Shown: in pieces, positions 1 to 64,000 of the stretch | Layout of the letters: each line of letters opens with the position of its first letter | Position numbering within the stretch: the stretch's first letter is position 1 | From: Candidatus Poseidoniaceae archaeon | GTDB taxonomy: Archaea; Thermoplasmatota; Poseidoniia; Poseidoniales; Poseidoniaceae | Direction of reading: 5' to 3' | Assembly (NCBI GenBank): GCA_965662895.1 | Contig: CBFIJH010000008.1 | Coordinates: 27,852 to 91,851, forward strand | DNA length: 64,000 bases | Position numbers and translations under genes: made by a program | The notes under the pieces: model-generated | What the model saw: the letters and a program-made list of their open reading frames with translations, nothing else | Database searches by the model: none | What the model was told of the DNA's origin: nothing

Positions 1-308
1 AAGATGTTCGCCTTCGATTGGTTCTCGATGAAGATGCAGCAACATGCGCACTACTGGTGTCAAAAGACGCTGCATTGGCGCTTCTCGAAACGGATTATGC
101 AGCCATGAGCGATGAAATACAAGCCAATGGATCGATGGCGTATGTCCAAAACATTCGTGACAAACTACTCGGGTGTCAACTCGACGTCACAGGCCGAATC
201 ATCAACGATGGCCAGGGGGCCATGATTTTGTGCGATGGAGCCACTTTTGTGGAATCTGACCCCGGTTTGATAGCGACTGAATTACGTGCACAATGGGGGT
301 TGCAGTGA
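1..308 (+). CDS. RPA-like OB-fold ssDNA-binding protein, 3' part only (5' end outside window)
   Basis: Frame is open from the window edge. OB-like C-terminus (...LLGCQLDVTGRIIND..MILC). Stop overlaps the next start (TGATG), as in archaeal RPA/RPA-associated gene pairs. Confidence 0.5.
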   Translation, partial: DVRLRLVLDEDAATCALLVSKDAALALLETDYAAMSDEIQANGSMAYVQNIRDKLLGCQLDVTGRIINDGQGAMILCDGATFVESDPGLIATELRAQWGLQ

Positions 309-1234
309 TGACCCCCTCGCGACAAATCCAACGTCAACCTTCATGGGTTATGCTTGCCTCTGAGTTCGGGGAATCAACACTTCACGAGAAAGGTTCTGGC
401 GAATTTGACCCGACGTTCGTGATTACAAAACTCGGAGCAAAAGTCAATCGAGTCGTAGTTTCCGGTCTTGTCGAACGTCTCGAATTACGTGAAACAAGCA
501 ACGGTTCACAAATGTACCAAGGTCAAGTTCGAGACCCATCAGGCCTTCATTACTTCTCAGTCGGGGAATACGCATCGGAATCCATGCGTGAGTTCGTGGT
601 CCAACTTCTCGAGAAAGTTGATTCAGGAGAACCAATCCTTCTCAGCATGACAGCAAAAGCACGATGGTATCAAACGGATGAAGGTGCAGTATACACCTCT
701 CTGCGCCCCGAAGAAGCGGCTGTTGTAACTCGTGAACGGTACGCCTCTTGGCTTGTGCGTGCGTGTGCAGCAACGCTTGATCGTCTCGACCAACATCAAA
801 AATCATTGAATTGTGAGCCAACCAAAGAAAGTATGCTTGCAGCAGGGATTCGAGAAGAAATGACGGATGGCCTTCTTGCTGCAAATGCCCATTATGGCCA
901 AATCGATACAGAGGGATTCCGCCTCAACGTTATGCAAGCACTCGACATCGCTGAAGGTAAAATGGCTGCAGCTACAACTGCACCTCCGGTTCTCAACCTC
1001 ACCGAATCACAGACGGATGAAGAAGCAAGCGAAGGTGGCGACGATCTGCAAGCTGTAATCCTCGAATGCATTCAAGCAATGGACAATGGAGAAGGCGTCG
1101 ATTTCGAATCCTTGGTTCGGAATTTGTCGGCTCGCGGATTCACACGCGAGCAATCTGAAACACAGCTCGACACCATGAGTGATGAGGGATTGTTGCATGA
1201 ACCCCGGTTTGGATGGTTCAAGATTGTTGAATGA
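308..1234 (+). CDS. RPA-associated protein (RPA32-like OB fold plus C-terminal winged helix)
   Basis: GAKVNRVVVSGLV...RDPSG OB signature, acidic linker, C-terminal wHTH ending EGLLHEPRFGWFK. ATG at 308 is coupled to the upstream TGA. Confidence 0.7.
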   Translation: MTPSRQIQRQPSWVMLASEFGESTLHEKGSGEFDPTFVITKLGAKVNRVVVSGLVERLELRETSNGSQMYQGQVRDPSGLHYFSVGEYASESMREFVVQLLEKVDSGEPILLSMTAKARWYQTDEGAVYTSLRPEEAAVVTRERYASWLVRACAATLDRLDQHQKSLNCEPTKESMLAAGIREEMTDGLLAANAHYGQIDTEGFRLNVMQALDIAEGKMAAATTAPPVLNLTESQTDEEASEGGDDLQAVILECIQAMDNGEGVDFESLVRNLSARGFTREQSETQLDTMSDEGLLHEPRFGWFKIVE

Positions 1235-1292
1235 ACATATTGTTCCATTACATTCAAATCTTGCCTTCACCCTCAAGTAGTCAGGGGTCAAC

Positions 1293-1646
1293 ATGGCAGG
1301 CATGGATTTCTTCATTCGACCGGCAACAGGAACTGGTTCTGCAGATTGGATTCGTATTCCAAATGCAGACATTGACGTGAAGATTGCCAGGCGGTTAACA
1401 CGGACGATTATTCGTGGGGGAGAAGGTGACAATCTGCATGATGAAGGTGCTGAATCAACCATTTACACCGTTCGTGGTATTCTCTCCATCGATGATTACA
1501 AGAAAATTCTGAAGATGTTTCGAACCGGCCAACCATTCATTCATGACCCATTTGAAGAGCGGGATGTCAAGGTCATCTTTGCTACGCTTGAATATGAGGG
1601 ATCAACTGAAAAATTCACCTTCGAACTGATTGAAGATGTGATCTGA
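1293..1646 (+). CDS. Hypothetical 117-aa protein, first gene of the pilus/secretion operon; resembles DNA_circ_N/phage tail-initiator fold
   Basis: Clean ORF 11 bp before the T2SSF gene, whose SD GAGGTGA lies at the junction. Motif ARRL..IIRGGEGDNLHDEG..IYTVRG...DDY...HDPF. Confidence 0.6.
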   Translation: MAGMDFFIRPATGTGSADWIRIPNADIDVKIARRLTRTIIRGGEGDNLHDEGAESTIYTVRGILSIDDYKKILKMFRTGQPFIHDPFEERDVKVIFATLEYEGSTEKFTFELIEDVI

Positions 1647-1657
1647 GGTGAATAAAC

Positions 1658-2233
1658 ATGAGAAAACTCGACGAAAAGCGTGAAGTTCTCTACGTCATTC
1701 GCGCCATGGACGTCCTCATGTCGTCCGGTATTGGTCTCGAAGCAACCGTGCACAGCATTTCACAAGGCGGGTACGGAATAATTTCAGAAGATTTCAGTTC
1801 CATGATGGATAAAGTCCGGAAAGGCGGTCGACCACTCGCAAAAGAAATCAAGGCTCTCATGGGAAAGGTCGAAACCGAAGGATATCGGCGTCTTCTCAAC
1901 ATCATGCACATGAACATTACACAGAATACGGATATTATTGAAACGCTCAAAAAACAAGGTTCGCGAATGGAAGAAGAACGAACGGAAGATGTGAAGAAAT
2001 ACATCGAGGATTTGAGTGGCGTCCCGGAATCATTGCTCTCCATCGGAATGATTGGACCAATTATTCTCGCTGTCCTTGGACTCTTTCCACAATTGGTTGG
2101 CGATATGGGAGCACTTTTCAGTATGCCTGAACAATCGACAATTGATGTCGTAGTTAACATCGGATTATTCCTCACGCTTTTTGCAATGGTTATGATCGGC
2201 CTCAAGACGCATACGAAAGACCCAGGATTGTGA
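1658..2233 (+). CDS. Type II secretion system F-family (TadB/TadC-like) membrane platform protein
   Basis: LMSSGIGLEA...GYGIISEDF T2SSF pattern, two C-terminal TM helices, adjacent to ATPase. Confidence 0.8.
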   Translation: MRKLDEKREVLYVIRAMDVLMSSGIGLEATVHSISQGGYGIISEDFSSMMDKVRKGGRPLAKEIKALMGKVETEGYRRLLNIMHMNITQNTDIIETLKKQGSRMEEERTEDVKKYIEDLSGVPESLLSIGMIGPIILAVLGLFPQLVGDMGALFSMPEQSTIDVVVNIGLFLTLFAMVMIGLKTHTKDPGL

Positions 2234-2237
2234 TTTG

Positions 2238-2969
2238 ATGCTTTTCCGTTTCCTTGAGTCGTTTAGCAATCAACCGATGATGCTGATGCTCGGAGTTCTT
2301 GGACTCGGCATGATTGGGGGAGGGATTCCTCCGATTCGAGAGCGAATTCGTCGACGAAAAATCGAGAATGCTCTTCCTTCTTTCTTGGAAGGTCTCTCTG
2401 ATGAGGTAGGAGCAGGTCTCGGAATTCAAGAAGCGATGCAACATCAGGCAAAATCTGCGCCTGCTCCACTCGGACCCCTTCTTGAGGAGACGCTGAAGGA
2501 GAGCCATTCAAGTTCATTTGACGCTGCACTCTCAAGTTTTGCAACAAAATCCCGCTCATCTCAAGTTCAACGCGTCATGCATTTGCTCGAAACTGCAATC
2601 GAACAGAATGCTCCATTGCAAGACATATTGATGAATCTCTCCATGGATTACGAGCGTTTGAACGATCTGATGAACAAAAGAGAATCCGAACTTCAAGGTC
2701 GTGGTCTTCTCATCGTTCTGTTTGTTTGCATTGGACTACCAGGGCTCATTGGATTCCTCGTCGGTCTGTTTACACCTGCTTCGTCAGGTTTTCAAATCGA
2801 AGGTTTTCTCTCAACATTCAGCTTGTTCTTCGCCGTTGCAAGCGCCATCGGTGTAGCCGTCTCTGGACGTATGCTTGGCCGCATGCGAGATACCATGTGG
2901 TTTGTTCCTGGATGGATGGCAATGTCGATGTTCATTTTCCTCGGTGCTACGAAATTAATTGGAGGCTAA
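2238..2969 (+). CDS. Type II secretion system F-family (TadC/ArlJ-like) membrane protein
   Basis: IENALPSFLEGLSDEVGAGLGIQEA T2SSF signature, several TM helices. Confidence 0.85.
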   Translation: MLFRFLESFSNQPMMLMLGVLGLGMIGGGIPPIRERIRRRKIENALPSFLEGLSDEVGAGLGIQEAMQHQAKSAPAPLGPLLEETLKESHSSSFDAALSSFATKSRSSQVQRVMHLLETAIEQNAPLQDILMNLSMDYERLNDLMNKRESELQGRGLLIVLFVCIGLPGLIGFLVGLFTPASSGFQIEGFLSTFSLFFAVASAIGVAVSGRMLGRMRDTMWFVPGWMAMSMFIFLGATKLIGG

Positions 2970-2972
2970 AGT

Positions 2973-4217
2973 ATGTCAGAACAAATTCTTGAACAATATG
3001 GGAATGTTACAATCTACACGGAATCAAACCACCCTTCTCCAATTTATCATGTCGAAGGAAACGTTGCACCGAACCCGCATGGCAATCTTGCCGTTTTGTT
3101 CGAAGATGATAATCTGGAAGAAGTCATGTACAACGGTGGGACGCAATGTGTGAAAGTCGCTCACCGAAAGCACGGAATGTGCCGTACCAACGTTTGGATC
3201 AACGATGAAGAAGGCCTGCAAATTGCCAAAAACATCGCCGCGTTCACAAATGTCCCTCTTGGAGATGGACCAGGAATGGTACCAATTTTTGATGGAAGGC
3301 TACCGGATGGATCACGTGTGAACGGAACCATACCTCCGGTTTCGCCGGACGGACCTACACTTACAATTCGTAAATTCAAAGAAGATCCTTTGACGATGAT
3401 CGACTTGGTGAAATTCGGAACCGTCAATTCTCGTCTTGCGGCGATGATGTGGGTTTGGATTGAAGGGCTTGATAGCAGGCCAGCCAACTTTGTCATTGCT
3501 GGCGGGACAGGTTCAGGTAAGACAACGACGCTGAATTGTCTTGGAATGTACATTCCATGGCATCGCCGTCTTTTGACGGTGGAGGATACGGCAGAATTGC
3601 AAGTGTATCACGACCATTGGTTGCGGATGGAAACCCGCCGAGAACGCCCAGATGGAACACCGGAAGTCGACATGAACGATTGTCTAAAGTCAAGCCTACG
3701 TATGCGCCCAGACCGCATCATCGTCGGGGAAGTACGCGGTCCAGAGGCTGCAACGCTGCTCACTGCCATGAACACTGGACACGATGGGTCGTTCGGCAGC
3801 CTACACGCAAACACTGCTCAGGAAACCGTAACCAGAATGATCAATCCGCCAATGAATGTACCACCAATTATGCTTACTGGTCTTGACCTCATCATCATCC
3901 AGGCTCGATTGCATGTCAATGGAAAGACGGCTCGTAAGATTACTGAAGTTGCTGAAATTGCAGGAATGGAAGGCTCAAAACCTCGCTTGAATACAATCTG
4001 GAAGTACAACGCAGCGACCGATCAGATCGAAGAGACTGGAATTCCTTCAAATCTTCGCGAGGTCATCTGTAGAGCCGCTGGTGTTACCCCGGACGTTTTC
4101 GAAAAGCATGTTCAACAGCGTCAACAAATCATTGAAGATTTGATTGCTCGAGACATCACCGATATCCAATCCGTAACAACAGTCATTCAGAACTTCTACG
4201 CTCAAAGTCATCATTGA
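2973..4217 (+). CDS. Type IV pilus/secretion ATPase (CpaF/TadA/VirB11 family)
   Basis: LTIRKF; Walker A GGTGSGKTT; Asp box EDTAEL; LRMRPDRIIVGEVRG; His box NTGHDGSFGSLH. Confidence 0.95.
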   Translation: MSEQILEQYGNVTIYTESNHPSPIYHVEGNVAPNPHGNLAVLFEDDNLEEVMYNGGTQCVKVAHRKHGMCRTNVWINDEEGLQIAKNIAAFTNVPLGDGPGMVPIFDGRLPDGSRVNGTIPPVSPDGPTLTIRKFKEDPLTMIDLVKFGTVNSRLAAMMWVWIEGLDSRPANFVIAGGTGSGKTTTLNCLGMYIPWHRRLLTVEDTAELQVYHDHWLRMETRRERPDGTPEVDMNDCLKSSLRMRPDRIIVGEVRGPEAATLLTAMNTGHDGSFGSLHANTAQETVTRMINPPMNVPPIMLTGLDLIIIQARLHVNGKTARKITEVAEIAGMEGSKPRLNTIWKYNAATDQIEETGIPSNLREVICRAAGVTPDVFEKHVQQRQQIIEDLIARDITDIQSVTTVIQNFYAQSHH

Positions 4218-5959
4218 TCGTCTTGCAACTGAAGCCTCGAGAGTAAGGCATCAACACGATCGATTTTTCCTCGAACTTCACCAACACGCTCTGCAGCATC
4301 TGCGACGGATTCTGCAACCTGCATCTCAGGCTCATCAAGATCGACTTCTTGCGGTTTGAAAGTTGATGCAAGAGCTTTGAGTTCTGCAACGATTGCATCA
4401 ACCTGTTCATCACTCACCAAAATTCCTGGTGCAAGACGTGGTATCTGACTTGGTGTTAGATATCCCAATTCTGTACCTACAATTCCTGCACATGCAAGGA
4501 CTCGAGGACGAAGTTCAGAAGTGTTGACAAGATAACCTTTTGATTCGAGGAATCGTATGATAAGACTCTGTTGTGCTTCTGAAAATTCTCCTTCACTCGA
4601 CTCGAGAACGGTTTCGACAAGCGACTCAAAGGATGGCAGGTTTCTCTCCAAACGTTCGATGGTTCGACGAACCTCATCCGGCAGATGGACTGCACCATGA
4701 TAGAGAATACGGAGCATTCGATTTCTTCGAGCAGTCGCTGGATCTTGCAATTCCTCAGCTTCGCTGATTTCAAGATGGAGATCAAACAAAGCATGCAGCC
4801 TTCCAGAGACTGCAGGGCTTCTCAAATCCAATCCGAGACCTCGCGCTTCCTCCTCAAATTCCATTCGTGCTTGTACCAAATTCCCCTGCCGTCCAGCAAC
4901 AATTTCAGATATTCGTTCCCGCAACTGAGGGCGCATCTGTTCAAACAATCGAATCGCCTCTCGTTCAGACCACGAGCCGGGTTTGCTTGAGAGTGCATTT
5001 TTTTCTTGTTCGTATCGATACGATGTTTCCATAATTATCGTCCGAATTGCATCTTGTACGCGCAGTAGGTCCACCGAAAACCCGTGGTTTGAAAGACTCA
5101 TGATAAACGAATTCATATCGTCCATATCGGTTGTGCTACCAACCAACAAGTAGTCTCTTGCAGCAGCTTCAATCTCTGGACGACGGGAGGAGATTTCCAA
5201 CAATGCAGCCTCTTCTTCAAGGGTCGGTTCTTCTGTTGCAAGTTCCTGCAGCATTGGAGGAACCGGTTGTTCGACTTCAACGATGTGTGCTTGAAGGCTT
5301 TCTTCTATAGATACTGCCATATCGGAGAGAGAACGATCAAAACGTTCTGATTTTTCGATTAATTCGGATTCTTCTTCGAACGTCCATCCTTCAGGATGTT
5401 CGGAAACAAAAGCATCCACTGTTTCTTCAATGGAAGACTGCTCAGGAGTTGTTTCTTCATCTGACTCTCCTTTGACAGGTATCTTTACTGAACCTCCACC
5501 TCGTTTTAGAGAACGTTTGATGACACCCCAATTCTTGTATTGGGCTGAAAGAACACCGGCGACGCGTATGAGCAGCGTTTGGCGATTACCCGAACGAGGC
5601 AACTCCAAGGCTTTGCATAATGCATGCAATTCCTCCTTCGTCATCTTGTCAAGATTTTCCTCTTTAAGTTGCTTTGGATCGTGGTTGAGATGCAAATACA
5701 AACGCTGTCGACGGGTTCGTAATGAACCTGTTTTCTTAATTCCAAAAACCCCGAGAAGGTCCCCGAGGTCGCTGTTAAGGATACTTTTCAACCCATCCAA
5801 AGTTAAATCCCATTCTGGCAAAATCAAGTCACGAATTAATTGTGCTCGTAGAAATTCAACAGAGCCATTTTTTGCGAGACCATAGGCTGAAGCAATCTCT
5901 TTGAGATCCTCGAGGCGTGCCTGATAAAGTTCAGACAGAAGACTCGAACGATTGCTCAT
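4211..5959 (-). CDS. Protein with three N-terminal SAP-like DNA-binding repeats and a helical/coiled-coil C-terminus
   Basis: Three L..L...L+.....GL..sG....L..R[LV] repeats, e.g. LDKMTKEELHALCKALELPRSGNRQTLLIRV. Confidence 0.7.
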   Translation of the reverse strand: MSNRSSLLSELYQARLEDLKEIASAYGLAKNGSVEFLRAQLIRDLILPEWDLTLDGLKSILNSDLGDLLGVFGIKKTGSLRTRRQRLYLHLNHDPKQLKEENLDKMTKEELHALCKALELPRSGNRQTLLIRVAGVLSAQYKNWGVIKRSLKRGGGSVKIPVKGESDEETTPEQSSIEETVDAFVSEHPEGWTFEEESELIEKSERFDRSLSDMAVSIEESLQAHIVEVEQPVPPMLQELATEEPTLEEEAALLEISSRRPEIEAAARDYLLVGSTTDMDDMNSFIMSLSNHGFSVDLLRVQDAIRTIIMETSYRYEQEKNALSSKPGSWSEREAIRLFEQMRPQLRERISEIVAGRQGNLVQARMEFEEEARGLGLDLRSPAVSGRLHALFDLHLEISEAEELQDPATARRNRMLRILYHGAVHLPDEVRRTIERLERNLPSFESLVETVLESSEGEFSEAQQSLIIRFLESKGYLVNTSELRPRVLACAGIVGTELGYLTPSQIPRLAPGILVSDEQVDAIVAELKALASTFKPQEVDLDEPEMQVAESVADAAERVGEVRGKIDRVDALLSRLQLQDDQ

Positions 5960-6131
5960 CACGTTCACCTGAGTTTGGTTATTTCCTTACAGTATATGTG
6001 GTTTCGCTGTCAAATCAGTACCAAGAGCCCGATTTTTCGTCCGATTTTACCGGACGGGATACATGTTTTCTGTGAGTAAATTTGGCTAAACCTTGAAACA
6101 CGTTCGACACTCAGGGTGAGTTGGTGAGTGA

Positions 6132-6749
6132 ATGGTTAGTGCTGAGAAGACCGCGAGAACTATGCTCAAACAAGCCAGCGAACTTGGTACCACGCTTCGC
6201 GAAATAGTTCGCAGAGATCTAGCCGATGAGACACGGCGATTCAACGACACCCTCAATCAACGTATTCAACTTGCTAGCGAAGCGATCGTCCAAGCGGTCA
6301 AGGCCAAAGAAGCAATAGCAGCCGGCGCATCTTCAATCAGCACGAAATTAGAAAAGGCACACCGTCGATATTCAAAGAACAACAACATCGAGGAGTTTCG
6401 TGGAGTTCTTCAATCCACACTCTCCGAAGTCCAACAATTGCGAGAGCAGCATGAATCCGTAGCGAATTCACTCCGTGAAGCCCAGACGCCAAGCCGCTCC
6501 GCTGTTGAGATTGTTGAGCGCTTTGCGATTGAATTGCAAAAAGCGGCTGGCGGTTGGGAAGCGACTGGAAGAGAGATTGATGAAATCATTGCCAACCTTT
6601 GCGATCCAAATCCCGATGTTGCCCTTATTGAATTGGAAAAGTACCTTACAGAGAACGGTTTTGAAATCGTTCTTGTTGGAGAAAACCGGAGCGAAGAAGC
6701 CCTTTCTGAAGCACGAAGGCAACTTGGTTATTCTGATTCATCGGAGTGA
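6132..6749 (+). CDS. Hypothetical coiled-coil protein
   Basis: 205-aa helical, charged ORF with SD GGTGAG. Confidence 0.7.
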   Translation: MVSAEKTARTMLKQASELGTTLREIVRRDLADETRRFNDTLNQRIQLASEAIVQAVKAKEAIAAGASSISTKLEKAHRRYSKNNNIEEFRGVLQSTLSEVQQLREQHESVANSLREAQTPSRSAVEIVERFAIELQKAAGGWEATGREIDEIIANLCDPNPDVALIELEKYLTENGFEIVLVGENRSEEALSEARRQLGYSDSSE

Positions 6750-7810
6750 AGTCGCATCATTGCAGGTCGTTCCTCATGGAATTCATCTGGCATGTCGCGA
6801 ATTCTGCGATTGGTTGCTCCATGCTCTGAGGTGAGTGTTGTGAGCATGTTGCCCCATTCTTGAAGGAGGTTGACCATTGCAACACGATGCTTTTCAATTG
6901 GACCAATTTGTTCAGCTGAAGCGCTGACTTTTCCATCTACGCTCAATGTTTCAATCTTCATTTCGACCCGGGTTGCTGCATCTTTGACGTTCTTTTCGGT
7001 ATCGATCATAGCCGTCATTGTCCAATCATCGTTGCTTCGTTTCGCTTCTCGCAAAATTGTTCCAACACCTCGCTGTTCAACATGAATGCCAGTAATATCG
7101 ACGAGTTCAGCAGGTATACTTTCAAGCAAAGAGGATTCAATACGGTAAGCAAATTCTGCGGAAGGGTCGAGGATATGCTCAATCCTCTTCTTTGGAAAGC
7201 CAACCCGTCCTACGAGAAGCGTGAAGCCATTCAATGGAGGTGGCACAAAGTGAGATCGTTCGGGTGAGCCCTTCTGCAACCCAAGTGTGTGCCTTCGTGT
7301 TTTACTTGAGAGGAGGTTGTATTGTGAACGTTTCACAACATAACCGTCAATCTCTCCTTCCGTCCTCAATGCTTCAAGTTGTTCGATCTCCTCACGAGAT
7401 TCAAAATCGACATCGATAAGATTGACCTCATCATTTCTGAGGAGAACTATATCCTGCCGTAAGCGAAGCATCTGCCGTTGTAAGAGAGGGTGATGACAGA
7501 CAATACGAGCATTCTTGATGAGATATTCAGGTTTATCCTCACTGACAAGAACCCAGGTTGGTTCACGGCGAGACAGTAAACCAACGATGGCAATGTTCTC
7601 GTTCTGATGTTCAATCCAATTTTGAGGGCTCATTGCGACCAAGTCACCTACGCCCTCAGCGAGAAGAACAAGTGAATCCTCAATCGTCGGAGTTTGGCGT
7701 AAAAGAGCATTAAACGTCTTACTGCGTTGCTCTAGGACCTTCTCAATCTGTTGTCGTACACCGTCGCCATGAGAAGATGTTGAAAGGAACACTAAGCGTT
7801 CATCGTCCAT
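6728..7810 (-). CDS. Divergent hydroxymethylbilane synthase (HemC)-like protein, probably inactive
   Basis: Collinear HemC-like segments (LAEGVGDLVAMS, RREPTWVLVS, QMLRLRQDI, FVPPPLNG, RIESSLL), but no SxKD, TSSLRR or GGC motifs. Confidence 0.6.
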   Translation of the reverse strand: MDDERLVFLSTSSHGDGVRQQIEKVLEQRSKTFNALLRQTPTIEDSLVLLAEGVGDLVAMSPQNWIEHQNENIAIVGLLSRREPTWVLVSEDKPEYLIKNARIVCHHPLLQRQMLRLRQDIVLLRNDEVNLIDVDFESREEIEQLEALRTEGEIDGYVVKRSQYNLLSSKTRRHTLGLQKGSPERSHFVPPPLNGFTLLVGRVGFPKKRIEHILDPSAEFAYRIESSLLESIPAELVDITGIHVEQRGVGTILREAKRSNDDWTMTAMIDTEKNVKDAATRVEMKIETLSVDGKVSASAEQIGPIEKHRVAMVNLLQEWGNMLTTLTSEHGATNRRIRDMPDEFHEERPAMMRLHSDESE

Positions 7811-7879
7811 CAAATCACCTCGGCCAAGGCCCCCTCAGCAATCTATGGGCGTAGACCACTCGTTAAGAAGGACACCCTC

Positions 7880-8875
7880 GTGGGTTATAACGTGCAAGCG
7901 ATTCCTGAAGCGCAACTTCTACGTCTTGAAGACCTTCGAGAAAAGGTAAATCAAGCGCTTGAAGCGCTAATTCAACGTGAAGTGGACAAAGGCGCAGGCG
8001 AAGTTGCCCAACTCTCCGGCGAAATGTTGTTGTCGGGGGGAAAACGACTCCGTCCTCTGCTCGGCATTTTTTGTTACGAAGTTGCTGGAGGAAGAGATCT
8101 CGATGAAATCATGGACCTTGCTTTAGCCTTCGAGTTGATTCACACTGCGACACTGATCCACGATGACATCAACGATGCGGCAAAACTACGAAGAGGTGTT
8201 ACAACCTTGCACGAACGCATTGGCCAACCGAAAGCCATCATCGCAGGAGATTGGCTTTTTGTCCAAGGATATGGTCTAAGTGGAAGATACACAAAAGATT
8301 GCATCGATTTGATTCGAGAGGCATGTGCAAACATTGCTGTCTCTGAATTCAAACAACTCGATCATGTCCTTGACTTGTCGACGTCTCCAGAAGATTATCT
8401 CGAAATCGTCAAGGGAAAAACGGCAGGTCCTTTCGCTGCTGTGTGTGAAAGCGCAGCCATCATCGCAGGAGCCTCGAGCGAGCAGTCCAAGGCCTTGGGT
8501 CGTTTTGGAATGGAGTTGGGAATCGCCTTCCAACTGATGGATGATTTGCTTGACCTCCGTGGTGACGAACGCATGGGTAAACCGCGAGGAAAAGATGTTA
8601 TCGAAGGGAAAATGACACTCCCTCTCATTCATGCACTCACCCTGCTCCACGGTGGCCGGAGGCGTCATCTTGCAGAAATTCTGAACAATTTTAATGACAA
8701 CCTTTGGGATGAATTGATGGGGCTCCTCGAAACCTCGGACTCGATTCAATATGCTGAATCGTTGATGCTGATTCACCTCGAGCGTGCAACCCATGAACTT
8801 GAGCAATTCCCATCATCCATGGCAAAATCTTTGCTTTTGAAAGTTGTAGAAAACGTCCACAGCCGTCACCTCTGA
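7880..8875 (+). CDS. Polyprenyl (geranylgeranyl) diphosphate synthase
   Basis: GGKRLRP; first Asp-rich motif HDDIND..RRG; GKTA; second Asp-rich motif FQLMDDLLD; GKMTLP. Confidence 0.95.
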   Translation: MGYNVQAIPEAQLLRLEDLREKVNQALEALIQREVDKGAGEVAQLSGEMLLSGGKRLRPLLGIFCYEVAGGRDLDEIMDLALAFELIHTATLIHDDINDAAKLRRGVTTLHERIGQPKAIIAGDWLFVQGYGLSGRYTKDCIDLIREACANIAVSEFKQLDHVLDLSTSPEDYLEIVKGKTAGPFAAVCESAAIIAGASSEQSKALGRFGMELGIAFQLMDDLLDLRGDERMGKPRGKDVIEGKMTLPLIHALTLLHGGRRRHLAEILNNFNDNLWDELMGLLETSDSIQYAESLMLIHLERATHELEQFPSSMAKSLLLKVVENVHSRHL

Positions 8876-8884
8876 GGTGTATGA

Positions 8885-10021
8885 ATGGAAATTGAGCATC
8901 GAGAAGTCATCATCGTCGGAGCCGGGCCTGCTGGGACAACCTGTGCTCAGCGATTAGCAGAAGACGATATCGATGTCTTGATTCTCGAACGAAGAGCAAT
9001 CGTTGGCAATCCTGCTCAATGCGGAGAGTGCATTCCGAATTGGGGGGAAGTTGTCGGAACCTTCCATGGCATCGATGACCATGAGTGGTTGATTGAATCC
9101 TTCAATTTCCCAGATCGAGTTCAACTCCATCGACTTGACCATATGAGAGTCTTCCTGCCGAGCGGGAAATCCTACAACTTTGACCTGGACGCCTTCGCAG
9201 GGCACCGTTTGCAATTCGATGGCTATCTTGCTGAAAAGGCAATTACTGCTGGTGCTGAAATACGAATGTCCGAACCTGTCACCAACATCAAACGAAGGAC
9301 AAAATCGGATTCCCTCCTTATCGTAACCGAAAAGAATCGTTATACATGCGATTTATTGATTGATGCAAGCGGTTCACTGGCTCATGTTGCTCGATTTCTT
9401 CAAGGAAAGGACAAGGATTTCCGGCCAGCGGACCAAGTCCCTACGGCCTACGCACAGGTTCGTGGGAATGTACCAGAAACGTTCGATGTATTCCTTGGCA
9501 GTGTTGCTCCAAAAGGCTATGCATGGATTATTCCGAAAGGCCCAGACACAGCAAATGTAGGCCTCGGAGTTCGTGCAGGAGCGCTCAAAGGTTCGATCAA
9601 AGAGCACCTCAAGACGTTCTGTGAGGACCTCGGATTCGAGATACTCTCAATCGGAGGTGGATGGATTCCAATGGGTGGACCAATCAAAACGATGGTCGAC
9701 AAGAATGTGATCGCCGTTGGAGATGCTGCAGGCTTGGTCATGCCCTCAAATGGAGGAGGTATTTCGCAAGCGATGATTTCTGGCTGCTTTGCAGCAGAAG
9801 CATATCTCGATCACAAGCGAGATGGGACGCCGTTGGAAGCTTATCAGGAACGTATCAAATCCTGCTTTGGAAGGGCGTTGAAAAACTCTCTCCGCTCGAA
9901 AAATATGGGATATCTGATGTTCCAGAACGATTTCATCACAGAGATTCTCCTGCGAATACTCGGTCCAATTGGTGGGATCAAAAGAGCGATGGAATGCGAC
10001 AAACCGCTCTGGGTATTGTAA
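8885..10021 (+). CDS. Geranylgeranyl reductase family (digeranylgeranylglycerophospholipid reductase-like)
   Basis: GAGPAG FAD motif, CGE, APKGYAWIIPKG, GDAAG..MPSNGGGI. Confidence 0.9.
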   Translation: MEIEHREVIIVGAGPAGTTCAQRLAEDDIDVLILERRAIVGNPAQCGECIPNWGEVVGTFHGIDDHEWLIESFNFPDRVQLHRLDHMRVFLPSGKSYNFDLDAFAGHRLQFDGYLAEKAITAGAEIRMSEPVTNIKRRTKSDSLLIVTEKNRYTCDLLIDASGSLAHVARFLQGKDKDFRPADQVPTAYAQVRGNVPETFDVFLGSVAPKGYAWIIPKGPDTANVGLGVRAGALKGSIKEHLKTFCEDLGFEILSIGGGWIPMGGPIKTMVDKNVIAVGDAAGLVMPSNGGGISQAMISGCFAAEAYLDHKRDGTPLEAYQERIKSCFGRALKNSLRSKNMGYLMFQNDFITEILLRILGPIGGIKRAMECDKPLWVL

Positions 10022-10090
10022 ACCATAGTTGTCTTCGGATTCCATCGGTGTGTTCAAGTCTTAGCAATGCCAGCACATTACATGGCGACA

Positions 10091-10573
10091 ATGCGCAGGG
10101 ATGACGAAGCGGTCAGCCCTGTTATCGCTACTGTCCTGCTTCTTGCCATCACCGTAATGCTCTCAGGAATGGTTTTCATTTTGATGCAAGGCGCCTTGAA
10201 TACAGCAGAAAAAGCACCGCCACAAATGACGGTGAGTGTACGTTCTCTCGACAATGGATACCATGTTGTCCGAATCACAAGTTTGGACCAAACCCTCGAC
10301 CCTGCTCGAGTCTCGTTTAGCCTTCAGGAACCGGGTGGAGATTCCAACACCTCGTTTGCGGGCTATGTCAATGACGCAGAGGTATACTCAGTGGTTGGTT
10401 CGAACATCTCGTTCCATGACCGCGATGCGAGTTACTCAATTTCAGCAGGTGATTACTTTGTCATCCATTCGGAGGAAATCGGCACGGATGAGGGCGTCTG
10501 GGACTTCGTCTTACTCGAGGAATCCATACAATACGTGCTGGTTCGAGTTGAATTGCCTCCAATGAACTCATGA
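10091..10573 (+). CDS. Archaeal type IV pilin (class III signal peptide, Pilin_N)
   Basis: MRRDDEA/VSPVIATVLLLAITV, a canonical archaeal prepilin N-terminus. Confidence 0.9.
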   Translation: MRRDDEAVSPVIATVLLLAITVMLSGMVFILMQGALNTAEKAPPQMTVSVRSLDNGYHVVRITSLDQTLDPARVSFSLQEPGGDSNTSFAGYVNDAEVYSVVGSNISFHDRDASYSISAGDYFVIHSEEIGTDEGVWDFVLLEESIQYVLVRVELPPMNS

Positions 10574-11317
10574 GTTGTCGTCAACGTCGTTGAGGGCTCG
10601 AATAAAGTTCAACTGAGCATTCTTTTCTCGAAATGCTTGCTGAATGACGGAAAACAACTCCTCTGCTGAAGTTGAACAGAGGGCCTGTTGTCGTTCTACT
10701 TGTTTGTCAAGTACCGCATTGGCGACTTGCCACAACGAAGGGACATCGTATGGAAGAAATTCTTCCTCAAGGATGAGCAACATTTGTTCGAGTTCCACTT
10801 CCTCGTTCCTGAACATGGCATTCACATCAACGATATGTTGAGCCCAATCATGAAGGAACTCGGCCCAATCTTCCGCTGGTAACTCGCCTTCCAAATCATC
10901 AAGCAATCGGATCGTGGCTCGGAGATACAACTTCCCCTCTGGTTCATGATCAATGTATTGTTCGACCAAATCATCAACGCTTGGGTAAATATCACCAAAC
11001 GGCATGGAAGGTAGTGCAGATTGAATGACATCAATGATTTCAAAACGTTGGGCGCCATTTGCAGTGAACATGATGTTCGTTCCTTGTTCTTTCATATCTT
11101 CAACGGTGCAAAGAACACCAAAAGAACCAGGTTGTGACCACCCGTCGATGACATCGGATTCTGGGTCGTGTGCGATGTACCCAAACGGACGCTCATCAAT
11201 GGTGCAATCATCGAGCATTTGTTTGTATCTTGGTTCAAAAACACGCAGAGGTTCACGCACCATTGGAAAGATTCCAGACGGTAAAACGAACAAAGGGACT
11301 GTCTGAAACTCGGCCAT
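10568..11317 (-). CDS. LON substrate-binding domain protein (stand-alone)
   Basis: VPLFVL..IFP...PLRVFEPRYKQML. Confidence 0.85.
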   Translation of the reverse strand: MAEFQTVPLFVLPSGIFPMVREPLRVFEPRYKQMLDDCTIDERPFGYIAHDPESDVIDGWSQPGSFGVLCTVEDMKEQGTNIMFTANGAQRFEIIDVIQSALPSMPFGDIYPSVDDLVEQYIDHEPEGKLYLRATIRLLDDLEGELPAEDWAEFLHDWAQHIVDVNAMFRNEEVELEQMLLILEEEFLPYDVPSLWQVANAVLDKQVERQQALCSTSAEELFSVIQQAFREKNAQLNFIRALNDVDDNS

Positions 11318-11355
11318 GTACTGAATTTGACATAGTCCTCTTCAAGGATTGTGTT

Positions 11356-12354
11356 TCAACCACCAATGTAGGACATCTCAACCTTGACTTTTCTCGTTTG
11401 TTCGGAACGCTTCTCAGAATATCGATCGGTGCGATTTTGCCAAATGGATTGAATTGCTTGCTTAATCTGGTCGCTTGATGCGTCCATACGTAGAATGCTT
11501 CGGATATCATGCCCATTGTTCGAAAAGAGGCACGTGTAAATACGCCCATTTGCGGAGAGTCTAGCCCGGGAGCAGTCGCCACAAAACGGATTCGTGATTG
11601 ATTCGATGAATCCAATCTGCCAATTCTTCGAGGTCGCGTACACTCTCGCCACATCACTCGGATGCGAAGGTTGTTGAGCAGTAAGCGGGCCGAATGCCTG
11701 AGCAAGGAGATGTCTCATTTCTGTTCCAGATACAACATGCTCAAGGTTCCAATCATTTGTTGAACCAACGTCCATATATTCGATAAATCGGACTGGGATC
11801 TTCCTTGGGCCGAATGCCTCGGCCATTGAGAGAAGTTGGTGTTCATTTTCTCCTTTTTTGACAACGGCATTGACTTTGACGGGAAGACCGATTGCTTGCA
11901 CAGCATCGATTGCCCTGAGAACATGCGACGGGGAAGCTTCTGTGTCCCCCATACGTTGGTAGGTTTCCTCGTCCAAGGCATCAATTGAAATTGTTACGCG
12001 GCTTAGTCCAGCCTCGTACAAATTTTTCAAGTGCTTTTCAAGAAGAATCCCATTCGTCGTTATTGCAATGTCCAATTCATCTGAGCGTGCTCGTAACTGG
12101 CGAATGAGCGCATCGAGGTCCTTTCGCAGAAGGGGTTCGCCTCCAGTCAAACGAACTTTACGTAAGCCGAATGGTAACAACGCTTCAACCACACGAACAA
12201 TTTCTTCAAATGTCAAAATATCCGATTTCGGAAGGAAGTCATGCTCGTCAAAATGCTCTCTTGGCATACAGTAGCGACAACGCATGTTGCAGCGATCTGT
12301 AACGGAAATTCTCAGGTCAAGTAGGGGGCGCTTGTATGCGTCGACCATGACCAT
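11356..12354 (-). CDS. moaA: GTP 3',8-cyclase MoaA
   Basis: LRISVTDRCNMRCRYCMP radical-SAM motif; FCGDC..RLSANGRIYTCLF; C-terminal MSYIGG. Confidence 0.97.
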   Translation of the reverse strand: MVMVDAYKRPLLDLRISVTDRCNMRCRYCMPREHFDEHDFLPKSDILTFEEIVRVVEALLPFGLRKVRLTGGEPLLRKDLDALIRQLRARSDELDIAITTNGILLEKHLKNLYEAGLSRVTISIDALDEETYQRMGDTEASPSHVLRAIDAVQAIGLPVKVNAVVKKGENEHQLLSMAEAFGPRKIPVRFIEYMDVGSTNDWNLEHVVSGTEMRHLLAQAFGPLTAQQPSHPSDVARVYATSKNWQIGFIESITNPFCGDCSRARLSANGRIYTCLFSNNGHDIRSILRMDASSDQIKQAIQSIWQNRTDRYSEKRSEQTRKVKVEMSYIGG

Positions 12355-12424
12355 GAATTCCCCAATGCGCCCCGGACTGTGAATGTTTGCAAGCCTTCAT
12401 CAGATATGGTCTTCTCGAGAGGAC

Positions 12425-13774
12425 ATGGGCAAGGGTTGGGTGAAACGATGGGGGCCTCGAGGCAAGGGCCACCGGCCAAGCCACATTCCTGCTCTCGAAA
12501 TAGAGCCCACATCCATAGTGGAGGCACCATGGAGGCTGCCTCCATCAAAAAGCCATCTCATTCGGATGTTGCTTCTTTGCGCCCTTAGTAAGAAGAAACA
12601 TACTTTGCAAGGAATCACAGAGATTGGTGAAGACGCAGAGAGTATGATGCGTTGTCTGTCCCAACTCGGAGTTGAATTCAACCAGGTGCAATCTGGTCTT
12701 GAAGTCACAGGAGTTGGCGTTGAAGGACTCCATCGGTCACCGAGTGTTCTCCATGCAGGAAACTCGGGTACAGCGTTACGTTTTCTCATTGCATTGACCT
12801 CTCGATTGAACTTCGTTAGCATGGTTGATGGAGATGCAAGTTTGAGGAGGAGGAATCACTCGGATTTACTGTACGCGCTTTCTCCACTGCAAGTCCAGTT
12901 TTCGTACGGTGTTGAGCAGGAACGCCTACCCATTCTCGTTCACGGTCCTTGGATTGGTAACAACATCTCTGTCAACGTCAAACACTCATCCCAACCCTAC
13001 TCGAGTTTACTTCTAGCAACATCAGGATGCTTTGAACCATCCACCATCAAAACCGAAGGAGAGGCTGTCAGTCGTCGTCATGCCGCACTTACAATCGAAC
13101 TGATGTCGGTTTGTGGCGCAGAATTGGAAATTGATGAAGAAACGACAACCATCCAGCCTTGGGTGTCAAACCCTCCAAAGAAATGGGATGTTCCTTCAGA
13201 TGGATCGATGATGGCTTTTCCGATACTTGCATGTGTTCTCAAGAAGCAATCCATTGAAATCGAAAACCCAGTTGAACACAACGATGCATTGGGCCACGAA
13301 ATCCTGCTGGATGTTCTCAAACACTTCGGAGTCGAGAAAAGTAATGCGACACTCAACTTCGTTGGCGGAGCCACTACTGTTGATATCGATCTTCGAGATG
13401 CAAACGACCTGCTACCTCCACTTGCGGCGATTCTCGCACTCTCAGGTGGCGGAAGGTTGCGTGGTGCCTCGCATGCGAAGCACAAAGAAAGCAATCGAAT
13501 TAAATCGACTGCATCAATGCTCAAAGGGTTCGGATTGCAATGCAACATTGAAGATGATGGTCTTTCTATAGAAGGAAACCAAACGCTGAAAAAACCACAA
13601 TCTCTTATCGATACCTACGGCGATCATCGCATTCAAATGACAGCAGTACTCCTTGCCTTAGAGACTGGAGGGACGGTCGAAGGTCCCCGATTGCATCGAG
13701 TAGCAGACCCTGAATTCTTACAACGGTTTTCATCCATGCCGCCCGAAGTGCTTGTCAAGGGAGTTCAGAGATAA
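12425..13774 (+). CDS. aroA: 3-phosphoshikimate 1-carboxyvinyltransferase (EPSP synthase)
   Basis: PPSKS, GNSGTALR, SSQ, KESNRI and DHRI motifs. Start codon uncertain. Confidence 0.88.
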   Translation: MGKGWVKRWGPRGKGHRPSHIPALEIEPTSIVEAPWRLPPSKSHLIRMLLLCALSKKKHTLQGITEIGEDAESMMRCLSQLGVEFNQVQSGLEVTGVGVEGLHRSPSVLHAGNSGTALRFLIALTSRLNFVSMVDGDASLRRRNHSDLLYALSPLQVQFSYGVEQERLPILVHGPWIGNNISVNVKHSSQPYSSLLLATSGCFEPSTIKTEGEAVSRRHAALTIELMSVCGAELEIDEETTTIQPWVSNPPKKWDVPSDGSMMAFPILACVLKKQSIEIENPVEHNDALGHEILLDVLKHFGVEKSNATLNFVGGATTVDIDLRDANDLLPPLAAILALSGGGRLRGASHAKHKESNRIKSTASMLKGFGLQCNIEDDGLSIEGNQTLKKPQSLIDTYGDHRIQMTAVLLALETGGTVEGPRLHRVADPEFLQRFSSMPPEVLVKGVQR

Positions 13775-15712
13775 CCGCAGTGCAGTAGGCCGACCATGAA
13801 CACATGCCCACGGGTTCGGTACATTTCTCATATCCTCAAGCAAACGGCGCATTTGTGCGATTGTGAGTCGGTCATTTGCCTTGACCGAACCGCGGCATGC
13901 GTTAAGAAATGCGAGGTGATCCTTGCGTCGTTCAATGGTTTCGAGAGGCGCTCCATCCTCAGAAATGTCTTGCAGTAAATCGAGAAGGAACGGTTCGACT
14001 TCATCCCCATCCAAAAGGCGAGGGGCTTGTTCAACATTCCATTTTCCATCGCCTTGCTTTGCGAGTACGAAGCCCAATTCTTCAAACCGGTGAAGAGAAG
14101 ACTCAAGTCGAGCCTCCTGAGCAATTGTCAATTGAACTTTTGAGGGGATTAAACGCGGTTGAGGCGTCCAAAGACGCTCATCGTTGCGCAAACGTTCGTA
14201 ACGTATTCGTTCATGGAGGGCATGTTGATCGATGAGCAACAATTCTTCCCCAGCCTGAGCGAGGATGTATGAGTCTGCAAACTGGGACAAAGGCTCCATC
14301 TTCGGAAGGTCATTTTTTATTGACGCCAAGGGAGCTTCATCGGTTGGTGAAACTGTAACCCCACATCCAGCATGACGATGCAATTCCCGCTCTGCAGATG
14401 AAAGTGCAGGGGCTACAGGGGATTTGTCCAAACCAGGTAAGGATTGTTGTGCTGAGGCTGCAACGGATTGCGGCCGTGCCTTCTCGGTTTGCTGAGGGTT
14501 TTGTTCGGCGACATCACCAACCAAATTGAGTTGTGTCCCTGCAGCAAGTGCCCATGGCGGTGCACCAGATTGTCTTGGAAGTGTAGGAGTGGCCTCTCTC
14601 GCAACAAGTAACTCTTGTATCGGCTGATTTTTTTCAGATTGCGCCAAGCCTTCCAACTCCTGAAGTTCTCCGCTTGAATCTGGTTGCGTCGGTGACGTTG
14701 CAAGTGTGTGGGCAATGGCGCGTTCGAGTCGTTCGAGGACCCTCCACGAGTGTCGCAGTCGCACCTCTCTTTTGGTCGGGTGTACATTTACATCGACTTC
14801 GTTGGCAGGAACATGCAAATGGAGGACTGCGACTGGATGCCGTCCTTGCATAAGCCGAGTTCGATACCCTCGACGAATCGCCTGATGAAATGGCGTGGAT
14901 GCCACAGGCCGATCGTTCACAAACACGTGCACTTCATCGCCTTTGCCACGGGAAATATCGGGGGCACTGATGTAACCGGTCCATTGTTCATCTCCAGGAA
15001 CTTCAGCATCCGATGCTGGTGGAATCAGTTGAAGCAGGTTCGAGGACTGACCGCCCAGAACATCATAAAGCCGATCTTCGATTGTTCCACTGGATGGAAG
15101 GTTCAATGTTGAACGTCCATCAATGGTGCATCGGAACGCAACATGTGGATGAGCAATTGCATGAGCGACGACGACCTCTACAATGCGTGCATGCTCGGTT
15201 GCTGGTCGACGTTGGAATCCCAAACGTACGGGTGTGTTTTGAAACAAATGTTCGACGGTTACAATGGTTCCATGTGCCATTCCAGCCGGTTCGACTGGCT
15301 CTTGGACTCCGTCATTCATCCGGATGCTGCGCCCCTCGCTCCCTTCTATACGAGATGCTACGGTTAATTGAGAAACAATACCGATGCTTGCAAGAGCTTC
15401 ACCACGGAATCCAAGTGTGTGAATTTCGTTCAAGTCTTCTGGTTGCTTCAATTTTGAGGTTGCATGTCGAGAGAGGGCGAGTTCGAGGTCGTGCTCATGA
15501 ATTCCAGTACCGTTGTCTTGAACCCGTATAAGATCAAAACCCCCTCGCTCAATCTCAACATGAATGGAAGTCGACTCAGCATCGAGAGCATTTTCAAGCA
15601 ATTCTTTGACGACTTGTGCTGGGCGTTCGACAACTTCACCAGCCGCAATGTGCCCTATCGTCAGGTCATCGAGTTGTTGAATTCTGTTCGGTTCACTCAA
15701 TTGACTCACCAC
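13730..15712 (-). CDS. mutL: DNA mismatch repair endonuclease MutL
   Basis: IAAGEVVERP, HATSK, GFRGEAL, DVNVHPTK, endonuclease motif DQHALHER, ACR, CVHGRP. Exact start uncertain. Confidence 0.97.
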   Translation of the reverse strand: MVSQLSEPNRIQQLDDLTIGHIAAGEVVERPAQVVKELLENALDAESTSIHVEIERGGFDLIRVQDNGTGIHEHDLELALSRHATSKLKQPEDLNEIHTLGFRGEALASIGIVSQLTVASRIEGSEGRSIRMNDGVQEPVEPAGMAHGTIVTVEHLFQNTPVRLGFQRRPATEHARIVEVVVAHAIAHPHVAFRCTIDGRSTLNLPSSGTIEDRLYDVLGGQSSNLLQLIPPASDAEVPGDEQWTGYISAPDISRGKGDEVHVFVNDRPVASTPFHQAIRRGYRTRLMQGRHPVAVLHLHVPANEVDVNVHPTKREVRLRHSWRVLERLERAIAHTLATSPTQPDSSGELQELEGLAQSEKNQPIQELLVAREATPTLPRQSGAPPWALAAGTQLNLVGDVAEQNPQQTEKARPQSVAASAQQSLPGLDKSPVAPALSSAERELHRHAGCGVTVSPTDEAPLASIKNDLPKMEPLSQFADSYILAQAGEELLLIDQHALHERIRYERLRNDERLWTPQPRLIPSKVQLTIAQEARLESSLHRFEELGFVLAKQGDGKWNVEQAPRLLDGDEVEPFLLDLLQDISEDGAPLETIERRKDHLAFLNACRGSVKANDRLTIAQMRRLLEDMRNVPNPWACVHGRPTALRLSLNSLDKHFGRHG

Positions 15713-18338
15713 CCAGTTGTTGGTGCAACCGTTCGATCAATGCAAAAGCCTCTCTCGGTGAAAGATCATCAATCTGAAGATTTGACAACGTTTGGAGAGC
15801 ATTTCGTTGGGCTTGTGAAAGAACGGGTTCCTTTGGTTCATTGGTTTGCATTGCAGCAGCAGCAAAGTATCCAAGTAGTGAAGATTGACCTTGCTCTCGA
15901 GTTGTTGGTGCTCCTTTACGTCCTGCTTTCGCACCCTGAGCCTGCTGCTCGAGGAAGGCAAGGAGGTCCGTGGCGCGTTCAACCACATTCCGAGGTAAGC
16001 CCGCCAATGCAGCGACTTGAACACCATATGAATCATCACAAGGGCCATCGGCAACGGTGTGTAAGAAACGAAGCGTTCCATCCTTTTGTGCAACTTGGAC
16101 ATGAACATTCGCAAACCCCTTGACCTCCGACTCAAGTCCAACCAATTGATGATAATGTGTTGCAAACAGGCTACGTGCTCCAATTCTATTGCAAACATCT
16201 TCGGTAACCGCCCAGGCAATCGAAAGACCATCGAAAGTAGAAGTGCCTCGTCCAATTTCATCAAGAAGAAGGAGTGACCTTGGGGTTGCTCGCCTCAAGA
16301 TGTGTGCGACTTCAATCATTTCCATCATGAACGTCGAGCGCCCACGTCTGAGATCATCACTTGCCCCAACTCGTGTAAAGATGCGATCGATCAACCCGAT
16401 TCTTGCTTTTTCTGCTGGTACAAAACAGCCTGCTTGTGCGAGAATACTGACCAATGCAACCGTTCGGAGATAAGTCGATTTTCCACCCATGTTTGGCCCT
16501 GTAATCAGAAGGAAATGCCGTTTTTCATCCATTCCAACGTCATTGGGAACGAAGCCTTGTTCGACTTCGAGAACGGGGTGCCGGGCTTGGCTCAGGATCA
16601 TTTTTCGACCATCGGTCAACGTAGGCTTTGTCCATGAGCGTTGCCGGGCGGTTGATGCAAAACATTGCAAGACATCGATAGCAGCAACCTTCGACGCAAT
16701 ATTTGCAAGAAGATTTGCGTGCCTACGAACTCGGTCACGCAATGAGGTGAACAATGCATATTCAAGGCTCTTGGATTTGCTCTCTGCAGTAAGCAAAAGA
16801 TCGTCACGTTGACGAAGTTCATCGGTCACGTAACGGTTGCCGTTGGTCATCTGTTGTTTTCGTATCCATTCGACAGGGACTTTGTCTTCATGCGTCGAAG
16901 TCACCTCTATGAACCAACCAATTTGGCGGTTCGTTCGAACCTTCAGACTCGGAATATTGAGCTTAGTTCGCAAGGTCGTTTCAAGATTCGAAAACCATCC
17001 GTGTCCTTCGTTTGAAGCTTCTCGAAAACCGTCAAGTTCTGCATCAACACCAGTTCGAATCAAGCCGCCCTCCTTCAGGCCGAGTGGTGCATCTTCCAAC
17101 AGAGTCCTATGAATGTCCTCTGCCACATCGCTCAAAGCGTCAAGATTGTCAACCAAATGGCCCAACAAACCATCCTCTGTTTCTTTGCAAAGACGTTGAA
17201 TGGCTGGAAGTCGCTCGATTGCATGTGCAGTCGCAAGCAAATCACGCGCATTGGACCGGTTGTACTTCAACTGAGTTGCAAGCCGTTCCAAATCCAACAT
17301 ACCTTTCAGACTTTCACGAAGAAGGTCCAATCGTTTTGAGGAGCGCATCAATGCCCCAACTGAGGCAGAGCGTGCTTCAATCGCATCAACATTCGAGAGT
17401 GGGCGTAATAACCACGATTTGAGGCATCGACGCCCCATAGCAGTCCTACATTTGTTCATTGCCCAGAGAAGTGAGCCTTCGTACTCTCCTGCAAGAGTTT
17501 GGGTGATTTCCAAATTTCGTAAGGTCGTTTGGTCCAGGACCATACCATCATTGTTGTCTTGAATTTCAACATCTCGAATGGCAATGGCATCGTGCCGGTG
17601 TACAGAAGCAAGATAATCCGCAGCCAGTGCGGTTGCTTTCAAGGCTTCAGGGGATGTTCCAAGGTCGATGTGACCGAGATCGTTCACTTCCAACATCGCT
17701 TTAAGTCGTTGATGCGCTCTTTTGGTTTGTATTGGATGCTGAGTAACAACCACAGAATCAAGCATACTGAGGAGATGAAGAACTTCGTCTCGCTCAGCAT
17801 CCTTGGGAGTGAGTACCAACTCACTTGGGCTCCATCGCATAATTTCATCGCACAGGGATGCCCACCTTCCATCACCCTGGAAACGCACAGCCCATGCCTG
17901 ACCCGTAGATGCATCAATCATTGCGACAGCTACATTCTCCTGATCGACCAACAGACTGCAGAGCAATGCAGATGCGTCACTACCAATCAAGGATTCCTCG
18001 TAGAGGGAACCCGGCGTGTAGATTCGAGTGACAACACGTTCGAGAATTTTCGCACCCTCTCGCAATTCTTCCTCTTGTTCAGCAACAGTCACCTTGTAGC
18101 CTGCTCGCAGCATGAGGCGCAAATTCTCCTCGAGTTGGTGCCAAGGAAAACCCGCCATCGGAATCGGTTTCTCGGCTTTTTTATCTCGAGACGTCAATGC
18201 TAATCCGAGAACGTTTGAGCCAACTTCGGCATCATCATGGAACAGTTCGTAGAAATCTCCCATTCGGAAAAAGAGGATGGTCCCAGGATTGGCTTCTTTG
18301 AGCTCATGGAATTGGTCCATCATGCTTCGTTTTGCCAT
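15693..18338 (-). CDS. mutS: DNA mismatch repair protein MutS (MutS1)
   Basis: FFRMGDFYELF, GPNMGGKSTY, STFMMEM, DEIGRGTST, SYGVQVA. Confidence 0.97.
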   Translation of the reverse strand: MAKRSMMDQFHELKEANPGTILFFRMGDFYELFHDDAEVGSNVLGLALTSRDKKAEKPIPMAGFPWHQLEENLRLMLRAGYKVTVAEQEEELREGAKILERVVTRIYTPGSLYEESLIGSDASALLCSLLVDQENVAVAMIDASTGQAWAVRFQGDGRWASLCDEIMRWSPSELVLTPKDAERDEVLHLLSMLDSVVVTQHPIQTKRAHQRLKAMLEVNDLGHIDLGTSPEALKATALAADYLASVHRHDAIAIRDVEIQDNNDGMVLDQTTLRNLEITQTLAGEYEGSLLWAMNKCRTAMGRRCLKSWLLRPLSNVDAIEARSASVGALMRSSKRLDLLRESLKGMLDLERLATQLKYNRSNARDLLATAHAIERLPAIQRLCKETEDGLLGHLVDNLDALSDVAEDIHRTLLEDAPLGLKEGGLIRTGVDAELDGFREASNEGHGWFSNLETTLRTKLNIPSLKVRTNRQIGWFIEVTSTHEDKVPVEWIRKQQMTNGNRYVTDELRQRDDLLLTAESKSKSLEYALFTSLRDRVRRHANLLANIASKVAAIDVLQCFASTARQRSWTKPTLTDGRKMILSQARHPVLEVEQGFVPNDVGMDEKRHFLLITGPNMGGKSTYLRTVALVSILAQAGCFVPAEKARIGLIDRIFTRVGASDDLRRGRSTFMMEMIEVAHILRRATPRSLLLLDEIGRGTSTFDGLSIAWAVTEDVCNRIGARSLFATHYHQLVGLESEVKGFANVHVQVAQKDGTLRFLHTVADGPCDDSYGVQVAALAGLPRNVVERATDLLAFLEQQAQGAKAGRKGAPTTREQGQSSLLGYFAAAAMQTNEPKEPVLSQAQRNALQTLSNLQIDDLSPREAFALIERLHQQLGGESIE

Positions 18339-18413
18339 TGAAACCCCAACCACGCATTATGCAGGGTCGACCCTAATGACGAGAGGTGATTAAGGTTCGG
18401 AGAAGTCGGTGTC

Positions 18414-19655
18414 TTAGGCCCGTTTCATATGCATCGCTTTCTCAGCCATAAGATAGCCTTGTGTGAACATCATAATCAACCCAACAACGATGAATGAAAA
18501 ATTGAGCAGCCCTCTTCCAGAGGAGAGAGAACCTTCGATGGTCAAATCAAGAGAGAGACGATCAGCTTCTCCGTTTGCGTTGAATCCATGCATGTGGAGT
18601 GTATTGCCATCAATCGAAGCCGCAGTGGCTTGCAAGGGTAGAGGATAGCCGAGATTTTTCAAGGATGTTTCCGCGGTATCAACATCGACGCGCAGGATGG
18701 ATTCACTTCCCCGCTGGCCAAACAGCCAGGAGCGATCATGCTCAGCTTCGTAAACCATCGTCGTTGAGGAATAATCGAGAACTTGGACTGAATTGGTCGA
18801 GACGATGTAAAACTCTTCGTTGGTTGCTGCGACAGCACCTCCATCAACTGTGCGACTCAATGAATGAATTTCGCTTCCATTACCCATCATTTGGCGAAGA
18901 AATTGAGGCGCAGTTGTTGCATCTCCATCCCAGTAATAATGTGCGAGAACAACCTGAGATGACAGCAAGGCAGGACTTTGCGAGGACGATGTTTGCACGG
19001 AATACGTTCCAACCGCGAGGAACGTCGAATCCGCCAGGTAGATTACATCGTCCCAGATAACCGAATCTTGAATGGGGGCGCAAACTGTTACAATCGATTG
19101 GCCACTCCAACCTCGCAGACCAGAGCCACCATCCTCAGAGGTGATGAGCAGTCGATTTCTAATCATCGAAGATGTATCGGTTGCCAAACCGTTGATTCCG
19201 AATTCTGAACCGTACGTGTCATCCAACCGCATTTCAGATACTGCACCTTGGACATAGGTGGAGATGGTGTTTAATGAAGTTGAGAAGGTGACGACGCCTT
19301 CGTCATCAGCGGAAAAGAAAGTGATGTTGTCAATCGCTGGGTCGTTTGGTTCCAAGATGTGATCAATGTCGTCGCGCTCCATTTGCTGATACATCTCGAT
19401 GCCATTTGGTGTTTTCAAAACAGCACTATGCGCCTCCTCCCACTCGACATCATTGTGGTAGTAAATTTCAACCAGAAATTCCCCTTCTTCGAAAGCCAAA
19501 TCCTCGACAGGGTCAGTACCAAGCACCATTCCCTCAAGCGAACTTGTGCCTCCAAGGAGAAAGCCCCCAATGATAACGAAGACAAAAAACAAGCCAACTG
19601 CGAGCCATTGGTGTTCAGATTCTTCCTCGAGCAACTTCCTCCAGCCACTCGCCAT
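18414..19655 (-). CDS. Membrane protein with N- and C-terminal TM helices and a probable extracellular beta-propeller
   Basis: Two hydrophobic anchors flank an acidic beta-rich region. Confidence 0.6.
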   Translation of the reverse strand: MASGWRKLLEEESEHQWLAVGLFFVFVIIGGFLLGGTSSLEGMVLGTDPVEDLAFEEGEFLVEIYYHNDVEWEEAHSAVLKTPNGIEMYQQMERDDIDHILEPNDPAIDNITFFSADDEGVVTFSTSLNTISTYVQGAVSEMRLDDTYGSEFGINGLATDTSSMIRNRLLITSEDGGSGLRGWSGQSIVTVCAPIQDSVIWDDVIYLADSTFLAVGTYSVQTSSSQSPALLSSQVVLAHYYWDGDATTAPQFLRQMMGNGSEIHSLSRTVDGGAVAATNEEFYIVSTNSVQVLDYSSTTMVYEAEHDRSWLFGQRGSESILRVDVDTAETSLKNLGYPLPLQATAASIDGNTLHMHGFNANGEADRLSLDLTIEGSLSSGRGLLNFSFIVVGLIMMFTQGYLMAEKAMHMKRA

Positions 19656-19791
19656 GAAGTTCTGTAACAATTGAATGATTAAGTTCCTTCCCATCGATTC
19701 CAAGCAAATTTGCCTAACAATGGCTTAGCGGAAAGGCATCGGAGGGATGATAAAGGGAGCATCTGTCGGAGTGTTGCTTGGAGGATTGAAT

Positions 19792-20331
19792 ATGGCACGT
19801 AAGCCCGCATCCATGTATCGTCGACTCAAGGGACCAGCTTATACCCGACGCAAGTATATCGGCGGTGTTCCAAACAACCGAATTCTTGCATACCACTCCG
19901 GAAACCGACGCGCTGCAGAAACAGGCGGATTCCCGGTTGTCCTTGAACTCCGAGCGGACAACGACTGTCAAATCCGACACACCGCTCTTGAAGCTGCCCG
20001 TGTCATTTCGAACTCTACAATTCGTGACGCCGCTGGTGCACAAGGATATGCGCTCCGTGTCCACACCTACCCACACCACGTTCTCAGAGAAAACAAACAA
20101 GCAACAGGCGCTGGTGCTGACCGTGTATCTCAAGGAATGCGCTGTGCATTCGGAAAAAACGTAGGAACCGCAGCACGTGTTCGTCGAGGACAGCGAGTGA
20201 TCTCAATTCATTGCAACGCAGAGAATTACCTAAGTGCAAAAGATGCACTTCGCAAAGCAGGTATGAAGTTCCCAACACCAACGACAACCCGTGTTGTACG
20301 TGGTAAAGAACACCTCAAGGGACTTGTTTGA
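19792..20331 (+). CDS. rpl10e: 50S ribosomal protein uL16 (L10e)
   Basis: MARKPASMYR...QIRHTALEAAR...RENKQATGAGADRVSQGMR. Confidence 0.97.
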   Translation: MARKPASMYRRLKGPAYTRRKYIGGVPNNRILAYHSGNRRAAETGGFPVVLELRADNDCQIRHTALEAARVISNSTIRDAAGAQGYALRVHTYPHHVLRENKQATGAGADRVSQGMRCAFGKNVGTAARVRRGQRVISIHCNAENYLSAKDALRKAGMKFPTPTTTRVVRGKEHLKGLV

Positions 20332-20416
20332 CCAAGCCGTTCGTATCCATCTCCGGATGGTTCGACCATGCGAATGCTCATTGATGATGAAGTTCTGGAA
20401 GATTTGAGGTGAGTAC

Positions 20417-22198
20417 ATGCGGGTTGCTGTTCTGAAAGAAGACAATTGTCAGCCTAAGAAATGCAACGACGAATGTTTTCACTATTGTCCACCAGTTCGT
20501 AACGGCCAAGAATGCATTGTCATGGATGACAAGACGGGGAAACCCCACATTTCTGAATCATTGTGCATCGGTTGTGGAATTTGCATCAACAAATGCCCAC
20601 ATGACGCCTTAATCATTGAACAACTTCCTAGTGAACTTGAAACCGATATGATTCATCGATACAGTCTCAACGGTTTTCGATTGTTTCGTCTACCGACCCC
20701 AACCAAAGAGTCTGTGGTCGGAATTCTTGGCCCTAATGGAATGGGCAAATCGACCGCTTTCAACGCCTTAGCTGGGCGAATGACACCAAACCTCGGCGAT
20801 TGGTTGGACCAGAAGCCAGATTGGAACAACGTCATCGATGCTCTACCGAAAGGTGAGCTTCGAGACTTCTTCATTTCCGTTCGAGATGGAGGAATCAAGG
20901 TGGCACTCAAACCTCAGAACGTTGATCGTTTACCAAAACGTGTTCAAGGAACCGTCGAGGGACTTCTTCGAAAAGTCGATGAACGAAACATGTTCGATGA
21001 AATGACCAGTGCGTTGGGCATCGCTCATCTTCTCGATCGAACCGTTCAACAGTTGTCCGGTGGTGAATTGCAACGTATGGCAATATGTGCCACTATCTTG
21101 AGAGATGCTGACGTGTATTTCTTCGACGAACCGTCTTCATATCTCGATATCCATGAACGTATGAGAATCGTACGGATTATCCAAGAATTGGCTGAATCCA
21201 AACGCGTTATCGTCATCGAGCACGACCTCGCAGTGCTTGACGTTCTTGCAGATTTGGTCCACATCGTGTACGGAAAAAAAGGAGCCTTCGGAATCTTTAC
21301 TCCGGCTCGGTCAACCCGTACAGCCATCAATGCATACCTTGATGGCTTTCTGGTGGAAGAAAACGTACGAATTCGGGACAAACCAATTCGATTCCTCAAG
21401 CATCATGAACGAACGGCAGAAAAGGGAGGCATCGTTGTTCAATGGGGTGACCTCGGAAAAAAACTCGGAAACTTCGAACTTTCTACAGGAGAGGGGTCAG
21501 TCCATCGCTCAGAGGTTGTCGGTGTTGTTGGACCCAACGGTACGGGCAAATCGACGATGATCAAAATTCTTGCAGGTGAACATGAGTACGACAATGGTTG
21601 GGTAACAAACGAAGCAAGCGTTTCCTACAAACCGCAACACATTGACGTGGACATGGATTGTACCGTACAGATGTGGCTTGATAGTGAACTTGGTATGCGT
21701 TGGAGAAGTGGTGAGTTTAATGTCAACGTCATCCGAGCCTTGGGCGTTGACGAATTACTGCCAAAGCGCGTAAAAAAATTGTCGGGTGGAGAACGGCAAG
21801 CCGTCTCCATTGCGGTATGTCTTGGAAGAGAAGCCGATCTCTATCTGCTCGATGAGCCGTCAGCCCACCTTGATGCAAATGCCAGGATGGAAGCTGCGAA
21901 GGCAATACGCAGAACGATGGAGGCAAATGAAAAATCAGCTTTCGTCATCGATCACGATGTTTATTTTATCGATATTGTAAGCGACTCCTTGCTGGTCTTT
22001 GAAGGTCAAGGTGGTGTGCACGGCAAAGCCATGGGCCCCTATTCTTTACGGGATGGAATGAATCGATTCTTGAACGACGTCAATGTAACATTCCGTCGTG
22101 ATCATGATTCGAAACGACCAAGGATTAACAAATCTGAAAGTCGAAAAGACAGGGAACAACGCCAAGTCGGAGATTTTTACTCCTTTGACAGCAGATAG
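20417..22198 (+). CDS. rli: Ribosome-recycling ATPase ABCE1/RLI
   Basis: N-terminal 2x[4Fe-4S] (CQPKKC...CIGCGICINKCP) and two ABC domains (GPNGMGKST, GPNGTGKST, LSGGE). Confidence 0.97.
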   Translation: MRVAVLKEDNCQPKKCNDECFHYCPPVRNGQECIVMDDKTGKPHISESLCIGCGICINKCPHDALIIEQLPSELETDMIHRYSLNGFRLFRLPTPTKESVVGILGPNGMGKSTAFNALAGRMTPNLGDWLDQKPDWNNVIDALPKGELRDFFISVRDGGIKVALKPQNVDRLPKRVQGTVEGLLRKVDERNMFDEMTSALGIAHLLDRTVQQLSGGELQRMAICATILRDADVYFFDEPSSYLDIHERMRIVRIIQELAESKRVIVIEHDLAVLDVLADLVHIVYGKKGAFGIFTPARSTRTAINAYLDGFLVEENVRIRDKPIRFLKHHERTAEKGGIVVQWGDLGKKLGNFELSTGEGSVHRSEVVGVVGPNGTGKSTMIKILAGEHEYDNGWVTNEASVSYKPQHIDVDMDCTVQMWLDSELGMRWRSGEFNVNVIRALGVDELLPKRVKKLSGGERQAVSIAVCLGREADLYLLDEPSAHLDANARMEAAKAIRRTMEANEKSAFVIDHDVYFIDIVSDSLLVFEGQGGVHGKAMGPYSLRDGMNRFLNDVNVTFRRDHDSKRPRINKSESRKDREQRQVGDFYSFDSR

Positions 22199-22239
22199 AA
22201 CGTCAAGACGTCTAAAGACCACGAACATGTAGGGTTGCT

Positions 22240-24009
22240 ATGCCAGTCGGAGTTCCACCCAAAGGAGGGCCACTTGGTCGGAGTCGCTCAAGACTCTCTG
22301 CTTCTGGATTAACGACGTATCTTCGATGTCCACGGCAGTGGTACCTGACTCGAAAGGTTGGTCTTTCATCCCCATCATCCATAGGACAAGTCACTGGATT
22401 GGTCATTGAGGATGCGCTTTGCCGAGTGCTGATGCATCGACCGGGAGCCATGGAATCATTGGATGAACTTCGAAGATGGGCTCATGAATTGTGCGAAATA
22501 GAGGCTCAGAAGGCATGGGAAGAAGGAGAAGAGGCATGGTCCAATCGATTGTGGAAGCGAGGCGATTCAGATTGGGCAACGGTTGAAGTCGATGATTACA
22601 ATCGAAAGATTCGGAACGGTGTAGATTTATTCTTAGAAGAGGTTGAAGCATGTTTCAAACAAAACGGAGGACCATATCTCGAACATTTCCGATCAGGGAG
22701 ATCTCCATTCAAGATTCCTGCACCTGCATGGGGAGAAATCCCAAAATTTCCAGTTCCAGAGAAGGTTCGTTCATTGGAAGCAAGGGATTGGTCCATCGAA
22801 CATTCGTTTGTTTGGCAAACGAATGGAGAACCCATCCATTGGAACGAGGCATGGGAGGTTGCCCGACCATGGTTCAAGGACCCACGTGTTCACCAACCAC
22901 AACGAATGTTTCATCCCGATGGATGGGCTGCTGGCGAATTGGACTTGGTCATTCGATGGGACGGTACGATTCGGCTTGTTGACATCAAATCAGGACACTC
23001 CGGTTCTTCGTTCGCTGAAAGCCTCCAACATCAACTCCGGTTTTACGCATGGTTATGGTCAAGAACAAACGAATCGGGAACGATTCAGAATATGGAAGGA
23101 TGGTACCTCTCAAGCCGTGAGCGAATCGATTACAGTGCTCCGAGTGAAAAAGAACTTGCATCAATGGATCAAGAATTTCTTGACATTCATCAACAAATGA
23201 ATTCAATGGGGAATGGAGCATCATTGCTACCGGGGAAGCCATCAGATGTACAAGCCGATCATCTCCATGCATGTTCAGGGGAAGCTGCTGGTTGCAGTTG
23301 GTGCGCTGTTTCTGAAGAGAATCTCGAGCATGCTGGACCGATGAACGAAGAAACCCGAAAGATGATGTTGGAAGGTGTTGAGCCTCAGTCCCCGTGTTTG
23401 CCGTTTTCCCAAATTCCATCACGAGTGGACGTTTCGGGGGAACTCATTGCCCAATGGGGACCGCTTCCGAACCACTTCAATGAACCTGTTCTTGGTGCGA
23501 TGCTGAAGGCCGGTGAAACAACCATAGCCATCGAAGAGGCAGAACCTGGCGCGTTTCCGAATCTTCATGCGTCCAAAAGTACGGACGTTGTCGTGCGAAA
23601 TGCTTTACCAGGCGTATGGAGAGACCAACCACGCTTGTACGTCGATTCAGCGTCAGAAATTGTCCCAAAGGAGGAGGCAAATCAACCCAGCACACGACTG
23701 GGTCTTTTACGCACACGTGCCAATGCGGAAGGGATTGTTCTCTCCATTCGTCAACAACGTGGAAACCGTCTTGATGGTCGACCATGGTCCATGCTCGCAT
23801 TTCACCTCTGGGATGGTCACCATGTTGTCGAGGTTGTTGCTTTTGGCTCTGCCATAAGTGAACGTCTCCTCAATCTACAACCGGGCAAGAGGATACGACT
23901 GATTGGTGCAGAATTGGGATGGCGTGCAGGTTTGGTTCAACTGCGAATCGATGTTCGTAAAACCAGGATCGAATTGCCAGGCCTTTCGTTTTCATCCAAG
24001 ACTATTTGA
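22240..24009 (+). CDS. PD-(D/E)xK (Cas4/AddB/RecB-like) nuclease fused to C-terminal OB folds, paralog 1
   Basis: RLSAS..YLRCPRQW; GELDL...VDIKSG; QLRFY; distal Cys C..C-x2-C; C-terminal RPA-type OB fold (LWDG..VEVVAFG..LQPGKRIRL). Confidence 0.85.
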   Translation: MPVGVPPKGGPLGRSRSRLSASGLTTYLRCPRQWYLTRKVGLSSPSSIGQVTGLVIEDALCRVLMHRPGAMESLDELRRWAHELCEIEAQKAWEEGEEAWSNRLWKRGDSDWATVEVDDYNRKIRNGVDLFLEEVEACFKQNGGPYLEHFRSGRSPFKIPAPAWGEIPKFPVPEKVRSLEARDWSIEHSFVWQTNGEPIHWNEAWEVARPWFKDPRVHQPQRMFHPDGWAAGELDLVIRWDGTIRLVDIKSGHSGSSFAESLQHQLRFYAWLWSRTNESGTIQNMEGWYLSSRERIDYSAPSEKELASMDQEFLDIHQQMNSMGNGASLLPGKPSDVQADHLHACSGEAAGCSWCAVSEENLEHAGPMNEETRKMMLEGVEPQSPCLPFSQIPSRVDVSGELIAQWGPLPNHFNEPVLGAMLKAGETTIAIEEAEPGAFPNLHASKSTDVVVRNALPGVWRDQPRLYVDSASEIVPKEEANQPSTRLGLLRTRANAEGIVLSIRQQRGNRLDGRPWSMLAFHLWDGHHVVEVVAFGSAISERLLNLQPGKRIRLIGAELGWRAGLVQLRIDVRKTRIELPGLSFSSKTI

Positions 24010-24033
24010 GGGGTCGATACCAGTGGTGATTCT

Positions 24034-25854
24034 ATGCCTGTCCGATTACCAAATCCTGACCTAGATTTTGTTGGCCAATACAACAGATTATCGGCAAGCC
24101 AAGTGAATACCTGGAAGGCTTGCCCCCGACTTTGGTACTACGAAAAAGTGCGACGGTTCGTCATGCCTCAGATTCCAATTCTCTATGTGGGTCGTGCTGT
24201 TGAAGAGGCCATCTGCAAGACGCTCAAAGAATCGCCTGCCCTGCTTGTTGCAAATGCTCCAGCCGATATCTATGCACCAACTCCACTTGATGAAACTGGA
24301 CGCCCAGATCGAGAATTTAGGAACAAATGGCCTGCTGAACAATTGCTGACTCTTCCAGAATCAAAATGGCCAAGGAACGAACAGGACCTGCACGGGTGGG
24401 CAAATCGACGCGTACTCACACATCTTGCGGTTAGTCTTGAAGCGATGCGTTTGGAATGGTCGAAACACGATCGGAAATCGGGTGATTGGGAGACTGATGT
24501 CGATATCGAACGATGTGAAATGATGGCAACAAATGGAATCCAAATGCACATGCATGAAGTCGTCGCATGTTTTGAAACAATCAGTGAGAAGGAACTTGAT
24601 GCATGGAGAGCTGGTCATCGCTATCAGTGGCCAGCACCGGATGGCCGAGGCTATTCGTTGGATTCGCACCCACTTTCTCAAGCAGGCCCAATAACGTTGA
24701 TTGAAGCATGGGAAATTGCTCGGCCGTGGTTTGTTGACCCTGATGCCAAGCCTTTCATGATGAATGCAGTTCACCCCGAACACTGGTTTCAAGGGGAGTA
24801 TGACCTTGTTTATCGATGGGGTTTCAAAAACAAAATTGTCGATATCAAAGCCTCACTTGGGAATTCGGACCGATCCGGTGATTATGTCGAGCAATTGCGC
24901 ATGTATGCCTATCTTTGGTGGGTGACGAATGAAGGCGAACCAGTCGATGGCCTCGAAATATGGTACTTGGCTGCAAATGCGATCAAGGACGTTGAGATTC
25001 CACCAGAAGATGAATTGAAACTTCTTGGAACCGAATTGAAATCGCTTTGGTCTGTGTTACGGGAAGAAACTCCGACCATCGATCGATGTCCGCCCAACCC
25101 TGCACCAATGCGCTCGTTCGGCCCGGGAGGTGTGCCGTCGAAGAAACCGCCCACCAAAAGTCGCTGTGAACGGTGCGATTGGTCGCATATTTGTCCGAAT
25201 GGTGAATTCACAGAGAAGCATCCAAACGGCGGATCTTTTCACTTGCCGGGTACGGTTGCTGAAACCGAGGCAACACCTCTTGCCTCAATACAAACCCGAC
25301 ACACGGTGACGGGGCAAGTCCATGCTATCGTCAATGGTCGGCAGCCAAAAGTGACCATTTCAGAAGGAAATTCTGCCTTCGCAGACGTGCAAATCAAGGC
25401 ATCCGAATACAAAGATGGAGGGCCAACGGTTCCCGAGGACTTGAAAAAAGGAGACTTTGTTTGTGTTGAAAACGCATTTTTTCAGGTCAATTACAAAGGT
25501 GCGCTCATACTGAAGGTTGATCCATTTGCTCGAATTGTTCGATTGAACGAAGGTGATGAGAACATCTCTCTTCACACCCCGCGTGCACGGTGGAATGTCA
25601 CCGGAACGGTTGTCTATAGAACAGAGAAGAGAGGTGTTTCTGCTCGGGGCGATTGGTGCCGAAAAGGCTTGATGTTAATGGATGAATTCGGTTCCATGAA
25701 AATTGAAGGGTGGCAAGCAGATTGGGGCGCGCAATACGACATGCTGAAACCCGGAGACAAGGTATTCATCACCAACATTGGTATCGATGGATGGGCAGCG
25801 TCGACGCGAGGCGAAATCTATCGCACTTCACGTCTCCATATTCTCCATGACTAG
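24034..25854 (+). CDS. PD-(D/E)xK (Cas4/AddB/RecB-like) nuclease fused to C-terminal OB folds, paralog 2
   Basis: RLSASQ..WKACPRLW; GEYDL..IVDIKAS; QLRMY; CERCDWSHIC; two OB-like C-terminal domains (LKKGDFV.., LMDEFGS..W..LKPGDKV). Confidence 0.85.
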   Translation: MPVRLPNPDLDFVGQYNRLSASQVNTWKACPRLWYYEKVRRFVMPQIPILYVGRAVEEAICKTLKESPALLVANAPADIYAPTPLDETGRPDREFRNKWPAEQLLTLPESKWPRNEQDLHGWANRRVLTHLAVSLEAMRLEWSKHDRKSGDWETDVDIERCEMMATNGIQMHMHEVVACFETISEKELDAWRAGHRYQWPAPDGRGYSLDSHPLSQAGPITLIEAWEIARPWFVDPDAKPFMMNAVHPEHWFQGEYDLVYRWGFKNKIVDIKASLGNSDRSGDYVEQLRMYAYLWWVTNEGEPVDGLEIWYLAANAIKDVEIPPEDELKLLGTELKSLWSVLREETPTIDRCPPNPAPMRSFGPGGVPSKKPPTKSRCERCDWSHICPNGEFTEKHPNGGSFHLPGTVAETEATPLASIQTRHTVTGQVHAIVNGRQPKVTISEGNSAFADVQIKASEYKDGGPTVPEDLKKGDFVCVENAFFQVNYKGALILKVDPFARIVRLNEGDENISLHTPRARWNVTGTVVYRTEKRGVSARGDWCRKGLMLMDEFGSMKIEGWQADWGAQYDMLKPGDKVFITNIGIDGWAASTRGEIYRTSRLHILHD

Positions 25855-26051
25855 CCTCCCGATGAGACTGTCGTAACCAAGAGACGAATATCTGAATGCA
25901 GAACTGTGCTATGAGGAAGTATTCGTTCTTCAAAACTGACTACAACCGTCGACGGAAGTATTCCTGCAAGTTCGAGTGCAGTTCGAATCGTTTGAGGAGG
26001 TTCCATGTCGATGCTGCAATTATGATCCCGTCCGTGAAAGGTCACCTGCAT
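25851..26051 (-). CDS. Ubiquitin-like beta-grasp protein (ThiS/MoaD/SAMP family)
   Basis: 66 aa, ends VSSGG. Confidence 0.85.
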   Translation of the reverse strand: MQVTFHGRDHNCSIDMEPPQTIRTALELAGILPSTVVVSFEERILPHSTVLHSDIRLLVTTVSSGG

Positions 26052-26105
26052 AACATGGACTGTGAAGCATCACGCTTATGACGGTGGCGCACAGGCGACA
26101 AACAA

Positions 26106-26188
26106 GCCGAGATCGCATAGCCCGGTATTGCGGTGGATTCGAAATCCACTGTCCCTTGGACGCGGGGGTTCAAATCCCTCTCTCGGCG
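26106..26188 (+). tRNA. tRNA-Ser(CGA)
   Basis: Acceptor stem GCCGAGA/TCTCGGC with discriminator G; anticodon arm GTGGA-TTCGAAA-TCCAC; long variable arm; T loop GGTTCAAATCC. Confidence 0.95.
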
Positions 26189-26189
26189 C

Positions 26190-26942
26190 CTAAATGTAGA
26201 ACGCATCAGGCTCTTCCATTAGTTCACGAACATGGTCAGTTGTTGCTGAAGGTGCCAACTCACTTAGTTTTGAGAGAAGTGCTGAGGTTGTATTTACAGG
26301 TAATTGAAGTTTCAAATCCCACCCTTTGTTGATAAATTCCAATAGCCGAATTGATGCATGAACATCGCCACTCGCACCGACTGTTGTGGCCATTGCACAC
26401 ACTGATTTGATTCCAAACATTGGTGCGAGTGATGCCATAAGTGCAGACATTCCAATTGCACCGCCCATGGGTTGATCTCGACGAACATCAACACCTCGTT
26501 CTTCCAAATCAACTCGATGGGAGGAAGATGTTGCAACTACAAACGCTTCCTTGACCTCAGGAGTTGACATTAGACCGGCAAGAACAATCAGTTCGTTCAT
26601 GTTGGATGTTGAAAATTGCTTCAATAACTCTGTCGTAAAATCATACTGCGAATTGGATTCCGATGGTTGCCCACGACCGGTTATGGTGAGGATGTTCGCT
26701 CCGCTTTGTGCTTCAATTCGATGTGCAACAAGATGAGGAGGTGCGAGTAAACCATCCTCATCCAAACGCGCCAAAGGCGTAAGTCCAGGATGGATGAATC
26801 GAGCTTCAAGAGTTGCTTGGTTCGCTTCGTTCAACAATTCAATCGCATTTTTTCCAACATCACCAACGCCAGGAAGGGCGAACAGAACCAAATCGACATT
26901 CTCGAGTGCTTCTTTTCCAATGGCATCAACAAGGAGTGTCAT
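26190..26942 (-). CDS. PAC2-family proteasome assembly chaperone
   Basis: LPGVGDVGK and GGAIGMSAL motifs; conserved position after nop10. Confidence 0.9.
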   Translation of the reverse strand: MTLLVDAIGKEALENVDLVLFALPGVGDVGKNAIELLNEANQATLEARFIHPGLTPLARLDEDGLLAPPHLVAHRIEAQSGANILTITGRGQPSESNSQYDFTTELLKQFSTSNMNELIVLAGLMSTPEVKEAFVVATSSSHRVDLEERGVDVRRDQPMGGAIGMSALMASLAPMFGIKSVCAMATTVGASGDVHASIRLLEFINKGWDLKLQLPVNTTSALLSKLSELAPSATTDHVRELMEEPDAFYI

Positions 26943-27002
26943 GTATCCTTTACGCTCTCTTGAAGGGGTATAATGTTTGATGAAGAATGAACCAGAATAG
27001 TC

Positions 27003-27254
27003 TCATTCTTCTTCTTGTTTTTGTGAACCAATCCGCATTTCTTCAATCGATGGAAGTGTTGGAATCGTTTGGGCCCAATCCGGAGACTCAACGTTGTTGA
27101 GTTGCCGTCGAACGTTCGATCTATGGTCTTCGGGCGACCATTTCAATGGGGCGGCAGCTTGTGCTTTCCCGCCACACTGAGGACAGGTTGTTTCCAAACA
27201 CCATGCTCCGCAATCGATGCATTGTTGCAGAAGTTGTCGCGGCATTTGGCTCAC
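27003..27254 (-). CDS. nop10: H/ACA RNP protein Nop10
   Basis: C..CG..L..CP.CGG....P.KWSPED. Confidence 0.9.
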   Translation of the reverse strand: MSQMPRQLLQQCIDCGAWCLETTCPQCGGKAQAAAPLKWSPEDHRSNVRRQLNNVESPDWAQTIPTLPSIEEMRIGSQKQEEE

Positions 27255-28039
27255 TCCCTGTAGGAATCGGCGGTACCACCTGCACCTTCGATAACCGAAA
27301 CGACTGCTTCAATCGAGGATGTCCAGGTATCCTCTGCAGTCTTGAAATCTGGTGCTCGCATTTCAATCCGATATTCAGGGGCACCATTGTAGTAGCAGCG
27401 AACTTCGATTTCATCTTCTTCAGAGGAAATCTTCTCCGCAGCAAGAAGTGCATCACGAATGGTTTCAACGCCGTTGTTGGTCTCAACCTTAAGCGTTAAA
27501 ATTCCTCGAATTTCAACAAATGGAGGGATGATGTTCTCAACAGATAAGTCGATGAAAGGTTGGATCCAATCGCCTTCAAAACCCGCATCAATGATTGAAC
27601 CTTCCTGCATGGCTGCTTCTTCGAAAGCACCGTACAACGTCTCGAAAACTTCTGTCAACTCTTGTTGAAGTTCGGACGCAAAATCGGCTTCCCATTTTTG
27701 TGATTCTGAAAGCACTTTGAACAATTGAAGAGCTCGTTGTTCATTTTTCCACTGTTGGAGTCGATCTCTACGTCGCTCTTCAGAGACGGACTTTAGCGAG
27801 AGTTTGAGTGAACTCCCGTCTCTTCGGCTTGGCATGACTTTGCAAACAAGTCGTTGCCCTTCTCGTACAAATCGTCGAATGTTCTTGATCCAACCGCTGG
27901 CAATTTCTCCAATGAAGATGAACCCATCAACGCCTTCGTACTCATCGAGAGATACATCCGCACCGTTTTGTTTGACACTGTGAACCGTGACAACAACAAG
28001 TTCTCCCTCTTCCGGGTAGACGAGGTCGGTTTTTGACAT
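27251..28039 (-). CDS. eif2a: Translation initiation factor 2 alpha subunit
   Basis: YPEEGELVV S1 domain, EIASGWIKNIR, GAPEYRI. Confidence 0.95.
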   Translation of the reverse strand: MSKTDLVYPEEGELVVVTVHSVKQNGADVSLDEYEGVDGFIFIGEIASGWIKNIRRFVREGQRLVCKVMPSRRDGSSLKLSLKSVSEERRRDRLQQWKNEQRALQLFKVLSESQKWEADFASELQQELTEVFETLYGAFEEAAMQEGSIIDAGFEGDWIQPFIDLSVENIIPPFVEIRGILTLKVETNNGVETIRDALLAAEKISSEEDEIEVRCYYNGAPEYRIEMRAPDFKTAEDTWTSSIEAVVSVIEGAGGTADSYRE

Positions 28040-28054
28040 GGAGGCTCAGCCTCC

Positions 28055-28225
28055 TCATTCCAACGTTTCAAGGACTGTGCAGCCAACGAGTTCGGCTTTA
28101 CCACCAGATGGACTGGTCAACGTTGCACCACAGACATTGCAAGAAATGACTGTCGTGGCTCTTGAGAAGAGGACTGTTTCGTTGCCGCAATCTTTGCATG
28201 AGACTTTCATAAATTCGCCAGACAT
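28055..28225 (-). CDS. rps27e: 30S ribosomal protein eS27
   Basis: FMKVSCKDCGNETVLFSRA...CNVCG...PSGGKA. Confidence 0.95.
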   Translation of the reverse strand: MSGEFMKVSCKDCGNETVLFSRATTVISCNVCGATLTSPSGGKAELVGCTVLETLE

Positions 28226-28235
28226 TTTATTCACC

Positions 28236-28520
28236 TCATCGATCAACAAGTTCGAACTTCTTTGCTCGCTTGCATGGTGCGTAGTGAGCCTTTCCGGTCT
28301 CAGTGCAACGGTAGAGAATGTTCACGCGCTTTGTCGGCTTTTCACGGCCGTCTGGCTTAGGACGTGGGAAACCACGGTACCCACGCATGACCTTACGGAA
28401 ACGTCGCTGACCCCAGCGGAGTTCAGAGGCGCGCTTCTTCTTGACGCGCTCGACTGTATGCAGCGTGTGCTTACCTGCTGATGGGCTGTAACGCATAATT
28501 TGACGTGGCATCTTGACCAT
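28236..28520 (-). CDS. rpl44e: 50S ribosomal protein eL42 (L44e)
   Basis: MVKMP...HT.H.V...GQRRF...GY.GFPRP...KPTK. Confidence 0.95.
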   Translation of the reverse strand: MVKMPRQIMRYSPSAGKHTLHTVERVKKKRASELRWGQRRFRKVMRGYRGFPRPKPDGREKPTKRVNILYRCTETGKAHYAPCKRAKKFELVDR

Positions 28521-28652
28521 GGTCATCACCTGAACAATTTGCCGACCATCGACGGGTATTTATTGCTGTCGTCGCATGACACGATGGAAAAGAGGCAAAG
28601 AAAAAGCATATTTGCAGCCATATTGATAAGTCGAGTGCAATGAAAGTCAACT

Positions 28653-29456
28653 ATGGAATACGGACTCAAAGTAGCCCTTTTGCTTTGGGCGCCTTTGGGA
28701 CTGGTGTTCCTGTCGCTTGGTCTTCAATTCAGGAAAAAGAAGACTTCGCAGAAAATCGGTAAGATGCTTGGTCTTCTCGGACTGATAACGTTTGGTCTTT
28801 CTTTTCTCACAGTTCCATCATCGCCTTCGGCTGCATCAAGCGCAATGTTCGTCAGCGTATTGCCATCGATTGGTTTGATGTTGTTGGGACTCTACTTGGC
28901 TTTGTTCTCTGGAGATATACCGGTTCGAAGATTCAGCCCGGCTATGCGTCCGTTCGGATTGTTGATGTTTCTTCTCGGATTTGCACTTCTCGAGTCGATG
29001 CATTGGCATGAAAACAGCATGCTACCATCGACAACATGGGATGGTGAAACAAACAAATTCTGGCTCATTTTCCGGCCCACCTTCTTGTTGTCCATGAGCA
29101 GTTTTTTGCTTGCAGGAGGCTACTTCGTGAACCTTGTCGGAAAACGAATCAGTCAAACCTCCCGAGTCCTGTATCTCACTGGAGGATTCTCCTTCATGCT
29201 CATGATCGTTAGTGTTCTCTATGATGGCACGAGCACAACCGCAGATGAGTTTCATAATTCAGTTTTGCTTGCAATAAGCGATATACTTGGATTCCTTTCT
29301 GGAATTGGCCTCAGTGTCCTTCTTTTCACCCTTACTATTTGGCAATTTGAACGAAAGCGTCCTCCGTTAACTCAACTCCCTCCACCATCACAAAGCCAGC
29401 TCGAAAAGGCATCTGAAATCATTCAACAAAACCTACGAGGTGATGAAGATGAATAA
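28653..29456 (+). CDS. Multi-pass membrane protein, unknown function
   Basis: About 7 hydrophobic segments. Confidence 0.7.
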   Translation: MEYGLKVALLLWAPLGLVFLSLGLQFRKKKTSQKIGKMLGLLGLITFGLSFLTVPSSPSAASSAMFVSVLPSIGLMLLGLYLALFSGDIPVRRFSPAMRPFGLLMFLLGFALLESMHWHENSMLPSTTWDGETNKFWLIFRPTFLLSMSSFLLAGGYFVNLVGKRISQTSRVLYLTGGFSFMLMIVSVLYDGTSTTADEFHNSVLLAISDILGFLSGIGLSVLLFTLTIWQFERKRPPLTQLPPPSQSQLEKASEIIQQNLRGDEDE

Positions 29457-29892
29457 CCGCATAGGAATTAAGCAACTGGTTACTGCAGGATTGCTTTTCC
29501 TTCTTCCTGCAATGACCATCGTACTTCTTCAAAGCGATTCGACCTACGATACTGAGCGCGGATTGACCCGTTTCTTCAACGCCTTCTTGACCTCGTACAC
29601 GATCTTCTCCGTGTTTTTTGTCGTTAACATGTTTCAATACTCAAAAAGTCGCGAGGAGCCCACTGCACCATGGATATCGATGGTTTATGCCGCAGTTCTT
29701 GGAATCTTTGTAATCCTTTTGCTTACCTCTCAAGGAGGACTGTTGATGGAAGAGAATGGGTCGCAGCGTGCTCAAATCTTGTACAACATCATTCACTTCA
29801 TCGTCACGAGTGTTGCGATTTTGACAGCGATTTCGATATTGGTCTTGCTCTCGTTTGTGAATCTTGACTCAAAAAACCAAGATGAATCATGA
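29443..29892 (+). CDS. 4-TM membrane protein, unknown function
   Basis: Hydrophobic ORF overlapping the upstream stop; SD GAGGTGA. Confidence 0.65.
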   Translation: MKMNNRIGIKQLVTAGLLFLLPAMTIVLLQSDSTYDTERGLTRFFNAFLTSYTIFSVFFVVNMFQYSKSREEPTAPWISMVYAAVLGIFVILLLTSQGGLLMEENGSQRAQILYNIIHFIVTSVAILTAISILVLLSFVNLDSKNQDES

Positions 29893-29965
29893 CCCTACTG
29901 AAACGAAACCGCCATCGTTGACTTCATAAGGAGGAGGTAGGTGGCGAAGATATCGAGGTGAGCAT

Positions 29966-30145
29966 TTGTCAAAGGGTACACCATCCATGGGTCGTCGACA
30001 AAAGACAACACACATCCGCTGCAGACGCTGTGGACGCAACGCATATCACAAGCAAAAGAGCGTTTGCGCTTCATGCGGATACGGCAAGACTGCACGAATG
30101 CGCACCTACAGCTGGAACAAAAAATCCCACCGACCTAAGGCTTGA
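29966..30145 (+). CDS. rpl37e: 50S ribosomal protein eL37 (L37e); not in the ORF track (59 aa, TTG start)
   Basis: Manual translation [50 protein letters not shown]...; SD GAGGTGA just upstream. Confidence 0.95.
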
Positions 30146-30204
30146 GCCACAACAAGGGGAAGGAATACAAAGGCGGCGCGACTGTCCGCAACAAAGGGAC
30201 TCAC

Positions 30205-31746
30205 ATGTGCGGCATTATCGGTATCGTCGGAAGGGCTGGTTCGAACGTGAATCAGGCGCTTTACGACGGCCTTACTGTTCTCCAACATCGCGGCCAAGAT
30301 GCAGCAGGCATCATGACAGAGAAGAATGAGAAATTCAACCTTCGTAAAGGAAATGGGTTGGTTTCGGACGTTTTTTACAAGCGACATATGCAAAAGTTGC
30401 TTGGCCACATTGGAATCGGCCATGTTCGATACCCTACAGCAGGATCTTCCTCGACGGCAGAAGCCCAGCCTTTCTACGTCAATTCTCCTTACGGTCTTGC
30501 TCTAGCGCACAATGGGAATCTAACCAACAGTTCAGAAATAGCCCGAGAATTAGTTGTCAACCATCGGCGCCATGTCAACACAACGAGCGATTCAGAAGTA
30601 CTCCTGAATCACCTTGCTGTTCAACTCGACATCCTGAGCGACCAAATGAGCATCGATGGCGAGCCGTTTCTTGATGTTGATTCATTCTTTGATGCCATAA
30701 CAACCGTGAACGAAACGGTTCAGGGAGGTTATGCATGCGTCGGAATGGTCAATGGTTACGGACTGTTTGCATTCAGGGACCCTCACGGCATTCGCCCCCT
30801 CATCTATGGGAAGCGTGAATACGATGGAGGCACAGAATGGGTCGTTGCCAGTGAATCTGTAGCAATTACCGCTCTCGGATTTGAGATCGTTGCTGATGTA
30901 CAGCCAGGTGAGGCGATTTTCATCTCCACCTCTGGCCATTTGTTTACCAAGCAATGTGCAGAAAAGAAGGCATTCACACCTTGCATTTTCGAACACGTCT
31001 ACTTTGCCCGTCCTGATTCAACGATTGATGGGATTTCTGTTTATCAAGCTCGGCTCAATCAAGGCAAGCGACTTGCAGAGCGCTTGATCGAGGATTGGCC
31101 AGACCATGACATTGACGTTGTGATACCTGTCCCGGATTCAGGGCGAATATCCGCAATCCAAATGGCGAATTCACTGAACCTTCCATATCGAGAAGGATTT
31201 GTAAAAAACCGATATGTTGGACGGACCTTCATCATGCCGGGGCAAGAAATGCGAATGAAATCTGTTCGGCGAAAACTTAACGCCATTCCGAGAGAATTTG
31301 AGGGCAAGAATGTCCTGCTTGTTGATGATTCGATTGTTCGCGGGACCACAAGTGCCCAGATTATCGAGATGGCTCGAGAAGTCGGTGCGAACAAAGTGTA
31401 TTTTGCATCTGCAGCACCTCCCGTCCGTCATCCAAACGTGTACGGAATTGATATGCCAGCTGTTGATGAGTTTATTGCTAATGGAAAATCAATCGATGAA
31501 ATCAATTCAACAATTGGTTCAGATCGTCTCTTTTACCAACGACTCGATGACCTTGAGGAAGTGACTGGGCATGAGGATACCAACATCGATGGATTCGACA
31601 GTTCGTGCTTCAACGGAGAATACATTACAGGAAACATTGACCAAGCATACCTCGAAAAACTTCGTTCTGAACGAAACGATGCATCAAAGCAAGAAAAATT
31701 AGCCGGGGATGAACAAGGCATCGATATGCACAATGATGAGGAATGA
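30205..31746 (+). CDS. purF: Amidophosphoribosyltransferase
   Basis: [53 protein letters not shown]. Confidence 0.97.
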
Positions 31747-31774
31747 ATCAATACGTTGTATTCTCGTCAGCAGT

Positions 31775-34700
31775 TCAATCCCATTTCAGCCAATGGACGC
31801 TTGAATTTGCAGTTCGATACCACCATTCCCCACTGTTTTGGGGCCATTCAACCCATTCATATCCATCATCATTGACCGCTCCAACTGCGTCAATTGGAGG
31901 TTGTCCATTTCCTGTTGGTTGGTGCTCAAACGCTTGCTGAGTGGTTTCATCTCCACCACTCATAGCCAATTTTTCTTGGAGGAGTTTCGTTCGGTCCTCT
32001 GAATCGAGAGCACCTGCTAAACCGAAGTAGGCATCATTGTGGGCGATTTGATACAACTCTCGAGGTGTTGATGCAAGTAAATCGTCAATCAACGTGAAGA
32101 GTTTCTCTCGGGTCTGTTTTTTGATCTCATTGTTGGTGTATCGACCAGTCAAATCGCCTTTTAGTTGGTTCAATTCTTCAGCAAGTTCCTGCGGATTATC
32201 GAAATAGGCTTGAACAATGGATTGCAGATACGTCAATTCGTTTCGCTCCTCCTTCGTTAATTTCGAATTCTTTCGCAGCACCTGTACCCAACGGAACGCA
32301 TCAGGAAGCAAGGCAGCTGCTGCATTGGTCTGAAGCAACGTGAACAATGCGAGCAAGACCGCACTAATTCCAAGAGTTGTCGTGACGGTATCTCCTCCAG
32401 AAAAGAAAGATTCCGTCTCAGAATTGGTTTCTTCGTCATTTTCAGATTCTTGAAGTTCACAGCCAAGAGCATCGACAACAGTCCCTTCAGGCGTTCCTGG
32501 ACACTCGTCATTTTGGTTTTCAACACCATCGGAATCAGTATCCAACAACAACAATTGAGCATCGCTGCAACCCACCCCATCGACACTCTGTCCTAATTCG
32601 GTCGATGGACACGCATCATCTGAGTCAAGGATTCCATCGCCATCTGTATCATCGAAACAGCCATCTCCATTTTCGTCAAGTTCAGATGCGTTCACTTCAG
32701 GGCACTGATCATAGATGTCCTCGACACCGTCCCCATCAGAATCAAGCAAAATCAAACAACCTGTTTCGTCGACCATACCTGTCTCAGAGGTGTTGGGACA
32801 AGCATCCATTGAGTCATCAACACCATCGCCATCAGAATCTGCCGAACGGTTGCCATCGTTCGGGAAGGCATCGCTGTTGTCACCAACACCATCGCCATCC
32901 GAATCTGTCGTTTCCGTACCATCGCTCGGGAAGGCATCCGCATTATCTCCCACACCGTCGCCATCTGAATCCTCAGATTCGGTTGCATCGTTCGGGAACG
33001 CATCGGTATTGTCGCCGACGCCATCACCATCCGAATCAAATTGTTCAAAGGCATTCGTTGGGAAGGCATCTGCATTATCGCCAATACCATCACCATCGGT
33101 ATCCTTGGATTCTGTTGCATCGTTGGGGAATTCATCGGCATTGTCGCCTACACCATCGCCATCGGAATCCAATTGCTCAAAGGCATTTGAAGGGAAAGCG
33201 TCGGCATTATCTCCCACTCCATCCCCATCTGAATCGTCGGTTTCGGTCGCATCGTTTGGGAAAGCGTCGGCATTGTCACCAACACCGTCACCATCGCTGT
33301 CCATCCATTCGTTGGCGTTGTTCGGGAACGCATCGCCACTGTTGCTGTAGCCATCGCCGTCATCGTCAGGACAGCCGTTTACATCCTGAGTTGAGGTTCC
33401 AGCTGCCTCTTCGCAATCGTCGCTCGCATTTGGAATACCATCTCCATCCAAGTCATTTTGATCTATGAATTCGAAGGTGGAGGAGAGTTGGTGTTCAACG
33501 CCCTCATGATCAATGATGGAAACTGTAACAATTCCAGGATTTGCAACAGCGGGTGTTGTGAGCCGGATGGTTGAGTCATCGATGACGTCTGCTGTGACCG
33601 ATCCATATTGACCAAACTTGACCGTTACCTCATTTGTGACACTCACGCCCGTTGATTTCGTCGCGTATCGGAGCACTCCGTTTGTTTCATCGGTGTAGGC
33701 AACATGGATTGTGCCCCCATCATCGATCAAAATCGAATTCGATTCTCCTGTACCGTCGCCCGCACTACCACCAGTTTCAAGGGTACTGACTTGCCAGTTC
33801 GACGAGGATGGATTCAGCGTGGCATACTTCAACTTCCATCCGCTCCAAGAGCGGTACACAATGTGCGGGTCGCCTGCAGCATCAATGGCAATGGAAGGCT
33901 CTCGACCAGTATGCCCTGATGCATCAACAATCGTGGTTGTCCAAGCTCCGTTTGGTATACCGACTGAATAGAGCAAGTCTTCGTTGTCCTCATGACTATC
34001 GAAGTGGGCGATGTGGAATTGGCCTTGGTGATCCACGGCCAACGATGTGTGGGAGCCAGGATAGCCGGTGCTGAATCCACCGGAGTCTACGCCGTAAGGA
34101 ATCCAAGAGCCGCTTTTGTTCGTTGTAAATTTCAATTTTGATTGGCTTCGGTCGAGATAGGAGATGTATGCTTTGTCGTTCCTATCGATAAGGAGTGCAG
34201 AATCGCATCCCTTGTTGCTTCCTGAATCAACGGCATTGGTCGTCCATCCTGTTCCGTCAAACGAAGCAAGGTAAAGTCCACCACCGCAGTACTGGCCATT
34301 TGCAGTAAAGGAAATATGAGGGTGATTGTGTGAATCGAGAGCAATTCCCACTGGACCAACTTTTGCGTTTGAGGATACTTGTGTTGAGTTCCAATTGCTG
34401 CCATCATAGCGCATGTACACCAACTTGTTTGTGTTTGTCGAATAAGCAGCATGAAGTTCATCGTTGTCATCAATCACCATGTCAGTTCCCCAACAATAAC
34501 TCCCTTCGCAGTTTTTGATACCCGAGGGCGTCCATGACGTACCATCGTAGACACTGTGTGTGAAAGCATAGCCATCACCACTGGCATGAACGATGTGAAC
34601 GTGACCATTTGAATCAACTGCAATCGCGTTTTCATGGCCTGCCTCGTTGCCAAAATCTGCAGTCGTTTTCGTCCATTGGTGATTGATCCCGTCGTATGTT

Positions 34701-34909
34701 ACATTCGTATCGTCAAGGTCTGAAAAACCGCTACCAGTAATGGAGATTTCCTGTCCGCCAGTAATCCAACCAGAACTTGATGAAAGCGATGTTTGAAGAG
34801 GACTTGAGAAATGAGTATGCGTACTCAAATCATCCAATTCGTTGGAGTGGTTGACGAATGGAGACATGGTTACGGTAAGGAAAATAACGGCTACAAACCA
34901 TACACGCAT
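31775..34909 (-). CDS. Large cell-surface protein: signal peptide, beta-propeller inserted in an IPT/TIG domain, thrombospondin type 3 Ca-binding repeats, TM helix, cytoplasmic domain
   Basis: Repeated SIAxD..G..HI.Y blades; many DSDGDGVGDNADAFP repeats; TM segment; Trp-rich C-terminal tail. Confidence 0.85.
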   Translation of the reverse strand: MRVWFVAVIFLTVTMSPFVNHSNELDDLSTHTHFSSPLQTSLSSSSGWITGGQEISITGSGFSDLDDTNVTYDGINHQWTKTTADFGNEAGHENAIAVDSNGHVHIVHASGDGYAFTHSVYDGTSWTPSGIKNCEGSYCWGTDMVIDDNDELHAAYSTNTNKLVYMRYDGSNWNSTQVSSNAKVGPVGIALDSHNHPHISFTANGQYCGGGLYLASFDGTGWTTNAVDSGSNKGCDSALLIDRNDKAYISYLDRSQSKLKFTTNKSGSWIPYGVDSGGFSTGYPGSHTSLAVDHQGQFHIAHFDSHEDNEDLLYSVGIPNGAWTTTIVDASGHTGREPSIAIDAAGDPHIVYRSWSGWKLKYATLNPSSSNWQVSTLETGGSAGDGTGESNSILIDDGGTIHVAYTDETNGVLRYATKSTGVSVTNEVTVKFGQYGSVTADVIDDSTIRLTTPAVANPGIVTVSIIDHEGVEHQLSSTFEFIDQNDLDGDGIPNASDDCEEAAGTSTQDVNGCPDDDGDGYSNSGDAFPNNANEWMDSDGDGVGDNADAFPNDATETDDSDGDGVGDNADAFPSNAFEQLDSDGDGVGDNADEFPNDATESKDTDGDGIGDNADAFPTNAFEQFDSDGDGVGDNTDAFPNDATESEDSDGDGVGDNADAFPSDGTETTDSDGDGVGDNSDAFPNDGNRSADSDGDGVDDSMDACPNTSETGMVDETGCLILLDSDGDGVEDIYDQCPEVNASELDENGDGCFDDTDGDGILDSDDACPSTELGQSVDGVGCSDAQLLLLDTDSDGVENQNDECPGTPEGTVVDALGCELQESENDEETNSETESFFSGGDTVTTTLGISAVLLALFTLLQTNAAAALLPDAFRWVQVLRKNSKLTKEERNELTYLQSIVQAYFDNPQELAEELNQLKGDLTGRYTNNEIKKQTREKLFTLIDDLLASTPRELYQIAHNDAYFGLAGALDSEDRTKLLQEKLAMSGGDETTQQAFEHQPTGNGQPPIDAVGAVNDDGYEWVEWPQNSGEWWYRTANSSVHWLKWD
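32430..33460 (-). repeat. Coding tandem repeats (thrombospondin type 3, 23-aa/69-bp unit in the core)
   Basis: DSDGDGVGDNADAFPNDATE.. repeated about 8 times, flanked by Cys-containing variants. Confidence 0.9.
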
Positions 34910-35016
34910 GTTAAATGCTCGGCAGCGGCTTAAAAAATGCTTTTGTATCAATTGTGGAACAAACCCATTGAACCATTGACACATGAGCATATAACTAACG
35001 AACACGTGTGACATTC

Positions 35017-36576
35017 ATGGTCGCAACACTTCCCCTGATTGAAGCCATTCATCAGAAGGCAAGTGTTACGGCCATTGCTTTGCATCCAACCTCTGGACAC
35101 CTTTTGATTGGCAACAAAGACGGTTTGGTTCAGTGCATTGATGCACGAAGCGACATGAACAAAGTTCTCGCAAAAATACAAGTCCAATCGAAAATTATTG
35201 ATGTGGCTTGGAGTACAAACAAGATTGTCATCCTCGATGAAACCAACGGATTGCATGTTTATTCAATGGATGCAGATGAACTGTGGACCTCAGAATTTGA
35301 AGCAGGAGGCGCTCAATTGAATGTAGGTAAGCAAATTCTTGCACTCGATGGAATTGGTACATTACGCCAGTACACTCTCGATGGCCAAGCGTATACGAAT
35401 GTTCAGCGAGACGTTCGATCGTTCTCGGCGAGAAACGATTCGATTCAACTCATCCTTGAAGACCAAACTGTCGCTACGACCGACGATCAACTGAATGTTC
35501 TCTTTCGACGGAAACAACGAGGCGAATTTGGCGAAGATATTGTCGCAGTAGGCGCCGGCCAGGGAAAGACATGGTTTGTTGCAAGAGAAGGACACGCTCT
35601 TGTTCCTGGCGAGGAAGAAGCTCTTGAAATCGAGATTTATGCAGACGACCAATTGCTTCATCGTGATGAATTGAAAGGGCGGGTGAAAGCATCTGCATCG
35701 AACGCCTCATGTCACTACCTTGGGTTGGACAACGGTGATATCTTTGCAGTCGAAGGTCGAAATCTCCGTCAATTAACTTCCTTCAGTTATCCAATTCAAT
35801 GCTTAGCTATTCATGAAAAAACTGTAATTGTTGGAACCTGGTTCTACATCTATGGATTTGATATCGAAACAGATGAAGTCGTTTGGCAAATCGAGCATAA
35901 GGGCATGATTGAAGGTTTGCAAATTGATGATTCAGGACATCTTGCTTTCTTTGGAGAGGATCAGAATGACTGGACAGGAGCTGAACCCGTGGGCATTTGC
36001 GATCTGAACCAAAAACGGGTTGATGTTGATGCATCTTTCCTGCAAGGTTGGTTTGAAGAAGAAATCGTTGAGGTAGAAACCAATCCGGAAGTTGTCTATA
36101 GAAACGTTGATGATTTCACGAATTTACTCTCCGAAGAAGAACAAGAATCCTACAAACAAAATCAGAATGATTTCAATATTGGACTCGATTCACTCGTCGA
36201 TGCGATGAATGAAGTGGTCTCTGTTGAAACGGGAGATAATGAGCAAGATGATTTTAACGATTTGCTTCAATTTTTGCATGAAGATGCTGATGAAATCATT
36301 CTTCCGAAGGCATACGCTGGAGAGAATCAGTCGGTGCGCTTGGTCGATTCAGAGGCAGCTATCGTCACATTGGATGGGTCGCAATCCTCCGATCCACAAG
36401 ACAGGATTGAGTCGTGGTCATGGCTCGATTCAACTGGACGTGAGATTTCAACCGAACCGAAGGTGCGTGTCAAATTATCCTCGGGCAGTCACCGGTTCGA
36501 ACTAAGGGTGTTTGATTCAGAAGGCGGTATGACATCCGATTCCATTCAGATTACGATTGAATCCTCAGACTCATGA
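35017..36576 (+). CDS. WD40/PQQ-like beta-propeller protein with acidic linker and C-terminal PKD domain
   Basis: N-terminal WD-like blades; PKAYAGENQ..TLDGSQSSDP...WSW...GSH.F.LRV.D..G PKD signature. Confidence 0.75.
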   Translation: MVATLPLIEAIHQKASVTAIALHPTSGHLLIGNKDGLVQCIDARSDMNKVLAKIQVQSKIIDVAWSTNKIVILDETNGLHVYSMDADELWTSEFEAGGAQLNVGKQILALDGIGTLRQYTLDGQAYTNVQRDVRSFSARNDSIQLILEDQTVATTDDQLNVLFRRKQRGEFGEDIVAVGAGQGKTWFVAREGHALVPGEEEALEIEIYADDQLLHRDELKGRVKASASNASCHYLGLDNGDIFAVEGRNLRQLTSFSYPIQCLAIHEKTVIVGTWFYIYGFDIETDEVVWQIEHKGMIEGLQIDDSGHLAFFGEDQNDWTGAEPVGICDLNQKRVDVDASFLQGWFEEEIVEVETNPEVVYRNVDDFTNLLSEEEQESYKQNQNDFNIGLDSLVDAMNEVVSVETGDNEQDDFNDLLQFLHEDADEIILPKAYAGENQSVRLVDSEAAIVTLDGSQSSDPQDRIESWSWLDSTGREISTEPKVRVKLSSGSHRFELRVFDSEGGMTSDSIQITIESSDS

Positions 36577-36598
36577 AGGAGAAGGCCTTAGCGTAATC

Positions 36599-37354
36599 AT
36601 GGGCGTTCATTCTCCACTCATCGAGAACTTTCTTGTCGGCCCTCTACAAATGCGATGCTCAGTTGTTACCGATTGTGCAACCGGGGACACGGTCATCATT
36701 GATGGAGGTGATGAGCCTCAACGTCTTATTGATTGGATTGAATCCTGTGCAGGAACTGGCCCGCATTGGTCAACACATACAGTGGATGAAACCAAAAAAA
36801 TCCAACGAAAGGTTGTTGCTCTGCTCAACACACATGCTCATTTTGACCATAGTGGGCACATCCCTACATTGAAACAGCATTTCGATGTTGAATGGTATTT
36901 GCATCCAGATGATACGTTTTTGCAGACGCTTGCAAAGAAAGCAGCGATTCGATACGGCATCAATTTACCAGAACCTGCAATTGCAGACCATGCAATAATG
37001 GATGATCAGATACTCTCGCTTGGCTCGCTTGATTTTGAGATTCTTCATACACCTGGCCACACGCTTGGTGGATGTTGTCTCCGTCTGCTCATCGATGGGG
37101 ATGCCGATCATCTCTTTGTTGGCGATACGCTGTTTGCAGGGTCTGTTGGCCGCACCGATTTGGAAAACACTGGCGGAGACTTCAACGTCTTATCCAACAG
37201 TATTCGAACGAAACTATGGCCACTTGACCCTGCAACAATTGTGCATCCCGGACACGGTCCGCTCACAACGATTGGTCACGAGAAAGCAACAAATCCTTTC
37301 GTTGGCGATGGCGCAGGAGAATCCGGCGTCTACACGTTCGGAAAATATGCCTAG
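36599..37354 (+). CDS. MBL-fold metallo-hydrolase (glyoxalase II-like)
   Basis: THAHFDH, HTPGHT, GDTLF, PGHG. Confidence 0.92.
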   Translation: MGVHSPLIENFLVGPLQMRCSVVTDCATGDTVIIDGGDEPQRLIDWIESCAGTGPHWSTHTVDETKKIQRKVVALLNTHAHFDHSGHIPTLKQHFDVEWYLHPDDTFLQTLAKKAAIRYGINLPEPAIADHAIMDDQILSLGSLDFEILHTPGHTLGGCCLRLLIDGDADHLFVGDTLFAGSVGRTDLENTGGDFNVLSNSIRTKLWPLDPATIVHPGHGPLTTIGHEKATNPFVGDGAGESGVYTFGKYA

Positions 37355-38283
37355 CCAAGCAAGTTCGAGAGCGCATCTTGGAACACCGGCAATGTTTCTT
37401 CCCAAGTAGCAACAATTCCGTAATCAGCATGTTGGAAGATGGGCGCATCCGCATCCTTGTTGATGGCAACGATGTACTTTGAAGAGCGCATGCCTGCGAG
37501 GTGTTGGATGGCTCCAGAGATTCCGACGGCGATGTAGAGATTTGGGTTCACTGTTTTTCCAGTTTGCCCAACCTGCATCGAGTGAGGGATTTCTTCCCAC
37601 GTGTCGACGGCTGCTCTGGAGGCCCCGACTGCAGCTCCAATCGTATCTGCAACAACCTCAAGATGTGAGAAATTTGCGGGTGATCCCATACCTCGTCCAC
37701 CTGAAATGATGATGTTTGCTTCTGAGACATCCAACCGAGCACTTGCTCGTTCCATGACCTCTTGGACAGCTGTCTTCACATCGCCAGAAGCGTCAACAAC
37801 AGCGACTTCGTTTGAAGAACTTGATGAAACTGCAGAAAAGACGTTAGCACGAACTGAGAGAACAACGTCACCATTGACCGAGACAGTTTGATTTGCCTTA
37901 CCCGAGTAAATTGGCGACGTGAGATTGTTGCCTTCGATTGAGACCACATCTTGTACGACGGAGAGGCCTCTTCGCGCTGCGAGTCGTGATGCGACATCTT
38001 TGCTACGTGCAGTCGCAAGGCAAAGGATTGTACCACTTGGAAGAGCGCTATCAAGAGCACTTGCCCAACCACTACTATCGTTACCAGCGAACACATCGGA
38101 TTTGACGGCGAGTACTTTTGCAACTCCGTCATACGATGAGGCAACATTTGCGATGGATGCATCTGTGCACGGTACGACGACAGTCACATCCCCACCCATG
38201 GCTTGGGCAGCAGACACGAGCTCTGCGGTCGAAGCATTGACAGTTCCTTTTGTTAATTCAGCAATTACGATTTTGTTTGACAT
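37351..38283 (-). CDS. etfA: Electron transfer flavoprotein alpha subunit
   Basis: [34 protein letters not shown]. Confidence 0.96.
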
Positions 38284-38293
38284 ATCTTTCACC

Positions 38294-39037
38294 TCAAATT
38301 ACATTGGCTTCATCACGAAGAAGTTGTACAACCTCTGCAGCACTTGAACCACCTTCAAACGTCTTTCCCGCAGGCTTTGCTGCTGGCATGGAGTGGTTTG
38401 CGATGGTAACAGTTGACGCTGGGGCTTCAGCAGAAATCACCTCAACTTGAGCTCGCTTTGCCATCATGATTCCTTTGACGTTTGCCTTTCGTGGTTTGAA
38501 GTCGCCTTTGTCGCAAGAGATAACCGCTGGGAGAGGGACACGGATGTGTGCAACTCCGGCCTCAACTGGCATCGAAACTGTCACATCGTCACCAAACTCG
38601 GCACCAATGACGTTTGAAGCGTTTGACCAGCCAAGTCGCTCTGCAAGTCCTGGTCCTGTTGAACCCGCGCCGGTGTCTGCTGCAGACTTGCCGCAGTAGA
38701 CGACATTTGCGCCCAGTGTTTCGATCGCTTGCTTGAGAACGGATTGAAGCGCATTGGAGTCAAGATCAGCCCACGCGTCACCCCACACCCGTACAATGTT
38801 GTCAACACCCATTGCTTTTGCATCTTTGAGAATCTTTTCACTACCCGCCGCTCCGACGGTCAAAGCAGTGACTGTACCTCCGGCAGCTTCCTTGTGTCGA
38901 AGTGCAGTTTCAATCGCAAAACTGTCGTATGGACTCATTTCCATTTTTACTGCAGAAAGGTCGACACGACCTCCTTGGACAGAAATTTTTGCATTTGTAT
39001 CTGGAACTTGCTTGACCAATACGACAATTGTAGGCAT
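38294..39037 (-). CDS. etfB: Electron transfer flavoprotein beta subunit
   Basis: VLVKQVPD, PYD.FAIETAL, CGKSAAD. Confidence 0.95.
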   Translation of the reverse strand: MPTIVVLVKQVPDTNAKISVQGGRVDLSAVKMEMSPYDSFAIETALRHKEAAGGTVTALTVGAAGSEKILKDAKAMGVDNIVRVWGDAWADLDSNALQSVLKQAIETLGANVVYCGKSAADTGAGSTGPGLAERLGWSNASNVIGAEFGDDVTVSMPVEAGVAHIRVPLPAVISCDKGDFKPRKANVKGIMMAKRAQVEVISAEAPASTVTIANHSMPAAKPAGKTFEGGSSAAEVVQLLRDEANVI

Positions 39038-39159
39038 CACTATCATTCCTGCGAATAAGATTCGATTCATGAAGATTGGCTTTGAGCCGCTTAGAATTCT
39101 GATATGAAATGGGGAACAAACAGAACCTTTACAGGCCGTCTTTGGTCAGGCGAAACTCC

Positions 39160-39987
39160 ATGTCAGAAGAACGTCACATACCGGGCCCTCCGAGCGAACT
39201 TGCAGACACTTTGAATCACTGGAGAGACCTGTTTCAAAGGAAGCATGCAGAGGATTTTGAAGCTCTGAAAGGATTGGATGCGATGGATGTTCCAATATTT
39301 TCCTTCCTCGTTGATTATGCAGATATTGATCAAGATGACCTTCTCAGTCTTCGATTTAATGAATTTCCAGAAAACACCGTCGAACAAGCAAACGAAGTCC
39401 TGCGATCAATGGGCTCTGAACATACCGATGTGCGGTGTGTTCTGAGGCCGATTCTGTTTCCAGATGAGAAATTGAAAAGCGTTTCCAGTTTGCGAATGCG
39501 AAACCGTGGTGAGTTGGTAAGTCTCATTGTCAAGATTCACGATGTTGGGCCCCGCCTCGGCTATCTCAAAAGGGCGCTTTACACATGCAAAGCCTGTGGC
39601 CACAGAGAGGAAGTTCCACAACGCGTTGCCCGAGAGCGCAGGCGACCAGCAGGACCCTGTCGTGTTTGTCTTGAAGATGCTCAACAGGCGTTGGGGGACA
39701 ACGTTTCCTACAGCCTCTACAAGCGCCTCGAATCTCTCTTGCAACTTACTGCAGAGGGTTCATTTTACCAAGACATTCAATATCTAAGCGTTCATGATGC
39801 CAAAGAACCGAACGAACAACCCATTCAGGTTCTAGTTGATGACGAATACGTCGATAGGCACAAACCAGGCGAAATCATCCGAATTAACGGCATTGTTTCC
39901 ATCGACCCGATTCCAGATCGAAATTTCATAAAGGATACTCGTCGAATCTTACAAGTTCGAGCTTTGAGCATTGAAGAAGTTTCATGA
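39160..39987 (+). CDS. MCM N-terminal domain-only protein (helical domain, Zn finger, OB fold; no AAA+ domain)
   Basis: SSLR...GELVSL; CKAC...CRVC; SFYQDIQYL; VDDEYVDRHKPGE..RINGI; stop directly after the OB fold. Confidence 0.8.
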   Translation: MSEERHIPGPPSELADTLNHWRDLFQRKHAEDFEALKGLDAMDVPIFSFLVDYADIDQDDLLSLRFNEFPENTVEQANEVLRSMGSEHTDVRCVLRPILFPDEKLKSVSSLRMRNRGELVSLIVKIHDVGPRLGYLKRALYTCKACGHREEVPQRVARERRRPAGPCRVCLEDAQQALGDNVSYSLYKRLESLLQLTAEGSFYQDIQYLSVHDAKEPNEQPIQVLVDDEYVDRHKPGEIIRINGIVSIDPIPDRNFIKDTRRILQVRALSIEEVS

Positions 39988-41124
39988 TGTGATCTCAAGC
40001 ATCCGCTTGTAGGCTTCTGGGTTTGCTTCGAAATGCTCGGCGATTGAGGACAAACCCGCTGCGACGCCAGCAGCGACGCCCATCTTCGCGTCGAATGGAT
40101 GCAAAGTCCCATCCATCACTGCAGTTTTGAAGGATTCCAAGTCCTTCCACGTGCTTGGTTCACCAAATTTTGGATTTGGTGTGACTTGAATGTGTCCAAA
40201 TTCGGGAAAAACAACATGTTCAGCAAGTTCGTAGACTGGGGAATGTTCATCTGCAGGATCAAGATATGCTTTCTTCATTTTCTTTTGCACCTGTTCAAGT
40301 GTGTCGTGAAGAAGAAGCGCTCCGTTCGGATCAGACTTGCTCATCTTGTGGTCGAACGAATCCATACGTACGCCTGATGCTTTCAGTGAGGAAAGGATAG
40401 GTGTGTGGAGACAGGTTGCTTTTTCCCAATTCCACTTCGATGCCATATCCCGCATGAACATGTGGGCTTTGCGTTGATCCATTCCTCCAATCGCAACGTC
40501 AATGTCGAGTTCAAAAATGTCGGCAGCCTGCATAGCAGGGTAATAGAACTTTGATAAATCATTGTCTGAGGAAGATTCATCCCGACCCATAATGGTGAAT
40601 GTTTTTCGCACCATTGGTAGCGTAGCCCCTTTTGAACAACGGAGAACGCGAGCCCAATAGTCTCCAGAATTCATGAGTTGACTCGCCCAGTAAAAGCGAA
40701 GTTGCCCTGGCCCATCACCCTCCTCGGGATGGTCAAGAAGGGCACGGAAGGTTTCCTCCATGTACACCGCTGTTTGCTGAATGTCTTCCATGTTGCCTCC
40801 AAACTTGTCGTTGACCCATGCGTGCCAGTCGGCAAGGAAAATGAGGACGTTTGCATCAGCTTCAAGCATTCTTTTGAGTTGAAGAGAGAGGACCTTCCAC
40901 CCGATGTGTGCCCGACCACTTGGTTCAAAACCAACATAGCAACGAATGGTTCCATCACCACCCATCGATGTCTTTTCTGCTAAGCAGTCAACGATGTGTT
41001 CGATTCCAACACTCTCTTCAACATCTCCAATCATGAGATGAAGACGCTTTCGATCTTCATTTGAGAGTTCTTTAATCCGCTCGTACCGCTCTTCAAAGGG
41101 TTCGAGAAGAGCATCAAGAGTCAT
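39982..41124 (-). CDS. tyrS: Tyrosyl-tRNA synthetase (archaeal type)
   Basis: YVGFEPSG..HIGW, ADWHA, YPAMQAADI, GGMDQRK, KMSKS. Confidence 0.96.
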   Translation of the reverse strand: MTLDALLEPFEERYERIKELSNEDRKRLHLMIGDVEESVGIEHIVDCLAEKTSMGGDGTIRCYVGFEPSGRAHIGWKVLSLQLKRMLEADANVLIFLADWHAWVNDKFGGNMEDIQQTAVYMEETFRALLDHPEEGDGPGQLRFYWASQLMNSGDYWARVLRCSKGATLPMVRKTFTIMGRDESSSDNDLSKFYYPAMQAADIFELDIDVAIGGMDQRKAHMFMRDMASKWNWEKATCLHTPILSSLKASGVRMDSFDHKMSKSDPNGALLLHDTLEQVQKKMKKAYLDPADEHSPVYELAEHVVFPEFGHIQVTPNPKFGEPSTWKDLESFKTAVMDGTLHPFDAKMGVAAGVAAGLSSIAEHFEANPEAYKRMLEITS

Positions 41125-41133
41125 AAAAAAACC

Positions 41134-41658
41134 TCAAACAAGTTCACTGAGTTTCTTGACACGCCCTTCTGAAGGAGGTTCACCACGTTCAATCATTGCT
41201 TCCAATTCCGCAATCATCGTCTCGGCCTTATCGATTGTTTCTTGCGTAACGGTCGTGCTCATTTCAATCGACTTTCGAATCATCTTGATGGCGGATTTAG
41301 CCTTTGAGAATTTCTTTGCATCCTCTTTGGCTTTGTCACCACGTTGTTTTGCAGAATAGCCAGTTGCTTCATCGAGGAAGGCAGACCATCGACGTCGGCT
41401 TTCCAACGCTTTTTCACGACCACCATCTGCAGAGAGGAAGGCTTCGAGATCTGCACCTTTCAGTTGCGTTACAGCAACTTGCAACTTTCCTTTGTCTGTG
41501 TAGAATCCGTGAATGCTTGAAAGTAGACCAAATGATGCTTGGAATTCTCCGTCAGCATTGGCTTGAACATGCTCAAAATGTTGTGCTGCTAACTTTGCCA
41601 AACCTGCATTTCCACCGATTGATTTTTCGATACCTCGTTTAACTGCGAATCGCTCCAT
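41134..41658 (-). CDS. DUF5611-like archaeal protein with C-terminal helical extension
   Basis: M..F.VKRG...RRWSAFL..ATGYSAKQR. Confidence 0.65.
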   Translation of the reverse strand: MERFAVKRGIEKSIGGNAGLAKLAAQHFEHVQANADGEFQASFGLLSSIHGFYTDKGKLQVAVTQLKGADLEAFLSADGGREKALESRRRWSAFLDEATGYSAKQRGDKAKEDAKKFSKAKSAIKMIRKSIEMSTTVTQETIDKAETMIAELEAMIERGEPPSEGRVKKLSELV

Positions 41659-41747
41659 GACAACCCATCGGTACGAACCTCATAAGGCTCGCGAAGAAGA
41701 AACCAGCCAAAGAGTGGGGTTTTTCCGTCAAATCATGTGGGACGACC

Positions 41748-42920
41748 ATGCGCACAAGGGCTGTTTTGATGTTGCTCGTCCTTCTTATAGCGCCACTGGC
41801 AAGCGCAACCGAGGTTGGATTCAAACGGGAAAATCCTTTATTGAAACAAGCGCTAAGTATTCAATCGGGTGAAGTTTCACCAAACGGATCAAGCGTTCTG
41901 ATCGTTGGTGACGACGGGTTTGTTCACATGATTTCTGCCCTAAATCCAGGCGATAGAAGTCTCGATACACCGGTTGATAGCGACAGAACTGCACGATTCA
42001 ACGATGTTTCTTGGCACCCGAACGGAGAAACTGCATTGATTTCAGGCGATTACGGCGCTGCTCTTCGATATTCCTACAAGGACAACAGCATCGACGCAGT
42101 TAACGGAGCTGGAATCGTAGGATCCGTTGAATTGACCGCAACTTCCTGGAGAGCAGGGGGAGATCTTGCGTTTTTCGGAGCAAAGAACGGAAACATCTAC
42201 AGTTTCAGCGAGGGTGAAGGAATGGTTGAATTGAACAACACCCAATCCTCAGAGGTTTCAGATATTGCTTGTCATCTGGAGCAGAACATTTGTGTTGTCT
42301 CAACTCTCGGTGACGGTCTTGCAGTCATTGACAGAACCCGAGAAGTCACCTGGCTTGATGGAACCTCTGGTGACACTTGGGTTGCAGTTGACTGTTCGGA
42401 CCCCACCTATCTCAAGTGTGCCGCATTCGCAAGTGGTAGAAAGCATGTATCAATTACACTCGATATTCAAGATGCATCTAAATCAACGACTGGTCAAGTT
42501 CAACAATTGTTGGAAGGCTCGACCGAATTCATTGCTGCAAGCAGAGGATACGACGGAACTTCTCTCATCCACCTCGCCCCAATGGAATCAGTACGATACC
42601 AACTCGATGCTGACATGGGTTCTGTTTTCATGCATGTTGAATCCGATGCGATAACGTCGTTTGATGCTGAGATATCCGGCCAACGAATTGCATTCATGTG
42701 GGAGGTTGGTGAAGATTCGGGTTGGTTCCTGACAAATGAAGGAGAAATTGTTGAGATTTATCCTGTTGAAACCTATGAGAGTCTTGGCATTATGGAGACG
42801 ATTGTTTTTGCAGCGGTTGCCATCTCGGTGCCGGGAGTCATCATTGGATTGATTTTCATGAACAGCCCGTATTTGCAGAGAAAGTACAGGCAACTGCGTG
42901 GCTTTGAAAAGAAAGAATGA
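41748..42920 (+). CDS. Secreted/membrane-anchored WD40-like beta-propeller protein
   Basis: Signal peptide, DVSWHPNG-type blades, C-terminal TM helix with basic tail. Confidence 0.75.
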   Translation: MRTRAVLMLLVLLIAPLASATEVGFKRENPLLKQALSIQSGEVSPNGSSVLIVGDDGFVHMISALNPGDRSLDTPVDSDRTARFNDVSWHPNGETALISGDYGAALRYSYKDNSIDAVNGAGIVGSVELTATSWRAGGDLAFFGAKNGNIYSFSEGEGMVELNNTQSSEVSDIACHLEQNICVVSTLGDGLAVIDRTREVTWLDGTSGDTWVAVDCSDPTYLKCAAFASGRKHVSITLDIQDASKSTTGQVQQLLEGSTEFIAASRGYDGTSLIHLAPMESVRYQLDADMGSVFMHVESDAITSFDAEISGQRIAFMWEVGEDSGWFLTNEGEIVEIYPVETYESLGIMETIVFAAVAISVPGVIIGLIFMNSPYLQRKYRQLRGFEKKE

Positions 42921-42991
42921 GCAGAAAGAACATTTGTTCCAAGGGCTAAGGTTCATCAATTGTGTCGCACCCCACGATTTGAGGGAACGGA

Positions 42992-44167
42992 ATGGAACCT
43001 TTCGAAGCCATCGACTTTTACGATATCGAATCTTTACTCACTGAAGAAGAAATCATGATCCGTGACCTTGTCCGAGAATGGGTCGATGAAGAAGTCATTC
43101 CAAAGATTGAACAAGCGTGCGAAGAAGGTGTCTTTCTCGATGAGTGGCGTGTCGCGCTCGGTGAGATGGGTGTTCTCGGTGCACCACTCAAAGGCTACGG
43201 CTGCCCGGGTTTGTCCTATGTCGCTTACGGGTTGATTTGTCAAGAACTTGAACGTGGAGATTCAGGACTTCGTTCCTTTGCGTCTGTGCAAGGATCGCTT
43301 GCAATGTACCCAATCTGGGATTTCGGAAGTGAAGAACAAAAGAATCACTACTTGCCAAAGATGACATCTGGAGAATGGATTGGATGCTTTGGATTGACTG
43401 AACCAGATTATGGCTCAAACCCAGGAGATATGATTACCAAGGCGGAAGACAAAGGTGACCATTATTTGCTCAACGGGGCGAAGATGTGGATTACCAATGG
43501 AACCATTGCTGATGTTGCCGTTGTATGGGCGAAACTCGATGGCGTCATCCGTGGATTCATCGTCGAAAAAGGAGATGAAGGATTTAGTGCACCAGAAATG
43601 AAAGGAAAACACTCACTCAAGGCATCGGTCACATCTGAACTCGTGTTCCAAGACTGTAAGATTCCAAAGGACCGAATTCTGCCGGGTGTGAAGGGACTAC
43701 GTGGACCATTTTCATGCCTCAACAATGCCCGATACGGAATTTCATGGGGTGCACTTGGCGCAGCGATGGCGTGTTTCCACAGTGCGAAAACCTATGCATT
43801 AAGCAGAATACAATTCGATCATCCGATCGCATCGTACCAACTCGTTCAAAACAAGTTAGCATGGATGCTTCGTGAGATAACCAAAGGTCAACTCCTCGCC
43901 TATCACCTTGGTCGAAAGAAAGACGATGGTACATGGTTCAACGAGCAAATTTCACTCGCCAAGATGAACAACGTTGACATCGCTCTTGAAATCGCTCGAG
44001 TTTCGAGAGACATCCATGGCGCAAATGGCATTCTCGATGAATATCCAGTCATGCGTCACATGGCCAATCTCGAGTCTGTTAAGACCTATGAAGGCACACA
44101 TGATATCCACAATCTCATTCTTGGCCGATACATCACTGGAATACAGGCATTCACTCGACAGGCTTGA
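42992..44167 (+). CDS. gcdH: Glutaryl-CoA dehydrogenase-like acyl-CoA dehydrogenase
   Basis: ELERGDSG.RS..SVQ, GCFGLTEPDYGS, KMWITNG, TYEGTHDIH. Confidence 0.88.
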   Translation: MEPFEAIDFYDIESLLTEEEIMIRDLVREWVDEEVIPKIEQACEEGVFLDEWRVALGEMGVLGAPLKGYGCPGLSYVAYGLICQELERGDSGLRSFASVQGSLAMYPIWDFGSEEQKNHYLPKMTSGEWIGCFGLTEPDYGSNPGDMITKAEDKGDHYLLNGAKMWITNGTIADVAVVWAKLDGVIRGFIVEKGDEGFSAPEMKGKHSLKASVTSELVFQDCKIPKDRILPGVKGLRGPFSCLNNARYGISWGALGAAMACFHSAKTYALSRIQFDHPIASYQLVQNKLAWMLREITKGQLLAYHLGRKKDDGTWFNEQISLAKMNNVDIALEIARVSRDIHGANGILDEYPVMRHMANLESVKTYEGTHDIHNLILGRYITGIQAFTRQA

Positions 44168-44173
44168 TCGTCG

Positions 44174-44692
44174 ATGTACGCATACCTCCGTTTGTTACGG
44201 ATGTTTTTCGTTCATGCTTTTCGACGGAAACAGGTCATCAACCCGTTGGAAGAACAAACATGGCGAGTTCGACCCGGAATCTGGGACATCGACGTTTATC
44301 CAGAGGTCAACAATGGACGACATTTTGTTTTGTTCGATTTAGCTCGGTATGACCTCGCTTTGAAAATCGGATTGTTTCGATGGGTTCGTAAGAAGAAAGC
44401 GGCTTTTGTGGTAGGAGGATCAAGCATCCGATACCGTCATCGCTTGCGTCCGTGGCGAAAAATGGAAGTCAAAACCAAACTCGTTGGTATGGATGAACGA
44501 TTCTTTTACTTCCAGCAGCGGACTGTTCAATCCGGGCGAACATGCTCAAGCGCCTTGTTGCGAACAGGTGTACGCAAGAACGGAGCAATTCTCACATCAA
44601 AGGTGCTTGATGGCATTGGTTTGGAAATCGAACCGTTCATGGAACCATGGGTCGAACAATGGAACCAATGGGACGAAGGCCGCCCTTCGTAA
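44174..44692 (+). CDS. Hotdog-fold thioesterase (4HBT/THEM6-like)
   Basis: WDIDVY.EVNNGR...DLAR; IRYR..L. Confidence 0.85.
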   Translation: MYAYLRLLRMFFVHAFRRKQVINPLEEQTWRVRPGIWDIDVYPEVNNGRHFVLFDLARYDLALKIGLFRWVRKKKAAFVVGGSSIRYRHRLRPWRKMEVKTKLVGMDERFFYFQQRTVQSGRTCSSALLRTGVRKNGAILTSKVLDGIGLEIEPFMEPWVEQWNQWDEGRPS

Positions 44693-44703
44693 GGGAAATT
44701 AAA

Positions 44704-45999
44704 TCAAACATTGGGCAGTAAACCAACGCGCGCCAGTCCACCCCATACAGGGTCGAGGAATCGTGGCAAAAATCGATGTCGTAGGTAAACCGCAGCAGCG
44801 AGGCTCAACTTTTGCAATTTGTTGAGTTTGACGCGTCGAGTAAATACATCACCTTGTTGCTTTTCGATTTGTTTCAATATTTTATCATAAAACGCAATCA
44901 TAGCTGCGGGTGAGTATCGAGTTCTTCGAGGAAGCAGTGGGAGAAGTTGTCGGGCTTCTTCGAGATACGTGCGTGCTCGCTTCGCATAGTGGTGGCAATA
45001 AGGCTCCCAAGTTGAATTGAGAATAACCTTTCCACCAACAAGGTTCTGTTCGGTTATGCCATTTCTTTCGAGTTCGTCCAGCGGAAGGTAAACACGATCT
45101 CGTTCGATGTCTTCACCAACATCGCGGAGAACATTGGTCAATTGCATGAAGATGCCCCAAGATTCAGCGAACTTACGGGCTCGTGGATCATCGTATCCAT
45201 AGATTTCTATGCACATCAGGCCGACAACAGAGGCCACACGGTAACAATAAACATACAACTCTTCGAATGTCCGGTATCGGTTGCTGTAAAGATCGTCTTC
45301 CATTCCAGAGATGAGGTCATCAAACACACCTCGTGGTATGTTGTATCGCTCGATTGTGTCTTTGAGTGCAAGGAAAACTGGATCCGTGCTGTAGACATCG
45401 TTGTAGCATGTTGAGAGTTTCTTCCTGAAGAAAAACAGTTGATTGATTTTGTTGAGGTAGACATCATCGTCCAAGATTGTTGTTCGGTTTTGCAGCGACT
45501 CAAGTTGTTGGCGGTATTCCGCGGCCTCTTGACTGAGTTCAGTGGTGGAACCAGGGAAACGATCTGCCCAATCGCCATCAGCGATGTCATCTGCTCGGCG
45601 ACAAAATGCATAGACTGCGCACATTGCCAGTCGTTGTTCCTCTGGCAAATACTTGAAGGAGTGATAGAAGTTCCCTGCTTCCTTTTTGGTGAGTTCTTCA
45701 CAATACCTGTAAGCCAAACGGTACAATTCAACAGGGGGTTGATCGGACCATATTGGTGCATCAAGGTCAACAAATGGGTCAATCAATTCATTCTCATCAT
45801 TGAACAAACCAATCATCATTGCACCTTCGCGCAGGGCTTCCATCGCCGTAACGCTCACTGCTTTGACAGCATCTCGTGCAAGCATGACACCCGCTCTTAG
45901 TCGGTCCAACGGTGTTGGTGATGTTTTCGCCTCGACTGAATTGTCTGCCCCTCCTTTGAGTGGGAAAAGCAGGTCCAGAGGTTTCCGGCGTTCCAACAT
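44704..45999 (-). CDS. Phytoene/squalene synthase family (CrtB/HpnD-like) with N-terminal extension
   Basis: YAFCRRADDIAD, GMEDD, YCYRVASVVG, QLTNVLRDVGED..RVYLP. Confidence 0.9.
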   Translation of the reverse strand: MLERRKPLDLLFPLKGGADNSVEAKTSPTPLDRLRAGVMLARDAVKAVSVTAMEALREGAMMIGLFNDENELIDPFVDLDAPIWSDQPPVELYRLAYRYCEELTKKEAGNFYHSFKYLPEEQRLAMCAVYAFCRRADDIADGDWADRFPGSTTELSQEAAEYRQQLESLQNRTTILDDDVYLNKINQLFFFRKKLSTCYNDVYSTDPVFLALKDTIERYNIPRGVFDDLISGMEDDLYSNRYRTFEELYVYCYRVASVVGLMCIEIYGYDDPRARKFAESWGIFMQLTNVLRDVGEDIERDRVYLPLDELERNGITEQNLVGGKVILNSTWEPYCHHYAKRARTYLEEARQLLPLLPRRTRYSPAAMIAFYDKILKQIEKQQGDVFTRRVKLNKLQKLSLAAAVYLRHRFLPRFLDPVWGGLARVGLLPNV

Positions 46000-46105
46000 C
46001 GTAAACAACTCTCCCTAACGCTCGTTGTTTAAGAGTCCTCCTCTCGAAAGTTCGGACAACGACTTGGTTAACTTATTTGTGAGTTTTAACTCACTAAGAA
46101 TACTT

Positions 46106-47122
46106 CTATGCATTCTTATTTTTTTCAAGGAGGCGTTTCACACCTCCAGGGAGAATCAAGGCGCGAAGTAATTTCTTGAAGTAAACTTTCATTTCATCCC
46201 GAGTAACTTTGATTTTTTCATCCGAATCGAGAATATTTCCTTCCCTTAGCAGTGTAACCGTCCGTTGGCCGATCAGAACGGGAAGCATCGAGGCTGCTTT
46301 GAGTCTGAACTGACGGTCAGGAATCATGCGAATGTATTCAATTGCTGCATCCAGATGCGCACTTGTCAAGTCGAGATACATATCGTAAAGCGGTCGGAAT
46401 GCATCGATATTGGTGTGATCGAGCAACTGATTCGGAGTCAATTCATGCTTCTTTAGTGATGGTTCTGGTATGTAACAACGACCAAATCGTAAATCTTCAG
46501 GAATATCACGAAGAATGTTGATCATTTGCAATGCTTTACCGAAACGAATTCCATTTTCAAAGAACACTTCTTCTTTGTCTTTCGGCAAGGAAATGATGTG
46601 GGCCAATGACATCTTTGTCCAAAAGACGCCTACACATCCTGCTACTCTGTAGGTGTAATCGTCCAATTCTTGTTCGGATTTAAGGGCGGAAATATCTCCA
46701 CCCTCACGAGCAATTCCAAAACGTTGCAAATCAAGGATTTGTCCTCCGACAATCACATCCAAACATTCCAACATCCGTTCTTGGTCGCCATCGCTGTAGA
46801 TATGTAGGGCATTGACAACCTTCTCAACATTTCTCAGGAGTTCACCTTCATCGGGATTGGATTGAATGTCAGCGAGGGCAGCCAAATCTGGCAATTGGGT
46901 GGATCTTCCCTGTGCTACATCGTTATATTCGGTTAATGCTTCGATAAGTGAAGCCGTTTCACCATCTTTCGAATCTGCAATGGTGTCTGCTACTCGAGCG
47001 AGGAGATAGAGAAGTCCGATTTGTCCGCGAATCTTCTTGGGAAGATACTTCAGAGTTGGGTAAAACGAACGCGATGTTTTTTCCAAGAGGAGGTCAATTT
47101 CAGCGTCAATAAGAACCGACAT
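46106..47122 (-). CDS. Squalene synthase-like (farnesyl-diphosphate farnesyltransferase family)
   Basis: TSRSF, YLLARVADTIAD, YTYRVAGCVG, LQMINILRDIPED..GRCYIP. Confidence 0.88.
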   Translation of the reverse strand: MSVLIDAEIDLLLEKTSRSFYPTLKYLPKKIRGQIGLLYLLARVADTIADSKDGETASLIEALTEYNDVAQGRSTQLPDLAALADIQSNPDEGELLRNVEKVVNALHIYSDGDQERMLECLDVIVGGQILDLQRFGIAREGGDISALKSEQELDDYTYRVAGCVGVFWTKMSLAHIISLPKDKEEVFFENGIRFGKALQMINILRDIPEDLRFGRCYIPEPSLKKHELTPNQLLDHTNIDAFRPLYDMYLDLTSAHLDAAIEYIRMIPDRQFRLKAASMLPVLIGQRTVTLLREGNILDSDEKIKVTRDEMKVYFKKLLRALILPGGVKRLLEKNKNA

Positions 47123-47248
47123 GTCTTCCCCCAAGTTCGACCAGAAACCTCTCCCGCATGAACATTCTTCTATATTCTAGGCGCATTTACAAAACATTGT
47201 AACGAAGACTTTAGAATCAAGGATGCATAGGTTTGGAAGGGTGAGGAG

Positions 47249-48769
47249 ATGGAGTGTGGTTCATGTGGCGCTGTCATACCCGATGATTCCATTTTCTGTT
47301 CCGAGTGTGGAGCACGCCAAGAATTCTCTCGAGCAGGTAGCTTTTCAGCAGTAGGAACGACAAGTTTGGGTGGCGGTGAAGCAACCGGAGGCCGTGGTTT
47401 TGGTGTCGTCTCGGGTGAAGCGGTACGTCAACAGAGAGAGATTCAACAACAAGGAATGCCTCAAGGAATACCTGCCGACATCCTTCAGAACATCGCATCA
47501 GGAATTCAACAACAAAACAACCTCCCTCCTGGTGGCCAACTTCCACACCAACAACCCGGTCAATTCCCTAATCAGATGAGCAACCAATTCCCACAACAGC
47601 AACCATTCGTCCCCCAACAAAATCCAATTCAGCAGAACGTACCAGTCAACACCCAACAAAGTGATATCCCTCAACAGCCAAGAGGTCCAACCCTTGGAAG
47701 TGGCGCCGTTCCAACATCCGTCGGTGAACAACAACTTGGGAAGCAACTCGGCGGTACGGCGGTCACAAACAATCCAGCCGCATCACCAACAGATGCGATG
47801 GTCAATCGATTGGCAGAGGCGGAACGTGCGGTCAAAAATGAACGAAGAAGTCAATGGTTGAATATGAACCAATCGAGTGCTTCAAATGTTCTTGCAAATT
47901 TGGGTGCTGATCTTCCATCACATCTCAAGGATGCGCAAGGCATAACGCCCGCAGCTGAAGTTCTTGCTGGTACAATGGGCCAATCAGCATCCGATGGCCC
48001 GAACGACGCTCTGCTTCGACGCATGTGCGAGGTTGCTTCTCGCAGAGTGGCTCGAAAGCGAGGTGTTGCCGTCGAGACACCGGAGGCAAAAATTGTCGAT
48101 GGAACGTTGGTGGTCAATCTAACCTACGTTGATGATGGTCGAGTTCTTGACACCCCTGAAGATCTCAGTTCTGCATTTGAGCACGCAATCCAAACCGAGG
48201 TTGCTCTCAAAGGGTACGATATGACAGTTGAAATCGTTCTATCATGCATGAAGGATGGCGAATTGTCAACGATTGGAGAAGAGGCCGAAGAGAACGATGA
48301 AGAGATGTTTGCTTGCGAAGTCTGTGATGGACTTGTCAAGGAATCGGATTCAAAATGCCCGCACTGCGGTGCAATATTCGAAGAAGAGGAAGAAATTGTC
48401 GAACAAACCCGTAAGGGACCTCCTGGACCTACACGAGCCGGTCCCCCGGGACCTTCGAGAGCAGGGCCACCGGGACCAAAGAAAGGAGGACCACCAGGGC
48501 CCTCTCGTTCAGGACCACCAGGGCCAAAGAAAGGTGGACCACCAGGACCTTCCAAAGGCGGACCGCCTGGGCCAAAGAAAGGCGGACCGCCTGGGCCATC
48601 ACGCGCAGGACCATCCAAAGGTGGACCGCCTGGGCCAAAAAAAGGTGGACCACCCGGACCATCCAAAGGCGGACCTCCTGGGCCAAAGAAAGGCGGACCT
48701 CCGAAGGGCGGACCGTCTGGACCAAAGAAAAGCGGACCACCTGGTCCGAAGCGAGGCCCTCCGAAATGA
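47249..48769 (+). CDS. Zinc-ribbon protein with Q/P-rich region, second Zn ribbon and Gly/Pro/Lys repeat tail
   Basis: C..CG...FCSECG at the N-terminus; CEVC..CPHCG; GGPPGP(KK/SK/SR) repeats. Confidence 0.8.
   Translation: MECGSCGAVIPDDSIFCSECGARQEFSRAGSFSAVGTTSLGGGEATGGRGFGVVSGEAVRQQREIQQQGMPQGIPADILQNIASGIQQQNNLPPGGQLPHQQPGQFPNQMSNQFPQQQPFVPQQNPIQQNVPVNTQQSDIPQQPRGPTLGSGAVPTSVGEQQLGKQLGGTAVTNNPAASPTDAMVNRLAEAERAVKNERRSQWLNMNQSSASNVLANLGADLPSHLKDAQGITPAAEVLAGTMGQSASDGPNDALLRRMCEVASRRVARKRGVAVETPEAKIVDGTLVVNLTYVDDGRVLDTPEDLSSAFEHAIQTEVALKGYDMTVEIVLSCMKDGELSTIGEEAEENDEEMFACEVCDGLVKESDSKCPHCGAIFEEEEEIVEQTRKGPPGPTRAGPPGPSRAGPPGPKKGGPPGPSRSGPPGPKKGGPPGPSKGGPPGPKKGGPPGPSRAGPSKGGPPGPKKGGPPGPSKGGPPGPKKGGPPKGGPSGPKKSGPPGPKRGPPK
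48415..48766 (+). repeat. Coding tandem repeat (24-bp / 8-aa unit GGPPGPKK)
   Basis: More than ten imperfect GGPPGP[KK|SK|SR] units. Confidence 0.9.
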
Positions 48770-48781
48770 GGAGGCGATTAG

Positions 48782-51556
48782 TTGGAAAACCTAGACAATG
48801 ACTTCGGAAATATCCGATTCTCTGGAACTTTACGCCCCTCACAGGATGCAGCCGTATCAATTATCAAACCACAACTCGATTTGAACGAAAAAAGGCTCCA
48901 CATCGTCGCACCACCTGGTTCAGGAAAGACGGTTCTTGGTCTCTACGTTTGGTCCGATCTGGTTCGAGTTCCTACGCTTGTCCTTTCTCCAAATTCAGCG
49001 ATTCAGGCACAGTGGGCTGCTCGAACTTCTTTGTTCGATCTTGATGGAAAAGAAGACCAAATCAGTACTGACCCCAAGAATCCAGGATTGTTAACATGCC
49101 TAACATATCAATCTGTAACCATGCCCAAGCGAGGCGGAGAAGACCTCGATGTGACGGCTATCGAACTCTGGGCAGAAGTGCTCGTAACAAAAGCAGAAGC
49201 AGATACGAATGAAGCCGCATTGCTGTGGATTGCGGATTTGAAGCGAACGAATCCTGATTATTTTGATGAGCGTTTAGGCATCTATAGAAAAAAGGTTCGT
49301 GACGATTTTGCAAAGAATGGAAACGCTTTATGGACGCTCCATGATTCAGCAAGAAAGACCTTGACGAGACTCAAAAACAAGGGCATTGGAATGATTATTC
49401 TGGATGAATGTCATCACTTGTTGCATCATTGGGGAAGAGTCCTATCTGAATTAAAAGAATTCTTCGATGATCCAATTGTTCTTGGTCTCACCGCAACACC
49501 TCCCGATTTCTCAGCGGTGAAGCAAAAGAACGCTGACCGCTATCACGATTTCTTTGGTGAAATCGACTATGAAGTGCCAATCCCTGCGCTCGTTCGAGAT
49601 GCAAATCTTGCTCCATATCAGGATCTTTGCTATTTCGTCCGACCTGCTGAACATGAAGTCGAGTACATTGCGAAGGTCGATGATGAATTTGATGAAATTC
49701 TCGCTGAATTGGAACAGCCTCCTGCTTACGAAAACGGAGTACCTCGCTTACAAGATTGGGTGTATCAACAACTCAATGACAAAGTTTTGCCGGGAGGTAA
49801 GTCAGTCACGTGGACGACATATGCCAAACGAACCGGAGGCTTCAGTGACGCTGCGAGAATGTATCTCAAAAATTGCAAGATGAGCCTTCCACCAGATGTA
49901 CCCTCGTTCAAGGGTTCCGAATGGGGCCGGATGGCATATCTTCGTCTCGTCCTCGATCGTTACGTGCGGCATGGCCTACGACGATCTGAATTAAAAGAGG
50001 ACCATAAGAAGGGAGAGATTTTAACAAACCGACTTCAATTGCTTGGAATGCAAATCACAGAAACTGGGATTCGCCCATGTGCATCACCAGTTGGAAGAAT
50101 AATGGCCTATGCGGCAAGCAAAATTGAGGCACTTTCTGAGATCATTTCCACTGAAATGCAATCTCTCGGACAAGACATTCGTGCTGTTATCGTCACCGAC
50201 TATGAAAAGACCTCTGCAACAGCCTTGGTCGAAGGCGTCATGGACGATGAAGCAGGCGGTGCGATTGCGGCGTTCAGGTCCCTTGTGAAATGCGATTCAG
50301 GTGACATTCTTGACCCTATTCTCATGACGGGCAGTACGGTCTTGGTCGATGACGATCTTTCTGAACGATTTCTCGAAGCCGCTCGAGCTTGGATTGCTGA
50401 ACGTGATCTGGACATCGAATTAAGGGCGCGTCATGAAGAAACCTACCACGTCATAGTTGGTCGAGGAAAGGATTGGATTCCTCGATACTACTCCCTTATG
50501 ATTACCGAATTCTTCCAACAAGGACTAACAAAGTGTTTGATTGGCACGCGTGGACTTCTGGGCGAAGGCTGGGATGCATCGAAGATCAACGTACTCGTTG
50601 ATTTGACAACTGTTACGACGAGCATGAGCATTAATCAACTGCGAGGTCGCTCGATGCGATTGGACAAGGATTGGCCTGAAAAAGTAGCCAACAATTGGGA
50701 TGTTGTTTGTTTTGCGGATGAATTTACCCATGGTTACAAAGATTATGTCCGATTTGAGAAGAAACACAAACAACTGTACGGTGTTTGTGATGATGGAGCG
50801 ATCGAAAAAGGCGTAGGACACGTTCATGCAGCCTTCACTGAAGCTGAGCCTGAGGGAATCAGCGAAGGAATGAATTTGTTCAATGAAGAAATGCTTATGC
50901 GTTCGAGAAATCGTGAGAAAGCAAGAGATTTATGGGGCATTGGACAACCATTCAGTGCACATCCAAGAGCTGCAATCGAGGCGCAGGCAAACGAAGATAA
51001 CTTTGGGCTTGGGTCAGGATTCAAGTTTTCATCGAAAGAAATTTGGAGTGGACAATCACTCGTGCAGGCGATGGCATTGGTCGTTTCAAACAGTCTGATC
51101 CACACAGGACATATTTCGAACACGTGTCGAGCATCGGGAGGCGATCGTGGGGGTGGTTGGATGAGGATGCACCTTACCAACAGCACTGAAGAGGAATCCA
51201 AGATATTCTCTGAAGCGCTTGGAGAAGTCCTCGGGCCTTTGGAAAACCCGAGGTACGTAATATCTCGACATTCGCGTTTCTTCAACGAGACTTGGTTGAC
51301 CAAAATTCTACCAGAGGTTTTGGCGAAATATTTCCGCCCAATCGAGTCCAAACTTGTGATGTATCACTCTGTTCCAAAGATATTAGCTGGCAAACGTGCA
51401 GATGCAGATGTGTTCTTGCAGTATTGGCAGGAATTCGTCAGTCCAGCGGAATTGTTCTACGCGCACAGTGCTGAAGGTAAACTACGTGTTGAAGCCATTC
51501 GAAAGCAAAATCTCGGACCAAAGAATGCAACCAAGGAAAAGCAGATTTTCCTATGA
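48782..51556 (+). CDS. SF2 DExH helicase (ResIII/XPB-like) with long C-terminal extension
   Basis: APPGSGKT, DECHH, GLTATP, EGWD, QLRGRSMR; TTG start after SD GAGGAGG. Confidence 0.88.
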   Translation: MENLDNDFGNIRFSGTLRPSQDAAVSIIKPQLDLNEKRLHIVAPPGSGKTVLGLYVWSDLVRVPTLVLSPNSAIQAQWAARTSLFDLDGKEDQISTDPKNPGLLTCLTYQSVTMPKRGGEDLDVTAIELWAEVLVTKAEADTNEAALLWIADLKRTNPDYFDERLGIYRKKVRDDFAKNGNALWTLHDSARKTLTRLKNKGIGMIILDECHHLLHHWGRVLSELKEFFDDPIVLGLTATPPDFSAVKQKNADRYHDFFGEIDYEVPIPALVRDANLAPYQDLCYFVRPAEHEVEYIAKVDDEFDEILAELEQPPAYENGVPRLQDWVYQQLNDKVLPGGKSVTWTTYAKRTGGFSDAARMYLKNCKMSLPPDVPSFKGSEWGRMAYLRLVLDRYVRHGLRRSELKEDHKKGEILTNRLQLLGMQITETGIRPCASPVGRIMAYAASKIEALSEIISTEMQSLGQDIRAVIVTDYEKTSATALVEGVMDDEAGGAIAAFRSLVKCDSGDILDPILMTGSTVLVDDDLSERFLEAARAWIAERDLDIELRARHEETYHVIVGRGKDWIPRYYSLMITEFFQQGLTKCLIGTRGLLGEGWDASKINVLVDLTTVTTSMSINQLRGRSMRLDKDWPEKVANNWDVVCFADEFTHGYKDYVRFEKKHKQLYGVCDDGAIEKGVGHVHAAFTEAEPEGISEGMNLFNEEMLMRSRNREKARDLWGIGQPFSAHPRAAIEAQANEDNFGLGSGFKFSSKEIWSGQSLVQAMALVVSNSLIHTGHISNTCRASGGDRGGGWMRMHLTNSTEEESKIFSEALGEVLGPLENPRYVISRHSRFFNETWLTKILPEVLAKYFRPIESKLVMYHSVPKILAGKRADADVFLQYWQEFVSPAELFYAHSAEGKLRVEAIRKQNLGPKNATKEKQIFL

Positions 51557-52261
51557 GCAACTCGGACAGGTGATTTTGTCACCTTTGCAAGCAGAACAGA
51601 ATCGGTTTCGACAACTAAAACATCGAAAGTCAAACACCGTTACGGGTGTTGAGCATGTCGAATTTGCACACACCTCAGTGGCTTGAGTCGATGATTCAGG
51701 CATCGAAGACCAAAATGCAGCATTTGAAGTCGTGCTTGCTTGAGGGGCCGGAGTATGAGATCCCACAATGGTTTGAGCGCTTACTTGAACACCCCCCATA
51801 TTGAGAACTTCTTGCACGTAGAGATTTGAAAAAAATGGTTTGGATGCTATATCACCACGATTGAAAAACGATGCATAGGTTGCAGCAGCTTGCTCAACAC
51901 TCATTCCACTCAAATCACTCACCTGCATTTTCCGAATGAGTTGGTCATACCGATAATTCCCATTGGAGCGCGAATTGGAATGAGAGCGATTCGCTTGAGG
52001 ATGCATCGTACTGCCCCCCGCAAATCCTTGCTGGCCAATTCCAACCGTGAATCCTTCTTGCAATGTAAATGTCTTAAAAATCAAATGTGCTAGACCTGTG
52101 AATAATAATGTAAAGATCCCGAGGAAGCAGACAAAATCGCTCTCTGGAAACAAAGAGGGGAGCGCGATTGCAATGAGATACAACGCACCCAACCTTACTC
52201 TCTTTTTTTCTGCCACTGCCAACACCACACCCCAAGAGGTTGGCCATGGCGCCGTCTCCAA
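51551..52261 (-). CDS. Membrane protein with C-terminal Cys-rich (AN1-like) zinc finger
   Basis: Two TM helices; C..C...FRC..C..RFC..C...C..C. Start uncertain. Confidence 0.6.
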   Translation of the reverse strand: METAPWPTSWGVVLAVAEKKRVRLGALYLIAIALPSLFPESDFVCFLGIFTLLFTGLAHLIFKTFTLQEGFTVGIGQQGFAGGSTMHPQANRSHSNSRSNGNYRYDQLIRKMQVSDLSGMSVEQAAATYASFFNRGDIASKPFFSNLYVQEVLNMGGVQVSAQTIVGSHTPAPQASTTSNAAFWSSMPESSTQATEVCANSTCSTPVTVFDFRCFSCRNRFCSACKGDKITCPSCS

Positions 52262-52368
52262 GCGCCATGGCCGATTGGGTCTTAACCTACTTGCCCAAGC
52301 AAGTGCATGTCATTGTCCGAAGACTCCATTGGAGACATGTTACACTTTTACTGTCGGTCTATAAACAA

Positions 52369-53667
52369 TTATTCCCGAACAGCGATTCGTAACGTTGGTT
52401 CTTGTTTCCCGGCGAATGTCGCAGAGGACGGAACTTGACGATGAATGCCCATTCTCCTCTCAAGCTCAAGATGGGAAGCAGAAAAAGACGTCTTTGTGTC
52501 CACTTGATGCCCATAGAGGCCAATCGGTTGAAGTTCATCCTGCCAATCTGAATCCTCGTCCATGGCATTCGTGATTCGAATCCAATCGTGCTCTCGTTCC
52601 TTCAGAATCGCTGCACGTTTCCTCATTTTGTAGGAAGAGAATAGTTTCACAACTTGAGACCGGGGGAAAGCAAGCGGAGAGAGCATGAGGATACGATCTC
52701 CTTGTTGCCAAAACGAGCATGGTCCTAATTTCTCTTCATTGATCATCTCCAAGGCAGTCTCCAATGCTTCTTGACCAGAACCCCATGCACGAGGTAGCCA
52801 CAACATGATGACTGAGCGGTCTTTTGTCCCGGGTACGTGCGTGCTTGCCTCCACCATGTACTGTTGCATTGTTCGAGTTTCAACAACTTTTTTTCGAGAC
52901 TTTGATTTCTTCTTTTTGGCCTTCTTTTTCAGCCTTCGAGCCCGTTTGGGAATTATTTGAGATGAATTAATGCGTGGGATGTCTTCAAGCAATTCCTTCA
53001 ACGGTTTCTTCAGATGTTCCAAGGTAAGAACCGTACATTGGTAACCCGTCGTACCATGAATCGAACCTGGTAAACGAATAATTCGTCGCGAATCTGCTGT
53101 GACTCGCTCATCAACATCGAATCCTTTCTCTATGACTTGAGTAAGCAGTTGTTTACGTGATGCTCGAACTGTTTCTTCTCGCTCTTTAGGATCTTCAATA
53201 GCGAACTTTTCTCTATCCAAATCCAAGTAAAACAGATGAAACCCTTTGCTGCCCGAAAACGAACAACTCAGAAACTCCATGGAAGTATCAGAAGCGAGGT
53301 AATCGTGGAGATCGATGGCAATGGTTCTTGCTTTTTCGAGATTCTTCAGACTCAGGGGCGCCACATCGATGTCGAAGACAATGAGATGGTCAAGGAGAAT
53401 CGGATGTGGTCGCTCTTTGTCACGAAGACGTGGCAGATCGATTGGATCGAGCCACCTCGAGGTTGAGATGTAGAGATCGCTAACCACATCCTTACCGATG
53501 GCTTTGGCTAATGTCTGGTGGTTTCGAATACGTCGACGAGCGGTTACCCATTTTCCTTCAGTAGTTCTCCACCGGTACGAATGCTGATTCGGAGATGGAA
53601 TCCATGAGAAATCAATTGGATTCTGAGCATAGTGAGCGAGAAGTTCCTTGCTTCTCTCTTCGCTCAT
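52369..53667 (-). CDS. Archaeo-eukaryotic primase (PriS-like) with Lys-rich linker and extra C-terminal domain
   Basis: DLYIS..W.DP; LIVFDIDV (DxD); FSGSKGFH; D..VT.D..RIIRLPGSIH. Confidence 0.85.
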   Translation of the reverse strand: MSEERSKELLAHYAQNPIDFSWIPSPNQHSYRWRTTEGKWVTARRRIRNHQTLAKAIGKDVVSDLYISTSRWLDPIDLPRLRDKERPHPILLDHLIVFDIDVAPLSLKNLEKARTIAIDLHDYLASDTSMEFLSCSFSGSKGFHLFYLDLDREKFAIEDPKEREETVRASRKQLLTQVIEKGFDVDERVTADSRRIIRLPGSIHGTTGYQCTVLTLEHLKKPLKELLEDIPRINSSQIIPKRARRLKKKAKKKKSKSRKKVVETRTMQQYMVEASTHVPGTKDRSVIMLWLPRAWGSGQEALETALEMINEEKLGPCSFWQQGDRILMLSPLAFPRSQVVKLFSSYKMRKRAAILKEREHDWIRITNAMDEDSDWQDELQPIGLYGHQVDTKTSFSASHLELERRMGIHRQVPSSATFAGKQEPTLRIAVRE

Positions 53668-53668
53668 A

Positions 53669-54598
53669 TCACTCGTTTCTCAATCCGGCTTTCTTCAAGG
53701 CTTCGAGTAGGACTGCACCAAGTTCAGATGGATCTTTTGCACATGCGATTCCTGCTGCTTCAAAGGCTTCGAATTTTTCTTCAGCAGTTCCTTTTCCTCC
53801 AGAGATGATAGCACCTGCGTGCCCCATTCGCTTACCTGGAGGAGCCGTTGCACCTGCGACGAATCCAACGATTGGTTTCGAGACGTTCTCTTTGGCCCAT
53901 GCAGCAGCTTCTTGCTCCGCATTTCCACCGATTTCACCAATCATAACGATGGCTTCTGTTTGCGAATCCGCTTCGAAGGCTGCAAGACAATCAATGAATC
54001 CAGTTCCATTGACGGGGTCGCCACCAATTCCCACACAGGTCGATTGCCCTTCACCAATGCTCATGGTTTGAGCAACCGCTTCATACGTTAGAGTACCCGA
54101 TTTTGAAACGATTCCAATTCGGCCCTTGGCATGAATATGACCTGGCATGATTCCAATCTTCGCACCGCCATTCTCGCCTGGAGTGATGATTCCAGGGCAA
54201 TTCGGCCCAATCAATCGTACTCCGGGGCGGTTCTCGACAAAGGCAACAGCCTTGACCATGTCAAGTGTGGGAATTCCTTCTGTAATACAGACTACAACGC
54301 CCTCGCCTTTGACTTGGTCAAAGGCATCTGCTGCTTCCATGATGGCTTCCCCAGCAAACGGTGGAGGAACGTAGATGACGGTTGCATCCGCGTCTGTTGC
54401 TTCAATCGCTTCGAACATTGAATTCCAAACTGGGTAGGAGCTTCCTTGCAATTCAACGGTTTGACCGCCTTTTCCTGGTGTACATCCACCGACAATGTTT
54501 GTACCATACTCGACCATCTTATCAGCATGGAACATACCTTGCCTTCCTGTGATTCCTTGTACCAATACCTTCGCGTTCTCTTCAATCCAAATTCCCAT
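53669..54598 (-). CDS. sucD: Succinyl-CoA synthetase alpha subunit
   Basis: VQGITG, IGPNCPG, SGTLTYE, RMGHAGA. Confidence 0.97.
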
Positions 54599-55806
54599 CA
54601 AGCCTCACCTCCAATCAACTGTACAATCTTTTGAGCACCTTCGGCCAAGTCATCAGCGGGATGGATGTTGAGCGTAGAGGCGGCGAGAATCGCCTTGCCT
54701 TCATCGACATTCGTACCAGCAAGTCGTACGACGAGCGGTACGTTGAGATCGAGTGCTTCAGTTGCAGCGATAACCCCACGAGCGATAATGTCGCATCGCA
54801 TGATTCCACCAAAGATGTTGACGAGAATTCCTTTGACATTCGGGTCTTCGAGAATGATTGAGAACGCTGTCTTGACTTGCTCCTCATTGGCTCCGCCGCC
54901 AACGTCAAGGAAGTTTGCAGGTTCTCCACCGTACAACTTGATGACGTCCATGGTAGCCATGGCAAGACCCGCCCCATTGACCAAACAACCGATGTTTCCA
55001 TCAAGTTTGACGTACGAGAGACCTGTTTCCTTGGCACGTATTTCAACGTCTTCTTCTTCGGAAAGGTCTCGAATTTCGTCCCAATTCTTGTGACGGAACT
55101 CGGCATTCTCATCAAAACTAACCTTTGCATCTAGTGCGACCATGTCGTCGTCCCCTGTTCGGACCAATGGGTTGATTTCGACCATAGTACAGTCCTCCTC
55201 AAGGAACAACTTGTACAATGATCGGAGCATCTTTCCGAATGACTTGTGTGCTGCACCGGAGAGTCCGAGCGCAAGACCAAGGTCACGGACTTGGTAACCC
55301 ATCAGACCTGCATTGGGGTCAACATTGACCTTGTGCAATAGTTCTGGAGTTTCTTCAGCGACCTCTTCAATGTCCATTCCACCTTCGGTAGAGGCCATGA
55401 TGAGAACTGATTTTTGCTCACGATCGACAAGCAATGCGAGGTAATATTCGTGAGCGATGTCACAACCCGACTCAACGTAAAGATGGTTCACAAGTTTTCC
55501 TTCTTCACCTGTTTGCTTCGTAACAAGAACATGCCCAAGAATATTGGTGGCAAAGGTTTGGACATCTTCACGAGAGAAGGCGATTTTCACTCCACCCTCC
55601 ATCACCAAGTCGCCAGAATTCTGGTCGTACAAATTTCCTTTTCCTCGACCACCTGCATGGATTTGTGATTTGACGGCTACAACCTTTGACTGGAGGGCAT
55701 CATAAGCACTCAACGCTTCTTCAACAGTCTTGCAGTGGACGCCCTCAAGTACCGTTACTCCGTGTGATTTGAACAGTGCTTTTCCTTGATATTCGTGGAT
55801 GTTCAT
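54598..55806 (-). CDS. sucC: Succinyl-CoA synthetase beta subunit
   Basis: [36 protein letters not shown]. Confidence 0.97.
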
Positions 55807-55921
55807 TGGTTCACCAAATGCTGCGAGCAAAAGAACGCCTTTGAACTGTGCGGACGAAGAGCCTCGACCTACCATCGCGTGTACACTACAACTTGAAAAA
55901 GAAAACTACAGTGCGTCAAGC

Positions 55922-56926
55922 ATGCAGGTCGTGGTTCTCGCAGGTGGTTTTGGATCACGATTGCGCCCATGGACCTACAACATTCCAAAACCGATTTTGC
56001 CGATGTTGGATAAAACACTGCTTGAACACGTTGTGGAAGTCGTACCGAGCGATATCGTCGATGAAGTTGTTGTTGCTGGCGGATACAAAGTCGAAGACAT
56101 TGAACAATACTTTCAATCAGCAGACGTTCCGTACGATGTCACTGTAGTCAAAGAAAAGGAACCTCTGGGGACAGGAGGAGCGCTCGGGAACTGCAGTGAT
56201 GTAGTCTCGGACAACTTCATCTGCCTTAACGGCGACATTATTTCCTCGCTCAATATGCAAGTTGGTCTCGATTTGCATCAGTTGAACGGAGGAATAGGAA
56301 CATTAGCGCTCTGGGAAGTTGAAGATCCAACACGATTTGGTATCGTTGGTTTGGATGAGAAGAAACGCATAACCAGGTTCAAAGAAAAACCAAAACCAGA
56401 AGAAGTGTTTTCGAATCTCATCAACGCAGGATCGTATCTTTTCGAGGATTCAATTTTTGATTACATTCCAAAAGGAAAAAGTTCACTCGAACGCAACGTG
56501 TTTCCAATTCTTGCTGAGGAACGTCAACTCAACGGGTTCACCTTTGATGGATATTTCATCGATGCAGGAACTCCGAAGAGTTGGTCGCTTGGCGTGCAAG
56601 CGAGCATTGCCAACAAACGCTGGAAAAACGGGAGTAGAATCAACACAAATTGGTTCGCTGATGATTCTGTTCAAATCGATAAGAACAGTGAAATCGAACA
56701 TTCGATGCTTTCCACAGGCACGTTCGTTGAATCTGCGAGAATTACAAAATGCAGCCTCCTGAACGATGCCATCATCGGAAAGAACTCTGTCCTTAACGAA
56801 ACGCTCGTTGGTAGAAATGCGACCATCGGTTCGAATTGTTCACTGGATAATGTTGTCGTTGACCACGATTCTATCGTACCAGACAATACACATCTGTCCG
56901 ATACACAATGGCCTCCCGTTGTATGA
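55922..56926 (+). CDS. Sugar-phosphate nucleotidyltransferase (NDP-sugar synthase) with left-handed beta-helix tail
   Basis: VLAGGFGSRLRP...PKP, EPLGTGGA, NGD, EKP. Confidence 0.92.
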   Translation: MQVVVLAGGFGSRLRPWTYNIPKPILPMLDKTLLEHVVEVVPSDIVDEVVVAGGYKVEDIEQYFQSADVPYDVTVVKEKEPLGTGGALGNCSDVVSDNFICLNGDIISSLNMQVGLDLHQLNGGIGTLALWEVEDPTRFGIVGLDEKKRITRFKEKPKPEEVFSNLINAGSYLFEDSIFDYIPKGKSSLERNVFPILAEERQLNGFTFDGYFIDAGTPKSWSLGVQASIANKRWKNGSRINTNWFADDSVQIDKNSEIEHSMLSTGTFVESARITKCSLLNDAIIGKNSVLNETLVGRNATIGSNCSLDNVVVDHDSIVPDNTHLSDTQWPPVV

Positions 56927-56968
56927 ATAAATGGAAGATATCAAGAAGAATCAGGGACTGGGATTGCC

Positions 56969-57634
56969 ATGCAGCCGTTAATTGTCGTCAACTTCAAGAC
57001 CTATCCGACTGCTATGGGAGAGAAAGCTATCGAACTCGCCAAGGCGATGGAGCGTGCCTCAACCGAGCGCGTTCGGATGGTAGCAGTTGTCTCTGCTTTC
57101 GATCTTTACGCCGTCAAACAATCGGCTCCAAGTCTTGAAGTCTGGAGCCAGCACCTTGACCCGGTCGGGCAAGGATCTTTCACGGGATGGCTTCAACCAG
57201 ATAACGCTATAGAACGAGGCGCTCAGGGAACAATCATCAACCATGCGGAACACAAGGTTGACATTCATCATGTTGAAAATTTGATGAAACAACTACCAGA
57301 TAGTTTCCCGATTTGTGCTTGCGCTGCCAACGTCGATGAAGCAAACAAACTCGCAGAACTCGGACCGACATTCGTTGCTGTTGAACCACCTGAACTCATC
57401 GGAGGAGATGTCTCCGTGACGACAGCAGATCCTGCCATTGTTTCAGATACTGTTGATGCCGTCCGTTCCATTAATCCCAACGTACGTGTTCTTTGCGGAG
57501 CAGGTGTAAAAAATGGAAACGATGTACGTACAGCTGTCGAACTCGGCGCACATGGCGTCTTGCTTGCCTCAGGTGTTACAAAGGCAGAAAACCTTGATGA
57601 CGTTCTCAACAATCTCGTCGCTGGACTTGAGTAA
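56969..57634 (+). CDS. tpiA: Triosephosphate isomerase (archaeal type)
   Basis: VNFKTY, NHAEH, AVEPPELIG, LCGAGV, GVLLASG. Confidence 0.97.
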   Translation: MQPLIVVNFKTYPTAMGEKAIELAKAMERASTERVRMVAVVSAFDLYAVKQSAPSLEVWSQHLDPVGQGSFTGWLQPDNAIERGAQGTIINHAEHKVDIHHVENLMKQLPDSFPICACAANVDEANKLAELGPTFVAVEPPELIGGDVSVTTADPAIVSDTVDAVRSINPNVRVLCGAGVKNGNDVRTAVELGAHGVLLASGVTKAENLDDVLNNLVAGLE

Positions 57635-57648
57635 AGGGATGTGCAGAC

Positions 57649-58956
57649 ATGGCTCGGAAAACAAAACGTAAACCGGTTCGAATCGCCCACGAACTTTCAC
57701 GGAAACGACGTCGAGATATCGAAAAAGCACTGGCTGAACATGAGATTACAGATCGAGCAGAATGGGATCGAACATCAGAATGGAGCGATTGTCGGTTTTA
57801 TCGAAAGTTGGTCAAAAAAGGAACAATTCGAACAATTGACCTACCCTTGTTGGAGGTAAGTATAGGCGACCCATGGTCGACCTCAGTGACCATCATTCAT
57901 GGAAAACGTCCTGGTCCGACCATTACCATCCTTGGCGGAATGCATGGTGATGAACTCACAGGTCCTTCGGCTTGCACTCACCTTCTTAGTAAAGCGTTCA
58001 CAGATCCTGAGAAAGTACTCGATCCTGAAACACTTGCTGGAACGATCCGTATTGTTCCAGTTGTCAACATGCCGGGATATCGATCAAAATCCAGATACTT
58101 CCCGGATGGAAGGGATTTGAACCGAAACTTCCGAGGAAATCCAAAAGGTTCCTCAACACGAAGAGTCGCTGCCCAAGTCTGGAAATATTTGGTTGAAGAT
58201 TCGGACGCAATCATCGATTTGCATAGCGCAGGTAAGGGTCGCTCAAACATGCCACAACTTCGCGTTGATCTTGCCCATGCAGGTTCCAACATCCTGGCAA
58301 AAGCCTTCGGAATCGAAATTCTCCTCGATTCCAAACCACCAAAAGGGTCGCTTCGAAATCAAGCGAATTTGGAAGATATTCCTGCAATAACCTACGAAGG
58401 TGGTGGAGCGAATTGGTTGGACCAAGACTCTGTCAAAGTAGCGGTCCATGGAGTCATGAACGTCTTGAGAAAACTCAAGATGGTTCCTGGAAAACCTCAC
58501 AGGCCACGCTTCAGAATGCTTGCAAGCGGATCAACGTGGCTAAGAGCGGGCGAAGGAGGCCTGCTCGACCTCTTCGTTGATAGTGGTTCAATCATGAATG
58601 AAGGCGATGTTGTTGCCCGCATTTCAGATCCTGCAACGCCTGGACTTTCTGTTGATATTCTTGCACCAGAAGATGGATTGATGATTTGCATAGCAACCAA
58701 CCCATTCGTAGCTGCAGGAATGCCAGTTGGTCATTTCTTACCAATTTCGAAGCACATGTCCCTACTTGAAGAACAAGTTGACGGATTTGGACGATTTGTC
58801 ACCCAAGGTTCTCTCGATGAACCAGTATGGAGAGAAGAAGAAGAAATTGAAGTCGAAGTTCGAGGAGAATGGGATGGTGGTAGCGTCGACAGTGGTTGGC
58901 TTGAGGCTACTCTTGAAGAGGTCAATCGGGAAGAAAATACCGAAGAAGAAGCCTAA
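57649..58956 (+). CDS. Succinylglutamate desuccinylase/aspartoacylase family (M14-like) protein
   Basis: HGDE, DLNRNF, IDLHS, TYEGG; basic N-terminal and acidic C-terminal extensions. Confidence 0.88.
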   Translation: MARKTKRKPVRIAHELSRKRRRDIEKALAEHEITDRAEWDRTSEWSDCRFYRKLVKKGTIRTIDLPLLEVSIGDPWSTSVTIIHGKRPGPTITILGGMHGDELTGPSACTHLLSKAFTDPEKVLDPETLAGTIRIVPVVNMPGYRSKSRYFPDGRDLNRNFRGNPKGSSTRRVAAQVWKYLVEDSDAIIDLHSAGKGRSNMPQLRVDLAHAGSNILAKAFGIEILLDSKPPKGSLRNQANLEDIPAITYEGGGANWLDQDSVKVAVHGVMNVLRKLKMVPGKPHRPRFRMLASGSTWLRAGEGGLLDLFVDSGSIMNEGDVVARISDPATPGLSVDILAPEDGLMICIATNPFVAAGMPVGHFLPISKHMSLLEEQVDGFGRFVTQGSLDEPVWREEEEIEVEVRGEWDGGSVDSGWLEATLEEVNREENTEEEA

Positions 58957-58957
58957 G

Positions 58958-58997
58958 CAAAGGGTAGCGTCTGACAAGACCCACTGCAAGTCCTTTG
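58958..58997 (-). repeat. Island repeat element copy A (left half, minus orientation)
   Basis: Reverse complement CAAAGGACTTGCAGTGGGTCTTGTCAGACGCTAC matches 63767-63800 at 30/34. Confidence 0.85.
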
Positions 58998-59104
58998 AAT
59001 TTCGAATACCTGAGCAATGGCTATTCGGATAGACCCTCTGATAATGTCAACACAAATCTTTGCGTTTTACAAACATTAACTAAGGCAAATTGTTTGGTAC
59101 AGCT

Positions 59105-59623
59105 ATGCGTCACTTGATATTCATCCTAACGCTGTTGTCCTCATTTTCCTTTGCACAGATTGCCTCAGCACATGGAGGAGAAGAATCACCAGGATTGTCA
59201 AATATACAAGTTCTAATCATCTCGGGTGTTTCATCGCTTGTCTTTTTCATATTGTTTGTTGTCGTTAAGAAGTACGATGTAATTATGGCCCGATCCAGTC
59301 TATATTCGCTTGTTCTGTTTACTTCAACAGTGCATATTCTGCTTGGGTTAGATGAATCATTGTTAATCGTAGGCGGAGTAGGTGCCTTATCAGTCAGCTT
59401 TTTCCCTTTGGTTTCTAATTTCTCAAAAAGAATTTACCAAATAGCAGATTTTGCACTGGCATTGATAGTGCTATCAATGTTCATCGGCTATTTTGTTTAC
59501 AATCATGATTTGCACTACATTTTAGAGGATTATCTGGGGATCATAACAAAACTAATCGAATTGAGCATTTTATTCATACTTGCTAAACAACACATATTTG
59601 CAGGACAGAAAACAGGGGCTTGA
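59105..59623 (+). CDS. Membrane protein with signal-like N-terminus (AHGGEE) and about 5 TM helices
   Basis: Hydrophobic ORF with His residues in and near the TM segments. Confidence 0.65.
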   Translation: MRHLIFILTLLSSFSFAQIASAHGGEESPGLSNIQVLIISGVSSLVFFILFVVVKKYDVIMARSSLYSLVLFTSTVHILLGLDESLLIVGGVGALSVSFFPLVSNFSKRIYQIADFALALIVLSMFIGYFVYNHDLHYILEDYLGIITKLIELSILFILAKQHIFAGQKTGA

Positions 59624-59627
59624 GATA

Positions 59628-60122
59628 ATGAACATTAAATTTACCATATTGATAATATCGTTAATTTTGACTAACAGCCTTGCAGGTTGTCTATCGTCGG
59701 ATGAGGATGAATTAGATAAATTTCCATCGTTTAATCTAGTCGATGAACAAGGAAATACTCAAAATAAATCGATGTATGAAAACGGACCATTTGTTGCTTA
59801 TTTCTCCGCCTCTTGGTGTTCACACTGTAAACCTGTCCTAGGCGCCCTCGATGATATAATCCCTGAAGGCCAACTGGTTGTTTTTAACATAGAATCAAGA
59901 GAGCAATATAGCGATATGAACGATTGGAAAGACAGAATGGAATCGGAATTAGAAAGAGATTTATTTCATCCATTTATACACGCTCCGCCATTGGCACAAT
60001 CTTTGGAGGTATCAAAAATTCCAACTGTATTTTTTATCAATAGTGATGGGGAAATTGTACACAGACCCTCGGGATTAACAGATAAATCGATTTTAGAAGA
60101 TCAATGGAATTCTGTTTCTTAA
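59628..60122 (+). CDS. TlpA/thioredoxin-like lipoprotein
   Basis: Lipobox LAGC; FSASWCSHC; cis-Pro motif IPT. Confidence 0.85.
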   Translation: MNIKFTILIISLILTNSLAGCLSSDEDELDKFPSFNLVDEQGNTQNKSMYENGPFVAYFSASWCSHCKPVLGALDDIIPEGQLVVFNIESREQYSDMNDWKDRMESELERDLFHPFIHAPPLAQSLEVSKIPTVFFINSDGEIVHRPSGLTDKSILEDQWNSVS

Positions 60123-60167
60123 TCGCAAGACTGATTTATTCAACTATCTGACATCTGGTTTTTTTTG

Positions 60168-60245
60168 CAAAGGGGGCCCCCACTGCCTACCCTCAGTACA
60201 CTGGCTACCCATTGAATAGACGGTAGTTGAAAGGGGGACCCTTTG
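60168..60245 (+). repeat. Island repeat element copy B
   Basis: CAAAGGGGGCCCCC...GGGGGACCCTTTG termini; core GCTACCCATTGAA identical to 63190-63202 and at the same 29-nt distance from the 3' end. Confidence 0.8.
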
Positions 60246-60299
60246 TTCTCCCAAACATTGTAGAGGAATTCATATAACTTCATACGAGATGCAATCATC

Positions 60300-61220
60300 A
60301 TGGAAATAGAACCTCTTACCAAAAAATGGATGTATGCGGGAGGTGCGATTTTTCTTGTCTTAATTTTCCTATTTTCTGTTCTGAAGTTTGGTTTTTTTGG
60401 CTTTGATTTCAAAGAAGATGACTCAAGTAGTTATGATGAGGATGGGAATTATAATGATGGAAAATGGTTTACAGTTACTGAAGACTCAGAGAACATTTTT
60501 TCCGTTACAGTAACAGATACACCTCAGGGGAAAACGATATTGGATTGCAATCCATTTGGAACTGAATTGAGTAACCGTTTGTATCCATACCACTCGAATC
60601 TTGCAGAAACCCTCTACAAGCCTTTACCAAGTGAAATAGACCTTGATACCTTCGACCCTGATAATTACGATGAGAATAGCCTTCCACATCACGCCCACGG
60701 AGCAACCATAATCACTGGAATAGACCCTGTTTCCTTTTCATTCGGCAAAGTACTTCACAATTCACAAATAAGATGTACATTGACAGATGTTGGAAATGAG
60801 AAACCTACAATCCAAGTTACTATGATTCATGTTCCGATGGTGGAGGGTGAACACCAACCTATCGTGAATGTGTCAATGACAAAAGATTGGGATGGATTGA
60901 CAATTCATTGGGAAAGCCAAGAAACTACTCTCTGGCATGGTATGCATAAATTCTATCTTGGAGATTCAGATTACTCTACCACAGAAGTAACTGTAGATCA
61001 GTTCACTGGAAACTCTGGATCTGTATCGAATTCAGATTACATCGGTGGAATAACAGAAGGGACTTGGTTAATTGCAGTTTGGGGGGCTGAAGCAAATGGA
61101 TACATCGAGCATGTGACATGGTATCAGTTTGAATATACAGGAAAGGACTGTGAATATCCAGACACTTGTGAAACTCAAGTGGAATTGACACCATATGCGA
61201 CTTATTACTGGGCGAATTGA
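60300..61220 (+). CDS. Membrane-anchored extracellular acidic protein, unknown function
   Basis: N-terminal TM helix, beta-rich acidic body. Confidence 0.7.
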   Translation: MEIEPLTKKWMYAGGAIFLVLIFLFSVLKFGFFGFDFKEDDSSSYDEDGNYNDGKWFTVTEDSENIFSVTVTDTPQGKTILDCNPFGTELSNRLYPYHSNLAETLYKPLPSEIDLDTFDPDNYDENSLPHHAHGATIITGIDPVSFSFGKVLHNSQIRCTLTDVGNEKPTIQVTMIHVPMVEGEHQPIVNVSMTKDWDGLTIHWESQETTLWHGMHKFYLGDSDYSTTEVTVDQFTGNSGSVSNSDYIGGITEGTWLIAVWGAEANGYIEHVTWYQFEYTGKDCEYPDTCETQVELTPYATYYWAN

Positions 61221-61260
61221 CATTTTATTGATTTGTAACTCGGGTCATTATTAGCACCAA

Positions 61261-62049
61261 CTAACGAATGTGCCAAGGCTTTGAACCCCAATTGCTTGGA
61301 TGGGGGAAATTCTTCCTTTCAAGATGGAACTTGTTGCTTGTGACCCTGCTTACTGCATTTCCTTGCCACCTTCCGCCTCTCTTTCCTTTGATGCCTTGAC
61401 GGTTGAGAGAACGAGCAACACTTGCGGCAGACATTCCATTGGTGTCAATTTGCCATTTCATGTAATCAATATGGCTTTGTTCAATCCAATTTGGAATGAG
61501 CATTCCATTTGGATCTACATCCCATCCATAGATAGAATGAGTGAATTTCTTGTGGTCTGCTTTCAGTTGATTCATTCCAATCTGAGTTCTCTCTGAAATC
61601 AAACCTCTTTCCATTTCTGCCATCGCACCCATCATAGTGAGGAAGAAGCGACCCATTGGAGTGGATGTATCAACTGCTTCTCCATTCATGTCGACGATAT
61701 GGAATGAAATGTTTGCATCATTCAATTCATCTACTGTCGCGAGCATATCACTAACGAGTCTAAACATTCTGTCAAGTTTCATGGTTATTAGGTTGGAATA
61801 ATCGCCCGTCATCAATTTCCCCTTCAAGACTCTACCAACTGGTCTATCCCATATGGGAATGCCACCACTTACGCTTTTCTCAATCAGAATATCAGAATCA
61901 TCAAGTGTCAATCCTTTGAACTTGGCATATTCTTTGATTCTTCGTTTCTGAGCTGCTATGCTTACTCCCTCATCAACTTGTTTTTGTGAAGATACCCGAA
62001 TATATGCAACTGACTTCTTTGAATCCTTGATTGGTTTTGAAGTCAGCAT
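61261..62049 (-). CDS. Serine recombinase (resolvase catalytic domain plus short recombinase-type C-terminal domain)
   Basis: AYIRVSSQKQ (catalytic Ser), SGG...RP, KLDRMFR, TPMGRFF..MAEMER..ISERT, VARSLN..G....GG.W. Confidence 0.92.
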   Translation of the reverse strand: MLTSKPIKDSKKSVAYIRVSSQKQVDEGVSIAAQKRRIKEYAKFKGLTLDDSDILIEKSVSGGIPIWDRPVGRVLKGKLMTGDYSNLITMKLDRMFRLVSDMLATVDELNDANISFHIVDMNGEAVDTSTPMGRFFLTMMGAMAEMERGLISERTQIGMNQLKADHKKFTHSIYGWDVDPNGMLIPNWIEQSHIDYMKWQIDTNGMSAASVARSLNRQGIKGKRGGRWQGNAVSRVTSNKFHLERKNFPHPSNWGSKPWHIR

Positions 62050-62071
62050 AACTTCATATTGTTGTCTTTCT

Positions 62072-62079
62072 ATTTATAA
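62072..62079 (-). promoter_or_regulatory. Putative TATA box of the recombinase gene
   Basis: TTATAAAT on the minus strand, 23-30 nt upstream of the ATG (leaderless archaeal geometry). Confidence 0.45.
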
Positions 62080-62103
62080 CAAGGCATATTCCTTAAAATA
62101 ATG

Positions 62104-62226
62104 CTGTTGAAAGAATCAACAAATCGTTCTGCATAAGGTCGAACGGGTTGATGTAGAACACCGATTAAACAGGTTAATTGAATTGAATAGGCTGTTGAAA
62201 CACCCCTGTTGAATCCATCAACAAAT
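62104..62226. promoter_or_regulatory. Res-like site: two copies of the palindrome CTGTTGA-N5-TCAACAAAT plus half-sites
   Basis: 62104-62124 CTGTTGAAAGAATCAACAAAT and 62206-62226 CTGTTGAATCCATCAACAAAT; an extra CTGTTGAA at 62192. Confidence 0.6.
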
Positions 62227-62405
62227 AGCAATCGGAAATGTTGAATGGGTCAATCCGAATGCCCTCCCAACAGGTCTGACCTGTTTCATGGGCGTTCAGT
62301 CGGTCGGTTTTCTCGCTACCGAATCAACAGGCATCTCATGCGTGGGTGTCGGGTGGGCGTCGGGCCAAATAATAAGAAGGATAAATTCAATTTCAATTTG
62401 AGCGG

Positions 62406-63089
62406 ATGGCACAAAAATCTCGGAAAGACACGTTAGCACAAGCCAAAGATATGGGTTTAGAACTAAGTGCTGACGGTTCTGCTTGGATACCAATAAGCAA
62501 ATCAGATGTTGGTAACGCACACAAATCGGAGCAAAGACAGTTGAATGGCAAGGAATTAATGCATATCATAATACTCTCTTTTTCGGGATTGTTAGCTATT
62601 ATTGCTATTCTTGGTTCGTCATGGATTTCTGTTGATATTAGGGGCCATCACATCTCTGAATTTGGGTTGAATAGCGTACAAGGACAGGATGACTCTGAAA
62701 TATATGCTGAGACATGTGACGATTCAACAGGCGACTCATGTGCTGCTGCTAGAGCTGGACTAGTTGCAACAATAGGGCTATCAATTGGTATTTTCTTACT
62801 TCTTGTGTCCAGTATGGATATTTTTCTTCGAACCAAAGGATTTGCCCTTTTGTCTGTTATATCTCAATTTGGAAAGATAATAGTTCAGTTGGGGGCAGGG
62901 ATATCTATGATGTTAGGAATCGGATTCTGGCTAATTACTTGGGGTTTTTATTTCAATTCGTCAATGGAAGAATATGGTCACTTTGGAATCCATTTTTGGA
63001 TGGCTTTATTTGCTGCATTTTTAGGGTTGATATCTCCAATTTTGAACAGATTTGAATTTCCTGAGGACTTTGACGCTACAAGCAAATAG
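62406..63089 (+). CDS. 4-TM membrane protein with claudin/PMP22-like first loop
   Basis: TM1-SSW...FGL...C-x7-C-TM2, TM3, loop YGHFG..FW TM4. Confidence 0.6.
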   Translation: MAQKSRKDTLAQAKDMGLELSADGSAWIPISKSDVGNAHKSEQRQLNGKELMHIIILSFSGLLAIIAILGSSWISVDIRGHHISEFGLNSVQGQDDSEIYAETCDDSTGDSCAAARAGLVATIGLSIGIFLLLVSSMDIFLRTKGFALLSVISQFGKIIVQLGAGISMMLGIGFWLITWGFYFNSSMEEYGHFGIHFWMALFAAFLGLISPILNRFEFPEDFDATSK

Positions 63090-63115
63090 AGCAGAGATAA
63101 ATCGATACGGATAAG

Positions 63116-63145
63116 TTGCAAGGGGTTATCCCAAACCCCTTTGCA
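63116..63145. terminator. Hairpin between convergent genes (TGCAAGGGGTT-ATCCCA-AACCCCTTTGCA), related to the repeat termini
   Basis: Near-perfect inverted repeat downstream of the 63089 stop. Confidence 0.4.
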
Positions 63146-63160
63146 TTGTATTTTCCGATA

Positions 63161-63231
63161 CAAAGGGGATTCAGTGGGTCGATACTGACGCTACCCATTG
63201 AAGGAACGGGTCATCAGAGGGGTCCCCTCTG
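63161..63231 (+). repeat. Island repeat element copy C
   Basis: CAAAGGGGATTCAGTGGGTC...GACGCTACCCATTGAA...ACGGGT...CAGAGGGGTCCCCTCTG. Confidence 0.85.
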
Positions 63232-63232
63232 A

Positions 63233-63667
63233 TTAGTCTTCATCTTCTGAGGTCCAATCCCAATCTTCAACAGACAAAGACCCGAATCGAGATTCAAGAT
63301 AGAAAGATGTTGCAGCAGACATCATCCTGATGTCTTCATCCCCGCTCAACCCTCTCGTTATGTCATGATGATCAATCGGTGTATTTGATGTGAAGAATCT
63401 AATCGCTACCGTATTTTCCAAACCATCAAACTGCTCTAGATATGCTGGGAATTCTTTTGTGCTATTGGAGACAACATAACTCGGTTCCCAAGTGTCATCA
63501 AAGAGACCTCTCATGTAAGCAGTCAAACTTACGTCCGATTCATCTCGTTTCATTGCAGATAGGATGTTTTCATAGGTTTGTTCTTGGATTTTAAGATTCA
63601 ATTCGAACACACCATGTTCTTTGAGAAAATGATAGTCATCCCAATCTATTCCGCCCATTCTCGCCAT
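63233..63667 (-). CDS. Hypothetical acidic protein
   Basis: 144-aa ORF bounded on both sides by repeat copies. Confidence 0.6.
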   Translation of the reverse strand: MARMGGIDWDDYHFLKEHGVFELNLKIQEQTYENILSAMKRDESDVSLTAYMRGLFDDTWEPSYVVSNSTKEFPAYLEQFDGLENTVAIRFFTSNTPIDHHDITRGLSGDEDIRMMSAATSFYLESRFGSLSVEDWDWTSEDED

Positions 63668-63723
63668 GGTGTCTGGTGAGATTCTTTGATTATGACCTTG
63701 TTGGTGTGATTCAGTATAAGCAC

Positions 63724-63838
63724 CAAAGGGTCAATGCACAAACCCACTGATTCATTTTGACCACATCAGAGGGCTCGCAGTGGGTCTTTTCAGACGCTAC
63801 GGTCTGCTTGGACGGGTAAGCAAAGGGCACCCTCTGAT
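63724..63838. repeat. Island repeat copies D (degenerate, minus, 63724-63760) and E (63767-63836, plus), back to back
   Basis: E: ATCAGAGGG...CAGTGGGTC..CAGACGCTAC..GACGGGT..CAAAGGGCACCCTCTGAT. D: CAAAGGGT..ACAAACCCACTG..TTTGA, resembling copy A. Confidence 0.8.
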
Positions 63839-63885
63839 TGACATGTAGGAGGAATTGTCAATTAGAAGATATACAATGAGGAGTT

Positions 63886-64000
63886 ATGTCACAGGATGGA
63901 AAAGGAGACACGTCAACGCTGAGCATCCTCTTTCTTGCTGGAGCCATTGGTATTGGAATTTGGTTTCTCACAGTAGTATCGGACTTTATCGATTCAGGCG
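63886..64000 (+). CDS. Membrane protein, 5' part only (truncated by window end)
   Basis: SD GAGGAG; MSQDGKGDTSTLSILFLAGAIGIGIWFLTVVSDFIDSG... open to the window end. Confidence 0.55.
   Translation, partial: MSQDGKGDTSTLSILFLAGAIGIGIWFLTVVSDFIDSG

Follow-up and report, generated by a model that had tools for sequence, protein, structure and literature searches.

Palindromic TA-centred sites separate exchangeable gene modules in a marine archaeal island and are probably the substrate of a module-borne serine recombinase

Introduction

Serine recombinases cleave the central dinucleotide (2 bp) of a site built from inverted half-sites. Among the systems that use this chemistry, SCC/SCCmec elements insert at the 3' end of a housekeeping gene and form composite arrays that include elements without a recombinase of their own, while the serine transposases (the IS607 family, and TnpX/TndX of Tn4451/Tn5397) move a discrete element whose ends are flanked by the crossover dinucleotide. 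The Rci enzyme of shufflons is a tyrosine recombinase. Integrons, in which IntI acts on attC/attI sites to build cassette arrays, have been reported in Archaea; the main text of that report makes no mention of Thermoplasmatota (10.1101/2022.02.06.479319). The tycheposons of Prochlorococcus are described as carrying tyrosine recombinases in 474 of 501 cases, using tRNA genes as sites and bearing replication modules (10.1101/2020.12.28.424599).

Our study reports on an island at the end of a contig (C8) of a Poseidoniaceae archaeon (Marine Group II), an organism abundant in the ocean, whose genome assembly is 92% complete. The window, the whole stretch of 64,000 nucleotides that was analysed, ends where this contig ends. 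The island consists of small gene modules separated by palindromic sites, and modules are exchanged among species and among strains, the breakpoints lying at the central TA of these sites. We found no published description of such an archaeal system in the literature.

Results

The island abuts an AstE/AspA-family gene (succinylglutamate desuccinylase/aspartoacylase-like; 57649-58956, plus strand; Pfam PF24827, 1.4e-33), a conserved left flank with a match in 36 of the 37 genomes of the genus. The left edge lies where the original prediction had placed it, the first repeat starting 1 nt past the TAA stop of this gene, and the anticipated shift in composition is evident, with G+C falling from 0.478 to 0.402 (upstream 5-kb windows range from 0.464 to 0.495). 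ARAGORN finds no tRNA in 50000-64000, that is, within 14 kb. In the source genome the island extends over at least 6.7 kb and ends on a second contig (C11), and both of its ends, beside AstE and on C11, bear an identical 23-nt core.

All five repeats (A to E) recognised in the original prediction are present at their positions. The core CAGTGGGTC-N6-GACGCTAC is matched exactly at 58964 (minus), 63172 (plus) and 63778 (plus), and a copy with three mismatches at 62297 (plus) marks a sixth element, F (~62243-62318), which had been missed. These four core matches all lie after 58957, against 0.07 expected in the window, and none of 100 shuffles reached four. Elements B (60168-60245) and D (63724-63766) are real yet degenerate copies, and B escapes a profile made from 23 copies. 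On contig C8 that profile has no match at E<=1 before 86805 (window 58954), which bears out the claim that the preceding 58 kb contain none. Nor are the repeats scattered genome-wide: in the source genome all 11 profile matches are confined to a few island pieces, and all nine stringent core half-sites lie no more than 5,035 nt from a contig end. Of 41 relatives, 37 have the core; they represent three families and yield 96 matches, compared with 6 when the control, a reversed core, is used, and at least 23 of the 96 matches lie within 250 nt of a contig start. In G053, whose genome is one contig, there is only one exact core, and the recombinase is present only as a fragment.

The repeat, the reality of which is confirmed, is larger than the consensus first drawn for it, and modular. 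Each site is an imperfect palindrome of ~46-48 bp, in which two inverted half-sites of ~23 nt abut a central TA. The long half-site reads CAGTGGGTC-N6-GACGC|TA and the short one CARAGGG|TA, frequently extended; the two have GGTC..CAGA.G.|TA in common, and all four pairings are seen (short|short, long|short, short|long' and long|long', the prime denoting the inverted half-site). The hairpin ascribed to the 3' end exists as one of several short palindromes, but no single fold is common to the copies. The z-scores of their DNA folds span -0.9 to -4.5, and the structures differ (C, -4.49; F, -3.33; A, B and E, -0.9 to -1.7), and RNAalifold on 23 copies yields -4.36 kcal/mol with a covariation term of +0.27 and a compensatory change in one of eight pairs. 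No Rfam family fits, the best being rivX (E 0.38; 17.8 bits, the cut-off being 100), and with neither a family match nor covariation the criterion for a structured non-coding RNA family is not fulfilled.

The sites divide the island into five modules of 0.6-2.1 kb whose genes face both directions, in keeping with the predicted bracketing of one- and two-gene units. Site A (58958-59040, minus) is full-length, with the short half-site CAAAGGG beside AstE, its TA at 58965-58966, an inverted long core at 58967-58986 and an inner arm reaching 59040; across 70 nt it matches the copy that ends contig C11 with 88.6% identity. Module c1 (58967-60205) holds two plus-strand genes, for a membrane protein without a Pfam family (59105-59623) and a thioredoxin-like lipoprotein identified by Pfam (59628-60122). 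It recurs from site to site in one relative (G021:C35; 87% identity), and another (G041:C33) has the first gene only, at 90%. The diverged site B (60168-60245, plus; crossover TA 60206-60207) leads into module c2 (60208-62316), which comprises an ORF for 306 aa without a family (60300-61220, plus), the 262-aa serine recombinase at the module end (61261-62049, minus; Pfam and NCBIfam) and the upstream region of the latter, with repeated TGTTGA/TCAACA palindromes. Site F (62243-62318, plus) has an inner arm, a variant long core at 62297-62316 and its crossover TA at 62317-62318, lies 268 nt upstream of the recombinase ATG, and differs in its right half-site from the usual CCCTYTG. Module c3 (62319-63191) encodes a 227-aa membrane protein of no family (62406-63089, plus), and its left end stands behind other left half-sites in two relatives (G051, G049). 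Site C (63119-63231, plus) is made up of an inner arm with a hairpin at 63119-63143, a long core at 63172-63191, the TA at 63192-63193 and an outer arm (63194-63231) that stops 1 nt short of the stop of the minus-strand ORF of module c4 (63194-63797; ORF 63233-63667, 144 aa, no family). In the combined site D/E (63724-63836, plus) the long core occupies 63778-63797, the crossover TA 63798-63799 and the outer arm 63800-63836; the inner arm, originally taken as the separate element D, is itself an inverted core-like copy. Module c5 (63800-64000, plus) is truncated where the contig stops; a reading frame starting with the ATG at 63886 continues beyond the window, and this frame, being below the 40-aa limit of the ORF list, was read directly from the sequence.

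Mapped to the base, breakpoints coincide with the central TA of the repeats, as had been foreseen for a shuffling system. Different species have modules in common at 85-99% identity, and the similarity ends exactly at the TA. Over 2116-2118 nt, module c2 has 97.7% identity to its copies in a second species (G005) and in a contig from a metagenome (L252), compared with ~80% for housekeeping DNA; this identity stops at 60206 and 62320/62322, and the copies in L252 and at a further locus (L042) both start at 60206. Module c5 is 99% identical in G002:C49, starting right after the TA, and 85% in G046:C39; its left neighbour is a short half-site in G002 and a long core in the source genome, and the same pattern is seen in G046, G051, G049, G017 and G003. 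Junction partners have only 2-7 nt in common, and their flanks differ on either side of the TA (GACGC or GAGGG on the left; CCC, CGG or GCG on the right). In G054:C5, a module of 3.2 kb occupies the middle of a perfect 23+TA+23 palindrome, and in G088 the ends of a 1.36-kb module with one gene are perfect inverted repeats. Modules at two loci (L125, L126) have inverted ends with TA at both sides. Four copies have only the recombinase and its site in common (61271-62320) and diverge past the stop codon, where no site is visible, which indicates that other recombination also acts.

Gene order at the locus is variable, as the original prediction required: downstream of the AstE gene, six of 20 relatives have no insert and the rest carry differing content. 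In two genomes (G009, G013) the AstE stop is followed by short|TA|short, an unoccupied palindrome with one TA; the locus can also lack a site altogether in relatives. In the source genome the stop is followed by short|TA|long', the island, and then long|TA|short. Comparison among strains, proposed as a check, reveals varied continuations and an inverted module in contigs of four metagenome studies (X1, X2, X9, X15), which break at the TA and continue differently. At site A, contig pieces end at 58966 in X9 and X15 and at 58969 in X1 and X2; pieces start at the TA of B (60206) and of C (63192) in all four runs, and the TA beside AstE has three different continuations. An X2 contig joins 63192 to 63800, the TA of site C to that of site E, on opposite strands with two shared letters (side 59), and a weaker X1 contig has the same joint with a side of only 25 letters; c4 thus stands in opposite orientation next to c5, an inverted module. 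These loose ends in the metagenomes are represented by one contig each.

The recombinase anticipated in the island is confirmed by its domains (PF00239, 1.4e-30, 106.7 bits against a cut-off of 23.3; PF07508, 4.4e-5), and superfamily membership is met by the PF00239 score and the conserved nucleophile region. Its catalytic domain is N-terminal and matches structures of DNA invertase and of gamma-delta/Tn3 resolvase (1.8e-14 to 1e-6); R18, V19 and S20 are invariant in five homologues, and we infer S20 to be the nucleophile. Towards the C-terminus there is an incomplete 'Recombinase' domain (PF07508), and the half that holds the zinc ribbon and coiled coil in large serine integrases is missing. 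The best NCBIfam similarity is to CcrB, at 77.4 bits where the cut-off is 900, and the alignment is confined to positions 7-247 of the 542 in the profile; CcrC scores 47 (cut-off 900), CcrA 29.5 (cut-off 700) and IS607 24.4 (cut-off 110).

Thirteen loci were inspected for a TA|long' site near the recombinase gene: the scan places one 91-269 nt away in seven, and reading by eye adds an eighth (L054); four of the 13 show none, and a fifth (L122) has only a variant seen by eye. Among 67 metagenome loci, 31 have a site 90-400 nt upstream, at fixed distances, 36 have no recognisable upstream site, and site variants track recombinase identity classes. The family comprises 880 clusters, nearly all of those listed being 255-265 aa long and mostly on 1-5-kb contigs, which could explain why MAGs miss it. 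It was found in three of 41 relatives with a single-protein query, and a profile search of the order recovered it from 38 of 301 genomes, or from 15 of 66 when only those of high quality are counted; many of these copies are fragments or contain stops. The recombinase is far scarcer than the sites, and most modules carry none.

Discussion

The structure of the sites, the exchange of modules at TA breakpoints, the inverted module and the contrast between occupied and unoccupied sites are direct observations. We propose that the repeats are site-specific recombination sites for cargo modules, most likely acted upon by the module-borne family of ~262-aa serine recombinases, a reading that we favour with some reserve. 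The identity and catalysis of the enzyme, circular intermediates and mobilisation in trans are inferred, no experiment having been done; the catalytic role rests on linkage and site geometry alone, and it is unclear whether a half-size recombinase lacking the zinc-ribbon and coiled-coil region can read 23-nt half-sites.

The island resembles integrons in that small modules, mostly of orphan genes, follow one another in tandem with recombination sites between them, in exchange at one fixed point of the site, in the single whole site that circularisation of a module would be expected to restore, and in array content that varies between relatives and metagenomes. It differs in lacking an IntI-type tyrosine recombinase, the likely enzyme being a serine recombinase, in sites that are two-sided palindromes around TA without a common single-strand fold, and in modules whose genes face both ways and which also invert. 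Thus the cassette-array criterion is met, while those of an IntI integrase and the attC fold are not; no PF00589 match lies in the 5-kb island, and the sole match in the genome, on contig C20, was judged by its location and not by an IntI-specific domain. The SCC/SCCmec elements offer the same chemistry in Ccr, the closest NCBIfam relative in CcrB, insertion at the 3' end of a housekeeping gene, and composite arrays with some elements lacking a recombinase. Their enzyme is twice the size, no full-length CcrA, CcrB or CcrC match exists here, and the modules measure 0.6-3.4 kb as opposed to tens of kb, with palindromic TA sites, several loci per genome and an archaeal host. Tycheposons are likewise cargo-carrying integrative elements that remodel islands of a streamlined, abundant marine microbe and can be adjacent, separated by an attachment-site copy alone (10.1101/2020.12.28.424599). 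The island differs in having palindromic TA sites, far smaller modules in which no replication genes were seen, and no nearby tRNA, so that the tRNA/tmRNA integration criterion is unmet.

Inverted half-sites around a 2-bp crossover, and inversion itself, are common to this island and to the Hin/Gin invertases, Tn3/gamma-delta resolvase and the Rci shufflon, and the catalytic domain matches invertase and resolvase structures. Those systems act on a fixed segment or a co-integrate, whereas the modules here are exchangeable and differ between species, and the C-terminus is a partial 'Recombinase' domain, not a simple helix-turn-helix. With the serine transposases the island has in common a serine recombinase as putative catalyst and discrete elements flanked by the crossover dinucleotide; unlike them, most modules are non-autonomous cargo. 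IS607 in particular has another domain order and a TnpB partner, which is missing here (PF07282 absent from five genomes), and its model is not reached.

IS630/Tc1-mariner elements insert at TA and duplicate it, and the modules could be cargo-carrying, MITE-like transposons with terminal inverted repeats of ~23-85 nt, moved by an unrecognised transposase, with the serine recombinase as mere cargo. Inverted module ends with TA at both sides (L125 and L126 meet the inverted-repeat and TA criterion), the unoccupied site with one TA, and the rarity of the recombinase in modules and genomes would all fit. The cognate DDE enzyme is not found: DDE_3 (PF13358, IS630-type), to which the DDE search was limited, IS110 and the TnpB-type domain give no match in five genomes, one of them single-contig, the HUH Y1 transposase (PF01797) none in the source genome, and ten module proteins scanned include no transposase. 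Re-assortment of half-sites and inversion between sites are moreover outcomes of a site-specific recombinase, and we regard such transposons as unlikely. The lack of PF01797, together with the confinement of the repeats to a few island pieces, also rules against REP/REPIN elements with RAYT and leaves the REP/MITE family suggested originally unsupported as stated.

XerC/D have been proposed as the enzymes behind the pdif modules of Acinetobacter plasmids and behind elements integrating at dif, and a host XerA-like tyrosine recombinase, for which the single PF00589 gene is a candidate, would account for palindromic sites without a nearby recombinase. Archaeal dif is described as 11-bp inverted repeats with a 6-bp spacer (PMC2958812), an arrangement not matched by partners that have TA alone in common; with many sites at several loci here, against one per chromosome, we consider this very doubtful. 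Just as little credence attaches to the repeats being passive (REP-like, terminator, regulatory or structured RNA), with breakpoints due to homologous recombination or assembly artefacts. They are intergenic, abut stop codons, are hairpin-capable (C and F having the lowest of the z-scores above), and frequently coincide with contig ends; the 2-7 nt shared at junctions are nevertheless insufficient for homologous recombination or k-mer assembler chimeras, the junction position is identical in independent MAGs and four studies, and the weak folding of A, B and E, without a common fold or Rfam family, speaks against an RNA.

Recombination at the sites by the serine recombinase remains our preferred explanation, and the original proposal of cassette capture and shuffling at non-attC sites, possibly by such an enzyme, gains support from the confinement of repeats to islands, the TA breakpoints and the variable gene order. 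According to this model, strand exchange would take place at the central TA. Cargo modules of 0.6-3.4 kb with one to four genes carry a half-site at each end and abut via a single TA; that they are bounded by half-sites and joined in this way suggests that successive insertions, excisions and inversions build and reshuffle the array, which in the source genome is placed just past the stop codon of a housekeeping gene. The putative catalyst is the recombinase borne by one of the modules, and modules without its gene may be moved in trans. The variable island of this archaeon would then be a place where small modules of genes are exchanged, added and inverted in an integron-like manner, probably by a different kind of enzyme.

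Results

The assembly of this Candidatus Poseidoniaceae genome comprises 1.86 Mb in 26 contigs, and the window is the final 64 kb of one of these, C8. The original prediction had listed five related repeat elements near this end (A to E, of which D and E make up one site); all five were confirmed where it had placed them, while a sixth copy, F, with its match at 62297, had been overlooked. The core CAGTGGGTC-N6-GACGCTAC has four matches in the window, all beyond 58957; 0.07 would be expected from shuffles, and none of 100 shuffles reached four. The preceding 58 kb are free of the repeat, as had been claimed, since a profile built from 23 copies finds no match on the contig upstream of 58954, and the proposed shift in composition at the first element is borne out by a fall in G+C from 0.478 to 0.402. 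At E≤0.0032 this profile has 11 matches across the whole genome, situated in the final 5 kb of C8, at the end of C11 and at the starts of C19, C24 and C5, with one internal match (C5:67854); none of the nine stringent core half-sites is more than 5,035 nt from a contig end. Two simpler markers were rejected: the 7-mer CARAGGG/CCCTYTG by itself has 365 occurrences genome-wide, or about 0.2 per kb, against a chance rate that our own arithmetic puts at about 0.24 per kb, and a 14-base pattern with two mismatches was judged unspecific because the reversed control gave similar counts, so that only the rows with 0-1 mismatches were used from that scan.

The repeat is widespread in the order. A 17-base core with up to two mismatches is found in 37 of 41 relatives, spanning three families. 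It matches 96 times, the reversed control 6 times, and for at least 23 of the 96 a contig start is no more than 250 nt away. Better assemblies carry sites at several loci per genome, with about six in the three-contig genome G088 and just one exact copy in the one-contig genome G053 (0-1-mismatch rows only).

Alignment of copies across many genomes reveals a modular element. Read in the direction of the crossover, it consists of an inner arm (CARAGGG, about 12 nt, CCCATTG) that exists in three variants, among which is an inverted copy resembling the core; a spacer of about 17 nt followed by CAAAGGG; 4 nt further on, the long core CAGTGGGTC-N6-GACGC; the dinucleotide TA directly after it; and, beyond the TA, CCCTYTG, often with a further 14 nt or so and a short palindrome, CARAGGG-N2-CCCTYTG. 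Central to it is the unit of half-site, TA and inverted half-site, in which the left half is either long (the core) or short (CARAGGG). All four combinations of half-sites were found, including long-TA-long', where the prime denotes the inverted copy, and a bare 16-bp palindrome. When extended, the short half aligns by eye with the long half, with GGTC..CAGA.G. before the TA in common, and the 6-8 nt that separate the long half's two conserved blocks differ freely from one copy to another. A complementary pair beside the core spacer (TGACAA/TTGTCA) was not upheld as a palindrome across variants. A structured RNA was also considered and rejected: Rfam at E≤1 returned only a chance match to rivX, and RNAalifold gave no consensus fold for 23 copies (-4.36 kcal/mol, without covariation). 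Single-strand DNA folds likewise vary from copy to copy. Conservation therefore resides in the primary sequence, as would be expected for DNA that is bound by a protein. Sites abut stop codons with a gap of 0-1 nt at AstE, the AstE/AspA-family gene on the left flank (58954-58966), and at the minus-strand ORF of module c4 (63225-63235); the modules are packed tightly against coding ends.

The modules, that is, the DNA between sites (c1 to c5), recur elsewhere with ends at the TA. Module c2 (60208-62316, 2.1 kb), which carries the recombinase gene, is 97.7% identical in another species, G005, where housekeeping DNA is about 80% identical, and the metagenome contig L252 matches it at 97.7% as well; the similarity has its limits at 60206 and 62320/62322. 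Module c5 is 99% identical in the relative G002, with identity beginning right after the TA, to the left of which G002 has a short half-site whereas the window has the long core. The same pattern of breaks at the TA was seen for c5 in G046, for the left end of c3 in G051 and G049, and for site F in G017 and G003, and c1 recurs from site to site in G021 at 87% identity. Homologous recombination and chimeric assembly were discounted because the partners at a junction have only 2-7 nt in common, too little for either.

Occupied and unoccupied loci can be compared downstream of AstE (57649-58956, plus strand). Of the 20 relatives' loci there, 12 return to sequence homologous with the end of contig C11 in this genome, six of them within about 10-70 nt and without any site. 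Two relatives (G009 and G013) have the bare palindrome immediately past the AstE stop codon. In this genome AstE is followed by the left half of the palindrome, TA, the inverted long core and the island, and on C11 the same 23-nt core is followed by TA and the right half of the palindrome. Elsewhere, a perfect 23+TA+23 palindrome in G054 has a 3.2-kb module at its centre, and the inverted ends of a one-gene module in G088 are perfect.

Population data place junctions at the same points. Logan contigs from four runs of four studies (X1, X2, X9 and X15) were compared with window 57500-64000. At the TA of site A, pieces stop at 58966 in X9 and X15 and at 58969 in X1 and X2, and in all four runs pieces begin at the TAs of B and C (60206 and 63192). 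Past the AstE TA comes an inverted core of the F type in X1 and sequence of the outer-arm type in X9 and X15; past the TA of F, X15 has an inverted core of the B type. Every one of these loose ends rests on a single contig and 18-24 letters. A joint between 63192 and 63800, the TAs of sites C and E, on opposite strands and with two letters in common, was found in X2 (59 letters on its side) and in X1 (25 letters, below the tool's caution line); it implies that c4 is flipped beside c5, TA joined to TA. Contig depth figures are higher for the recombinase module than for the AstE flank and lower for c3, and c1 is uncovered in X9; we do not treat them as evidence, as contig depths cannot rank parts and an uncovered part proves nothing.

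The island encodes a membrane protein and a thioredoxin-like lipoprotein, a 306-aa orphan (ORF306, 60300-61220), a 262-aa serine recombinase (61261-62049), a 227-aa membrane orphan, a 144-aa orphan and a frame cut by the contig end. Elsewhere, Pfam analysis of ten module proteins identified an AspBHI/Mrr-type restriction endonuclease, a TetR regulator with a short-chain dehydrogenase, an HNH protein, an aldo-keto reductase and a DNA methylase. The lipoprotein gene (59673-60124) has copies with 78-79% DNA identity at other places in three relatives (G001:C235, G021:C111 and G041:C30), and may therefore have a chromosomal paralogue. In other genera (L116, L117 and L119, at G058:C3, G088:C3 and G149:C15) the recombinase, sometimes a pseudogene, lies beside DNA methylase genes, and in G058 it adjoins type I restriction-modification genes, as read from ORF starts without a family scan. 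Modules may often carry defence genes.

The recombinase consists of a resolvase catalytic domain and part of the 'Recombinase' domain, without the zinc-ribbon half of large serine integrases. Its closest solved catalytic domains are those of DNA invertase, TP901-1 integrase and gamma-delta resolvase, and its best NCBIfam similarity is to CcrB, over the first half only and far under the cut-off. The family forms 880 clusters at E≤1e-10; among the matches listed, almost all are 255-265 aa and most are on contigs of 1-5 kb, and therefore the protein is natively short and its gene resides in poorly assembling DNA. Another contig of this genome opens with a fragment that matches residues 209-261 (C12:22-186), which suggests a second, unassembled island. 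From the recombinase start to F (62100-62330) there are several TGTTGA ... TCAACA inverted pairs, one just past the TA of F, which may serve the recombinase as an operator of its own or as accessory binding sites. On a metagenome contig (L264:1810-3792), two diverged genes of the family stand back to back, separated by a TA-long' site.

Discussion

The TA breakpoints, the occupied and unoccupied loci and the metagenome junctions support the cassette-recombination reading put forward in the original prediction, and we consider it very likely that the repeats are site-specific recombination sites with their crossover at the TA. Serine recombinases exchange strands at a 2-bp crossover flanked by inverted half-sites. 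With a palindromic TA, ends could be joined either way round, in keeping with the observed inversion.

Which enzyme acts on these sites is less certain, and we favour the 262-aa serine recombinase family only by a little. It is the only recurrent mobile-DNA enzyme in the arrays, with seven members in seven of about 60 clustered island loci. A scan detected a TA-long' site 91-269 nt upstream of its start codon in seven of 13 inspected loci, and an eighth (L054) was seen by eye. Among 80 metagenome loci, 67 have at least 300 nt upstream, and in 31 of these a site stands at one of a few fixed distances (264-270, 155-156, 276, 287 or 393-399 nt); site variants follow the identity classes of the recombinase, and a near-identical recombinase module is found behind seven distinct left neighbours, with the junction always at the TA. 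Against this assignment, the recombinase is much rarer than the sites, occurring in three of 41 relatives, in 38 of 301 genomes of the order and in 15 of 66 high-quality ones, often as fragments. The upstream site is absent from 36 of the 67 metagenome loci, which have other contexts, some beside restriction-modification genes. The missing zinc-ribbon half also counts against it. Four further copies of the recombinase (L115, L253, L254 and L255) align with the window only between 61271 and the TA of F, with different genes past the stop codon and no site visible there (window 61261-61275). Proximity of recombinase and site is, moreover, partly expected for any gene in a small module. Both catalysis by this protein and circular intermediates are inferred, without bench or circle data. 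As for other mobile-DNA enzymes, this genome has no HUH Y1 transposase and a single tyrosine recombinase, on a different contig; DDE_3, IS110 and the TnpB zinc ribbon have no match in five genomes, the one-contig genome included; and Pfam identified no transposase among the ten module proteins.

A viral origin was rejected: ORF306 has no relative in IMG/VR, and the recombinase's best relative there is 38% identical. The exact core pattern matched 86 stretches of IMG/VR DNA, a number near chance by our own arithmetic, without a tool control; 80 matches were located by script in the loci read, and we take them as chance because none of the 80 has a flanking CANNGGG. Charybdis elements are described as 4.6-kb circles that integrate in Poseidoniales (10.1101/2025.08.03.668216); we found no link to them, leaving aside any integration sites given in the supplements of that report. 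The IMG/VR contig encoding the 38% identical recombinase (L135, 5,072 bp) is close to these elements in size.

The system resembles integrons in its arrays of exchangeable cassettes, and SCC elements in its serine recombinase, its position at the 3' end of a housekeeping gene and its elements without an enzyme of their own, but when tested for membership it qualifies as neither, nor as IS607, REP/RAYT, Xer/dif modules or tycheposons. Integrons rely on a tyrosine recombinase that acts on folded single strands. Among open-access papers and preprints, we found no prior description of the sites or of the role of this recombinase family.

We propose a model in which recombinases of about 262 aa, forming a dedicated family, would act at palindromic sites of 46-48 bp, with crossover at the TA. 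There they would capture small cargo modules, each self-expressed, as well as excise and invert them, and modules lacking a recombinase would be mobilised in trans. Such a cassette system would be the main engine of flexible-genome islands and would move modules between species. Taken whole, the proposal of a Poseidoniales counterpart of the integron, in which this family handles the modules, drives the islands and effects interspecies transfer, is evenly poised between being right and wrong.

A direct test of the system would need just one small protein and sites of about 50 bp, and a compact enzyme whose site is short, defined and available in many natural variants could also serve as a genetic tool. 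If the model is true, the integron strategy would have been invented independently in a serine-recombinase platform that works on double-stranded palindromes. Marine Group II archaea are uncultured and abundant, and to our knowledge their mode of gene gain and loss is largely unknown. The sites offer a concrete, sequence-defined mechanism for their hypervariable islands and explain why these islands break in metagenome assemblies; if the model holds, this engine acts in one of the most abundant archaeal groups of the surface ocean.
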